From: Gnetum montanum
Lineage: Eukaryota > Plantae > Gnetophyta
Assembly (NCBI GenBank): GCA_015680685.1
Contig: MNCI01002748.1
Location: forward strand, 5,854 to 69,853
Reading direction: 5' to 3'
DNA: 64,000 nucleotides
Shown here: piece by piece, positions 1 through 64,000 of the stretch
Position numbering within the stretch: position 1 is the first letter of the stretch
Layout: each line of letters starts with the position of its first letter
Program-made: the position numbers and the translations under genes
Notes under the pieces: generated by a model
What the model was told of the DNA's origin: nothing
Databases searched by the model: none
The model's input: only the letters and a program-made list of their open reading frames with translations

Positions 1-271
1 TTAGACTTAGATCTTAGTTAGAGTTAGTTTAGTTTTCTCAACCCTTCTCCTGGTAGCATAGAAGATAAGCCAAAAATACCAAAAAAATCACATACCTCAG
101 ACTTGCTTAACCATACACCGTGACACTTACAAGCAAGCCTGGGAAGACAACGAACGATTAACCCCAAGTGTTTCTTGTGGCGTTAAGGCATTTAGTCTGC
201 GGAGTTCGACCGGATTGCGCGTGTACGCTCGTTTCGTATGGTGGAGTGTAGGGGTACCTCGCCACTCATCA
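1..271 (+). mobile_element. 3' part of an Athila-type LTR (3' LTR or solo LTR), truncated by the window start
   Basis: Ends ...GGGGTACCTCGCCACTCATCA (271), the reverse complement of the TGATGAGTGGCAAGGTACCCCTAC start of the LTRs at 7204/19564/29180/41583. No PBS follows, so it is not a 5' LTR. Confidence 0.85.
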
Positions 272-2807
272 ATCCTTTATCCTCCATGACTCATGAGGTT
301 GGAACTCTCCTTGATTAGTAGCATACACCATCTTGAACTTTGAAGATCTCTTGGTCTCTTTGATGAAGCCCTTGGTTCCCTTTCTTGAAACTTTGACTGT
401 TGAGAACTCCCTTGCCCAATAAGAGATGCTTGAGAACTCATTTTCTCATTAATCTCTACTTCATCAGACCTTACATCTTCTTCCTCATTTTCTTGATTAA
501 CATTTATATTTTCCTAGAAAAATGCAAGAATTAATTTATGTTACATCTTAAATCACAAGAGGTCCATCTTCATTGGAGGACTCTTCCTTTTCTAAGATTT
601 GGAGTTCCTTTCTCTTGGAAACCTTTGGCTTATTTACACTTTTATTTTTTGTGTTCCTTTTCACCATAATTGAAGCATTGAAGGTTGTATGCATAGCCAT
701 TTCCTTGATCCTTTCCATTCTTGGAGTAGTCTTTCTTGGAATCTTGGCACTCTTTGAACTTCTCTTACTTCTCATTATAGTATTCCTTAACATTTTCATT
801 CTCCTTAGCTCCTTTCTCACTTTAAAAGCTTTGGAGTTCATGCCCTTAGAGGATTTAGGACCTTTAGTATACCATTGAAGTTTCTTTTTAGCCTTTAGAG
901 CTAATTCAAAAGCCTCATCCAATGTTTGGGGCTCATAAAAGGTTCACTCTTGTTGATACTCCCTTTTAATTCCTCCTTGAAAGTTATATTATTATTCATA
1001 ATCATCCTAATGAACTTGTGCAAGCTGGAAAGCCTTACAAAAATCCATGTAGTAGTCCTTCACACTCTTATCACATTACCTTAGGTACTTCAATTTTTGA
1101 ATGGCCACTTGTCTATGATGGATCTTCTCAAATTTTTACTTGAGCATGAACTACATTAAAGACCAATCCTTGATAGGAATACCATTTTTCATCTTATAAG
1201 ATTGACTTTCCTTCATCAAATATACAAGTGTTATGCCTTTCAATTTGGTTGCAGTAAAAGACACCTTTTGATGATTTTCCACATCTTCAAGTTCAAAATA
1301 CCTGTTAATCATTTTCAACCAAGAGACGAAAGATTCAATTACTTCCATGTCATTGAAGAATTTGACCTCAACATGAGACATCCTTGAAGCATGTCTAAAA
1401 GCTTTTGCAAGAGTGACTTTAATTCCTTTACCTTGCTTTCTTTGAGGCTTAGAAGGAAGTTTCTTTTTCCTTTTCCTAAGAAAAATGAAACCTTAAGTCT
1501 TATTTTCAGCACTACGAACATGAAAAAAACATCATCTTAAGCTTCTCCTTCTCGAAAGTAGTCATCTTCAAAAGGAATATCACCTTCAAGGAATAGCATT
1601 GAGGAATGTCTTGAAGAAGATCTTGGTGAACAATTGCATGAATTGTACCATTGCTTGGATGCTTTTGGTGAAGTAGCAGGTTTTTTGTTCAATCTAAGCT
1701 TTTCAAGTTTCTCAACAATGAGCTTGAGAGCATTTCTCATGTCATCCATGCCTCTTAACAAAGCTTGAACTATCTTCTTCTTTGGACACATGATGAAAAG
1801 TAATGTAAAAGGAAATTTTCACAAAATTCTAAGGAAAGGTAAAATTTTTAAGATTTAACAAGGAAAAATACAAGAAATTCTTAGATCTTAAGAGAAATAA
1901 GCACAAGATCTTCAAACCCAAGCTCGTACAAGCTAATGGATGTCCAATTCCACAATTATGTTCCAATTCTTGAAAGATATGACAAACTTAGGGATAAAAG
2001 GGAAATTTTCAAACCCTAGGATGAGTAGAACAAGTATCAAGAGATAATTCACCCAAGCTTCATAATTTTGAGTGATTCTTTGTAATTGAGATGAGAATTA
2101 TTCACTTGAATGCATTGTCTTCAATTTCAAGTTGCTCTGATACCAATCTGACAAGGAGCTCCCATTGATTCTACAATCTAAGCTCTCTCAATGTCACAAA
2201 AACAACAAATTTGAACAAAAAAAGAACATGAAATCTTTATTCTTACTCAAATGAAGAAATCACAGCTAAAAGAAAGCACAAATTCCCAAGGACAGATAAG
2301 AGATTCAATCAAAATCTCACACATACACTCAATCTAAAAAAACACACACTCATATGGTTGATGATCAAGGCACCTAGCCAAGACTCTATGTTTCCTTACT
2401 CTTCTCTTAACTCACCTCTCTCTTTCTCTCTTTTTCTCTTGACCAAATTAAAGGTCTAAGAGATCTATTTATATCCTTTCCTCCATTTCATCTTTCCTTC
2501 ACTTTACCATTCAATTTGATGTCCTTTACAATCCATATTAGATGTCTAAAGGAAATAGTATATGTCTATCCCAAGTTCAAAGATGTTAGAATAGACGTCT
2601 ATAAATCAAGTTGGATATCTATTATGCAACATAGACATCTAACTATTAGGGTAGATGTCTATCCTACTAGGGAAAAAATTAAAGATGCTCATTTTTAGGT
2701 TTGGAACGTCTGGACACCTTCAAAAAGGTTCCAATAGCCTTCAAAACCTTCTAAACTCATCAAAATAGTACCAAAACATGCCAAAACTCGAGGGAAAGAT
2801 CCCATCA
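272..2807 (-). mobile_element. 5' part of a decayed Ty3/Gypsy chromovirus (CRM-like): LTR, tRNA-iMet PBS and gag remnant, interrupted at 271 by the Athila LTR
   Basis: PBS TGGTATCAGAGC on the minus strand (2134-2145). Putative LTR 2149-2807 reads TGATG...TGTCA on minus, with TATAAATAG near 2465-2473. Gag-like remnant SWLKMINRYFELEDVENHQKVSFTATKLKG (1151-1381) has stops and frameshifts. Confidence 0.7.
2149..2807 (-). repeat. putative 5' LTR of the CRM-like element
   Basis: TG...CA termini next to the PBS, TATA box and CT-rich tract. The partner LTR is not in the window, so the 2807 boundary is inferred. Confidence 0.5.
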
Positions 2808-4589
2808 ATGGAGAGACATTACATTGCCCTATTTGATGTCCACATCATTTTTACAGCTTGAGAATACATAATATTCAGATATCTCTTTGAATCTATCATT
2901 TAGGCTCTAGTGTACAAGTACATAGGGTGTGTTCTACAAATTAACTTACACTTCTGGCTCGATTGATCTACTCTCACATATTGGCTACAATAGGTTCACC
3001 GTGCTTCCAATGATCTACTTGTGGACAAAGATCTCTACTTGCTAAAAAGATCCACCTACCCAAAAAAAGGTTCTCAAAACAATGTCAATTTTCACTTAAA
3101 TAGGTCCCAATTTGTTGTTTCTCCATTGATTAGGCACTAATGATATTCTTGGATGCCTACACAACATTTTTAACACCTTTCATAGTCCAAAACTACAGCA
3201 TTTTTCACTACATCATTTTTGAGATTTTGCACTGGGAATGCTAACATTTTTGACATTATGGACATTAATTATACTATTTTAGAAAAATTCATGACATTTT
3301 TCATGTTTCATATCATGAATTACACTTACAAAGTTAGAACCCTCTAGAATTTTGGCAAAACAGGACTACAAGATTGATTTTTAGGAGGGAATTCAAGGCA
3401 TTTATTTTTGGTTTTAAATCTTATTAAAATTACATCATAAAATTTTGTTACAATGCTTCCATGTTCACAGCTGAGTTTTCTTTGAGGTGTTTCATTGGCT
3501 CATCTTTATTAATGTTTTGAGGATCGACCCAAAAGACATCAACAAAGAATATGAAACACCACCACAAGTTTGTCACTAATGCTTCTCTCTTCACCTTTGA
3601 TTCTGTAGCTATCAAATCATGCCAAGGAGTGCTCACAATGGTGAAGTCAGGTTAACATGTAATGGTAACAATTTGGAATGGTAAGGTATTGGCTATATTG
3701 ACTATGTGAAAATGGTTAAATAGACTAACAAAGAATTCCAAATGTGTTGACATCATGGTCATGACGTAGTGAAGTACTTATTGACTGATGAGGACTTCAA
3801 ACTTCTTGCCTGAACTACTAGCTACTGATGATGTTTAGAGCAACAAATGCTTTTTTATAAGCTTCTTTAATGACTTGGCTCATTCATTTCATTTTTTCCA
3901 AAGCCATTGGTTACTTTTCTTTGGATAGGTTTGGCCTCTTGGCATTTTTGAATTTTCTCCCTTTTTTTATTAGAGTGAAGCCTTCCTTAGGTTTCAATTC
4001 CAAAGCTGAATTTTTGTTATCTAAATTAATGGTGTGTGTAGATTCAATGAACTTGATTGATAAAGCATGTTCTAGAAGACGTCACTTGACCATCATGCAT
4101 GAATGTCAAACAAAGCTTTTTACCATTAGCAAGGTAAGGCATGAAATGATTACATGGTTATGGCTATGAAGGGGTGGTGGAAATGATATGAGGCAAGCAC
4201 TGTTAAGATGGTCAAACAAACTAATCGAATCTCATGCATCAAGATTACATGGTAACTAATTACTGCGATGACTCACACCTTTGTGATGATTCCAAGCTCA
4301 TTCTACAAATACAACTTGGAGAGAACAAGAAGATAGATAAAATAATACATGAGGATTACAAGAGACAACATAAAACAATAAGCAAACATTGGTCACTATG
4401 AGATACCATAGATAGAACTTGAGAACATGATATCTTGCTTTGTAGATTTGTACAAAACTTGTAGTAATTTTTACCAAAAGGGCTCATGTAGGCTCACTTG
4501 TCAAAGGTTATAAGGTCTATCAATGTCATGAATCCATTTGGATCTGTAGACAAAAACAAACAAAGACTAAAAGCAAACTAGTCAATGAT

Positions 4590-7203
4590 AGATATAATAA
4601 GGTTTATGATAGGAATGATTAACTAGATTTACCAATTCATTCTCATTCATGTTTGCCAATCTAACAGTTGCATTACCATAGGCTTTGATAACAAAGAAAG
4701 ATCCTTCCCAGTTGGTTGAAATTTATCAACATGTTCATGCACAGCCTTGAGGAAAAGGTCTCCTTCCTTGACTTTCCATCAATTTGGTTCATGATGGTGA
4801 TGTTTTTTTTTTTGCTTCTCTTGATACCATTCAATGTAAGCAAGTGTTTACATTTTTACTCTTCTACTAAATCCAAGTCAATGGTACATTGCTCATCGTT
4901 GATGTAGTCAAATAGAGCTATCTTCAAAGATGAAACCAATAATTCAAGAGGCAAATTAGCTTCATATCCATAAATAAGGCTATATAGGATTGTACAGGTT
5001 GTAATTCTGAATGTTGTTCTATAGGCCCATACTGCGTACAATAGTCGTTTATGCCATCTATGCTTCTTGTTCTCTTACATTTTCTTTACGAGCTTGATGA
5101 TAATCTAGTTACCAACTTTAGCTTGGCCATTTGCTTATAGATAATAAGGCAAGAAAATGGAATGCTTAATGTGTAAGTGTTAACAAAAGGCTTGCATTTT
5201 GTTATTGTTTAACTATGGTCCATTATCAGTGAGAATAACTAGAGGTAGGCCAAAATAGGATACTATGTTATCTAGGATAAATTTACATACTTTTTCTAAG
5301 GGTATTTTTCTTAAAGAAATAGCTTTAATCCACTTTGTAAAATATTTGGTTGTAGTGATGATAAAGCTATGTCCTATAGAGGATTTTGAAGTTATCTATC
5401 CAATTATGTCAATTTCCCATCATGGGAATAGCCACATAATTTAGGTAGTCTATAACTCTATTAGTGGCATGTGTATTAAGTTGTTGTGTCATTGACAAGT
5501 ATCATAAGTTTTTACCTTTTGCATGTAGTTGTTTTTCATATAAGGCTAGTAGTATCCTAGGTGTCTAATCTTAGTAGTCGTGGATCTAGGTCCTATATGT
5601 CCTTCACATATGCCATCGTGTACCTATTGTAGTATCATATGGGCTTTTCCTTTACTCAAGCATACTAACAATGAGCCATCGTAGGTCCTTTGACATAATG
5701 AGTTATTGGCCACAATTACATACTATTTTGATCATTTACATATAGCATCCTTTTAAGAAGTAATTAGATTTTGTGGAGGTTCACCATGCATGAGGTAAAA
5801 CTTGATATCATTATACCATTCATGTTGAGACATGTTACATATGGTTACTATGCAATTACACTTAATGTTCTATGTGACGCAATGAGCATAATTTTCCATC
5901 ATGGAAGGTAACTTGATGAACACATCAAGCATCACACTTATCGCTAGTGTGGCAATGGCATCAGCTACTATATTTTCAAGGGGGGAAATATGTTGAATGT
6001 TAATATCTATAAACTATTGTGTGTTGGCTAAGTCATAGTATGGTTGTAAGTGTTTTGCCTCACAAGTGTACACCTCGGTTGCCTAGTTAACCATCAATTG
6101 AGAGTCATCTTTTACAATCAAGCATGTAAATCCATAGTCATGATGTATCATGAATCCTTTGATTAACCCTTCATATTCTACCACATTATTAGTGCATGAG
6201 AACATAAAACAATAGGTAAAAGGTTAGATTTCACCAAAAGGAAATGTGATGACGATAGCTACTCTAGCTCCATGTGTAGCGGAACCTCCATCAAAGTTCA
6301 TAATGGTCTCATAACCTTTAGGTACATTATTAATTATGTTAAAATGCTCATTAGGAAACTCAGGATTTATGGTCGTGTTATCTTCAACTAGAGAAGTAGT
6401 AACTTATGTAGCTATAGCTTGACCTTTTGGGTCACATAAGATAGGTCAAACTCAGCTATTATGGCCTTCCATCAAGCTATTTAACTACTCTCATAAATAT
6501 TGGATGTAATTACTCTTAACACATTGTCTTTACAAACAATATTGACTTGACTCCTAAAGAGATAATGCCTCCACTTATTTAAGCAGAAGACTAAGGTTAG
6601 GTAATACTTTTTGACTTTAGTGTATCAAGTCTCATAGACTATTCATACATCTCTCAAGTAGTAAATAGGTACCTCTAATCCATCATCTCATTTTTGACAA
6701 TGTAAAGAGGATATGGATGTATTAGAGATTGCAAGGTAGATGTAGAATAATTTATCTTTCTAAGATGGATATATAGTTGGCAAATGCGCTAACTCTTGTT
6801 TGATACTATCAAATGCTTCTTAGCACTCATAGTAAACTCCCTTCTTCAACAACTATTTCATGAGCCATATCTTATCTTTAAGCCTTGAGCTAAATCTACA
6901 AATGCATTGCAATCTACCTTATAAACCATGTAGCTTCTTAAGGTTATTAGGTGTCAATATGTTGGTTATGGCCTTAACCTTATCAAGGTTAACACATATT
7001 CCTACTTTAAAGATTATAAGTCCAAGTATTTTCTCAGTTTTAACACCAAAGACACACTTCTTGGGGTTGAGTCAAAGTTCATACTTGAGACAACACTAAA
7101 AGACTAAGTTAAAGTCATGTGCATGATCATTTGCTATCTTAGACTTTACCATGATATTGTCAACATAGTCATTAAGTAAACCTAGCATGTAATCAGTAAA
7201 GAT
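4590..7203 (-). mobile_element. decayed Tat-clade Ty3/Gypsy pol (RT C-terminus, RNase H, additional archaeal-type RNase H, integrase)
   Basis: Minus-strand remnants: DYVDNIMVKS (RT, YVDD-type) near 7150-7170; LNPKKCVFGV; NFDGGS...GARVAIVI and CTNNVVEYEGLIKG (aRH, ~6150-6300); YAVWAYRTTFRITT...YSLIYGYEANLPLE (integrase, 4856-5041). Many stops. Confidence 0.8.
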
Positions 7204-8122
7204 TGATGAGTGGCAAGGTACCCCTACATCCAACCATACGAATCACAAAGCGTTCATGCACAATCTAGTCAAATTCTGTGGACTTTATCATTTCCAGTGC
7301 ACGAGTCCTTTAGGAAATGAATTTAGCCCTAAGGTCAATCGTTTTCTTCCCAATTACACTTGTGACATTCGTTGATATGGTTAAGTGTAACTAAGGCATT
7401 CAATTTTTATCATTTTTATGTCTTGTAGTTGGATGCTCGAATTGTAGATAAGAAGGGATTTGATTAACTAATCTAAATTAACTATTTAACTAATCATTTA
7501 ACTAATCCTAACATAAGTATCCATTCCCACTTTCTATACATCTCCTGAACCCATGTAACCATTGCTGGGCAAGCAAGCACTACGCTACTAGGCATACCAA
7601 GCAATAATGTTGATGGGATTACCAAGCGAATACATGTTACACTCAAAACAATCATACTTATGTGTGTAATCTATCTCGCTTAGTTATCTAATTAATGTAA
7701 TAACTAGAAAATATTTAATAAATGATTAAAAACATTAAATGCATAAATAAAATAGCTAATCTATCCAAAGTTTTGCAAGGTTGATCAGAAAGCAAATCTT
7801 TATTACTGCACACACTATTGTGCTTAGGTACAATAATGCTCGAATAAAGATTCATACACTCAATGACTCCTACTGTGAGCACTCAAAGGAAAAATTATAA
7901 CTTTTAAATGAAAAAAATGCAAGACCTTTGTTGTGACTACAATCTACTTATGCCATAAATGTGGTCGCACATGTGTATTTATAGCCAACACATGACACTA
8001 TGTCAATGGGGCAATGTCGATGCATGATATGATGCGTCAACTAAGCCTCATTGATGAGGCCCACACGACAAGGTTGCATTGATGAGGTCTTGTCAATGTA
8101 ACCAATAGAACACAACTCATCA
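7204..8122 (-). repeat. 3' LTR of element A
   Basis: Direct repeat of 19564-20474, roughly 85-90% identical by eye and mostly transitions. Decayed PPT immediately internal. Confidence 0.93.
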
Positions 8123-8279
8123 TACCACCATGACTGAATAAAAACTCATCCTTGAGTTCTTTTACAAAATTGAGAAGGTCTAGGATTATTAACTTTTCTT
8201 CAAATAAAACAAACTGACTAACTTGACAAAAAATGGAGTGTACAAATCCACTTATTACAAAAATGAAGGTGTTCAAGAT

Positions 8280-11176
8280 ACAAAATTAAACACCATGAGT
8301 CAAATCTTCAAAATTGAATAGCATGTTCCTTGATGGTGTCAAGCTGATGGAGAAGATCAAACAATCCCAAGAGGTGGTGGTTCCTGAGGCTCTGAGGGAC
8401 GTTCACTAACTTCACACATGGGTAATTGAGGTGCTTGTGGCTATCCTGTTGCTACCGCAACTTCAGGAAGAAGGCAGAAAGCATCCAACAATGCTTTCAT
8501 TTCTCCTTTTTACTCCTAGGATCATACACCATCCATGTAGCTTCCCTAATGTGGGTTGGAATGGGCACATTGCAAGGACATGGGATTGCTAAAAAAACTC
8601 CTTGGCATTGATAAACAAAGTCGCAAACTATTTGTATTCAATATCAAACACTCTCACTGTGTTCTTCAACTCCTAGCAGTCATTCATCCATTTGGATAGG
8701 TTCTCAGCGATAGATCATTGATCTCTGAGTCATCCTCTAAGAACTTTAAGTTCAGCATTAGTAGTCTCAAGCTTTTGCTTGGTATCATTGTGGTGTTTAA
8801 ACTTAGCCTCATATAGTAGATATGAGCTAGCCACTTGTTTCTCCAATTCTAACCGTAGTTGTTCAGCTATCAACATTACTAGGTTTGCATAACGAAGATT
8901 GGTCAACTTCATGTACTCTGTCATTTCTTCGATTTGTAACTCCTTTAAGTGGATCTCTACTTTGTTGTAGGCATCAATCCCATCAAGGATGGGCTGCCAC
9001 ATCTCTCTTCCTTGCTAAAGTTGTTGGAGGGCTTCATTCATTTTTGCCTTTGCCATCTAGATTTGTTTTTCATTTCTTCCTTTTGCAAATCGACCTGGCC
9101 CCTGTAGTGATTTTTCACTTTCTCAAATTTTAGTGCTTCATTCTTCTAGGTAGCAATCTCGATGGCAAAATTTTGATGCAAGGTGTGTACCTCCTCCATT
9201 GACAAATTATTTTTTGCCATAGCCAATTTCCTCATTTCAGTATTTACCTTGGCAGGTTTCTCCTACTATTAATGAATGAATTCTTACATTTGATCTTTTT
9301 AAGCATCAACATTTCGTAGGTGATGATTTTGTGTGGTCAATGCTTCATTCTTTTGGTGCCTTTGATTTAAGTCCTTTTTGATTAAGTGCATTTTAGCTTC
9401 TACTATGAATTTTTTAAAGATGGTCATCACTACTTCCTCCTCAGCCTTTTGAAATCATTCTTGAAGCTATTTGATAGCTTCATCTCTTGTTACTGCTGGG
9501 CTAAGGATTGTTTGTTCTACAAGTCAGGCACAAAGTTTGGCAACCTTTGTAGCCAAGCATTGATTTTGCTCTTGGGCCATTTCTAGTTGCCCCTCCAAGA
9601 TAATGCATATACCCCTTGCATTTAGTAGGTCTAACTGGGTTGCAATGATGTTCTCTAGAAGATCAAAAATGTCTGGAGTCGGTTGCCCAGTTCCTACTAG
9701 TTTTTCTAGTAACTATTCGTGCTAGGCTACATTCAATTTCCTACTGACCATGCGCATGGATGTCTACATGTCTTGGAGTGTAGATACATCTAGTATAAAT
9801 GTTGCAGGTGTGTTCAATGCTTCTGCTATATGATCAGCCACTACTTCTACCATTGTTTCCTACCCATGGTGCTGCATCATTAAGATAATTATCTCTTCAC
9901 CTTCCTCCAACCTCACCAAGAAAGTGGTAGCATTCCTAGCAATTTTTGGAAATAGATGATGTGTTGCTAGTGACATCATCACCTCTCAAGCATTGGGATT
10001 TGACCTCGAGGGTAGCTACGTTCTTTTGGTAGAGAAAATGGGACCACCCCTCTCCATCTAGTTCTCTATTCAGGCCACCTCATTAAGGTGATTCATCATT
10101 GGCTGGTACACAAATGGATCTACCCCACTCATTCTTGCTTGCTTCTCTTATTCACTCAAGAGCTATTCTTGGATTTTCCACAACCATTCCAGGGTTGCAC
10201 GGGCCTCCAATGTTGTTTCTTGAGTGGGTGGTGGTAGTGGTAGCTCCTCTAATTGAGTCATTGCTGGCATCTTCTCTTTCATGATCTCAAACCATGAAGC
10301 TAAAGGAGTATGCCTAAGTGTATCATTGGGGTAGTGAATGATGCCTACCCTTTTGCAAAGTTTTCTGATGAGGCTTGCAAATAGCAAGGTCTTCCTTCCA
10401 TGTTCATTTTCTTTGAAATGTTTTAGAATCTCCAAATATAATAGTTATGAAAGGTTAATGAGGAACTTCCCGCTTAGAGTGGTGCATACTCGGGTGTAGA
10501 AAGTAGTCACCTTGCTTGGCCTCACCGTTGGATTGAGGTGATAGGTCATAATATTGAAATAAATCCACTCCGCCAGTGTGAGTGCACCATACTCCTTACG
10601 GTCCATCCCATAACAATGCTAGGTCCACTCCTTCTTGGCCTCAAGGTCACCTTGCATGGATAATTCTATTGGTTGTGTTCCAGTGTCAGGCAACCCAAGT
10701 GCTTGCGCAATAGCTTCTGACAAATAGGATACTTGAATGTCCTTAATCTTGACTATAAATCTTGGCCTTCAACTATTCCAGAAGAGGTATGTTTCTCCCA
10801 TGTACCACTTGCCACTAGATGTGATAATGGGTTGTAGTAGTAAGGTTTTCAAAAATGGCCTAAAGCTGATCTCCTAAAGAATGGATCATTGAATTTCTCA
10901 AGACTTGATTATATTAAGGTAGGCTTGAGTCAAAGTGACCTTAAGCCTTGGCACAAGTCTAGGCACTTCTCATCTTTATGATTGTTTGGTCAGCACTTCT
11001 TCTTCCAAAATCTATCAGATAGATTCCACTTTGGGATCCTCTTGAAGAGGTCTCGTTGCATGGGTCGCCTCAGGTAGTTCTTGGCCTTGTTCTTGCTAGC
11101 CCCTACCAGCTCTAGGTTGTTTCTCCAATGGTTGCAAGGTTTCTCCTTCCTATGAACATTTTTGCTTTGCTGCCAT
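8280..11176 (-). pseudogene. decayed ORF2 (env-position accessory ORF) of element A
   Basis: ATG at 11176. Fragments 10163-10435 and 8730-9002 (WQPILDGIDAYNKVEIHLKELQIEEMTEYM) match 32351-32878 and 30740-30958 of element B. The 3' end is approximate. Confidence 0.75.
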
Positions 11177-13329
11177 CTATAATCACAATAAAACCATGGA
11201 TTAGCAATTATTATGTAACCTTAAAACAATTGGGATACCTTATCTCTTAAGGATAGTTACACTTGGCTAAGTTCTGATTATGTCTATTTTAATTAATCAA
11301 ATTATTATTTATTTATGTATTTTTATTAATAAACCATCCCAAAGGTTGTTGGAAGGGTTAATTTGTGAAAAAAATTATGTTTATATGTTGTTAAGGTTAG
11401 TAACCCTTTGAGGGAGTTAGGAAAATTTCCAACAAATTTCATCAATTTTTCATCAAAAACCTTAAGGTTTAGGGCACCCATGATAAAGATCTTACCTCTA
11501 GTAAGTACAAGATTGAAAAAAAAAAGTGATTTGGACAAACAATTGGGAAGTTATGAGCTCTGGAAGGTTTTGGGCTCTAAAAATTTTCAAAAACTCCCCT
11601 TGTGTTATGAGTAAATGGAAAAAAATTACAAAGTGTTTGATAGTATATATAAGGTTTTTGTGATGCAGCAATGAGGCCTAGTTAACTAGGCCTTGTCGAC
11701 TAGGGTGGATGTGTCGATGGGGCCTCAATAATGCAATCATTGACCACCATAGTCAAACTTTGACCTTAGTCAAACTTGCAAAATATGAAGAGTTTTTGAG
11801 TGAAATTGGTGTTAAATAAAAGCTCTAAAGATCAAGATTAGTATGAAAACATGAGAAAAGGTGTTGAAGCTCATAAATTTGGAAAAATGGAGAAAGTTTG
11901 ATTTAGTGGATGAATGAAATGAAAGATTAAGGAGTACTAAGCAATTTATGCAATGAAAAATGCAAAAGATAGGATTGTAGCGATGTCAAAGGTAAGGAAC
12001 TTTAACTAATCAAGCCAAAAGCTATGCAAGTGGGTCCTCCCCATAGTAGGCTCATGGCCTTTTTACCATTGCATAACCTCAACTAAGGACTCCATGGGCC
12101 CCATAGTTGATTTAATGATCATGACAAGTTAAAGACTAACCCAAAAGAATCCACTCAAGAATCCCAACACATCAGACTAAGAAATAGAGCATAACATAGA
12201 ACTTGGTCATGAGGTGAGTTATGGCAGCATGGATGGATGATAGAAAAGGTGGAATGGAGTTTCAAATTGATGTCATAACAAGTCCCTTATGGAATTTGTG
12301 TTTAAAATGATCCAAGAAGTTCCATCCTCAATCCAAACCAAAACCAACCACTTTCAATGACTTCACATCATGACTCTAAGACTAATCCATCCACTTGAAA
12401 CACAAGAATGCTTTTACAAAACAACCACTATTCCACAAAGAGAGAAAAAGAGAAGTATAAAGGTAGAGAGAGAGGGCCTTAGTTAGAGGGGATCATCAAG
12501 CATAAGTGCATGTCATTCAAGTCCCATAACAAATGTGTATAGCCCATTTATCCATCCAAGGGGTGTGCTTTGAATTCCCATCGTTTTTTTATTTTTCTTT
12601 TTTTTATTTTTTTGAAATGGAAACCACACCATGCGATGACTTATTCATGTTGAAGGATGTGCTTTGAATTCCCTTTTTTTTTTTTTTTGATTGGGAACCA
12701 CACCATGCAATGATGTTATTATGACTTCCTTTAGTGGGTGGTGTGGAATGGTAAGAAGTACATGAAAAACACTCAAGCACTCAAGCAAGAAGAACAAGAC
12801 AAAGAATATTGAGTCCCCTTGAAGTCACACCCTTTACAAACCTTTGAATCCTTCCTAATTCTAGAACTACCAAGGTCACTAATTAATTAAAAGTTTCTTT
12901 AATGGAAAGGGACCTCAAATTCCTAAAACAAGGAAAACCATAGAGGTCATTGGATGGGCGGATGATGTGGACTCACTACCTGTTCCATGAAAAATAAACC
13001 ATGTCAAAGTCATCAAACATCAGAATTCAAAAATAGAAACTAGACATTGACAATTACACATTAAGCAAAAACCATCATTAGTAAACAACAACAGCGGTAC
13101 TATGTCCTATGACAATAAAGAAAATTTATTAGCAAAAATGAGAAAATATCATACTTAAACAAAAAAAAAGAAAAATAAAGTAAAATATATAAGAAAGTGT
13201 AAAATAATCAAGAAATTTTAAAGGTACTAAAATGGTGTAAAATTAGAAATATTTGAAAATCAAAAATTTGTAAAATCAAAAACATGAAAAAAAAAGGTAG
13301 AAAAACTGAGAGGCCATGGTAATGGTTAG

Positions 13330-16300
13330 CACAGATGGCCATCTCCCCCATGATTGAGTTGGAGGAAGGAGATCTAAAAAATAGAACATGGTTGTCCATC
13401 TATTAAGGCAGTATTTACATTGGCCTATCTTGGTTCTAAGAAAGGTTTAACATGTTGCATGTTGACCAACCATTTTTTATTTGGGTTATTAGGTTTCTAG
13501 ATCAACATGGCCCTAGAGGGAAAGGTTTGATCAATTATATAAGGTCCCTTATAATTTTGTCTTTTGGAGTACATGTGTGGGATTCCAGTAAAGAACCTTA
13601 TCTCTTGGTTGAAGTTTTACTTCCTGATTCTAAGGTCATGATGTTGCTCGCTAAATGCCTTATTCACCTCATTGATCAATAGGGCCACTAAGCGATTTTT
13701 GTCTAGCATGTTCAAATTGATCAATCTTTCCTTTTGTGCTAGACTTAGGTCAAGGTTTAGATCATAGGCCGTTGAGAGTGTATGAAGTTCAGATTGAATT
13801 GGGAGCATTAAAATTTTCCTGTACACTAACTCATAGGGAGAATAGCTAATAGGAAACTTCCAAGTTGAATGATAAGTCCAAAGAGCATCGTTAAGCTTTG
13901 TACTCTAATCCTTTCTATATTTGCTAATTATTTGTGTTAGTATTTTTGTAATCTCCTGATTGGTTACCTCTACTTTACCATTGGCTTGGGGGTGGTAAGG
14001 TGTTGTTAATTTATGTTCTACCCCCAAGCATTGCATTGATTTTCTAAATGTGGCACCTATGAAATGAGTTCCATTATCAGAAATTAGTGAACATGGCACC
14101 CCAAACCTATTCATGATATTTTGTTATATAAATTTGGTAGTAATGGATGATGTACAATTAGTAATGGTTGCTTCTACTATCCATTTTGTGTAGTATTCAA
14201 TTAATACTATAATATACACCTTCCCATTAGACATGGGTGTGATGGGACCCATGAAGTAAACACCCCATATGTCGAAAGGTTCTAGTGGTTGAATCCATTG
14301 TTGAGGACCTTCCATGCAAGCAATCATCCCTCCATCATGTTGAAAATGGTCACAAGACTTGATGAACTAGTGGGCATCCCTAAAGATTGTAGGCCAATAG
14401 TATCCTGCCATCAGGATTTTTATGGCCATGCATCTCCTTGCATAGTGGCCTCTACAAGGCCCTTTGTGAGCATCCTAGAGAATGCGTAGTTGATCTTCGT
14501 TAGGAACACACCAATGAATCAAGCCATCAACACATACCTTCTAAAGGTGTCCATTGATTTCCATGAAGTATTTGGCCCAATGAAGAAATTGTTACTTATT
14601 CCTAAAATCCAAGTCTTGTGGCATCTCTTAAGTAAGAAGATATGTGAGGATGTCATTATACCATGTTGCTTCCACAGGCATTTGTTCACTTATTGCTCCT
14701 ATAAAGAGGAGTTCATCTAGAAACTAATTAGAGAGCAAGATTTCCTCCTCTTTGTTATCCCATCTTAGGTAAGAGAGGTGGTCAGCGACCACATTCTTAG
14801 TCCCTTTCCAATCTACCATAGTGAGATCAAATTCTTGCAAGATCGCAAGCCACTGTATGACATGAGGGCTCACCATTGACTTATTCATGAGGAAGCGAAT
14901 TGCACTATGGTTCATATATATAAATACTTTGTAACCTAGCACATAATGTCTAAACTTTTCTAGCACGTACACCATTGTCATTAATTCTTTCTCCATGGTG
15001 ATGTAATTTAATTGTGCTTCCACAATGCTTCAACTCACGCAGTGGATATAATATGAAAATTTTTTATCATTTATCTACTTGAGCATAGCTCCCAAAGTGT
15101 AGTTAGATGCATCTATCATGATATGGAATGGTCTGGATCAGTCTGGTACTTGTAGGATTGGTGTTTCTACAAATTTCTCTTTTAATTGTTGGAATGCATG
15201 TTTACATTCCTTGGTCTAGATGAAAGGTGCATCTCTCCTTATAAGCTCTACCAATGGCTTTGCAATCTTAGAGAAATTCTCAATAAATCACTAGTAGTAG
15301 CTGGAGTGTCCAAGGAATAGTTAGACATTTTAATGGTCTCTGTTTTGTGTGTTATTCCTTGGATGACCTTTATCTTTTCTGGGTCTACCTCAATCCCTTT
15401 CTGCGAAATTTGGTGCCCTAGCACAATGCCTTCTTGGACCATGAGATGGCTCTTTTGCCAGTTGAGCCGTAGGTGTGTCCCTACACTTCTCTTCAATACT
15501 TGCTCAAGTTAGCCTAAGGCTTGCTCAAAGTTAGCTCCATAGGTAGAAAAGTCATCCATGAAGACTTCAACACCACTACCGATTTGTTGTTGAAAGATAC
15601 TAAGAACCAAGTTTTGAAATGTTGCAATGACATTGCATAGGACAAATGGCATCTTACAATATGCAAAAGTCCCCTAGGGACTCATGAATGTTGTCTTGGT
15701 CTAATCTTCGAGTGTAATTTGGATTTGGTTATAGCCACTATAACAGTCCAAAAAGCTATAATAAAAATGCTCAGATATGGCGTCTAATACTTGATCCGTG
15801 AATGGAAAAGGAAAGTGATCCTTAAACATTTCCATATTTAACAGCCTAAAGTCAATGTAGACCCACCATTTTCCATCCTTCTTTAGTACTATTACATGTG
15901 GCTAATCCACTAACTATCCACGATTGGATAGATGAACCTACCTTGAGGAGTTTCTCTATCTCTTCCTTGATGATTTTCTTTAACTTGGGATTCAGCCACC
16001 TCTGCAATCGCCTTCTAGGCTTCATGCTCAGGTCACTGTATATATACTGCTAGCATATCCTTGGATCAATTCCTATTAGCTCTAGATATGGCTAAGCAAA
16101 GGCTGTTGACCATCTATTCATCACTTCTAATAGTTGTTGTTTTTGTTTAGGAGTAAGTTTTCCATTAATGATAACAAGTTTACCATTTTTTAAAAATGCA
16201 TACTCCATACTGGCCAGTAAATTTTTTAGTTCTAAGGGCTCCTACTTGAAGTGATCAAGGATTTCCAACTCTCCCCAACAGGTATTATCATCTTCATCAA

Positions 16301-19300
16301 AGAGTTGGGAATGAAGTTATTTAATTTTGTTCATGCCTTTAACATATGCACAAGTTAAACTCTCAATTAGTTCCATGCATATTGTGTTGCTATCAGAATC
16401 AACTATCAGCCACTGGGCACCCTCTTATTTTGTGGCTACTGCGTATAGACACTTTTGAATGTTGATCTCCTGTGCACATTGATTGCATACTTTAATGTAT
16501 GTGCTCTTGATTAACCAAATATTTTGCATGCAATTACACCTGTTATCACTGTACACGATGCATGGAATACACTTCTTCTCAATTTTTCCCAGCTCATTTT
16601 CCTTAGATATTTCAAGAGATACATCCCTTAAGCCCATTCACGCATTGACCATACTTAACCAAGCCCTTCCCATGATGATGGGAAAGTCACTTTTGCAATT
16701 GTTCACCTTGATTACCAAAAAATTAGTAGGATAGGACCACCCACAAACGGTGGTCACAATGTTCTCTACTAATCCCAAAGGGATAGTAATTGACTGATCT
16801 ACTAATTCTAGACAAATGTTACTCTTCTAAAGAGGTGGTAGGTTCCAAGCCTTATACATGTCATGGGAGATGAGGTTAACTCTAGAACCAGAGTCAAGAA
16901 AAGTTTTGCATGGCTCTTGTCCAACAATCTGTAGGTAGATGAGTGGACTTCTTGGATCATATTTTTTTGTAGGAAGATTACTAGCCTTGATCCAATTAGA
17001 AACAGCATAAGTTAACATTACAGTGCAGATCCTAGGTAGCACTTGGTTTGAAGGGCAATTCAAGATATTTGATGCAAAGGATGAGGGTGATGAAGATGCA
17101 GGATGATCAACCAGAGTAGGTTGTGAGGGCTGGAGACAACTACTAGGCCAAAACAAAGGTCATTTTCTTGATCGATTGTTTAGACCACTTGCTTGAAAAA
17201 TTGGTTATGAGTGTACAGCCCTTATAGCATTTCGTTGTCGTGGCTATGGAGGAATCTCACCCTACACAAACAAAGCAAGAGGTAATTGGATTGAAGGTGG
17301 AGGTGTAGGTGTAAAAGGATGTGGAGGATGATAAGGATATGGATATGGGTTTTTTCCTTGAGTAGAGGGTGAATGTGTTCAATGGTACTCCAAAGGGTAG
17401 TAGTGATGCTGGAATGATGCATGACTTCTAGAACTTCTAGGAAAGATGGGTTACTAAACATAGTACCCGTATGGATCTGGCTACCTATAAGGGTACTGCT
17501 ACCTAGGTGGTGGCATTCCCCATGATTGTGGTTGATACCACGATTGGCATTGGTCATATGGTTATGGAGGAGTTCCACTTGGATAGTAAGTTTGTTATTG
17601 CTGGTGGAACTACTTTGGATTGCCTTGAGGATAAGGCAATCATCTTGGTGCTTGCCTATGTGCCAAATGAGGATTCAATGCATACACCCCCAACTCTTAT
17701 AAGTGTGACACCACAAGGCAACATCCCTTTGGATGTTGATACTGATATATGTCACATTCAGTTTCATCATTAGAGTCAGACTCCACAAATTCTTCTACTA
17801 CAGTAGCTTTTCCCTTACCTCTTTGGTAGGAACGTTCAACTTCTTTTCACCTCCTATGATTATGATCACTATTTTTCTCTTTAGATTCTTTAGCAATCTT
17901 TAAATAGTTTGAAACTTTGCTTCCAAAGAGTTCCATAACTTATCAACGTTGGTCGCAATATCATAAACAAATTTTTGGATGGGCAAGGTCTTTCTGTTCA
18001 CCACTTCATCAAGTGGTGACTCCTCCTTATCACAAAATTAGACCTCTTGTTTTCTAATGGAAGGGTCCCTATTATACTCTTTAGCACTTTCCCTTTTTCG
18101 TAGCTCACCTTCTTCTTTTGCTACCTACTTCTTATACATCCCAAGGGTTCTTCTTGTTTCGACTCTAAGCCCATCTATGGTGTGGCAAAGTTATTTCCTT
18201 TGAGAGTAACCATGGCTAGGGCATCGGTGTAGGAGTGCATAGTATTAGCCCATGGCCGCATCCAAGGGTTCATGTAATCCCTATTTACAGCCTTAGATTT
18301 GCCTTCTTAGATTAGACACTCTAGAGTACATCTGGTATTTGTTGTTGAATAGCTCTAACATGGTACTCCATCTTCCTTAATGAGTGTCCCTAGGAAAAGC
18401 TTGATTTTCTACCACTTATTCTCTATGTTTTGTAAGGCACACGCATCTTGAAAAGCTTGTAGATGTGTCTGTGGATGTGAATTGTATCCCCCCTCAAATC
18501 TCAAGATATTGTTCATGTCTAGGTGCTTGATCCAACTATCCTTCATATGCTTGGTTGAAATTTTAATTGCCTCTACAATGTTAAGCATACTTCAAGTCAC
18601 CAAAAATGGTTCATCATCATCACTGCGTTGATGACACCAATGATGGTTTTGGCCACCCCTTTGATTTTGGTAACCTTCATGATCATTGTTATTTTGTCAA
18701 TCACCATCATCACAATTCTTTCAACAGCAACTTCCATGAGAACCGTTAGATGAAGAGGAATGTTTAGAATTAGATTAAGAGGATAAAGAAGAAGGTGGAC
18801 AACCACTACCACCGTAGCGTCCACCATCACTCTTATGCTTATTACGATCACCATCCTTAGATCCCTTGCTGTTGTGATGTTTACCCAAGTCCCTACCTTG
18901 GCTATCACTCTATCCTGAATCCAATTTATGAATAGTTAATAGCAGGCTCAAGTTCACACCCTTGTAATCAGTAGCAAGGGGTGGAGAATCTTCATGTTGA
19001 GAACCTTCCAAGGGAGGATCCTCGTTATCCTGTTGGTCTAGTAGGAATAAGGGGTTAGTGTAATGTTTTCCCTTTGTAGCTTCATGGAGTTTCTCTTGGT
19101 GTTGATCTCATTTACATTATGTTTCAGTGGAATAGTAGTTTCAAGTGTCGTATCCATTCACAACATATTCTTCATGAAGATCTGCTATGCCCAACTTCTT
19201 AAGGGTCTTGAATAGCATCTTGGGCACAAATCTATCGATGGGTAAGATGACATTGCCCATCATATCATGTCATTGCATCTATTCATCCTGATGTAGGATG

Positions 19301-19404
19301 AAGGTGAAATTCAACACAAACTCATCTAGATGAGTGTATACCACCTTGCATTCTTATGGGACTAGTGGTTTGGTATCTTCGTGCTTGCGAGAAGAACAAG
19401 AAAT
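13330..19404 (-). pseudogene. decayed gag-pol of element A
   Basis: Protease FLDSGSRVNLI (16827-17156); RT VFMDDFSTYG (~15540-15570); RNase H AQLNYITMEKELMTMVYVLEKFRHY (14724-15023); integrase RFGVPCSLISDNGTHF and TPYHPQANGKVE (13905-14114). Ends approximate. Confidence 0.9.
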
Positions 19405-19563
19405 TTTGCAAAACAAAACAAAATGAAATTGTTAATGTGCTTTTATAATTCTATGTATAGTGAGAATGATATTAACCTTTAGGTTTATACAATGATATAA
19501 TGGTATTCACTTAGACCTAAATAGCACACGTTCCACAAACAAAGTCCCTGGTAATGGCACCAA

Positions 19564-20474
19564 TGATGAGTGACGAGGTACCCTTATGCCCAACCGTATG
19601 AATCACAAAGTGTTCATGTACGATCTGATCAAATTCCATGGACTTGATCGTTTCCTATGCACTAGTTCTTTAGGAAGTGAATCTAGCCCTAAGGTCAATC
19701 GTTGTCTTCCCAATTACACTTGTGACATTCATTGGTATTGTTAAGTGTAATTGAGGCATTTGATTTTTATCATTTTTATGTCTTATAGTTTGGTGCTTAA
19801 ATTGTAGATAAGGGATTTGATTAACTAATCTAAATTAACTAATTAACCAATCATTTAACTAATCCTAACATAAGTATCTATTCCCACTTTATGTTTTGAA
19901 CCCACATATCCACTGTTGGGTGACCAAGCGCTATGCTACCGGGTGTACCAAGTAATAATGCTACTAGGATTATCAAGTGAATATCGTGTTACACTCAAAG
20001 CAGTCATACTTATGTGTGTAATCTATCTCACTTAATTATCTCATTAACATAATAACTGGGAAATATTTAATAACTAATTGAAAATATTAAATGCATAAAT
20101 AAAATAGCTAATCTATCCAAAGTGCTACAAGGTTTATAAGAAAGCTTGTCTTTCTTACCACACACACTGTCATGCTCAGGTACAACAATGCTCGAATAAA
20201 GATCCATACACTCAATGACTCCTATTGCGGACACTCAGAGGAAAAATTCTAACTTTTAAATGGAAAACATACAAGAGCTCTATTACAACTACAATCTACT
20301 TATGCCATAAATGTAGCTGCACGTGCGTATTTATAGCTGACCCATGACACTACGTCGATGGGGCCACATCGAAGCATGAGATGATGTGTCAACTAGGCCA
20401 CATCGATGAGGCCCAGATGACGAGGTCGCATCGATGAGGTCTCACTGACACAACCAACAAAATGCGACTCATCA
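19564..20474 (-). repeat. 5' LTR of element A
   Basis: Adjacent to the tRNA-Asp-type PBS. TATAAATA on minus at 20328-20335, and GTCGA/GAGGCC motif repeats at ~20350-20445. Confidence 0.93.
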
Positions 20475-20657
20475 AAGATGTAGGTCATGGCTGGTTGATA
20501 TATTGCACCTAAATTTTTTTAGACCAAAAGGCATCATCATGTAACAAAAGGTTCCCCAAGGGATCATGAAGGATAATAAGTCATGGCCAACTATAGTATT
20601 AATAAGTTGATCAATACTAGGCAAAGGAAACTCATCCTTAATGATTGCTTTGTTGAG
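20475..20657 (-). mobile_element. continuation of the Tat-clade RT (N-terminal part) beyond element A
   Basis: Minus translation LNKAIIKDEFPLPSIDQLINTIVGHDLLSFM / PWGTFCYMMMPFGLK joins the RT at 7203 across the AAGAT TSD. There is an internal deletion between LSFM and PWG. Confidence 0.85.
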
Positions 20658-21149
20658 AAACTTAGTGAGAAACTTAGTTTCAATGTTTTCTCCTCACCAT
20701 TGTGGATTGTAATCGAGAATTCCACTAGAAAATCCTCCATAATGTCTTTGGCCTATTAATCAAGAGTTTTGACTATGTAATTAGCTCATTCTAGGATTTT
20801 TTTTATTTAGGCTACATGATCAAACAAGCTCCTAGGTTTAAGATCTAGACAATCAGGGTCAATTAGTCATTTAACATTACCATATGGTTCATCCAAGCTA
20901 AAAGACAATTCAAATTATTTTCACATCTCCATAGCTTAATCCTGCATGCCAACATTAGCATATTAAATGTTACCTATGTGGTATATTTGTTAAACAAGGC
21001 TAAAATAGGGCAAATAATGTGATAAATAATGCTAATTGGTTATTTGGATTACTATGTGATCAAAACAGGTCATAATTTAATGAAAAATGTTTGAAATGTA
21101 TAAAATAATGTGTTTTAAGATCAAATAAGCTATTTCAAATGTGTTTGGG

Positions 21150-22500
21150 CTAGTGTGGCTGTGTGTGGGTATCATACATTGGGTTGGCAATGTATTTGGT
21201 ACTCTTGGGTAGCATGTGATGACTATAGACTTGATTAAGAACATATTTATCGCAAATAAGCTATCAATTTCACTAGTACATCGTTTTTTTAGGTAGGAAG
21301 CTATGGGACCCACATGTTAGTGTATTTGACCAATCCAAGGAACATGTTGACCATAAACTTAGGCTTGTCAACATGTGTAGGCTAATTTCATTGTCAATTT
21401 CATTTCCACAATGTTTTTAGTACTTAGTATCTTAGATCTGGAGTTGGTGGATCCCACCTATTAGCTTATTCAAGCTGTTTGACAATGTTTTGGGCTATAA
21501 ATGGTAATTTTCATTTCACAAGGCAATGTAGTGGGTTAGTTTCATTTTTAATTTCAATCCCACAACATTTTTGACCTATGGTATTTTAGATCTAGAGTTG
21601 TGGGGCCCAAATGCCAATGTATTAGAGCAATATGGGCAACATTTAAGGCTATTAGAAGTCAATTTCACACCAACATGAAGTGTATAGAGCCAATTTCAAT
21701 TTTTATTCCATGCCCATAGAATGTTTAGGTCAATTTTATTTTTTATTTCATTACCCCAAAACTTTTAGCTTTTAGTATTTTTTGTTTAGGCTTTGTGAGG
21801 CCCACATGGTAGCATATTAAACCAAGATGGGCAGCATACTAGGCTATAAAATTATTTTTTTCAAGAACGAGTAATATGAGAAATCAATTTCATTTCCTAT
21901 TTCTTCCTTGCAATGTGTTTAAGCCTTGGTGTTTTTTGTTGATGGTCTATGGGGCCCACATATCATCATTGTTGAACATATGGGCAACATTTTAGACTAG
22001 AAAAACTTAGTTTCTCACTAAGTGTCAATGTGTAGACTGAATTTCATTCTTAATTTTATTTATCCAACATTTTTAACACTTAGTATCTTGATTTTGGAGT
22101 TGTGGGGACCACCTATTAGCTTGTTTGACCAGTTTGACAACGTTTTAGATTATGGAAGTTAATTCCACACCAAAAGGTAGTGTATGGGGTTAATTTCATA
22201 GTCAATTTCATTCCCATAGCATTTTTGACTATTGATGATATTGAACTATAAAAACCATTTTTTCGAAAGAGAGCAATGTATGAACTCAATTTCAATATCT
22301 ATTTCATTATGACAGCATGTTTAACCCTTGGGTATTTTCCTTCATGGTTTGTGCAGCTCACATACCATCACTATTAGACATATGGCAACGTTTTAAGCTA
22401 GGAAAACTCAGTTTCTAACCAAGTATCAACATTTAAACTTAATTTTAATCTCAATTTCATTTCAATAGCATGTTTGGGGTAGAATTAACACTTTTTTGGA
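21150..22500. repeat. degenerate ~150-bp tandem repeat array
   Basis: A core TG(T/G)GG(A/G)CCCACA(T) motif recurs at ~21305, 21450, 21601, 21797, 21950, 22102 and 22352, each with AATTTCATT...AATTTCA and AGTATCTT/TTTT segments. Spacing is mostly 145-153 nt. Confidence 0.75.
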
Positions 22501-24339
22501 AAAATAGGCATAGGGTGTTTGAGCTAGAGAAAGGAATTTCTCACCAAACCCAACATGTGACATCCATTGTATTCTAAAAGCATATTTGACATATTTCATC
22601 CCAACAATGTATATGGGATAGGCTTGGATCATAAAACCCAATTACAATAGTGTGTTTGAGCAAAATTGATTTTTATAATCACTTATGCTTAGTGTGAAAA
22701 AGAAAAACTTGGGAATTTCAAGCTTTTCTTTTCAATAGTCAAAGGTAGAACATACAAGATTAGGGGACCATGGTAGGCAAGAATGGATCAACAAGCAGGA
22801 ATGCAAGCATGGAGGAGGCAAAGGAGGCTAAGAGGGTTGTTTTATGTTGCTTCCAAACCCATCTACAAGGGAAGGATCTTCATCCATGATTCCTAAGTAC
22901 CACTTTTCCATTATTTGCTCTCATTTTTGGCTTGATTGTGGTAGCATTTTCCAACCTCTAAGTCTATTTCTATGACTATTTTTACATTTTTGACTACATC
23001 CAATCAAGGATGTAGGTTTCTCAATAGTCTTAGGAATAAAATTTGGGGATTTTGGCCTTTTATGGTGTTACTTGGGATTTTTTTCTTAGCCACATTTGTA
23101 TTGTTTTGGCCTATTTTGGTTATTTTCTAGCTTTTATGGTTTTTCTTGGTCACATTGACAACGTTGATGAGGTTTTGCCCACTCATGGTCAACGTTCTTG
23201 ACCTTTAGGAATGGTGAATGTAGTGTAGTAGGATTCTTGGTCATGAATGTAGATTTTTCAAGTTCTTTCTAGGTTTTTTTGGCATCAAATTAGGATTTTT
23301 GTAATCAAAACCTAGAGTTTTTTGTGAAATTTTGCCAAAATTGGTAGCATTTTGGGTTTTTCCCATGCTTCAAACATCATTTTTAATTTTTAGTGGCTAT
23401 ATTGCTACATTTCTAGGTTTTTCATGCTCAAATTCTAGGAATTAGGATTTTTTGTTGAATTTGGGTGAATTTTGGATTTTTCTACACCTATATGTGTAGA
23501 ATTTTTGAAAACTCTAACTTGTTTGACAGTGTTTACTGAATTTATGGGCTATGATTAAATTTTTTGAAAAAATTTAAATTTTTTTCTACCTGTAAGATCA
23601 ACGTTTTGCTAAATTCCATGCCTAAATACAGATTTTTTGGTTTTTCCTAGTCAATCTTGGCAGCATTTTAGTGCCTGGGATGGGTGTTGTGATTTTTTCT
23701 ATAATCCTGTGGTCAACATGTTTGGCATTTGGCTCTGATAGAGCAGTGTTTTTATCCTTCCCTACCTAGGATGTAGCATATTAGGCATTTTGAAATTTTT
23801 GTGGGGAAGAAATGGCAACGTATAGAGTCTTAGGATCAAGAAATCTTAGCATTTTCTACCTCACTCTCCCCTCATTCCCAACATTTTAGACTTTCTTAGC
23901 TCCATAAGCAAGTATTTTTGAGCATCTTAATTTCCCTAGGCCCAGCCTTTTTAATTTTGGTTACATGTTTTCGCATAAATCTTATTTCATGTCAACTGTT
24001 TGTGAAAATGACTATTTATGCTTTACATGTCAACTATTTGACAAATTGCCTATTTGGCTTTTCAAAATGTGAAACTATTTTTTTTATGTTAATTGTTTGA
24101 AAAAATGTCAAACTTACTTTTTTCCTTGGTAAGTGTTTGATAAAATGTCCAATCTAGTTTTATATGTCTAATTAGATGTATAAGGGTTAAATCTTCATTT
24201 GATTGTAGTTCTAATCATGTTTATGAGCATGCCTATTTTTATGTTTGTGATTTTCATGTCAACACTGTCAATCTTAAGATTATTTTTGTTTTACTTTGTT
24301 TGTTTTTTAAAAAATATTTTATGTTCTAATGGCTACATG

Positions 24340-27300
24340 CTACAATTATGTTCATAGCTATGTTGAAACTAATTTTGGTTGTGGTAGAGATGGTAGGCAT
24401 CTTGTGCTATATTGGAATGATTTTCCTAAATACTCTAATGCTTGATTTGACCATTAATGAAAAAAATCATGTGTGGTTTAGGCCTAGTGCGAAGGAGTTT
24501 TTACTATATTGCTACAGCATTATTGTATGATAATATGATCGCACTTGGCTATGGATGTTGTTGTTGTAATCACATAGGCTATTATGGTAGGGTCTTCCAA
24601 TTACATCCTTTACCACATGATCGATGATCCTAAGGCTCGGATGGAAATGAAGCATAATGGAAATTCTTATTCTACATGGATTTGTTAGTTATCATGCATC
24701 TCAAAGATGCCAATTTGTTCATAATGTAATGCCAACAATACTTTGATGCGAGGTCATAGCCCAATCACTTTGTTCTAGAATCCTCCTAGAAATGTCTATA
24801 TGTTGGAAGGCTAATCTTTGGTTTAATTCGATATGTTTACTTTGGTTTTAAGGCTATCTACTTGACTAATTTTATGCTTTGTTTTGTAGTTTTAAGGTGT
24901 AAAGAGGAGAACTAGTGTTGAATGACCAAACTTGTTTAGTTTTTTTTTTTTTTTTTTTTTTATGGCTTAGTTTAAGTTTTATTTGTTGTTTATAGCTTTT
25001 TCTTTAAGATGTGCAGCAACCTACAATCATTGTAACTCATTCTAGTCAAACCAAGAAGAAGATTCTCCTCAAGTGGGGTAAAGTAGATAAGGCACATCAA
25101 TGGCTATCAAACAAGGCTTCTGCAAATGTTCAACAAAGAATAGCTTATATAGGCTTGTTTGATTTGTTTATGTTTCATAGTTAATATATGTCAATAGCTA
25201 AGATGTTGAATGTTATAGATTCATTTAATGAAGGGATTACAAAATTTTGCACTCATGTCCATGGTTTGCCTATAGTTTTAAGCATTGATGAAGAATTGTT
25301 TAATAATCTTTTTGGTGTGCCTTCTAATGAAATTAAGATGGCAACCAAAGTAGGAATAGACATAAGTTCTAAAGAGGATATAGAGGCTTGAATCAAATCA
25401 CCTCTTAGTGCAACATTATCTTTTGATAACTATGATATTGAGGAGGTGAACAAGTTATACCCACTTTTCCACTCTAGAGTTTTTCCTATGTTATTATCAT
25501 AGAAGAAAATCATGGGAGTGCAACAAGCTAGGAAATGAAAAAGGTTAAACAGATGGAACTAGGTTTCATTAGGCCACTTTGTTGGTTACTGGTTTAAGAA
25601 GTGAGATACAAAAACTTTGTAAAAAGCTTGATTCATTGTATCATGTTCAATTTATGTTTTTTTAATGCATATCTTAAAAGGTTTACAAAGTTTTTGGTGA
25701 TAAAACAAGATTGAAAGTGGGTATAACATGACGTTTCCCAACTTTCCAAGCCTTGGGCTAAACATCTTACTTACTCAATCCACACCCAAAATCCACCTAT
25801 GAAGGATGTAGGTGAATCACTGTTTGTTACCACTAAAAACGTTAGTGGTCTACATGGTTTTTTCCCTAACAGCATGGGACTTAAGCCTCATGCTATGCAT
25901 GGCAATGTGGAAAGGGCCAAAAGGTTGCATGTAGAGGTTGATGGTACTACTAAGGAATGAATAAAGAGGCCAAGAGTTGAAGAAGATGTCACAGTTCCCA
26001 ACAAGCATGCACCTAGAAAACTAGAAATTAGGCTCAAAACAACTAATCAAGTTGTTAAAGGTATGTATTTTTGAATTTTTGGTTTTATCATTATTTTTGG
26101 CTATCCATGGGGGATAAAATGTTTATTAATCTATTTGTTATTTGATTATGATTTATTGTGATGAGAATTAGTAGCCAATGCCACTACAAAGAAGGAGCAA
26201 CAACATAAAAAAGAAGAGGAGAGGATGGCTAAGGAAGTACATAATGTCTTAGATTCTATCTTCTTAGATGATTTACATTTAGAAGGCAATCCTCCAATTG
26301 ACATTTCTCATGATCTTCCTAGTAATTTTTGGTGACTTTGAAATGTTTTTATTTTTATCATGTTTTTTTTTTTTAATTTATGTTGTAGACATAGATGATG
26401 TTGATTGTTATGGTTGTTACAAGGAATGAGCCTCCTTCGAAAACATCCACATTTCATTCTAAACATTAGGTGGAGGCACCAAATAAGATAGAGTTCATGA
26501 TAGGAATGATGGATAATATGGTAGATAGGGTACAATAGCTACCTCCTAGTATTGGTAAGAAAAGTCAAAAAAATTATTTAATATTTAAATTTTTATATTT
26601 TTGTATTTTCATGTTTTTATGGTTTTATGATTTATTATGGTTCTTATGGTATTATGACTCTTTTTCTTTTTGTTTTAGTTTTATATATGATAATTTCAAA
26701 GATTATGTGGAATCCCATAGGAAATATTGAATTTGGTGAGCTCCCAATGTTGCCACCTAATTTCAAGAATGTTTCTAGGAGATTATACAAGGGAGCTATG
26801 AAATGTGCTGCCTCATGTGTAGAATCATCTTGGAAGTCTCAATGTTCAAATGAATTCTTGTGGGAATGTGTTGAACTCTAAAAAAGCAAAAAAAGAAGTT
26901 GTTAGATGAAGTCAGGAGCATGAGAGACCAAAAGAAGTTCATAGAGGCCCATGTGGCCAATAAGGACTCCTTGTGAACAAAGGAGATTGAATGGTCTCAC
27001 TACTAGAACACCATCCAAGGAAAGGCTACTAGAGCTAGGAGCAATTTGGAGCAGAATGTACAACTAGAAATGATGGTTCATAAGATGTTAAAGTGGGGTA
27101 AGAAACAAAAGCCTCACATTAAGTAGTACAATATGGAAAAGAAGAATTACATGAAATCTTAGCATGAAGCAGCTATGGCATAGCGTATGCATGAGTTATT
27201 CTTGCAAGGCATTAGTGTGGAGCAGGTTTTCACTAGATCAAGGAGTCAGTAGTCATTATTGATTCTTCCACTCCTCAAATCATAACCACATCTAGGGAGA

Positions 27301-27700
27301 CATCTACAACTACCTTTTCCCATGCTGCTCCTAAGAAGATATATGTGGAGAAGGGGAAGATTCTTGTAGGAGTGGACTTGGGTAACATTGACTAGTTCTA
27401 ACATGAGTGAAGAAAAAATTCTTCATAGGTCAGAGGCTAGTATCTAAAAGATCACTCCTGAAGACATTACTCCTGAACGTTTAGAGGTTTGTAAAATTTT
27501 CTTTGATGTTATATGTTATGGTTTTTTTATTTTTTTATGGCTATGTTGATGTTTTTTATGGTTATTAATGGTTGGATGTTTTATTATTTACATCCCCAGG
27601 TGATTATGGTGATGGTTTTGGTGATGTTCTTCCTTCTCCTTCTCCTCATATGGCTTAGCTAGGTTGCTAATTATGATGATGGACTTGTTATTATTATTTT
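24340..27700 (+). pseudogene. decayed multi-exon, transposon-associated accessory gene (PMD/plant-transposon-protein-like N-terminus, then coiled coil)
   Basis: Coding-like blocks such as KWGKVDKAHQWLSNKASANVQQRIAYIGLF (~25070) and ORF 25188-25391 (VHGLPIVLSIDEELFNNLFGVPSNE) are separated by T-rich GT-AG intron-like spacers (AAG/GTATGT ~26060, TTG/GTAAGA ~26554, GAG/GTTTGT ~27487). Many stops. The family assignment is tentative. Confidence 0.45.
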
Positions 27701-27784
27701 TGATGTTTTGGCTACATGGTTTTTGTGTTTTATTTGGCTATCATAGTTTTAAAAGCCATGTATTGTATACTACTTGTTACAACC

Positions 27785-28700
27785 TTATAACAATAGGTAC
27801 TTGGAACAGAAGATAATGAGACAAGTAATGGAATTACCCTCATCATTATACTTGGTAAAATGAGGGATTGGGATGCTTTTAGGAAGATTTATCTATGTGA
27901 AGATTGAACTAATGGGGTCATCTTGGTAAATGTCTATAATTTTTACAATTTGAGTAGTGTTGAATTTGAGCTTTTGCAACTCCTTAGTAAGGTTTTGGAT
28001 CCTCTGCAAGGCTTTATCCAAGCCTTGTGGGGCTCCTACAAGCTACACTAATGACTAGATAAATGGTTGAATAATTTAGGATTGTAAAATAGGCAACAGT
28101 ATGGAATGGAGAGGTCGTGTGACTACCATTGTAAGGGGATTGAACTTGGATAATGATGTTTGAACTGGAGAGGTTGTGTGACTACCATTGCACATGAAAA
28201 ACAAATGGAATATTAGGAACAAATGAGTTATGAGAAAGATGTGGAACCTGAGGTCCCAAAGTGGGACCAGCCAAAACTTTGAAATTTTGTGACATAGAAG
28301 AGGTTACTAGTGAAGGTTGAGGATCAATGATGAAAGGGGTTGAGGTGAGCAAAGAAATAAATAAAGAAGCAGGTTTTGAAACTTGGTTTGTGCAGGTCAT
28401 AGGAGGTACTTGGTTTATTATAGAGATAGGAGGCACAGAGTTGAACATGATTATTTCTAGGACATATCACTATAAAAGGTCTCCTAAGTATGTATCTATC
28501 TCATAATAAGCCCTAAACTCATCTTGCTCCTCTTGGTCTTGCTCTAGGCTAACCTCCTCACTTACTTTAACCTCATCATCAACATCTACTAGTTGTGCCA
28601 CAATGTGTTCATAAGGTTTTGTCAACTCAATATGGTCATAGGGGGAGGGAATGCACTTGTTCCCACTCATGTGGATAACTTCAAACTAGTGTTTAGAGTC
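27785..28700 (-). mobile_element. gag N-terminal remnant, probably of the Tat-clade element
   Basis: Minus-strand PHFTKYNDEGNSITCLIIFC resembles the P-x-F-x-K-Y-x-G-x-x-D-P-x-x-H-L start of the gag capsid. It is preceded by a Pro/Ser-rich linker (ORFs 28182-28448 and 28470-28670). Confidence 0.55.
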
Positions 28701-29179
28701 TAGCTCTTTGCGAGGGATATGTAAGCCAGCTTGTATCCTCACATAAATGAAATTGTAATAACCCTCGTTAATGCTCATATATAGGGGATTTTGGCAGACA
28801 TGCCTAAGATTTTGATGATGTTCAAAAATGGTTTGGTCTTTGGGGTTATAGATGCAAGCAAAGTTCTAGTTTGAGGCCATGTCGACAATGTTCTTAGGCA
28901 ATATGTTAGAAACAAAAGGCATAAAATAGTGTAGATTTGAGGTGTTAGATGGATGTGAATAGGTTTAAATAGCTCAAATGTATAATTGTATGTAGAACTA
29001 TAACTACATAAATGTGGAACAATTTGTAGTACAGATACTGTTACAGTGCAACAACTACAACAATGTAGATGTGAAATAAAATGTAGTGTAAATGTAAAAT
29101 TCAGTTTAAATAAGAAAAAATTTGTAAAACTGTAAATGCAAAAAAAGAAAAAAATTACATTGAACTACAAATATAATAA

Positions 29180-30074
29180 TGATGAGCAGCGAGGTACCCC
29201 TACGCCCAACCATACGAATCATGAGCATTCACACGCGACTCGGTTGAATTCCATAGACTATAAGCACTTGCATACACCAAACTTTAACCAGAAAAACCAT
29301 ATGTTAGAATGGTCATTGTCTTCCCAACCTCACTTGTGATGTTCTAATGCAATGGTTAAGTGAGATTGAGGCAAATGATTTTTATTGTTTTTATTTTCAT
29401 CTTCCAAGATCTAATTCTTGAAATGTAAGAAATGGAATGTTGTGTAATCTATAATTGTTCTACTCTATCTCTTAACTCTGCCTAGTATAAGGAATCGATC
29501 CCATCTTTTGTACACATCTTGAGCATCCCCTAACCACTACTGGGTTACTAGGCGTTAAGCGTCACTAGGTTGCCAAGTGTTGGGTTTATGTTCGAGACAG
29601 TCGTACTTATGGTTCTTACAAAATATAAAAGAGCAATAATGGTAAAGTGATAACAATGAAGACTTAAGAAATTATTAAAGCATTGGAATATTAAACTATT
29701 TGAATGCTTAAATAATTAAATCTAAATGCTACAAGGAATGCTTAAAAAGATCATTTTTATCACCAGTCACGCCAATGGGCTTAGGTACATTAGCGCTTGA
29801 ATAAAGAGCCGTACACCTTTCTCACACCTACTGTAGGTACTTGGAAAATATTCTAACTCTTACAGGAACAAACTGCAAGAGTTTCACTAGGACTACTCAA
29901 AAAGATGCCTAAGTGTGGTGGGTGCACACTTATTTATAGCTAAAGATAAACTCTGTGTAAATGAGGCCCAGTTGACGCATGGATGGATACATCGACGAGG
30001 CCATGTCAATGCAGCCTTGTCGACGGGGCTCTGTCAATGTGGCCCAATCGATGCATCAACTAAACACTTCATCA
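29180..30074 (-). repeat. 3' LTR of element B
   Basis: Direct repeat of 41583-42463, about 90% identical by eye. Confidence 0.93.
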
Positions 30075-30234
30075 CACCCCCACGACTGTGTGAAAACTCA
30101 CCCTTGAGTTTATTACAATTTGGAAGGTACGAAGTTATTACAACACACATGACAAGACATATCTTGATAGACACTAACTTTATTAACATACCAAGTGCCT
30201 GGGTGTATGGAAAAGGATGAATTACAAAATGGTG

Positions 30235-33169
30235 GTGTTTAGAGACAAAATTGAACACCCTAACAACAATAGACTCTCCACTGTGCTGAAAAATGCTAAA
30301 GTTGCTAGAGAAGGTCACACCATCCCTAGTGGCGATGGTTCTGACAGGCCTTCACTAGCCTCTAGCGCATGTCGCAATTGTGGTGAGGAAGATGGTTGTC
30401 CTGCAGCAGCTACAACTTCCAGAGGCAATTGAAAAGCCTCCAACAATGCCCTCATTTTCTCTTCTTTGCTTTTGGGATCGTTCGCTATCCAAGTAGCTTC
30501 ACCAATGTGTGTTAGAATTGGAACATCCCAAGGGCATGGAAGTGCAGGATAGAGTTCTTTTAAATTGACAAACTAGGCAACAAACTATTTTTGTTTGATA
30601 TTGAACACTTGGATTGATGTCCACAGCTGCTGGTAGTCATTCATCTATCGAGCCAAGTCCTCTGTGACCACATGTTGTCCTTCAAAACGAGTGTGGAGAA
30701 CCTCGAGTTCCACATTTTCTATTTCTAACTTTTGTTTTGTTACTTTATGCAGTTGGAACTCACCCTTGTATAAAGAATACGAGGTGCTACCTGCTTCTCC
30801 AGGTTAGACCATGGCCTTCCAGCTGTTAGCATAGCTAGGTTTGCATAATGAAGATTGGCTAACTCCATGTATTCTATCATTTCTTCAATTTGTAGCTCCT
30901 TGAGGCGAATCTCAGTCTGGTTGTAGGCATTTAATCCATCAAAGATGGGTTGCCACACCTTGCCTCCTTCTCGGAGCTGCTAGAGCACTTGGTTCATTTT
31001 GGCCTTTGCGATTTGAATCTCTTTTTCATTTACTTCTTTTTGCAATCCCACTTGGTCTCTATAGTGATTTTTAACTCTTTCAAACTTAAGGGATTCATTT
31101 TTCCAAGTGGTGATTTTGATAGCTTATTTCTATCGCAAGGCTCGAACTTCCTCCATAGATAGATTACAATTTTTAGTAGCCAATCTCCTCACATCAATGT
31201 TCACCCTGGCTAGCTCCTCCTGCTGTTAGTGGATGAAGTCTTTCATGTGTTGATTTTCAACACTAACATTGCACAGGTGATGAAATTCTATGGTCAACCT
31301 AACATTCTCCTGATGAACCTCTACCAAGTCCTTATTTAGATGCTATGCATGAGAATTTTTTAAGGACTTGTCAAAGATCGCTGACTCTCGTTCATCCTCA
31401 ACCATCTAAAGTTTGGTTTGAAATTGTTGAAAAGCTTCATCTCTGGTGAGTCTACGATTGAGGAGAGGTAGATCAACAAGTTGGACCCTTAATTAGGCAA
31501 CTTCCACCGCCAAGCATTGACAATCTACTTGTGCTACTTCAAGTTTCTCCTCTAAGATGAGACACTTGCCCTCTACTGAGAATAGCTCCGATTGGGTCAC
31601 AGTAATGTTGTCCAAAAGATCAAAGACATCTGGAAGTAGTTGCGTGGTTCCCACCAGTCGATCCAACAACTCTTCATGTTAGGCTACATTGATTTTGCTA
31701 TGTGAAGTTCCTACAGACGTCTATACATCTTCAAGTCCATGTACATTCAGCACAGGTGTCGTGTGTGCATTAATGGTTGTAGCAATTGTATCAGCAACCA
31801 CTTCAACCACAACTTCTTGTCCTTGGTGTTGCATTACCAGGATAGTCACCCCCTCCTGATCCTTCAAGCATACTGAAAAAGCAATGGCATTTCCTAAAAT
31901 TTTAGGAAATAATTATTGGGTGGACACTAGTACTTCTTGAACACTAGTATTAGTTCTTGCAGGTACTTGTGTTTGGGTGATAGAAAACATCAACCCTACT
32001 CCCTCTAGTAGACTCACCGATCAAGCCACTTGCTCAAGATGGCTCATTGCAGGGCGATAGATTGAAGGGTCTTCTCCTCCACTGGTTCCAACAAATCGCT
32101 CTTGTTGGCTCAAGAGCGACTGTCGAATCTCGCGTATGTGTTCTACAATTGTCTATGAGCCCAAGCTTGTTGTTTGTGTAGACGGTGGAGGTGGTTGCTG
32201 CTCTTCCTTGATTCGTGTTATGGCTGGAGTCTTATCCTTCATCATCTCCCACCACGAGGTAATTGGGACGTGTAGGAGTGTGTCATTGGTATATCATGCT
32301 ATCCCTACCCATTTGCACAGTTTCCTGATTAAGCAGGGAAAGGGTAAAGCTCACCTTCCACGTTCGCTTTCAATGAACCTTTTCTCAATCTCTAGGAATA
32401 GCAACTGTGGAAGGTTAATTGGAAATTTCCTACTTAGAGCAGCACATGAACGAGTAGAGAAGGTAGTGATCTTGCTAGGTCTTACCATTGGATTCAAGTG
32501 GTAAGACATGATTTTTGATTCTGCCCTCTCTATGGTGGTTAAAGTGCCAAAGTCCTTGTGCTCTATCCCATAGCACCGTCTGATCCACTCCCCTTTCACC
32601 TTGGGATCTTCTTGTTTGGGAATCTCCATCACATTAGCTTTGATCTCTGGCAACCCCAGAGCTTGTGAAATTACTTTTGTAGAGTAAGAGACATGAATGT
32701 CTTTGATTCTCACTCTAGACCTTGGTTGTCGATTCGTCCAGAAGAGGTAAGTCTCTCCTAGGTACCATTCACCACTGGATGTAATGATTGGCCACATAGG
32801 AGAATTTTGCAATTGAGCCTTAACTTCATCTGGTGCATTCTCTAGAAATGGTTCAAAGTTTAACTCTTGTAGGATCATTCGTTGCAGCTCCCTTGACTTA
32901 ATAATGTCAAGACATGCCTAGGTCAGGGTGACCTCAAGCCATGGCGCTACCACCAAAGTCTCATCCGTTCATAATTATTTGTTGGGGATTTCCTCTTCAG
33001 GAATCTGATTAATAGATTCCATGTTAGGTCCTTCACAGAGGGGGCTAGTTGTGTGTGAGCCCTCCACATGCTCTGGATGCCATGCACCTCATCCTCTTCC
33101 CATTCTTGGTCACGTGTCCCTTGGTTGGGATGGTCCTTCTCCCCTTGGATGCCTTGGTTTGGGTTCCAT
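30235..33169 (-). pseudogene. decayed ORF2 (env-position accessory ORF, ~2.9 kb) of element B
   Basis: ATG at 33169. The longest intact piece is 32351-32878 (175 aa), followed by coiled-coil-rich remnants. Colinear with ORF2 of A. Confidence 0.78.
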
Positions 33170-35214
33170 CTGCATTCATAGCATAACCATGAATTAAAAT
33201 GTGCATAAGTTGCTCAAAATGGCAATCATACACCTTCTCATTTTAACCAAGTTATGATAATGGCATGTGTATCCCATTAGATTTCCCAGAGTGTTGTTGA
33301 GGGTTTTGAGAAAAAATAATAAGTTATGAGTTGAAATTTAGAGTGTTGTTTTTCTTTTTTTCTTGTCTATCCCCTAAGAGGTATTAAGTATTTAATAATT
33401 ATAATGATTATAGACCTCACCCCCCCCCCCCCCCCCCCCCCCCACGATGAAGAGCATACCTCTGGTTGCAAAAGAGTAGGACATGCGGTAGAAAAAGTAG
33501 GTGCGTGGGAAGAAGAGGGAATGCAGAAAAATGGAAAAACTCCCTTAGCTTGTGTTCACAAATGGACAAAATTCATAACTGCAATGGGGATATATATAGA
33601 CTTTTAATGCTGTGTCGATGGGGCCATATATACGAGGCTGTGTATACGCAGGGGGCTACATATATGAGGCCTCGTCAATGCAGGGTGCATAGAATGTTGA
33701 CCAGCATTGACCAATGAAGAAAAAGCCCAAATCATTAAATTGGAACACAAAGGTGGGGTGGTTTAAGAGCAGAGAGACTAGGGAATTAGCTGATAGAAAG
33801 AGGAAGGTAGATTGTCTTGGAAAGAAGAGTCAAAGGTTGGAGAATGTCTTGAGATGGAACTCTGTAGAGAAGGGCTTTTACGATGGTTAGTGCAAAAATA
33901 ATCAACCAACAATATCAAGGGGATAGGAGACTAACAAACAGAACTAAAGGATATGCAAGTGGGTCCTCCCCATAGCACGTAGTAGCCTTGGTAGCCCTTG
34001 CATATCGTCAACAGTGGAGTTTGTGGGCCCCATAGTCAACGAATGGTAATCGTGAGTTAATACTCACATCCATGAGAACCCACTGAAGCATTAGGAGTTC
34101 ACGCAAATCATGACAAATAATCAAAACATAAAACTGGCAATGAGGTGAGTCATGGAGAGACATGGGTGAAGAGAGAGGAGTGGGAAATGGAAGTCTTATT
34201 GTTGGTCACATGAAATCCCGAGTGAAGGTTGTGGTTAAGTCACATGGTAGGAGCCATCCCCAGTTTAGACCCAAAACCAACCTCATACAGTGACATTGCA
34301 GCAACATTCGAAGACTCATCCATCCCCTGGAGTACCAGGATGCACCCAAAAATAACCACCACATCAACATGAGTGAGAGAGAGGAAGTGAAAAAGGGGCT
34401 AAGTTAGAGGGGATGAAGAAAGTCCCATAACTAGTGCTTGTAGCCCATTAGATGCAGTCTAAGGGGTGTGCTTTGAATTCTGATGTTTGTTTGTTTTATT
34501 TTTTTTTCAATGGGAACCACACCATGTAAAGACCCATGCATTTTCGCATGCATTTGGCCAAGGGGTGTGCTTTGAATCCTCATATTTTTTTCTCTTCTTT
34601 TTTTTTCGATGAGGACGACACCATGCAAGGCCAAACTACCAAGGAACTTCTGATTAGGAGAAAACTTGGAGTGGTAAGAAATCCATAAGGATACTTTCAC
34701 AAACCAGGGAATAGAAAAAGTATGAAGAATGCTGCATTCCCCTTGAAGCCACACCCTATGCAAACCATTAGGTCCTCCTCAAGGCTGGGAACTACACAAG
34801 TTACAAATTAATTAAAGTGTTTTTAATTGAAAGGGATTTGCATGTTTCCAAAAGAAGGAAAACCATGGAGTGGATGAATGGGTGGATGACGTGGACTCAC
34901 TGCCTATTTTTATGAAATGAAAGTATACTGCACTTCCTAGAACAACAATGTGAGGGGGGGAGCTAGATATAACAAGTGGACCATATTACACAACCCATCG
35001 CAATGAGAAACAACCGCACTAGTGCATCTGATGACAATAAGATGACTTATTAGTGAAACAACTGGAAATTAAGCACACACACACACACATGTAAAAATAA
35101 ACAACCAAAAAGAGAGGTAAATAAAGAAAGAAAAACTAAGCAAGAATGGGCAAACATACGAATGACGTTGTAAAACAAAAAAAAGTTTCAAAAACAGTGA
35201 GGAGTTGAGTAGAG

Positions 35215-38200
35215 TAGGTTAGCATGGGTGATGATCTCCCCCACAACTAAGATAGAAAGAGGAAACCCGAAAAATTGAATGAGGTTGTCCCTGTGATGAT
35301 ATGGTAGTAACACTGGGTTGGTGGAGTTCATAGAAAATTTTTAATTATTGCCTATTGACTAACTGTGTTTTTGTGGGATCCTCAAGTTTGTGTATAAGCA
35401 AGGCCTCAAATGGGAAGGTTTCAGAAATAATATAAGGCCCCTCCCATAGTGTTTGAAACTTAGTACATTACGGTACATGTGTGGGGTTTTAGTAGAGTAC
35501 CTTATCTCCACATTGAAATGTTACCTTCCAAATCCTAAGATCATGACGTTTTTGATTATAGGCCTTGTGTATCTCATTTGATGACAAGGCTTCTAGTCGA
35601 TTCTCATCTAGCACATTCAAGTTGATAAGTTGTTCTTGTTGTGCTGGTGATAGGTCAAGACCTAAGTCACTAGTCATGGATAGTGTTCGGAGTTCTGTCT
35701 AGACTGGAAGTTTCGATAGTTTCCCATACACTAACTTGTAAGGAGAGTAACCTATAGGAAGTTTCCATGTGGAGCGATAGGCCTAGAGGGCATCGTTAAG
35801 CTTTGTGCTCCAATCTCTCCTATATTTGCTAATGGTCCTGGTGAGGATTTTGGTAATCTCCCTATTGGTGACCTTGGCTTGCTCGTTGGCTTGGGGGTGA
35901 TAAGGTGTTGTAAATTTATGGTTGACCCCCAAATGTTGCATGAGTTTATGAAAAGTGGTACCTATGAAATGAGTTCCATTATCTGAGATGAGTGCACATG
36001 GCACTCCAAACCTATTCACAATTTGTTGTTGGATAAACCATGTGGCCGTGTTTGAGGAATAGTCGGTGATGGCTGCCACCTCAGCCCACTTAGTGTAGTA
36101 GTCTACAGTGACAATGATGTATGCCTTCCCATTGGACATGGGTGTGATGGGACCCATGAAATCGATGCCCCAAATATCAAAGGGTTCTAGTGGCTAGATC
36201 CACTGTTGAGGTCCCTCCATTTGTGCGGTCATCCCACCATCTCTCTGACATCGTTCATAGGAGCAACCCAACCATTGTGCATCTCTAAAGAGTGTAGGCC
36301 AGTAATATCCTGCAAGCAGGATCTTAATGGCCATGTGTTGTCTAGCATAGTGGCCCCCACAAGGGCCCTCATGAGCATCTTGAAGGACGTGAAGTATATC
36401 TTCATTAGGGACGCACCATCGAACCAAGCCGTCTGCACACACCTTATAAAGGTGTCTGTTGATTTCCATGAAGTGCTTGGCCTTGTGGAGAAACTGTTGT
36501 TTCTATCGATGATCCCACTCCTTTGGTAATTCTTAGGTTGTGAGATAGGTGAGGATGTGGCCAAACCAAGGTGATTCTTTGGGCATCTATGTATCGATTG
36601 CTCCAACGAAGAGGAGTTCATTTGGAAATTGGTTGGAGAGTCACTCCTTCTCTTCTACATTATCCCATCGCAACTGAGATAAGTAGTCAGCAACCACATT
36701 CTCAGTTCCCTTCCTGTCTACCATAGTAAGGTCAAATTCCTGAAGGATTATAAGCATTGTATGATACGAGGGCTCATTGTTGGTTTGTTCATCAAGAATC
36801 GGATGGCACTGTGGTCAATGTGTATGAACACCTTGTACCCGAGCACATAGTATTAGAATTTCTCCAAGGCGAACACCACCACCATTAATTTCTTTTCGGC
36901 GGTGGTGTAGTTAAGCTGAGCACCCACAATGTTGTGCCTTGCACAGTGGATATAATATGGGCATCTTTGGTCATCCAACTTTGTAAGCATGGCTCCCAAT
37001 GCATAGTTAGATGCATCCATCATGATATGAAAAGGTTTAGACCAGTCGGGTGCCTGTAGAATTGGAGTTTCTATGAGTTTTTGTTTAAGAGTTTAGAATG
37101 TAGATTCACATTCCCTAGTCCGGATAAATGGAACGTCTTTCTTTGTGAGTTCCACCAATAGCTTGGCGATCTTCGAGAAATTCTCAATGAAGCATTGGTA
37201 GTAACCAGTGTGGCCAAGGAATGATCGGACATCTTTTACAGTGCTTGGTTGACTGGTGATTCCTTGGATGGTCCTAATTTATTCAAGGTCTACACTAATC
37301 CCTACTTGTGAAATGCAATGCCCCAGAACAATGCCCTCTTGGACCATTAAGTGGCTCTTTTGCTAGTTAAGTCGTAGATTAGTTTCCACACATCTTTTCA
37401 GAACTTGCTCAAGGCGATCCAAGGCTTGTTCAAACATTGCTCCATAGGTAGAAAAGTCATCCATAAAGATTTCTACCCCATTGCCTATTTGTTTCTGAAA
37501 GATGCTAAGGACAAGGCATTGGAAAGTTGCAGGCACATTACACAAGCCAAAGGGCATCTTCTTCTATGTGAAAGTCCCCTAGGGACTTGTAAATGTTGTT
37601 TTGGCTTGGTCTTTAGGTGCAATTTAGATTTGGTTATAGCCACTATATCCATTTAAAAAGCTATAGTAACAATGCCCCATAATGGTATCCAACACTTGGT
37701 CCACAAATGGGAGTGGAAAGTGATCCTTAAAGGTAGCCATGTTTAGTAGTCAGAATCTATACAGATCCTCCATTTGCCATCCTTCTTTGGCACAATAATG
37801 AGTGGGCTAACCCATTTTCTATTTGTAATAGAATAGATGAACCCTGCTTTTAGCAACTACTCAATTTCATCCTTGACTACTTACTTCAGTTTGGGGTTCA
37901 ACCGCCTTTGTGGTTGTCATCGTGGCTTCATGGAGGGGTCGATATAAATCTAATGTTGGCATACCCTAGGATCAACTCCTATTAATTCAAGGTATGACCA
38001 CGCAAAAGCGGCCTCCCATTTTTTCACCATCTTAAGCAATTTCTCCTTCTGTTTAGGAGCAAGAGTGGCATTGATAATTACCGACTTGCCATTCTGTAAA
38101 AATGCATATTCCAAATTGGTCAATAAGGATTTGAGTTCCAGAGGCTTCTTTTTAAAACTTTTAGGGATTTTTAGCTTTCCCCAATCATCATTGTCATCAA

Positions 38201-41200
38201 CAGTGGAGACTTGTTGATGGACCCTTTCCAAATCATCCCTGCTCTCTATGTAGGCACATATAAGCCCCTCAGATGGTTCCATGCATAAAGTGCTACTATT
38301 AGAGTCAGCGGTCAACCACTGGGTGCCTTCTTGATTCATGGTTGCTACGTATAGGCATCATTGAACTAATGATTCTTTGGCACATCGACTACAGGCTTAC
38401 ATAGATGTCCTCTTAGTGGACCACAGTTACTGCACACAGTTGCACCTAGAGTCACTGTACACGATGCATGGAACACTCTTCTTCTCAATATTTCTAAAAG
38501 AATTTTCTTTTGAAATTTCAAGGAAAAGATCTTGAAGTCCTAATCGTGCATCCACCATGCTAAGCCAGTCTCTTCCCATTATGATTGGAAAATTTCCCTT
38601 ACAATTCTCAACACGAATGACCAAGAAATCTATAGGATAGGACCACCCACAAATAGTGGTCACAATATCTTCTACCAATCCTAAGGGAATAGTAATCAAT
38701 TGGTCTACCAGCCCGAGTTGAATTTTTCTTTTCTTCAACGGGGGCAGGTTCCAAGTCTTGTACATGTCATGTGAAATCAAGTTAATGCCTGACCCCAAAT
38801 CCAAAAGAGCTTTACATGGCTCATTTCTTACCACTTGAAGATAGATGAGGGGACTTCCCAGATCAATCAATTTTTGAGAAAGATGGCCTACCTTTATCCA
38901 ATCTATCACAGCGTGTGTGAGCATGACGGTTGATACCTTAGGAGGTGTTTGGTTTGAAGGTTGCTCGAAGGTTTGGATGGTGGAGGCGATTGGAGGTTCA
39001 TAGGAATTAGCCATAGGTGTGTGTGAGGGTATGTTTGGGTTATTAGGCTAGAAAAAGGGATGTTTCCATGGTGTCACTTCTAGTCCACTTGACTGAGAAG
39101 CCGGTTCTAAGTTGATAGCCCTCATAGCATTACGTTGTTGTGGCTGTGGTGGTATTTCTCCCTACATAGGTGGGGCAGGAGGTAGCTAAGTGGGGGATTG
39201 ATGCATAGGGATGGCAGGAGAAGGTAATGGAGGATAGTAGAGATGTGAGTTCTCCTCCCTAGGTGATGGAGACTATGTTCGAAAGTATTCCGAGGGGTAG
39301 TAATGGTTTTGAAATGTTGCATGACTAGAAGAGTCTCACAGGGAGACTGGTTGTTGAACATAGTACCCATAAGGATCTAGCTACTGGTAAGGGTACTACT
39401 GTCTTGGAGGTGGCATCCCCCACGATTATGGATGCTGCCATTGTTGAAAATATTCATAAGGTTGCGATGGTGCTCCACTTAGATAATAACCTTGTTGTTG
39501 GTGGAACTACCTGGGATTACCTTGTGGGTAAGGCAATCTTTGGGGTGTTTGCCTCTTTGCCAAGCAAGGATTCAATGCATACATCCCAAACTCTTGTAGA
39601 TGCAACACTACCAGACAACACCCCTTAGGATGTTCATATTGGCATATGTCACACCCATCATCATCTTCTGTATTAGAGTCTGCAACTTGTTCTACTATAG
39701 TAACTTTGCCCTTACGTTTATGGTAGACACGTTTAGGTTCCCTTCTCCTATGTCAGTCACGATCATTACTTTGCTCTTTGGACTCATTTGTGATTTTCAA
39801 AACACTTTGAAATTTTTCGTCCAAAAAGTCCCACATCTTGTCAACCTTTGTCGATATTTTAGAAGTAAATTTGTGTAGGGTCAAGGTTTTACGGTTCACC
39901 ACTACATCCAGTGGTGATTCTTCCTCATCTTCACAAAATCGGACTTCCCTCTTCTAGATGGAAGGGTCTTGATTATACTCTTCTGCACTTTCCTTTTTTC
40001 TTAGTTCCCCCTCTTCTTTAGCCACCTTCTCAATTGAGCACTGCAATTGATGAGCCCTTAGCTCTGATAGTCATACTTGAGCGTAAACACCAAGGGTCTT
40101 TCTAGTTTCAAAGCAGAGCCCATCTATGATATGGTGAAGCTATTCCTGCTAAGAATAGCCATGACTAGGACATCGATGTAACAATGAGTGGTATCTGCTC
40201 ATGGCTGCATCTAAGGGTTCATGACCACCTTGTTTCCACCCTTGGATCTGTCATCTCAAGTTAGCCACTTTGGAATAGGTTTGATACTTATCATTGAAAA
40301 TTTCCAGCATCGTACTCCATCTCCTAATTGATTCCGGCTCTAAAGACCGGTACCAGCTTTTCGCTTCTTTAACAAGTGTGTGGGGGAATAGCTTAAGTTT
40401 CTACCAATCATTATCTATGTTTTGCAGGGTGCAAGCGTCATGAAATGCTTGCAAGTGAGTTTGTGGATCACAATTATATCCCCCTTTAAATTTGGGGATG
40501 TTATTCATGTCAATGGGCTTGATCTAACTATCTTTTAAGTGCCTACTGGGTATTTGAACTGCCTCGGCTACATTAAGCATACTTCGAGTAGCCAACAGTG
40601 GTTCATCCAACTCATAATCCTATTGATGGCCACGATATCTATGACGATTTCGGCTGCCTCTCCTTTCTTGATGATGAGACTCACGTGATTGGTCACACAT
40701 TTCCTCACATCAATCCCTTTGGCCCTTGCAATTACCATCACCCTGATCCTTTCTACCATGGTTGCGATTGGAATCCGAACTGAGTGAGGATAAAGTGGAG
40801 TGAGAAGATGGAGAAGAGGGAGGGAAACCGCCACCATCTTAGTGTCAATCTCCTCCTCTACTCTGATGATGGCCTCGATCCTCATGTCCATCCTTGCCTT
40901 TACCACGATCTTTCTTGCATGACCCCCCATCATCATGGGGCTTCTGATCACTTGATTGCCTGCTTTGAATGATGGACTAAATGATCTAGTGCATCGGAGG
41001 AGGTTCAATTGAATGGGAATCGTGAAAGATAGGTTCCTCATTGTCATGCAGTTCTTGCAAGAATAAAGGATTACTGAACTATTTCCCCTTCATGTGTTCA
41101 TGATGTTCCACCTGTTGCCAGTCCCGTACACGTTGTGCCTCAGTTAGACGATAGTCCCGATAGTCATGATCCTTCATTACGTATTCCACACCACAGTCTT

Positions 41201-41417
41201 GAATGCCTAGTCTAGTAAGATTTTGAAGTAGCATTCCAGGAACCGATCGGTTAGGAGGTAATATGATGTTATCCTCCATGTCCCATCAACGCAGATCCTC
41301 ATCCTGATGTAGGATAAAGGTGAAGTTGGGGACATACTCATTCAAATGTGTGTATACCACCCGACATTCCTGCGGCACCGGTGGGTTGGATCCATCTTGC
41401 CTATGAGAAGAAGACAT
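35215..41417 (-). pseudogene. decayed gag-pol of element B
   Basis: ATG at 41417. Protease ALLDLGSGINLI (38427-39014); RT MPFGLCNVPATFQ...IFMDDFS (37363-37557); integrase zinc finger HEGPCGGH (36194-36469) and core (35783-36157). Confidence 0.92.
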
Positions 41418-41582
41418 TCTGGATGTTAGATAATCTACTAAACTGGTGTGCCTTATTCTTTACTTAAACAGCTTAGCATGTGTAGATTTCACTATCCTGG
41501 GTCTGTTCCAACGAAGTGAATGATAATCTTGCTAAGACTAGATAGCGCATATAAGACTAATAGTCCTCGACAATGGCGCCAA

Positions 41583-42463
41583 TGATGAGTAGTGAGGTAC
41601 CCCTACGCCCAACCATACAAATCACGGGCATTCACATGTGACTCGATCAAATTCTGTAGACTATAAGCACTTGCATACACCAAACTCTAACTAGCAAAAT
41701 CGTATGTTAGAACAGTCGTTGTCTTCCCAACCTTACTTGTGATGTTCTAATGTGATGGTTAAGTGAGATTGAGGCAAATGATTTTTATTGGTTTTCTTTT
41801 TATCTTCTAACATCTAATTCTTGAAATGTAAGAAATGAAATGTTGTGTAATCTATAATTGTTCTACTCTATCTCTTAACTCTCCCTAGCATAAGGAACCG
41901 ATCCCATCTTCCATGCACATCTTGAGCATCCCCTAACCACTGCTGGATTACTAGGCATTAAGCGTCACTGGGTTGCCAAGTGTTGGGTTTATGTTCGAGA
42001 TGGTCGTACTTATGGTTCTTACAAAATATAAAAGAGCAATAATGGTAAAGTGATAACAATGAAGACTTAAAAAATTATTAAAGTGTTGGAATATTAAACT
42101 ATTTAAATGCTTAAATAATTAAATCCAAATGCTACAAGGAATGCTTAAAAATCTCGTCTTTATTGCCGGTCACGCCAATGGGCTTAGGTACATTAGTGCT
42201 CAAATAAAGAGTCGTACACCTTTCTCACACCTGCTGCGAGCACTTGGAAAATATTCTAACTCTTACGGGAACAAACTGCAAGAGTTTTGTTAGGACTACT
42301 CAAAAATATGCCTAAGTGCAGTAGGTGACCATTTATTGATAGCTAAAGACAGAATCTACGTAAATGAGGCCTAGTCGATGCATGGATGGATGCGTCAACG
42401 CGACCGCGTCGACGGGGCTCCGTTGACGCGGCCCAGTCGACGCATTGACTAAATACTTCATCA
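41583..42463 (-). repeat. 5' LTR of element B
   Basis: Adjacent to the PBS. Retains a CG-rich GTCGAC motif cluster at ~42360-42450. Confidence 0.93.
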
Positions 42464-42929
42464 CCATCTATGCCATTTGAATCATGACATTGCAAAGATC
42501 ATTTTTCATTTTGGCGCATGCTATATGTTTGAGGAAAATTAATATTACTTTATTAGATACTAATATTTTATTAATTGTAATTTTTTAAAATTTGATTATT
42601 TAATTTGGTAAACTTCAAACAAGTGTCATTAGGATTGTTATTTTGCATACTATTTATTAGAATAAATAGTTAAATTTTTCAACCTCTCCATTTTCATGGT
42701 TATGCTAATATCTATTTGTCTTTAAATGAATTTTATATAATTATATATGCAAGTAATAAGAAATTTTGTTGTATTGTGTTGCTCTATTGATTTTACACTT
42801 CTAATTGATAAATTTTATTTATTTTATAGCTTCCTTCTAAATTAGTAAATCAAGGCTAAATCTAGATCCCTAGGATTTTGTAACATTTCTATTAATTATT
42901 TATATGATTTTATAGATAATTAATAGGGA

Positions 42930-45185
42930 TGTTACACAAATGTTTTCAAAGTAGAGGTGAGCTGGGCAACATTGAAGCTAGTATAGCTAAAGGATGATCA
43001 GACAGTGGTTAGAGTAACTTCATGGCCTACAAGGAAGTAAAGGTAGGTAAGTGGAAACCAAAGATGGAGAAAGTTAGCAAAGATCCAACTATGCAACACA
43101 TGTACCATAGGCTATATGAGGTTGACACTAGGTGAAAGAGCTAAGACAAAGGAGAAGCTTAAAGTCTACGAGTCATTGTGAAGAAAGTTAAAAAGGTTAG
43201 TTTCAAAGTAGGATATATTACCTAAGGATTGCATAGTGGCAAGGGGGATCACATTGAAATTGTCAAGAATGATATATGATGTAGCATCAACAATGCGAAG
43301 CAAGACCTCCTCCTTAAAGATAGTCCTACCATTATTAGTCAATGGGACATGAACCATCATGAGGTGAATTTGGTTCCAAGAGGTAGAAATGAACATTTGT
43401 TCTATATAGAAGTTATGAAGGTGAATTAAGGAACACCAACAAAGGCCCAAGCTGGAATAATGCTTATTCATGTAGCTAGTAAAGTGGAGTCATTGTCAAG
43501 GTAGGTAATGTAGGGAACTTCATCATTTGGTTTTTTGCATGCATAAAATATGATTTTTATTAGTAGAAGTAAAATCAAGTATCTATTATGGTTAGCAAGG
43601 GCCATTGAGCCTCCCACATTCCATGAGGCAACATTCATTACAAGAGATCAAGGTTCGCGTAGTTGTGTAGTACACCATTTGGCATTGTTTGGCTTGGGAT
43701 TTCTTGTTGTTATCCAAAATTTGACATGATGACTAGAGCTAGTAGAGGCAAAATCTCAAGGATTTGATGAATATGGCATATTCTATGACCTTGGTTCATA
43801 GGAGTGTTTCTTGCTAGACTCACAAATTTTAATGTCCATGATGGTAGTCTTAGAAGTGGGCGTAGTAAGTGCAATGTCCATGGGAATGAAGTTTGTGAGC
43901 AATCCATCCCCTATGAGGCATGAAGTATGAGGTGTGTTTGTTGGTAGTGAAGCAATGTTAGACCCTAGGGATGCATGTGGGTTGGTATGAGAGGGAGGGT
44001 GGACAAGATTGCTCAAGAGAGAAAGGTTTTGGGTTTGGGCATGATTCAAGAGGATGGGGGGAAGGGGCCAAGCAGGGATGCGGAAGGCAGGGAGGTTAGT
44101 AGTGTTGTATGGCAGTGAGGAATGAGGATGGGAGCTATGAATTATATGAGTGGGTGGGGATAATTAAGGGTGATGAATTGGAAGAGTTGTGTGACATTGA
44201 GGGAGAGGAAAAGGTTGTTAGCAAGGTAGAAGATGTGGCTATGGTGGATGGAGCTATGGTCAATGAGTTACATGGTGTCGAAGTTGATGTTTTTTGTTGA
44301 CAAGTTTGGGGACGATTGTTAGCAGTAGCCTCAAGACACTACTTGGCAATGTGACTTTGTTGTAGCTAAATTCAGTAGTTGTTTAGAAAATTTTCAAATT
44401 CAATGAGTTGCTAATTAACACCAAAAGGGCCATCAAGATAGATCTTCAAGTGGAGGTTAGTTGTGAGTGGCATGTATATGCACTACTTGGCATCAATCAA
44501 TTGAGTTTTATTAGTGATGGCATTGTCAAAGGCAATGACCTTGCCAAACTCAAAGTAATAGCAAAGATTTCATGAACCCTGAACTCAATGGAGAATCCTT
44601 GAAGATTAATGTAGGTATTGGTGAGTGTTGTTGTGCCCATTCCCAAGCTTAGGGATCCATTTTTCCAATATAGTAGCTAATTATCAAACAATTGTGGATC
44701 CATGAAGAGCAACTCATTCATCACACTATTTGAATCAAAGGAAAAGAGGGTCCTATTACCTTTGAAGGGGGTGATTATTATGCCAATTGTGTGTGGGCCC
44801 ATTGGCATTTAAGAGATGAGACATGAATGATGAAGGTGTTGATAAGGATGTGTTAGTGTCATTGTGTTTGATGCTTAATAATGTCTAATGGTGAGCTTGT
44901 CAATTGAGGGTTCTTTGTAAAAGTGAGGACTAGGGTGGAAAACTGTGTCCTTTGGGGACACATGGGGCATTGAGGCATGGGAAGCCACCCTAGAGACTAT
45001 TGAACAAATGACTAGTACAATGGTTGAGCAAATCAATAGTTGACAAGCTAAAATCTCATTGAGGGAAGGTGGCATCCTGTGGGAAATCAAGGTTTGGAGA
45101 GTAGAGGAAGTAGAGGTAGTAGCGAACATGAGAGTGAGGAGGGGTGAACTAACAAAAGTTGACCAATGAAGAATGCAAGCCCACA
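42930..45185 (-). mobile_element. decayed L1-type LINE: ORF1 remnant and the start of the ORF2 endonuclease, 3'-truncated
   Basis: ORF2 start MNVASWNVG at 43638 and a GDFN-like ILDNFNVI near 43260. Upstream ORF1 remnants resemble DUF4283 plus a zinc knuckle (FSFDSNSVMNELLFMDPQLF, GKVIAFD) with a Pro/Ser-rich tail. Confidence 0.7.
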
Positions 45186-45289
45186 AAATAATTTTAGTAT
45201 CAGTGTTGTTATTGTAATACTTGGACTTATGATATCATTTTGACCTAATGCTTAATATGATTTTGCTTTGGCTTTCAAATGTTTTTAAA

Positions 45290-46600
45290 AGAAAATCACC
45301 TTGGCAGTAAAACTTTAAAAGAGGAAGGTCATGCGTTACTAAGACATGCTGCAAAGTCTCCCATCGCAACACTGCTACAAGCCGTTTAACACGTAGAAGT
45401 CGTAGCAGCTGCGGAAGAGAGACGCCACTACCAGACAAGAAAGTCTTACATGCTTACAATGTGTCCAAACGAACTTTCTTATTTTCTTTCGAACTTACCC
45501 ACCTTCTGCAACTCTCCCTCCATCTTTGCAATCGGAGGTCTAGTATCCGTTTCTAAATTTTCGATGTGAGGGCATTCTTTGGAGAACGAAACAGCTAGTG
45601 CATTATAGGGATCTCGTTGAAGCATCTTTTTGCTGGCCTGTGATTTGGCTTTGGAACATAAGGCATGGGCAAGAACAAGAAGAAGAAGCAGAATGCCAAT
45701 ACTAACACCAACGCGATCCAGAAACAAACAGACGATGCTGTTTCTGTTTCGTCCGTGTCGTCCGTCAAAGATATGCAAAATGACATGGCCAATGCCGAGC
45801 TCTTGCTGCCCGCAGAGACCGACGGAGCTCTACAGGCCAACGCTAAATGCGAAAACGGAATACATGTGAGGTTTTTTTTAACTCAGTTATGCTCGTGAAT
45901 TGTTTGTTTGTTTGTTTCTTTTTTTCTTTTTAAATTTTCTTGCGCGTAGATATTGTTGCTCAAGAAATATACAAAAAAGAATTTTGTGCATTCATTGCGT
46001 GGATCTGGCTTTAATCAACGATATGCATACATTTTGTCATGACCGAAATATTGCTGCTACTTCTAAGTTTCGCTTGAATGCCTCTTTTTTAAATTGTATT
46101 CATTGAAATATTGCTTTTCGGTTAAGCATACGGCTAATTGTTGGCAGAATCGTAAGCATGCTTTATTTGATGTCAAGAGATGGCAATTCGAATCTCAAAA
46201 TGTTCGATTGTTTTGAATCTTACGCGGTATTAATATTGAAACGACTATTTTCGCCTTCAAACTGCATATTATTTGACACCTTTGCCTTGCCATCAATAAC
46301 TACAGGGAATTACTTGTACGAAGATCCATGAATTCTCTGGAAGAAGCAATAGTTTTTTCGCAATCATAAATATAATGATAATAAAAGAGGAATGATAAAG
46401 GTTATTTTTACAATCCGTTTCTGCACATAGTAGTCGCAAGACGGAGCAACTAATTGTTGAACTCCGTTGATGAAAAGTTCCAAAATATTTGTAAAAGCAA
46501 GACTAATGATTGATGATTTTCCCGGAAGACACGTTTCGTTTCAGATTTGTATCAACGGCATTACTGGTATGCATGAAGTATGAGGTAGTGTGATTAGTGT
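45290..46600 (+). promoter_or_regulatory. CG-retaining (likely unmethylated) promoter, first exon and 5' intron region of the host gene
   Basis: CG dinucleotides are frequent here and scarce in the flanking TE and intron DNA. The region spans the ATG at 45665. Confidence 0.55.
45665..45865 (+). CDS. exon 1, 67 aa, MGKNKKKKQN...KCENGIH
   Basis: ATG in a CG-rich region; donor CAT/GTGAGG followed by T-rich intron sequence; 201 nt, phase 0. Confidence 0.8.
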
Positions 46601-49600
46601 TCTCACAGACCGGTTCTGAGTATTGAAATATGTTTTCATTAATAATTACACCATAAGATATTTGTGATCATATGACATTTATCCAAATTATGGATTATGA
46701 TAATTTATTTTGAACTTTCACTCTGTAACAAAGCAGTGAAACGTATATGGTAGAATGTATATAGTAGAATTGTCTTCATGTGTTTGTTCACACAGCTTAG
46801 TGCTTAAGGAATTGATTTTCTTGCATAGATACCCATGTTTGGCTTACCGTACTCTTATGGTTACCTCTTGTATGTTAAGTGTATAGAGGTTCTACACTCA
46901 ACTTGCTGGGCGCATATGTAAGACATGGGATAGGCAGTGGGAAACTATGGTTGCTGTTTGGACTGCACACTAGGTCATCTTAAATTATTGAAATTGTCTT
47001 GTGGAAGATTCATCGTTGTCTGTACACAGTGCCTTGGTCTCCTGTTGACCCAATCAAGCTATAGATTGTGCATTGCTTTTAGCTGTATTTTGAGTGGACA
47101 GTGTACTAAATTTAAGGAGCATATTTAGAGTGTAACAACATCTACAACAGCAATTAAGATAACACTAAAACATTAGGACTTTATCATTTTAATGAAAAAC
47201 CTAATTTCTCATGTGCCATTAAAGTAAAAGCAGCCCCAACCATAACATATAATGTAGAAACGTACATGAGATTAAGTGAACAAATACAGATTAAATATAT
47301 TTGTCTTTACATCTACATTCCCGATAAAAATTGGCTATTTGAATATCACATTTACAACTAGGTTTTCCTGCTTTCCATGCCATTACAAATAGACTAGTTT
47401 AACTATATAGTTACAATATATATCTATAAATTTCTTGAGAGAATCTTTTCCCTTAAAAAAAATAATCTGAAGATATATTCTAAAAAATGTGTATGATATA
47501 AGATGAAAAATTTGAGAAGTATTATTTAGCATTACGTTATCCACCTTGTAGAAGATTATGGATGAAATATACTTTTACATTAGATATTCAGGGCATTATA
47601 GGGTTATGGATGAAATATAATTTAACGTTACAGGAATGGGGCCTCTAGAGCATTATGAACAAAAGATAATTTAGCTTTACAAGATTATGATGGGTAGTTG
47701 GCCTTCTTACCAAAGAAAATGAATTAAAGTGAAATAATATCAGTTGATTGAAAAAAGATTTGAAAGCATTAAAACATGACATGCTTCATCAAACATTTTC
47801 CTAGTTCTTGAAAGGTCAGATCTTCATTTCAAATTTATAAACACAAAATGTAGCATGTGACTACTCAGTAAAGTGTGAACAAAATCAAGAGGGGTTTTGA
47901 GTTAGTTTGCTGCATGAGTTAGCCCAAATGAAATATTTCATACATGAGTCATGAATCAAATGTTATTATGAAGTAACAAATAGTTCCCATTACATTCTTA
48001 CCTATTTTTACATTATAAATCCTCTCTTTCCGTACTTCATTTTTACCAGTATACCTACTAATTTTTTAATCAGAACTATACATGCTTTTTGCTAGTAAAT
48101 TGTCATACAAACTGTATTGTGTTTGCCTGACCATGTACTCTAGGAGAATGGGTAGCTTAAATGATTACAACATAATTGAACCATAATTGTTTTCTAGGGT
48201 TAAATAAGAATGCTGCATTTGTATTGGAGGAACTTTCATTGTAATCTTAGATGCTCAGATTGGTACTATGGTTATATGGGTTATAATTTAATGGGCTTCT
48301 TTAGCTCTTGATACACTCTTATTGATTTTGTACACTACAATAATATTATTTTAATAGTTGAAAAGACTTTGCATTCATATTACATATAAAAACATTTATA
48401 GAATGATCATTTCGAGGACAAGGAAATTTTAAGGTTCCAACTTTTTCCTGTCTTCAGATTAAACTTCAAGAGGAACTCAAAGAGCTGCAAAACAAGATTC
48501 TTTGTCTTGAGTCAAAGGTACACAAGCTTTTTAAACAGAATAATACTCCTTTTAAAACAGAATGATACTCCATATATAATAACCATATACTTGTTTTGCA
48601 TGGTACTTCAAGATGGATGTTTGTCCATTGTATCACAGTACATCATATAAATGAACGATTTTTTTCATTGGTGCTAATTGTTTATTGTCTGCTGAATAAT
48701 TTTTGCAGCCTAACGTTCAAGAAGAACTCAGAGATATGCAAAAGAAGATTTCTGTTCTAGAAGCAAAGGTATGATTAGTTCTGCCATAAGACAGAAACAT
48801 TAAGCAAACATGATATTATTGGAGTATATTTGGATACGCAATATTTTAGCTCACACATGTGTCTTGATAAAGAAAATTGTTTTTATTTCCTAGGGAAATG
48901 TATGTCATGTCCAACAAATTATGAAGAGATTAAATGGCCATGATGCTTAAATAAACCAGCCATCTACAAGGGGAATATAATGGAGAATATAATATAGAAA
49001 CAACAAAGAATATGTGCTAGAAGTTGGTGCATCTGGATGTTAGTAGCAGTGATACAATTTCTGTTTTTTTCTGATTCTAACGAACATGCCAAAATGTTGT
49101 TTCATAAAAGGAATAGTTGCTCTCTTGGCACATATTTGTCCTTCCATTTGAATGCCAAGTCTTCCAGATAATCATAACAGTAAAATAGGTTTAGGAAAGG
49201 ACCTATTTGGTTAGAAACATTTTAAACTGTACCAAAGTTAAAAACCTCTGCTAAATTGGTCTGACAAAGTTTGGTGTATTTAGAAGAATTTTACAGCATG
49301 CCAAGCAACTTTGGGAATCATATCTATATTTAGTTCATACCTAAAACTTAATTCATGGGCTATTAATCTACTCAACATGCCAAATACGATCATAACATTT
49401 GACAACTGGACAGCTGCTATATGTAGAAAGTAGAAACTGTTAACAACTATTGTTCAATGCTCTACCCACACGAAGACAAATGTACATAAAGTCAAAATAT
49501 TTTTATTTATTTTTCAGTTTATGGGCAGATGTAAACTATTTTGGCCCCAACTCACTTTTATTCTGCATAAATTTCTTTATTTTCACTATGGGGAATGGCT

Positions 49601-52600
49601 TCTCAAGTTCCCCAAGTATAGCCCCAATCATTTCCTATAAATTGTAAGGCCATACACGAATGAAATGACCAATTTTGAAGGAAATAAAGTTGACATTCAA
49701 TTTTTTTTGTAATTTAATGTTTTTTCATATTCCCTTCTTCTTTCATTTACACATCTATCACTAGTATCAACTTCCATTCTCAATTATTAATTCAATGTCA
49801 TCAGTCATCAGTGCAACCAAATTATTAAGCAACCATTATATTAAATGCATTATCAAGATTTCTATAACTCATTGTCTCACAGTCTAGAATTTTAAACATT
49901 TCTGAATTATGACATCTAGAAGATCAAGAGTCAAAGCTACATAAGTCAACAATTTAAGGAGAAGTTTTTAACAAAATTGGTATTGGAGTCAGTCATCATG
50001 AGCTTCAACAAGGAAATAGCCAAATGTCCCATTGTCTTCAATGGGACCCAAGATTTCATTCTTTGGAAAGAAATGATGAGATGACTTCTAAAAGTTAATG
50101 AAGTATGGGATGTGATAGAACCTGTAGAAGCCCATATCACAATAACCCCAGAAGGAGACAATAAAGACAAAAAAGATCCTCTGATTCAAGAACTCTTAGA
50201 AGAAGAAAAGTGGAAGAGAAAAAATTCACATGCAAGAATGATCATTATTTTCAATGTATCAGAAAAAATAGTTGGAAGATTGTTCTCATCAAAGACTGTT
50301 AAAGAAGTGTGTGAAAGATTATGCTCTGATTAACTAAGCAACACCAAAAATCAACATACAAAAGAACTGTTGTGCAAAATTCAATTTGACAAATTAGAAA
50401 TAAGAAGAGATGAAGACATTGAAGAGTTTTTTTATAAAGATGTACACTAGTATAAAAAACATTGATGAATTTGGATGTGGCTTTACTCAACACCATACAG
50501 TACAGAAAATTGTGGCAGCTCTTCACAGTTATCCTAGATACCAAAACATAATGATGAACTTTCTACAAAATAAAGAATTAAAGCAACCTGCTGTGGATGA
50601 TCTAGTTGCTTAAATCAGAACACTTGAAAGTTTGAGAACTGACAAAAATGATAAAGAACAAATCTTCACAGCCAATAGAGGAAGAGGAAGATTAAATAGA
50701 GGAAGAGAAAGATTCAATATAAGTTATTCTCAGGACCAAAACAACTTAGACAAGTTAGAGACTTTACAAAGAGATAACAGAGGTAGAGCTTTCATAAAAG
50801 GAAGTAGGAACTCACAAGGACAAAGAAATGCCTAGATCCCTCTATGCAAACTTTGTAATTAAAGAGGCCATACCATAGAAGTATGTTGGTACAACTCTGG
50901 ACTTGATGCTCTTCAACTCCAAGACAAAGATGAAGGAGCAATTACATCAAATCAAGAAAATCACCAAGGTAAGATCAAAGCTCTCAATTCCAGCAAAATA
51001 ATTAAGTAAAATTTTTGGATTATAGATAATAAATGCTTAAATCACATGACACCATACAAGTCTCACCTTCTTCAATACAAATAAAAAAGAATTGTAAGCA
51101 TAAAGATAGGAGATGTTAACCACTTTAACATAGAAGGAGTTGGAAACTGCATCATCAAATTACCAAACAACAAGGTTAGGGCCATCACTAATGTCTTTTA
51201 TGTACTAGATCTCTCAAATCTTCTTATCTCAATAGGACAAATGGTCAAGAAAGGAGTCAAAATCAGGTTCAAAGATGGCTGGTGCATTATTAAAATTCAA
51301 AACAATGAAGAAATCATTAGAACAAAAGCCTACAACAACAGAATCTATTGCATAGGTTGCAGTCACTTTGATCTAAGAGGAAACCTCATCCAAGATAATA
51401 ACTAAACTGTCGTTCAGGTTACTACTTTAGAAAAAGGAACACACAAAGATCCATATCAAAGCATTTCCAAACATCAAACAACAAATGAAGAAGAAGCCAA
51501 AATTTGGCAGAAAAGATTAGGACACACCTTTTACAACAAACTAGAAGAAATGACGAAGTTAAAGAAAGCAATAGGAATTCAAATCAGAGATGCTCCAAAG
51601 AAAAATGTGAAATATGCATCCAGAAAAGCAAATCAACAGTCCTCACACAACAACTATGCAAAGAAAAGAAAGCCCTTTTGATCTTCTCCACATGGATTTC
51701 ATTGGACCTATGCCTATCACCTCGATAGGAGGAGCTAATTATACACTTGTCATGGTAGATGATTTCTCAAGATATACCTAGACATACAATGTGAAGAGCA
51801 AGGTTGAGGCAATAATCAAATTCAGGGACTTCTACACTATCTTGAAAAACACAATGGGCCTGTCCATCAAAGCCATCAGATCAAATAGAGGGGAGAGTTT
51901 ATCAATCAAGAATTCAAAGATTTTTGTACACATCAAGGCATTTTTCATCAAATCACATGTGGATATAGTCCACAATCAAATGGCATTGTAGAAAGGAAAA
52001 ATAGAACTTTGCAAGACATGGTGATATGTCTTCTTAAAAATGCTTAAATCTCTAAACAATTTTTGAAGCATGGCCATGAATGTAGCAACCTACATTACTA
52101 ATAGAATAATCAATAGTAGCAACAAAGATAAGTCCCCCTACGGACTCATCTACAGAAAACTTCCAAATATAAAACACATGAGAACATTTGGATGTCATTG
52201 TTATGTCAAAATTCTAAAGCAATTCAGAAATAAATTGGACAGCAGAGGAAAGAAATGCAATTTTTAAGGATATGGCATCAAGACAAGTGGATACACTTGC
52301 TATGATCCCGTAGACAAAGAATGGCACTTATCTAGAGATGTGGTTTTCATGGAAAATAAATTTGGTGTGAAAGATTTTCAAAATTCAAATGATAGGACAA
52401 AAGTACAAAACAATCCCAAACCATGGGTACAAAAAAATCACCCTCAAGAACAAATGTTGGACAATAACTTTGAGAGAAGAACAACTAGATCTAATGCCAT
52501 TAGCAACATAGCATACTCAGCTCTCTCTCTTGAACCAAAGAATGTAGAAGAAACCTTGAGAACAAATATATAGAAAGAAGCTACAGACAAAGAATATGAA

Positions 52601-55600
52601 GCCGTCATGAAAAATGAAAAACAAAACATGGGAATTAGTGGACAGACCAAAAGGAGAAGACCAAATTTAATGAAAAAGGAGAAGTCATCAAACATAAAGC
52701 AAGACTAGTTGTAAGGGGGTTCAAACAAAAGAAGCACATAGACTATGAAGAGATTTTTGCTCCAATAGCAAGATTTGAAACCATCAAACTCATTCTCTGA
52801 ATTGCTGCTCATCACAAACTCAAATTACATCAGCTGGATGTAAACTCAGTTTTCCTAAATGACAATATCAATGAAGAAGTGTATGTTTATCAACCAGAAG
52901 GATACACTATCAAAGGTAAGGAAGATTAAGTCTACAAATTAAAGAAAGCTTTATATGGCCTAAAACAACTCCAAGAGCTTGGCTCCATAGAATCAATGAC
53001 CATTTTCTACAAAAGGGTACTCATCTTGCATGTTTGAACCAAAACTATACTATAAACATGATTCAAGGACTTCATAATAATCTCTCTCTATGTAGATGAT
53101 CTCATTTTCATAGTCACAAATGATGAACTTACAGAGGACTTCAAGACAAACATGAAGAATGAATTTGGAGTGAAAGACCTAGGATAGTTGAAGTATTTTC
53201 TTGGATTACAAGTTGACCAAGTTAAGGAGGGAATCGAAATTCATCAAACAAAATATGCAAGAACCATTTTAGAAAAGTACAAAATTAGCAAAGAGAAAAA
53301 CCCCAATACTCCTTTTCCTTACAACAAAAATCTAAAGAACAAAGACAACACTGCCATAGTTGATGCCACTTTGTATAGAAGCATGATTGGAGCACTTAGA
53401 TTTCTTTGTCACACCAGACCAGACCTGGAATTTGCCATCTCTCTTCTATCAAGATTCATGCAAGAACCTAGATAGTCTCATCTCAATGCTCTCATCTATA
53501 TACTCAGATATGTAAAAGGCACAACAGATCATGGAATCAATTACACCAAAGGAGATGGACAATTTCATGCTTATTCAAATGCTGACTGGGGAGGAGACCA
53601 TGATGATAGAAAATCTACATCAAGATCAATAATATTTCATTGAAATAATGCAATACATTGGAAGTAAAAAAAACAAAAAAAAAACAAACATCAATTAGTC
53701 TTTCAACTTATGAAGTAGAGTTTATTGCCATGATAGAATGTACTCAACACATCTTGTGGCTGAAGAATCTCATGAATCATCTTGGTTTTCACATAGAACT
53801 CCCCATCAACTTATATTGCGACAACACTTCAACTGTACAACTCTTAGATGAAAATGTTCTTCACAAAAAATCAAAGCACATTGATATAAAATATTATTTT
53901 ATCAAGCAATAAGTAAAGGAGGGAAAAATCAAACCATTACATGTGAATACTAATAAATAATTGTTAGACTTACTCAGCAAACCTCTTCTTCATTACAGGC
54001 ATGAGCACCTTTGCAATAATATAGGCATCAAGACAATAAGGAAGGAAGACAGAAAACATTGCCCTCTAAAGGAGGGACTGTTAACTAGTGTCCAATTCTC
54101 TACTCATATGAAGACAAATCTACATCAAGTCAAAGTATTTTTATTTATTTTTCAGTTGATGTGCATATGTAAACTATTTTGGCCCCCAACTCACCTTATG
54201 TTTGCATAAAAGTTTTTATTTTTACTATGGGGAATCACTTCTCAAGTTCTCCAAGTGTGGCCCTAATCATTTCCTATAAATTATAAGGCCATATATGAAT
54301 GAAACGACCAGTTTTGAAGGCAATAAAGTTGACATTTGATTTTCTTTGCAATTTAATGATTTTTCATATTTTTTTCTTCTCATTTACACATCTATCACTA
54401 GTCTCAATTTCCATTCTCAATTATCAATTCATTGTCACAGTGCAACTAAATTATTACACAACCATCATATTAAATGCATTATCAAGATTTCTATAACTCA
54501 TTTTCTCACACTCTAGAAATCCAAACATTCCAGAATTATCACATTTGGAAGATCAAGAGTCAAAACTAGATAAGTCAACAATTCAAGAAGAAGTTTTTAA
54601 CAGAAACCACTTTTCATTTTTTGATTTTTTTTGGGTTGATTTTAAGGAAGATTCACTTCCTTATACTACCAGTAGCTTGTCTTGTGTGAAAACTTGAAAA
54701 CAACTCAACATATGCTTGAAATTTTAAAAAATAACCACATTAGGTTTTGAAATTTCAAGTCTTGGAACTGTTTACTTAAAAATTTCATAAAATTGTTTTA
54801 ATATCTCTGTACTTCCCTTAAATCTTCATCAAACATACAAAAAAGTGAAATCATGGCACCATGTTGACTGAGGGCTTATTTTAACTTTATGAATAATGAA
54901 TTGATTATAATTTGAAGAAAAAGCTGTATGCAAGTCCATTATAGTGAAAAATTTAAAGTAAATATTCGAGCTGGTGGCAAATCTTTCCTGATTTTTATTT
55001 GGTTTGTCATGATAAAGAAAACCTCTTGCTGAAACATTAAGTTAGTAGACTTCTTTCCTATATCTTCGGCATAAGTAAGAAACTAAGAATAGAATTCTAA
55101 TGAACTGTTTTGTGAAAGGATTCTGAGACGTATAACTCTTAGTTTCTTGAAGTTATAGTGTTGTATGAGCTTGTTTAGAAGATTTATGCTTCTAATCAGC
55201 ACCATAATTCTGTCATCAGATGCTATCAAATCCTTGTTGCATCGGTTATTAATAATATCAACCGAATGGTTTGTTTTGACAATATGAAACCTTGCTTGTT
55301 TGTGATACTAAATCTTGATACTTGAACTGCTGTTGCAGCCTAATATTGAAGATGATGTGAGAGAGCTGGGAAACAAAATTTCTGATCTTCAGAGAGTGGT
55401 ACTATACTTTTGCATTATGAGTAATTGATTACAGATTGGAAGCTATTGAGGCATAATAATTAAATGTATTTAGATATGCAAATTTACTATTCCAGATGTA
55501 AATCTTTATAGAACTAAACACATACGTATTCTCTTGGTAAGATAGCATGTTGAGTCTTTTGACCACACTTTGAAAAATAAATTCAGTCCAAAATTTCCAG

Positions 55601-58600
55601 GTTTCAATGAAGCAAAAAATTCATTTAAGGATGAAAATTTTCTTAGAATTTTCAAGTCATCGATAACATCCAAAGTCCCTAGACAAAGGTTTTCTTTTTT
55701 CATTTAAATTTTGAATTAGGAAACGTTTATAGATTTTGAACATGGAACATCTTTTATAGGCTTTTCATGTCTGCACTATGTATAAAATGCTTTTTCTCTA
55801 GTACACCTACGATGCATTTCAACCTAACCTAGAAACAATGTAAAATGCTTAGATTGTAAATGTTAGTAAAAAATAAGAGTTACTGCCTGCTATTTCCTTG
55901 AATTATATCTTTTGTTTGCCAATTAGAAAGTATCTCTTTTATGTACACGAGCATTAGCCAGCTTCACATCTTTAATAGGCTTAATTAATGCTTTCACATT
56001 CCAATTGTGTCATTGATAAGTTTCTATTTTTCTGAGAGATATTTATATGTTTAATATTTTATGTCTTGTAATTAGAGTATGCACTTTTGTCACTGGCATG
56101 CATCTGGTCTAACGAACGCACAGTTCTGGCTTGTTCCTCTTTTAATAAAATCTCACCTACACTGATTTGTAAATGTGTTTATGTTGGTTAGCAATACTTT
56201 GTGTGGTTGCTTTTGAATACATAATATTTATTCTTAACTTGCATTATCTTGCAGATGAATCTTCAAGAGGAAGTCAGAAACCTGACAAGCAGGGTTTCAC
56301 ATTTCGAGACAAAGGTTCTATAGTTTACCATATGGCATAATGTTTAAAATGGATTAAAAAATAAATTCAGTGTCATACAAGTCTTGTTTTGAATTTGTCA
56401 CATGAGATTCTGAACACGTTAAGATGTGTCAGAAGCTTTTTCTTTTTGTAAAGGAATCCATAGAGAAAACCGTTGTTTGAATTTCCTTTGTGGTAGGGGC
56501 CTTTGTTCAACATTAAGATATCCTCATGTGATAGATGGTGAATGCTGCTTATCTGAAACATAATCTGAGTTAAAAAGATTTTTATACAATTGAATTGGAA
56601 TTGCTGCAACGGCCTCTAGTTCATGTACTACATGAACTAAGTTTTAGTTGCTATTTTTTAATGTTGCTATGCAATTCCTCTTATGTTGCAGTGAAGCATA
56701 CATATGAAAAAATTTGGAACCCTTATCCCTGAGAGTAAATCAGTTCATTTTAGATCGCTAACTCCATAGAAAAAATTGAAGCCCTTATCCCTCGAAAGTA
56801 AGCCAGTTCATTTTAGATCTCTAACTCTGGAGCTATCTTTCCTGATGTTGAATGCCATTTCTTGAAGACAGTTCATTTTGTTTTTGACCAATGCTGTGTT
56901 CAACCTTCCTTATACAAATGTATCTGGGCTTTTTCAATGTTCTGTAAACACCGATGTTTCCTCTGCTTTCAGTTTGAAATATTATATTGCATCCAAGTAA
57001 GGATCTTCTGTTTTAAATTTAATATTTTTTTGCAAATTCCTGTATTGAGGAGTACCCTACACATTGAGTTGTCCTTGCTGTTCTACAATCTGGTGTACAT
57101 TTGAAAAACCATGCCAGTACAGCTTCCGTTTGAAAATAGGCATTGGTTATTGTAATTCCTTTGTCTACTCAAGTAGAGGCCAATGATAAGAAGAGGCCAT
57201 AGTTAGTCTTTGAGCTTTTGCCAAGGAAATAAATCAAGCTGGTATCTGTCACCATAATGTGATTTAACTTGTTGATACAATCTTTGTTATGCCTCAAGTT
57301 TTTTCAAGTATACTCCCCTTGAAACACAGGAAGATCCACAAGCCCCAAGCTATAAATTGCCATTGAAAAATTCTCATTACCTGCGTTCCAAATTCTTTCA
57401 CCCCAGTTTTCTTAGAAGGAGGTAAAATGGTATTAAAATCTCCCAAAACATAAGAGGGGTTTACTAATAAGAGTGCAAAGATTAGGAAAATTTTGTCAGA
57501 ATGCTTTCTTTTCCTATAACCTCATTATACCAAAAACATTAGTAAGCATTCATTTCTCATCTATCTCAATAGCTATCGTGTTTGCATTTTATAAAAGCAG
57601 ACATATCTTGATATGTGAATGGCAAACTATCCAAATTTTGCCAAATCAATTTTGGGCTGCTTGGAAGGCACCATCCGAACAGACCCAGCAGGGTCAACAT
57701 GTGCCATCAAACAAACCAGCCACCCTCGTTAGAGATTCCAACCCACTCCAAGACAAGGTCCTAAGAGCTGTCCAAATGCAATCATGCATAAGCAAGAAAG
57801 CCCTACAGCTCAGCCACGAAAGCCTCAAACCCCAAACCCCAACCCCTAGACTCCTTAAGCAATATAAGACATGCCATAGCGACAAAGTAGCCCAACACTA
57901 GACCCTAAGCCAGCGAGTCACCGAACAATTGCTGCGGCTTCCCCTTAAGGATTCCCATGCCATCCCTATGCAGAGACTCCTCCCATACTTGACCCTTTGT
58001 CATGCGTTGCAATGTTTCTTCTGCATGCTGCTGCGCTTTTTGCTCTAGTTTGGCGTGGATATGGACCTGCAACTTGTTGCTCATGATTTGCTTTTGCATC
58101 TCCTCCCAGTGTATCCAGTTTTTGTGAGCCTCAACCTACAACTCTTCTCTCTATCATGTCGCCAGATACGCCATCCTTCGCAAGTCAGCTTCCTGTGCCT
58201 CCCATCGAGCCTCCCACTCCGCCTTTTCCTCCTCCCATGCTTGTGCAGCTGCCTCCTTGTTGGCTCTCCGCACAAGAGCCTCGATCTCAAGTTGCCTGGA
58301 AGACATATCCCACCTCACCAAAAAGGTTTTTTTACATACAATAATACTTTCTTCTTCTTTAAGCTTTGTCTCCTAAATGCACATTATATTAGAATTTTCA
58401 GAACACCAGCAATGTCGAATAGTGTCCTAATGTGAAAGGTTGTTTCCCAATAGCTTCAAAACACATACGTGTACTATGTGGAGGCTGCTTGTAATTAACT
58501 CTCAGCCAAGTACTTTGGCCAATATTTACTGGTCATAGCTTACCCAATGGGTGAGGTATCAATGGTGTAGGTGCTACCTTTGCTATTGGAATTGGAAAAT

Positions 58601-61600
58601 CATCCCACTCTCTCTCTGATCCAAAACATGTTTGAATGTCTCAAATTGGGGTTGGATCCTTTGCATAATACTCCTCATCATTCATCTGGTGAGGCTTGGG
58701 AATCGATCTCTTAGCCCTCTTCTTCTTTGGCTGCAAGTGCAAGACATGAGGACCATGCCACTTTGCTTATAAAGCGACCATTCCTTTGACAGTTCTTGGT
58801 TTAACATTGAAAATTCCATAGATGATTGGACAACCTCCAAAACGGCAAGTAACCCAGCTACACAAAACATTCTTCACTTCCTTAGCTATAAATAGCTGAT
58901 CTGACTATCCAACCACAGAATTGTGAATGTGCATTGTAGATCTGCATTAATGTCTTCTCCAAAAAGATCCGCATCAAGAGTTTGGTTGTAGAGCCTTCAG
59001 ATATGGCACACATATTACAACCCTGGATGAAAGACTAAACCCCTCAATGAAGGACCAAACTCTCACCTGCAAACCCATTCTGATCTCCTCTGCATTGATA
59101 TTATGTTAGTTACTAAAGCTGGCTGTTCTGCAATATAGGTATACCCCAAAATATATAACTCAGTATTGCCCACCAGAATTGAACCCATGACTTGGAGCTT
59201 CCAAATGAAGATTCTGAACAATATTTTTAATATACCATATAATAGTATATAGTCATTCTTAATATACTTTTTCTTGTGGCCCAAACTTCAGGAGAAGCAA
59301 TAGAACTTAAGATATTTGGTTTCTGATTTTGAGGCAGAAAGTTCAGGAATATTAGTAAGGCATTTGTAATGGACAGAGTTCCATTATTTATAACGATAAG
59401 GGTTTGTAGGCTTCTAGGAAAGCCTACATCGTTGTTTGTCTACTCTGATGTTTCTGATAAACGTGCTGTAAGAATACACTTATGTATAGAATTGTTAGAA
59501 ACCCATGAATCTAGTCGTATTACTATGACTTTGTTATTTGAGGATATTGAAAGTTGATTGTTAAAATTGCCTTCTGCTGCAGCCCAACCTTGAAGAGGAA
59601 GTTAGAGAACTCAGAAATAAAATTACCCAGCTTGAGATGCAGGTACAAGAATTAACACATATTGTAGTGGGCGATATTCCATATTTTTTTTTGCAATGCT
59701 GTTCTTTATTACAATGGACATTCATTTGAAAGTCTCTGCCACATTGTATTTCTGGCATCTGCTTTGTGATTTTTAGCACATATTATGTTTTATACAATGA
59801 CAGAATTGCAGAGTGTTAGAAAGCCTGAACTAGAAATTTATAGGAAATGATTAGTTTGAGGATGGTTAGGATACTGATTATTAATTCTGAACTTGGTTTC
59901 TTTCGCAGCCCAACCTTCAAGAGGAAGTCAAAGAGCTTAGAAATAAGAATTTTTTGCTTGAGGTGAAGGTAAAATGTTACAAATTTATTTGCCATGAAAA
60001 TATAAATGTTAATCTAGTAAAAGAATAATAAAAATAGAGGATCTGCTCTTTCTTTTAATATCAGTTTTAATAGAGTTCTGTATATCTTACCATAGCTAAC
60101 AGAAATCAGCTAGGGCTATCTGTCATATGATAATTTGTTTTATTCATTATGTTTTTGTTCCAGGGGATCGACTCTTACAGCATTACAGTTTATAATTACT
60201 TTCTGTAAATGTATTTAGTTATAATAAAGTTTCCCTGTGCTAATTCTTCTTTCTCTAATTTTAATTCTTATTTTTCTTTTAGATTAATCTTAAAGAGGAG
60301 GAAACAAAAGAGCTGAGAGACGTTATTTCTCGTCTTCCAAAAGCGGTACTTGAATTTCTAACATTCACAAGTAACATCAATCAAAGGAAATTGAAAAATA
60401 AATTTTAAATGTATTGTATTTTTGTGTTATCAAAGTTTCAATTTGTTTGTTCAATGTTGGAGATCAATTCTAGCTTGTCTGACTGATTAGTGAAGGGGAT
60501 GTTTGCCATTCTTTTTTTGATGCTTACAATTCAAGATTCTAACTAAACAAGGTTGGAAACGCGGGGAGGAATCAGTGAGGCATAACTTGTTTTGTAGGAC
60601 TACTGTCTTGCATCCCACAAGTCACATCTTTAGTTTCAACAGTTTACAGTGAGATGTAAATAGTGTCTGAAGTAGAAAATGCAGAAATTGAAGTTTTTCC
60701 AATAAATTGAATGGGCCTTCTTAGAGAAATAATAAACATTCTTTAATTTCTTTTTGAAAAAGTTCAGGAAGTATATTAATATAAAAATAACTGTACCAAA
60801 AATGGTCTGAAGGCCCTACACACCTGATTTTAGCCAACCACCCTCACAAGCAAAATCGGGTGAAGTCAACCCCCACCAACAACATCATGCTGGCTTGAAA
60901 AAGATGACAAAACCTCAAAAGGATGAAATAGGAAACAAAAAGCCAGAACTAGCACAACCAAACATGAAGTCAAAACATAGCAAACCGGCCACACAACCAA
61001 AGAGCATCACCCTTATAAACAGGTGGGAAGGCCAGAGCACTCAAAGTATGCCCTCTCCTCCTCATGGATAATATCTAGCGTATTCCTATGACATTCTGAA
61101 TCCACAAAATGAGCTACCTCCTAGAAATTTTTGAACTCCTCGGCTTTCCTCCGGCATTCCTCCTCCATGCCCTTACCATCCAAATGCAAATCTTTGCTGC
61201 TATGCTTGATGTGGTGCCGGAGTGCATGCCACGAAGTGCTACGCCCTATGTTCATAATAATGCAAGGGCACTGTCCCTGCCTTAGCCAAGCCTTGGCCTT
61301 TAGCACATGAGCTTGATCCAACCATTGTTCGATCATGGCTGCCTCCTGTTCCTCCTGCGCACATCTATCTTGATCTTCCTTTTCCTGGAGCTCTTGTAGG
61401 CGCACCTCCTCTTGGATTTGTGCCCATAGACCCTCCCACAGCTCCCTCTCTAGGGCTTCCCTAGCAGCCACCTTTGCCAAATCCCTCCTTCACTGCTCCT
61501 CTAGGTCCTGTTCCTATCACAGGTGCTCGACCTCTTCTTGTTGATGCAGAAAATCGATCTTGCGCTTAGCCAACATTGCCTGCCACCACTCCCGCTCCTC

Positions 61601-63106
61601 TGATCTGGCCTGCCTAACTGTCGCCTCCACCCCTTTGTTGAAAAAAGACCTTCGTGCATGCTGCCTCTTCCAATTGGCACCAAATTGCAGCCTCATGCTC
61701 ATCCCATCTTTTCTGCCAAAAAGCCCTTTCCTCTTGGCATGCCTGCAGTGCCGCTGCCTCAATCTCCCCCACTATCCTAGCATCCTGGCTTAGAATGGCA
61801 ATAGAGCCCAAACCTCCTGGCACACCATCAGAACCACCTCTCCCAGCTGAAACTTTCTAACTATAACATGTTCTTTTCAGTCAAAATCATCATTTGTTTT
61901 GAATGGATGGGTACTTTGTATTCCATATAATAACATAATACAAAATACAAATACTAGAGGGTCTTCTCTGGCCTCTGTTTCCTTTCATATATAGGAAGAA
62001 AAGTAATAGATTGGGCTTCTTGGCTCCTCCACTATTTTATCTTTGTAAACACAAACTTGTGTTGTACAGATTTTCTCTACATATAATGCAGCTTCATGAT
62101 GCCTTCACTATTGTTTGTTTGGAGCACACCCATGTTAGCTTGTTCTATTCACCCTATTGTAATTTGTGTACAGTGCATGCATGATTATCAGTGTTTTAAT
62201 GACCATTTTACTTAGTTTATTTGTCTACTCTAGTAATATGACCTAGGTGCTGAAGCTGATGTTTCTAATGATTGAATATTCGTTTGTTTCTGTGCATATT
62301 TCTGAGCATATTAATAGATTTCTCTCTTATCTGTGTTTGCAACTTCCTGGTGGTTTTGTATATCACTTTGATGTTTATGCTTTTTGTTTTCTTGTTGTCT
62401 ATGCATGTGTTTTATGGGCATCTCCTGTCAATTGCTTTGTGCTCCTCTCAATGAAACTAAAGCTTCTTTATCACATCCTAGAACTTAATGATCTAGTGGA
62501 CTAACTTGGGCAGTCTCATCTTGGATCAATAGAGACACAATCCTTTGAGGGCAAGCATGCAGAACATGTTCAAAATAACCAAAGCTCGTCAGTAATATTG
62601 ATGAGGTGATATCTTCATAAATTAAATGCCATGAAAACTATCAACTTACTTAAAATAGAAAATGAATTGAACATCAAATATTCTCTCAAGAAGTTCTTTC
62701 CCTATATCTTTTTCTTGACTTAGAACACTAGACTCTTTCTTCATATCTGTACCACAAATGCTGACATCTCAAATAGGCTACATGAGGTGATTTATTCCGG
62801 GATATTTCTAAAAATTTTTAACTTTTAGGGTAATGTGTGGATTTAGTGTATTGAAGTTTGCATCCACCTTTACATTTCTAAGTGATATTGAAGTTTGCCA
62901 GTTTCTAAAGAAAAGTATAGTTAATTTAGCTGCATACTGAAGTCTATCCTTTTATTCCAAAGTCTCTACTCTATAAAAATTATTATTTTTTGTTAGCTGA
63001 GTGATTTCTGCTGTCTCAAAATTTTATCTTAATGATTTTTAACCTGGTTCTTCTGCAGGAGGAAGTTAATGGCTTACAATTTACAATTGCTGATCTTCAG
63101 ACAAAG
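45665..63106 (+). CDS. spliced host gene, 3'-incomplete: basic N-terminus plus tandem 20-aa coiled-coil modules. Exons 45665-45865, 48458-48517, 48709-48768, 55339-55398, 56255-56314, 59583-59642, 59909-59968, 60283-60345, 63059-63106
   Basis: All nine exons have canonical GT/AG boundaries and all introns are phase 0. The joined frame is open (224 aa). Exons 2-9 are mutually homologous. No stop codon is reached in the window. Confidence 0.85.
48458..48517 (+). CDS. repeat exon 2, IKLQEELKELQNKILCLESK
   Basis: tcttcag/ATT...AAG/gtacac, 60 nt. Confidence 0.88.
48709..48768 (+). CDS. repeat exon 3, PNVQEELRDMQKKISVLEAK
   Basis: ttttgcag/CCT...AAG/gtatga, 60 nt. Confidence 0.9.
49438..49973 (+). 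repeat. 5' LTR of the Copia element
   Basis: Direct repeat of 54079-54602. Confidence 0.93.
54079..54602 (+). repeat. 3' LTR of the Copia element
   Basis: Direct repeat of 49438-49973, preceded by the PPT. Confidence 0.93.
55339..55398 (+). CDS. repeat exon 4, PNIEDDVRELGNKISDLQRV
   Basis: tgttgcag/CCT...GTG/gtacta, 60 nt. Confidence 0.87.
56255..56314 (+). CDS. repeat exon 5, MNLQEEVRNLTSRVSHFETK
   Basis: atcttgcag/ATG...AAG/gttcta, 60 nt. Confidence 0.85.
56707..56830. repeat. ~63-bp tandem duplication (2 copies) in intron 5
   Basis: AAAATTTGGAACCCTTATCCCT...CAGTTCATTTTAGATCGCTAACTC is repeated at ~56707 and ~56771. Confidence 0.8.
57100..59290 (-). mobile_element. cluster of decayed L1-type LINE fragments in intron 5
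   Basis: Minus-strand endonuclease-like remnants SLGLVDLPVFQGEYT*KN (~57300-57350) and SNIMCI*ETKLKEE (~58350-58395). RT-tail-like remnants YIFWGIPI (~59140) and HWVSYDQ*ILAKVLG (~58510-58550). An E/W-rich insert lies at ~57510-58320. Confidence 0.6.
59583..59642 (+). CDS. repeat exon 6, PNLEEEVRELRNKITQLEMQ
   Basis: ctgctgcag/CCC...CAG/gtacaa, 60 nt. Confidence 0.9.
59909..59968 (+). CDS. repeat exon 7, PNLQEEVKELRNKNFLLEVK
   Basis: tttcgcag/CCC...AAG/gtaaaa, 60 nt. Confidence 0.9.
60283..60345 (+). CDS. repeat exon 8, INLKEEETKELRDVISRLPKA
   Basis: Long pyrimidine tract, ttttag/ATT...GCG/gtactt, 63 nt (one extra Glu codon). Confidence 0.83.
60745..61860 (-). mobile_element. 5'-truncated retroposed (LINE-like) fragment with an E/R/W-rich helical ORF remnant and 3' UTR
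   Basis: GC-richer island with ORFs 61121-61480 and 61614-61823. The minus-strand end ...TAATATACTTCC...TTCAAAAAGAAA resembles a plant L1 3' end. Loose flanking direct repeat TAAACATTCTTT / TAACATGTTCTTT. Confidence 0.5.
63059..63106 (+). CDS. repeat exon 9 (5'-shortened), EEVNGLQFTIADLQTK
   Basis: ttcttctgcag/GAG...AAG/gtacct, 48 nt, aligning to positions 5-20 of the module. Confidence 0.8.
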
Positions 63107-63469
63107 GTACCTAAATCCTTGTAAAATAACATAGACTACGTCTTCAGTGTTACATAGACAACTAAATATAGGGGGTGATTTGTGATCCGCTTAATTTATT
63201 TGAAATGTACTTTCAAATACTTATCTAAATGCTGAAGAAACTGGTGTGGTCAAGATGGCAAGCAGTGATCAAAAAGTTAGGGAAAAAGGTATTCTTCAGC
63301 AGCCTAGGAAAAAGCCTTAATTTATTTAAAAATGAAAAGGTCGGAAAAAGAGTCAGTAATAAAAAAAACCTGAGAAATATTTATATTTTTAGTTTCTATT
63401 TCATTCAGATATTAAAAAAAAGATCTTGAAATTATAAAAAATTTTAAAAGCATTTAAAGTAAATTAACT

Positions 63470-64000
63470 AGTTAATATAAATGACGGGACATACATATCA
63501 ACACGAAAGAAACTATCTATATTCTATAAAGAATCACAAATAATCAATAACTCTATATTGACTACAGAAGACATCATTATCTTACAAAAGCTTCCTCCAG
63601 CTTTGCATATTTCCAGACAATCATAATGACGTAAAATTTGAAGAATAAGAAAATCATAGATTCATTGTGTTAGACCTTGGTTAAGGTTGACAGTGCTCAA
63701 TCATTCTTTTTGTAAAGTAGTTAAGTGAAGAGACAAAAGTTTTAAACCAAAATGTCATGTCCTCCTACGACGTATGTAAGACGTAAGTGAGATGTTACAG
63801 AAAGTGTATGAAGAGATATAAAGAAATATGTGGAATCGTATTCTGAGGGATGGTACTTTAGTACTTGAGTTGACAAAGAAAAGATCTAAATAGATTGTAA
63901 ACATGAGAAGCACAAGCTAGTAGGGAGTAAGGCAAGGGGCACAAAGTGAAGAACAAAGGAACTTAGGAGGAGATAAGTTCATAAGGAACGTACTTGATGG
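63470..64000 (-). mobile_element. possible highly decayed L1 ORF1/endonuclease junction fragment
   Basis: Purine-rich + strand like the L1 at 42.9-45.2 kb, with weak endonuclease-like remnants (YDFLILQ, RVDMYVPS). Confidence 0.25.

What the first reader, a model, noticed from the sequence alone, without database searches (positions are those of the whole stretch)
48458..63106. Hidden array of symmetric 60-nt exons, each encoding one 20-aa coiled-coil module
Seen: eight homologous mini-exons (60, 60, 60, 60, 60, 60, 63 and 48 nt), all AG/GT-bounded, all phase 0-0 and stop-free. The consensus is (P/I/M)NLQEEVRELRNKISxLExK, and they lie in ~15 kb of TE-filled introns. Hydrophobic positions 3, 7, 10, 14 and 17 are largely kept while flanking introns are not alignable, which argues for purifying selection. 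Established: symmetric exons can be duplicated or skipped without a frameshift. Inference: a rod or tether protein built one exon per module, whose length could be tuned by exon duplication between species or exon skipping between tissues (a splice-tunable molecular ruler).
Basis: partly seen in the sequence, partly recalled or inferred. Interest (0 to 1): 0.75.

Follow-up and report, generated by a model that had tools for sequence, protein, structure and literature searches.

The report
Jointed coiled-coil built exon by exon
A gene of no recognised family, probably from a gymnosperm, splices eight tiny look-alike exons into one messenger RNA that encodes a row of short predicted zipper helices broken by proline kinks, likely a flexible tether that grew by exon copying, and the RNA examined shows no exon skipping that would tune its length.

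Summary
The eight mini-exons are real and expressed. Public RNA joins an overlooked first exon (ATG 45665) to module 1 and then every module to the next at GT..AG, in runs labelled as five closely related organisms. The transcript is about 1.3 kb, and only 365-399 nt follow module 8, outside the window. No skipping joint was listed. The raw-read depth excludes only frequent skipping (about 30-40% or more) of modules 4-7, in two samples. The 20-residue module is 7+7+6, not whole heptads: a 2.5-heptad zipper stripe (37 of 39 core residues hydrophobic) with a Pro/Ile/Met-Asn break at the exon junction, so a jointed rod is predicted rather than a smooth one. A probable dead ninth copy and a shortened eighth suggest that copy number changes in evolution. 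Selection on reading frame and splice sites is strong; selection on amino acids is weak (pN/pS 0.69, interval 0.48-1.03). No homologue was found, but the databases barely hold this lineage. Verdict: a real, apparently orphan repeat gene with a known kind of architecture (as in chicken BG tails); the splice-tunable ruler is not supported.

The parts
45358..45865 (+). Exon 1: 5' UTR (RNA contigs start at 45358-45432) and 67 codons from ATG 45665; Lys-rich start, otherwise polar and likely disordered; phase-0 donor
   Evidence: joint 45865>48458 GT..AG in 4 of 4 runs; an in-frame stop lies 6 nt before the ATG (context)
45450..45569 (+). Upstream ORF of 39 codons in the 5' UTR, out of frame with the main ORF; function untested
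48458..48517 (+). Module exon 1 (60 nt, phase 0-0)
48709..48768 (+). Module exon 2 (60 nt)
   Evidence: loose ends behind it are the start of module 3 in 4 of 4 runs
49438..54602 (+). Full-length decayed copia LTR retrotransposon in intron m2-m3 (LTRs 49438-49973 and 54079-54602, 5-bp target duplication, LTR K2P distance 0.13); a passenger, spliced out
55339..55398 (+). Module exon 3 (60 nt)
56255..56314 (+). Module exon 4 (60 nt); non-consensus donor context (GTTCTA) yet included
59280..59340 (+). Probable decayed ninth module: no AG acceptor, a stop and indels, skipped by all joints
   Evidence: 14.8 bits, E 0.0013; a chance hit at 8445, far outside the gene, scores 14.7, so probable only; joint 56312>59581
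59583..59642 (+). Module exon 5 (60 nt)
59909..59968 (+). Module exon 6 (60 nt); closest pair with module 5 (77% identical; support 84/89)
60283..60345 (+). Module exon 7 (63 nt, one extra codon)
63059..63106 (+). Module exon 8 (48 nt); acceptor likely slid 12 nt into the ancestral exon, removing the Pro-Asn break; spliced to an exon beyond the window
   Evidence: 63050-63109 still aligns in register; joint and loose end in X2

Best explanation
This is a transcribed gene, probably of a gymnosperm, whose mRNA includes all eight module exons in the RNA examined and encodes a short basic head followed by eight predicted zipper helices broken by Pro/Ile/Met-Asn joints, which likely pair with a second copy of the protein to form a flexible tether of fixed length that grew by exon duplication. 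Shown: the exon chain, the open frame, the hydrophobic stripe, a transcript of about 1.3 kb, and a next exon whose first ten codons continue the heptad of module 8. Inferred: an exon-plus-intron unit of about 250-370 bp was copied repeatedly (module spacings 251, 303, 326 and 374 bp survive where no element inserted); one copy died, one gained a codon and one lost four. Inferred: Val/Ile at a and Leu at d with Lys/Arg(g)-Glu(e) pairs give parallel homodimer segments of 2.5 heptads; the 7+7+6 period cannot stay helical in register, so each exon junction is a hinge. Inferred: the Lys-rich head binds something acidic or acts as a nuclear signal, the unseen C-terminal part (at most about 120-130 residues if the contigs reach the stop) binds or anchors the other end, and the 157-residue array spans up to about 23 nm. 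Length would change over evolutionary time, not from tissue to tissue.
For: Joints m3>m4>m5>m6>m7>m8 are GT..AG in 4 of 4 runs, with 86 raw reads over the five joints in X18 and X19. Exon1>m1>m2 joints and m2>m3 loose ends appear in 4 of 4 runs. X2, X4 and X7 each give one contig of 1304-1344 nt; X2 and X4 have the same 836 nt after exon 1. The core is hydrophobic in 37 of 39 residues; Asn is at position 2 in 6 of 7 and Pro at position 1 in 4 of 7; Lys/Arg13 with Glu18 occurs in 5 of 8. The strongest hydrophobic period is 3.35, not 3.5. With 20% random substitution per copy, all eight keep AG, GT and an open frame in 0 of 20000 trials (single copy 0.245). The best PDB matches to the module profile are stretches of WTAP and dynactin p150, coiled coils from recall, and weak (E 0.013 or worse). 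An insertion of six residues into a heptad breaks the helix locally in trimeric coiled coils (PMC4786415, abstract start and passages).
Against: No protein-level evidence, and no model of the spliced product or of an oligomer could be run. Segments of 2.5 heptads are short and could fold back on each other instead. pN/pS between modules is 0.69 (0.48-1.03), and the 4 coding variants listed in reads are all non-synonymous, one of them at a core position (V>F). The C-terminal part is unseen, so the family and the real function may be set by it. The neutral simulation is conditional on surviving copies, and one copy did die. Tissue coverage is unknown.
Confidence: 0.55

Rival explanations
1. Multivalent binding array or fold-back bundle: each capped helix is a docking unit for a partner, or the helices pack against each other within one chain. 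Exon copying raises valency, and the surface evolves fast, as in defence or conflict proteins.
For: Helix break at every junction and short segments; weak amino-acid constraint and 4 of 4 listed coding variants non-synonymous; no detectable homologue.
Against: The hydrophobic face is a narrow a/d stripe with g-e charge pairs, typical of zippers (pattern recalled). Module 8 and the next exon run on in unbroken heptads (loose end). Variant numbers are tiny, and one search showed only 40 of 288 variant rows.
Confidence: 0.2
2. Splice-tunable molecular ruler: modules are skipped in some tissues or differ in number between species to set a distance.
For: All modules are phase 0-0, so skipping keeps the frame. 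A probable dead copy suggests that number can change in evolution. Module 4 has a weak donor. Skipping at 10-20% would usually be missed (missed with probability 0.82-0.91 at 10%, 0.34-0.55 at 20%).
Against: No skip joint among the 15 joint rows shown (3 more hidden) or the 7. Skipping at 40% would be missed with probability 0.02 or less for modules 4-7. Organisms B and C have the same length after exon 1, and D differs by 34 nt, which is not a module length. Hinged rods make poor rulers (inference).
Confidence: 0.1
3. Alpha/beta coiled coil: a homotrimer in which each exon junction forms a beta-layer, since 20 = two heptads plus a hexad.
For: The register fits the hexad pattern e-f-g/c-b1-b2-b3-e-f-g after a d position, with b1 at module position 1 and Glu (Asp in one) at g (PMC4786415 section 9).
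Against: In that register b2 is Asn and b3 is Leu, where the paper expects a small hydrophobic residue and D/N/T/S, and e is Gln/Glu instead of Lys/Arg. Shifting by one puts Glu at a. The strict RhxxhE trimer motif (PMC5940361 passages) occurs in 1 of 8 modules, with Lys versions in 3 more.
Confidence: 0.07
4. A transcribed but little-translated or decaying gene: the repeats persist under relaxed constraint and the uORF limits translation.
For: 39-codon uORF; pN/pS interval reaches 1.03; non-synonymous variants; no homologue found.
Against: Eight copies only 50-77% identical all keep frame and splice sites; the core pattern is kept; spliced transcripts occur under five organism labels.
Confidence: 0.05

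Closest known systems
Chicken BG genes (butyrophilin family), cytoplasmic tail of 21-nt heptad exons (PMC5938342, passages read)
   Same: [quoted passage not shown]
   Different: The BG unit is one heptad with a split first codon, in an Ig-domain membrane protein, and tail length varies by intron read-through. Here the unit is 20 codons, phase 0-0, non-heptad and Pro/Asn-punctuated; there is no Ig domain, and no length variation was seen.
Tandem exon duplications (PMC9013439, abstract start and passages), e.g. OBSCN exon arrays and mutually exclusive clusters
   Same: Homologous, similar-length exons in tandem, including unused copies inside introns.
   Different: That work concerns animal genes and mutually exclusive choice (0 occurrences of 'plant' or 'coiled' in its text). 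Here all copies are included together.
Alpha/beta coiled coils with beta-layers (PMC4786415, passages and section 9 part 2)
   Same: A six-residue element interrupts heptads at a fixed position after a d layer.
   Different: The sequence rules for b2, b3 and e are not met, and Pro is common at the break; the known cases are homotrimers, mostly viral or bacterial.
LINE-1 ORF1p coiled coil (PMC5940361, passages)
   Same: A positively charged N-terminus, a variable N-terminal region and an irregular coiled coil.
   Different: Analogy only: no sequence match was tested or seen. This gene has introns at each module, and no RRM domain is visible in the part that could be read.
Generic leucine-zipper stretches (Pfam TSC22, GIT_CC, Pox_A_type_inc; PDB WTAP, dynactin p150)
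   Same: Single modules resemble them weakly (Pfam E 0.04-0.08; PDB E 0.013 or worse).
   Different: All Pfam scores are below the curated cut-offs, the PDB matches are single stretches, and no family assignment follows.

Membership tests
Gene built by tandem duplication of a symmetric exon | Homologous exons beyond chance | tested here: met
   leave-one-out E 1.6e-10 or better for 6 of 6; best shuffle 9.0 bits
Gene built by tandem duplication of a symmetric exon | Same phase at both ends, GT-AG sites used in RNA | tested here: met
Gene built by tandem duplication of a symmetric exon | Duplicated unit includes flanking intron | tested here: inconclusive
   2 of 36 upstream and 0 of 36 downstream pairs beat shuffles; only acceptor-proximal similarity remains
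Alternatively spliced or mutually exclusive exon cluster | Skip or exclusive junctions in RNA | tested here: not met
   power limited to about 30-40% skipping for modules 4-7, and 3 joint rows hidden
Canonical continuous heptad coiled coil | Unbroken 7-residue register across modules | tested here: not met
   period 3.35, unit 7+7+6, Pro at 4 of 7 module starts
Segmented coiled coil | a/d hydrophobic stripe within each segment | tested here: met
   37 of 39 core against 9 of 110 other positions
Segmented coiled coil | Oligomerises as parallel helices | not testable with these tools
   the fold tools take only unbroken window stretches of 30 residues or more; each module has 16-21
Alpha/beta coiled coil | Hexad spacing after a d position | tested here: met
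Alpha/beta coiled coil | b2 small hydrophobic, b3 D/N/T/S, e K/R | tested here: not met
Chicken BG / butyrophilin | Ig-V domain, transmembrane exon, 21-nt exons | tested here: not met
   exon 1 joins module 1 directly; no such Pfam hit; exons are 48-63 nt
Any known plant coiled-coil family (golgins, tail-anchored tethers and the like; names recalled) | Sequence homology or a diagnostic C-terminal domain | tested here: inconclusive
   no homologue; C-terminus outside the window; lineage poorly covered

The most novel reading that the evidence does not exclude
A new, lineage-restricted family of plant tether proteins whose unit is a 20-residue 'two heptads plus hexad' module encoded by one exon. 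The exon junction is itself the hinge of a jointed (possibly alpha/beta) fibre, and the number of joints is varied by exon gain and death between lineages and by low-level or tissue-restricted skipping that the sampled RNA was too shallow to show.
Probability: 0.12. Interest if true: 0.7.

Novelty: new variant of a known kind. Interest (0 to 1): 0.38.

Why it matters
It is a clean, RNA-verified case in a plant of a rod-like protein grown one exon at a time, with likely birth, death and trimming of modules visible in one locus, and with a non-heptad unit whose break coincides with the splice junction. Such genes are easy to miss in large, repeat-rich genomes, and this one has no match in the databases searched. 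It offers a simple test bed for how a 7+7+6 repeat folds. It does not, on present evidence, show splice-controlled length tuning, and its cellular job is still inferred.

Tried and rejected
No whole genome is held for the window, so downstream exons and paralogues could not be read. Exon 1 against the 5.8-billion protein set: 0 of 47 candidates at E<=1. Module alignment A2 against the same set: 0 of 2570 candidates at E<=10. A2 against 1.84 billion representatives: 2 hits, a bacterial-type NEAT protein and a catfish myosin-10-like repeat, both rejected as chance. The first row of A2 carried intron-derived flanks and the profile had 54 positions. A control showed that this profile would report the gene's own product and 19-20 of 20 copies mutated at up to 30% of sites, but only 6 of 20 at 40% and 0 of 20 at 50%. 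A gypsy ORF of the window found just 2 proteins, at 33-36% identity, so the lineage is thinly covered. Atlas: nothing for exon 1; only generic coiled-coil clusters for one module. Degenerate module motif in metagenomes: 5 loci, all inside ordinary long ORFs without AG/GT bounds. Rfam: 0 in 44000-64000. One search listed no holder on record as RNA among indexed runs; the laid reads decided the matter. The module tree is unresolved (0 of 6 inner branches starred), so no duplication order is claimed beyond the m5/m6 pair. The sigma-70 scan is irrelevant to a plant gene. An apolipoprotein-like lipid-binding helix and an ESCRT MIM1 motif (both recalled) were considered and set aside: the hydrophobic face is only 5 of 20 positions, and the residue after the last Leu is Glu or Gln in 7 of 8 rather than Lys/Arg. 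Literature: 0 papers for three term sets; the listings showed nothing on this gene by title or abstract start; PMC5100051 gave no relevant passage. Earlier-finding look-ups by sequence and near place were empty. No structure or complex job was run.
Full report
Setting. The window is AT-rich (GC 0.30-0.44 per 2 kb) and largely made of decayed retroelements: copia domains at 51-53.5 kb, integrase at 35.8-36.5 kb and a weak plant Transposase_32 match at 32.4-32.9 kb (8 of 21 ORFs scanned had a Pfam match). A land plant is inferred from this. An earlier unchecked note on the same genome calls it a gymnosperm (e1-10606059); I did not test that. No whole genome is held.

The observation. The eight exons are at 48458-48517, 48709-48768, 55339-55398, 56255-56314, 59583-59642, 59909-59968, 60283-60345 and 63059-63106, each AG/GT-bounded and open in frame 0. 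A repeat finder independently returns seven of them as one 60-nt family at 62-78% identity to the first. Leave-one-out profiles find each of the six 60-nt exons at E 1.6e-10 or better, against a best score of 9.0 bits in 20 shuffled windows. Introns are essentially unalignable beyond the acceptor region (2 of 36 upstream and 0 of 36 downstream pairs beat all 100 shuffles).

The gene model from RNA. Twenty runs were listed and I laid seven, under five organism labels. On 54650-64000, the five joints m3>m4>m5>m6>m7>m8 appear with GT..AG ends in 4 of 4 runs: contigs of X1 and X2, and raw oligo-dT reads of X18 and X19, with 49 and 37 reads over the five joints from about 26% of each run. The contig runs are only guessed to be RNA, but they skip the introns exactly. 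Exon 1 has its ATG at 45665 and gives 67 residues with a Lys-rich start; exon 1 plus the modules make 224 codons without a stop. One contig of 1304-1344 nt carries the gene in each of X2, X4 and X7. After exon 1 come 836 nt in X2 and X4 and 870 nt in X7, which leaves 365 and 399 nt after module 8. The next exon is not in the window. Its first ten codons, seen as a loose end in X2, are open, lack the Pro-Asn start and continue the heptad of module 8. If the contigs reach the stop, the protein has 234 to about 350 residues, so there is no room for a very long further array.

Skipping. None of the 15 joint rows shown (3 more were hidden) or the 7 joins two module exons while omitting one. A joint needs 3 reads to be listed. 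For modules 4-7, skipping would be missed in both raw runs with probability 0.82-0.91 at 10%, 0.06-0.18 at 30% and at most 0.02 at 40%. The raw runs come from one study and two samples, and contigs drop rare forms. So the major isoform includes all eight; minor or tissue-restricted skipping is untested. Module number looks the same in organisms A-E as far as seen: all joints in B and E, m3-m8 in A, exon 1 to the start of m3 plus total length in C and D. Their exons are about 99% identical to the window, so this says little about other genera.

Evolution of the array. Where no element inserted, modules lie 251, 326 and 374 bp apart. A ninth look-alike lies 303 bp before module 5, with no AG, a stop and indels, and all joints skip it. 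It scores 14.8 bits, above all shuffles, but a chance hit at 8445 scores 14.7, so it is only probably a dead copy. Module 7 has one extra codon. Module 8 likely lost four codons when its acceptor moved to an internal CAG, since the 12 nt upstream still align. The tree of modules is unresolved apart from a weak m5/m6 pair. Constraint on frame and splice sites is strong: at 20% random substitution a single copy stays intact in 24.5% of trials and all eight in 0 of 20000 (conditional on survivors). The four coding differences listed between window and reads are all non-synonymous (T>A, K>R, V>F, E>D); one synonymous change shows in an X4 loose end; one search showed only 40 of 288 variant rows.

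The protein. Positions 3, 7, 10, 14 and 17 are hydrophobic in 37 of 39 residues, spaced 4-3-4-3, read as d-a-d-a-d, with Val/Ile at a and Leu at d. Lys/Arg13 and Glu18 co-occur in 5 of 8 modules. From recalled rules this favours parallel dimers. But the unit is 20 = 7+7+6, the strongest period is 3.35, and each module starts with Pro (4 of 7) or Ile/Met, then Asn (6 of 7) with an acid three residues on, a helix-capping pattern (recalled). Six-residue insertions break trimeric coiled coils into beta-layers (PMC4786415; passages and section 9 part 2). The spacing fits, but the residue rules for b2, b3 and e do not, and the strict RhxxhE trimer motif (PMC5940361 passages) is in only 1 of 8 modules. 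I therefore read the product as a jointed chain of 2.5-heptad zippers with a hinge at each exon junction, up to about 23 nm long if extended (0.15 nm per residue, recalled). This is inference: the spliced protein could not be handed to the fold tools.

Relatives. None was found: exon 1, module profile, metagenome motif, Pfam (all below cut-off) and PDB (single generic stretches). The two library hits are chance. The profile search would have caught an eight-module orthologue at 70% identity or more, but mostly not at 60% and not at 50%, and the collection barely holds this lineage. 'Orphan' therefore means no match in these collections.

Comparison. The architecture is known: chicken BG tails are coiled coils built from many 21-nt exons whose number varies (PMC5938342 passages), and tandem exon duplication is widespread in animals (PMC9013439, abstract start and passages). 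Earlier unchecked notes of this scan describe similar arrays in fish; they are leads, not support. I found no paper on this gene or on such a plant array in searches, which cover open-licence papers only. Supplements of plant genome papers, which I did not search, may list the gene model.

Verdict. The best reading is a constitutively spliced, jointed coiled-coil tether that grew by exon duplication (0.55). Rivals are a binding array or fold-back bundle (0.2), the splice-tunable ruler (0.1), an alpha/beta trimer (0.07) and a decaying gene (0.05). It is a new variant of a known kind; interest 0.38.

Noticed in passing
window 49438-54602: Complete but decayed copia element in the gene's sense orientation, with intact TG..CA LTR ends, a 5-bp target duplication and LTRs 13% diverged; spliced out cleanly.
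   Followed up: partly
window 45450-45569: A 39-codon upstream ORF in the 5' UTR, covered by the RNA contigs; may dampen translation.
   Followed up: no
window 45728, 45846, 48715: All three contig runs and most X20 reads differ from the window at these coding sites, each changing an amino acid; the window's genome is a different accession or species from the runs, or has base errors.
   Followed up: partly
window 59152-59215: A 60-nt intronic stretch that collects very many divergent reads and contigs from other loci, i.e. a fragment of a high-copy transcribed repeat, right upstream of the probable dead module.
   Followed up: no
window 62588-62666: An intronic fragment matching a very highly expressed transcript (contig depth about 9850 in X1), perhaps an organellar or abundant-RNA insert; no Rfam match at gathering score.
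   Followed up: no
window 56701-56827: Two-copy 63-bp tandem repeat in intron m4-m5, unrelated to the module (no profile hit).
   Followed up: partly
window 29180-30080 and 41580-42460: Two similar copies of an LTR-like sequence, seen by eye, flanking a minus-strand element with integrase, protease-like and Transposase_32-like ORFs.
   Followed up: no
window 47380-47700: Short repeat-like intronic segment with 48-49-bp periodic copies that attracts divergent reads on both strands.
   Followed up: no
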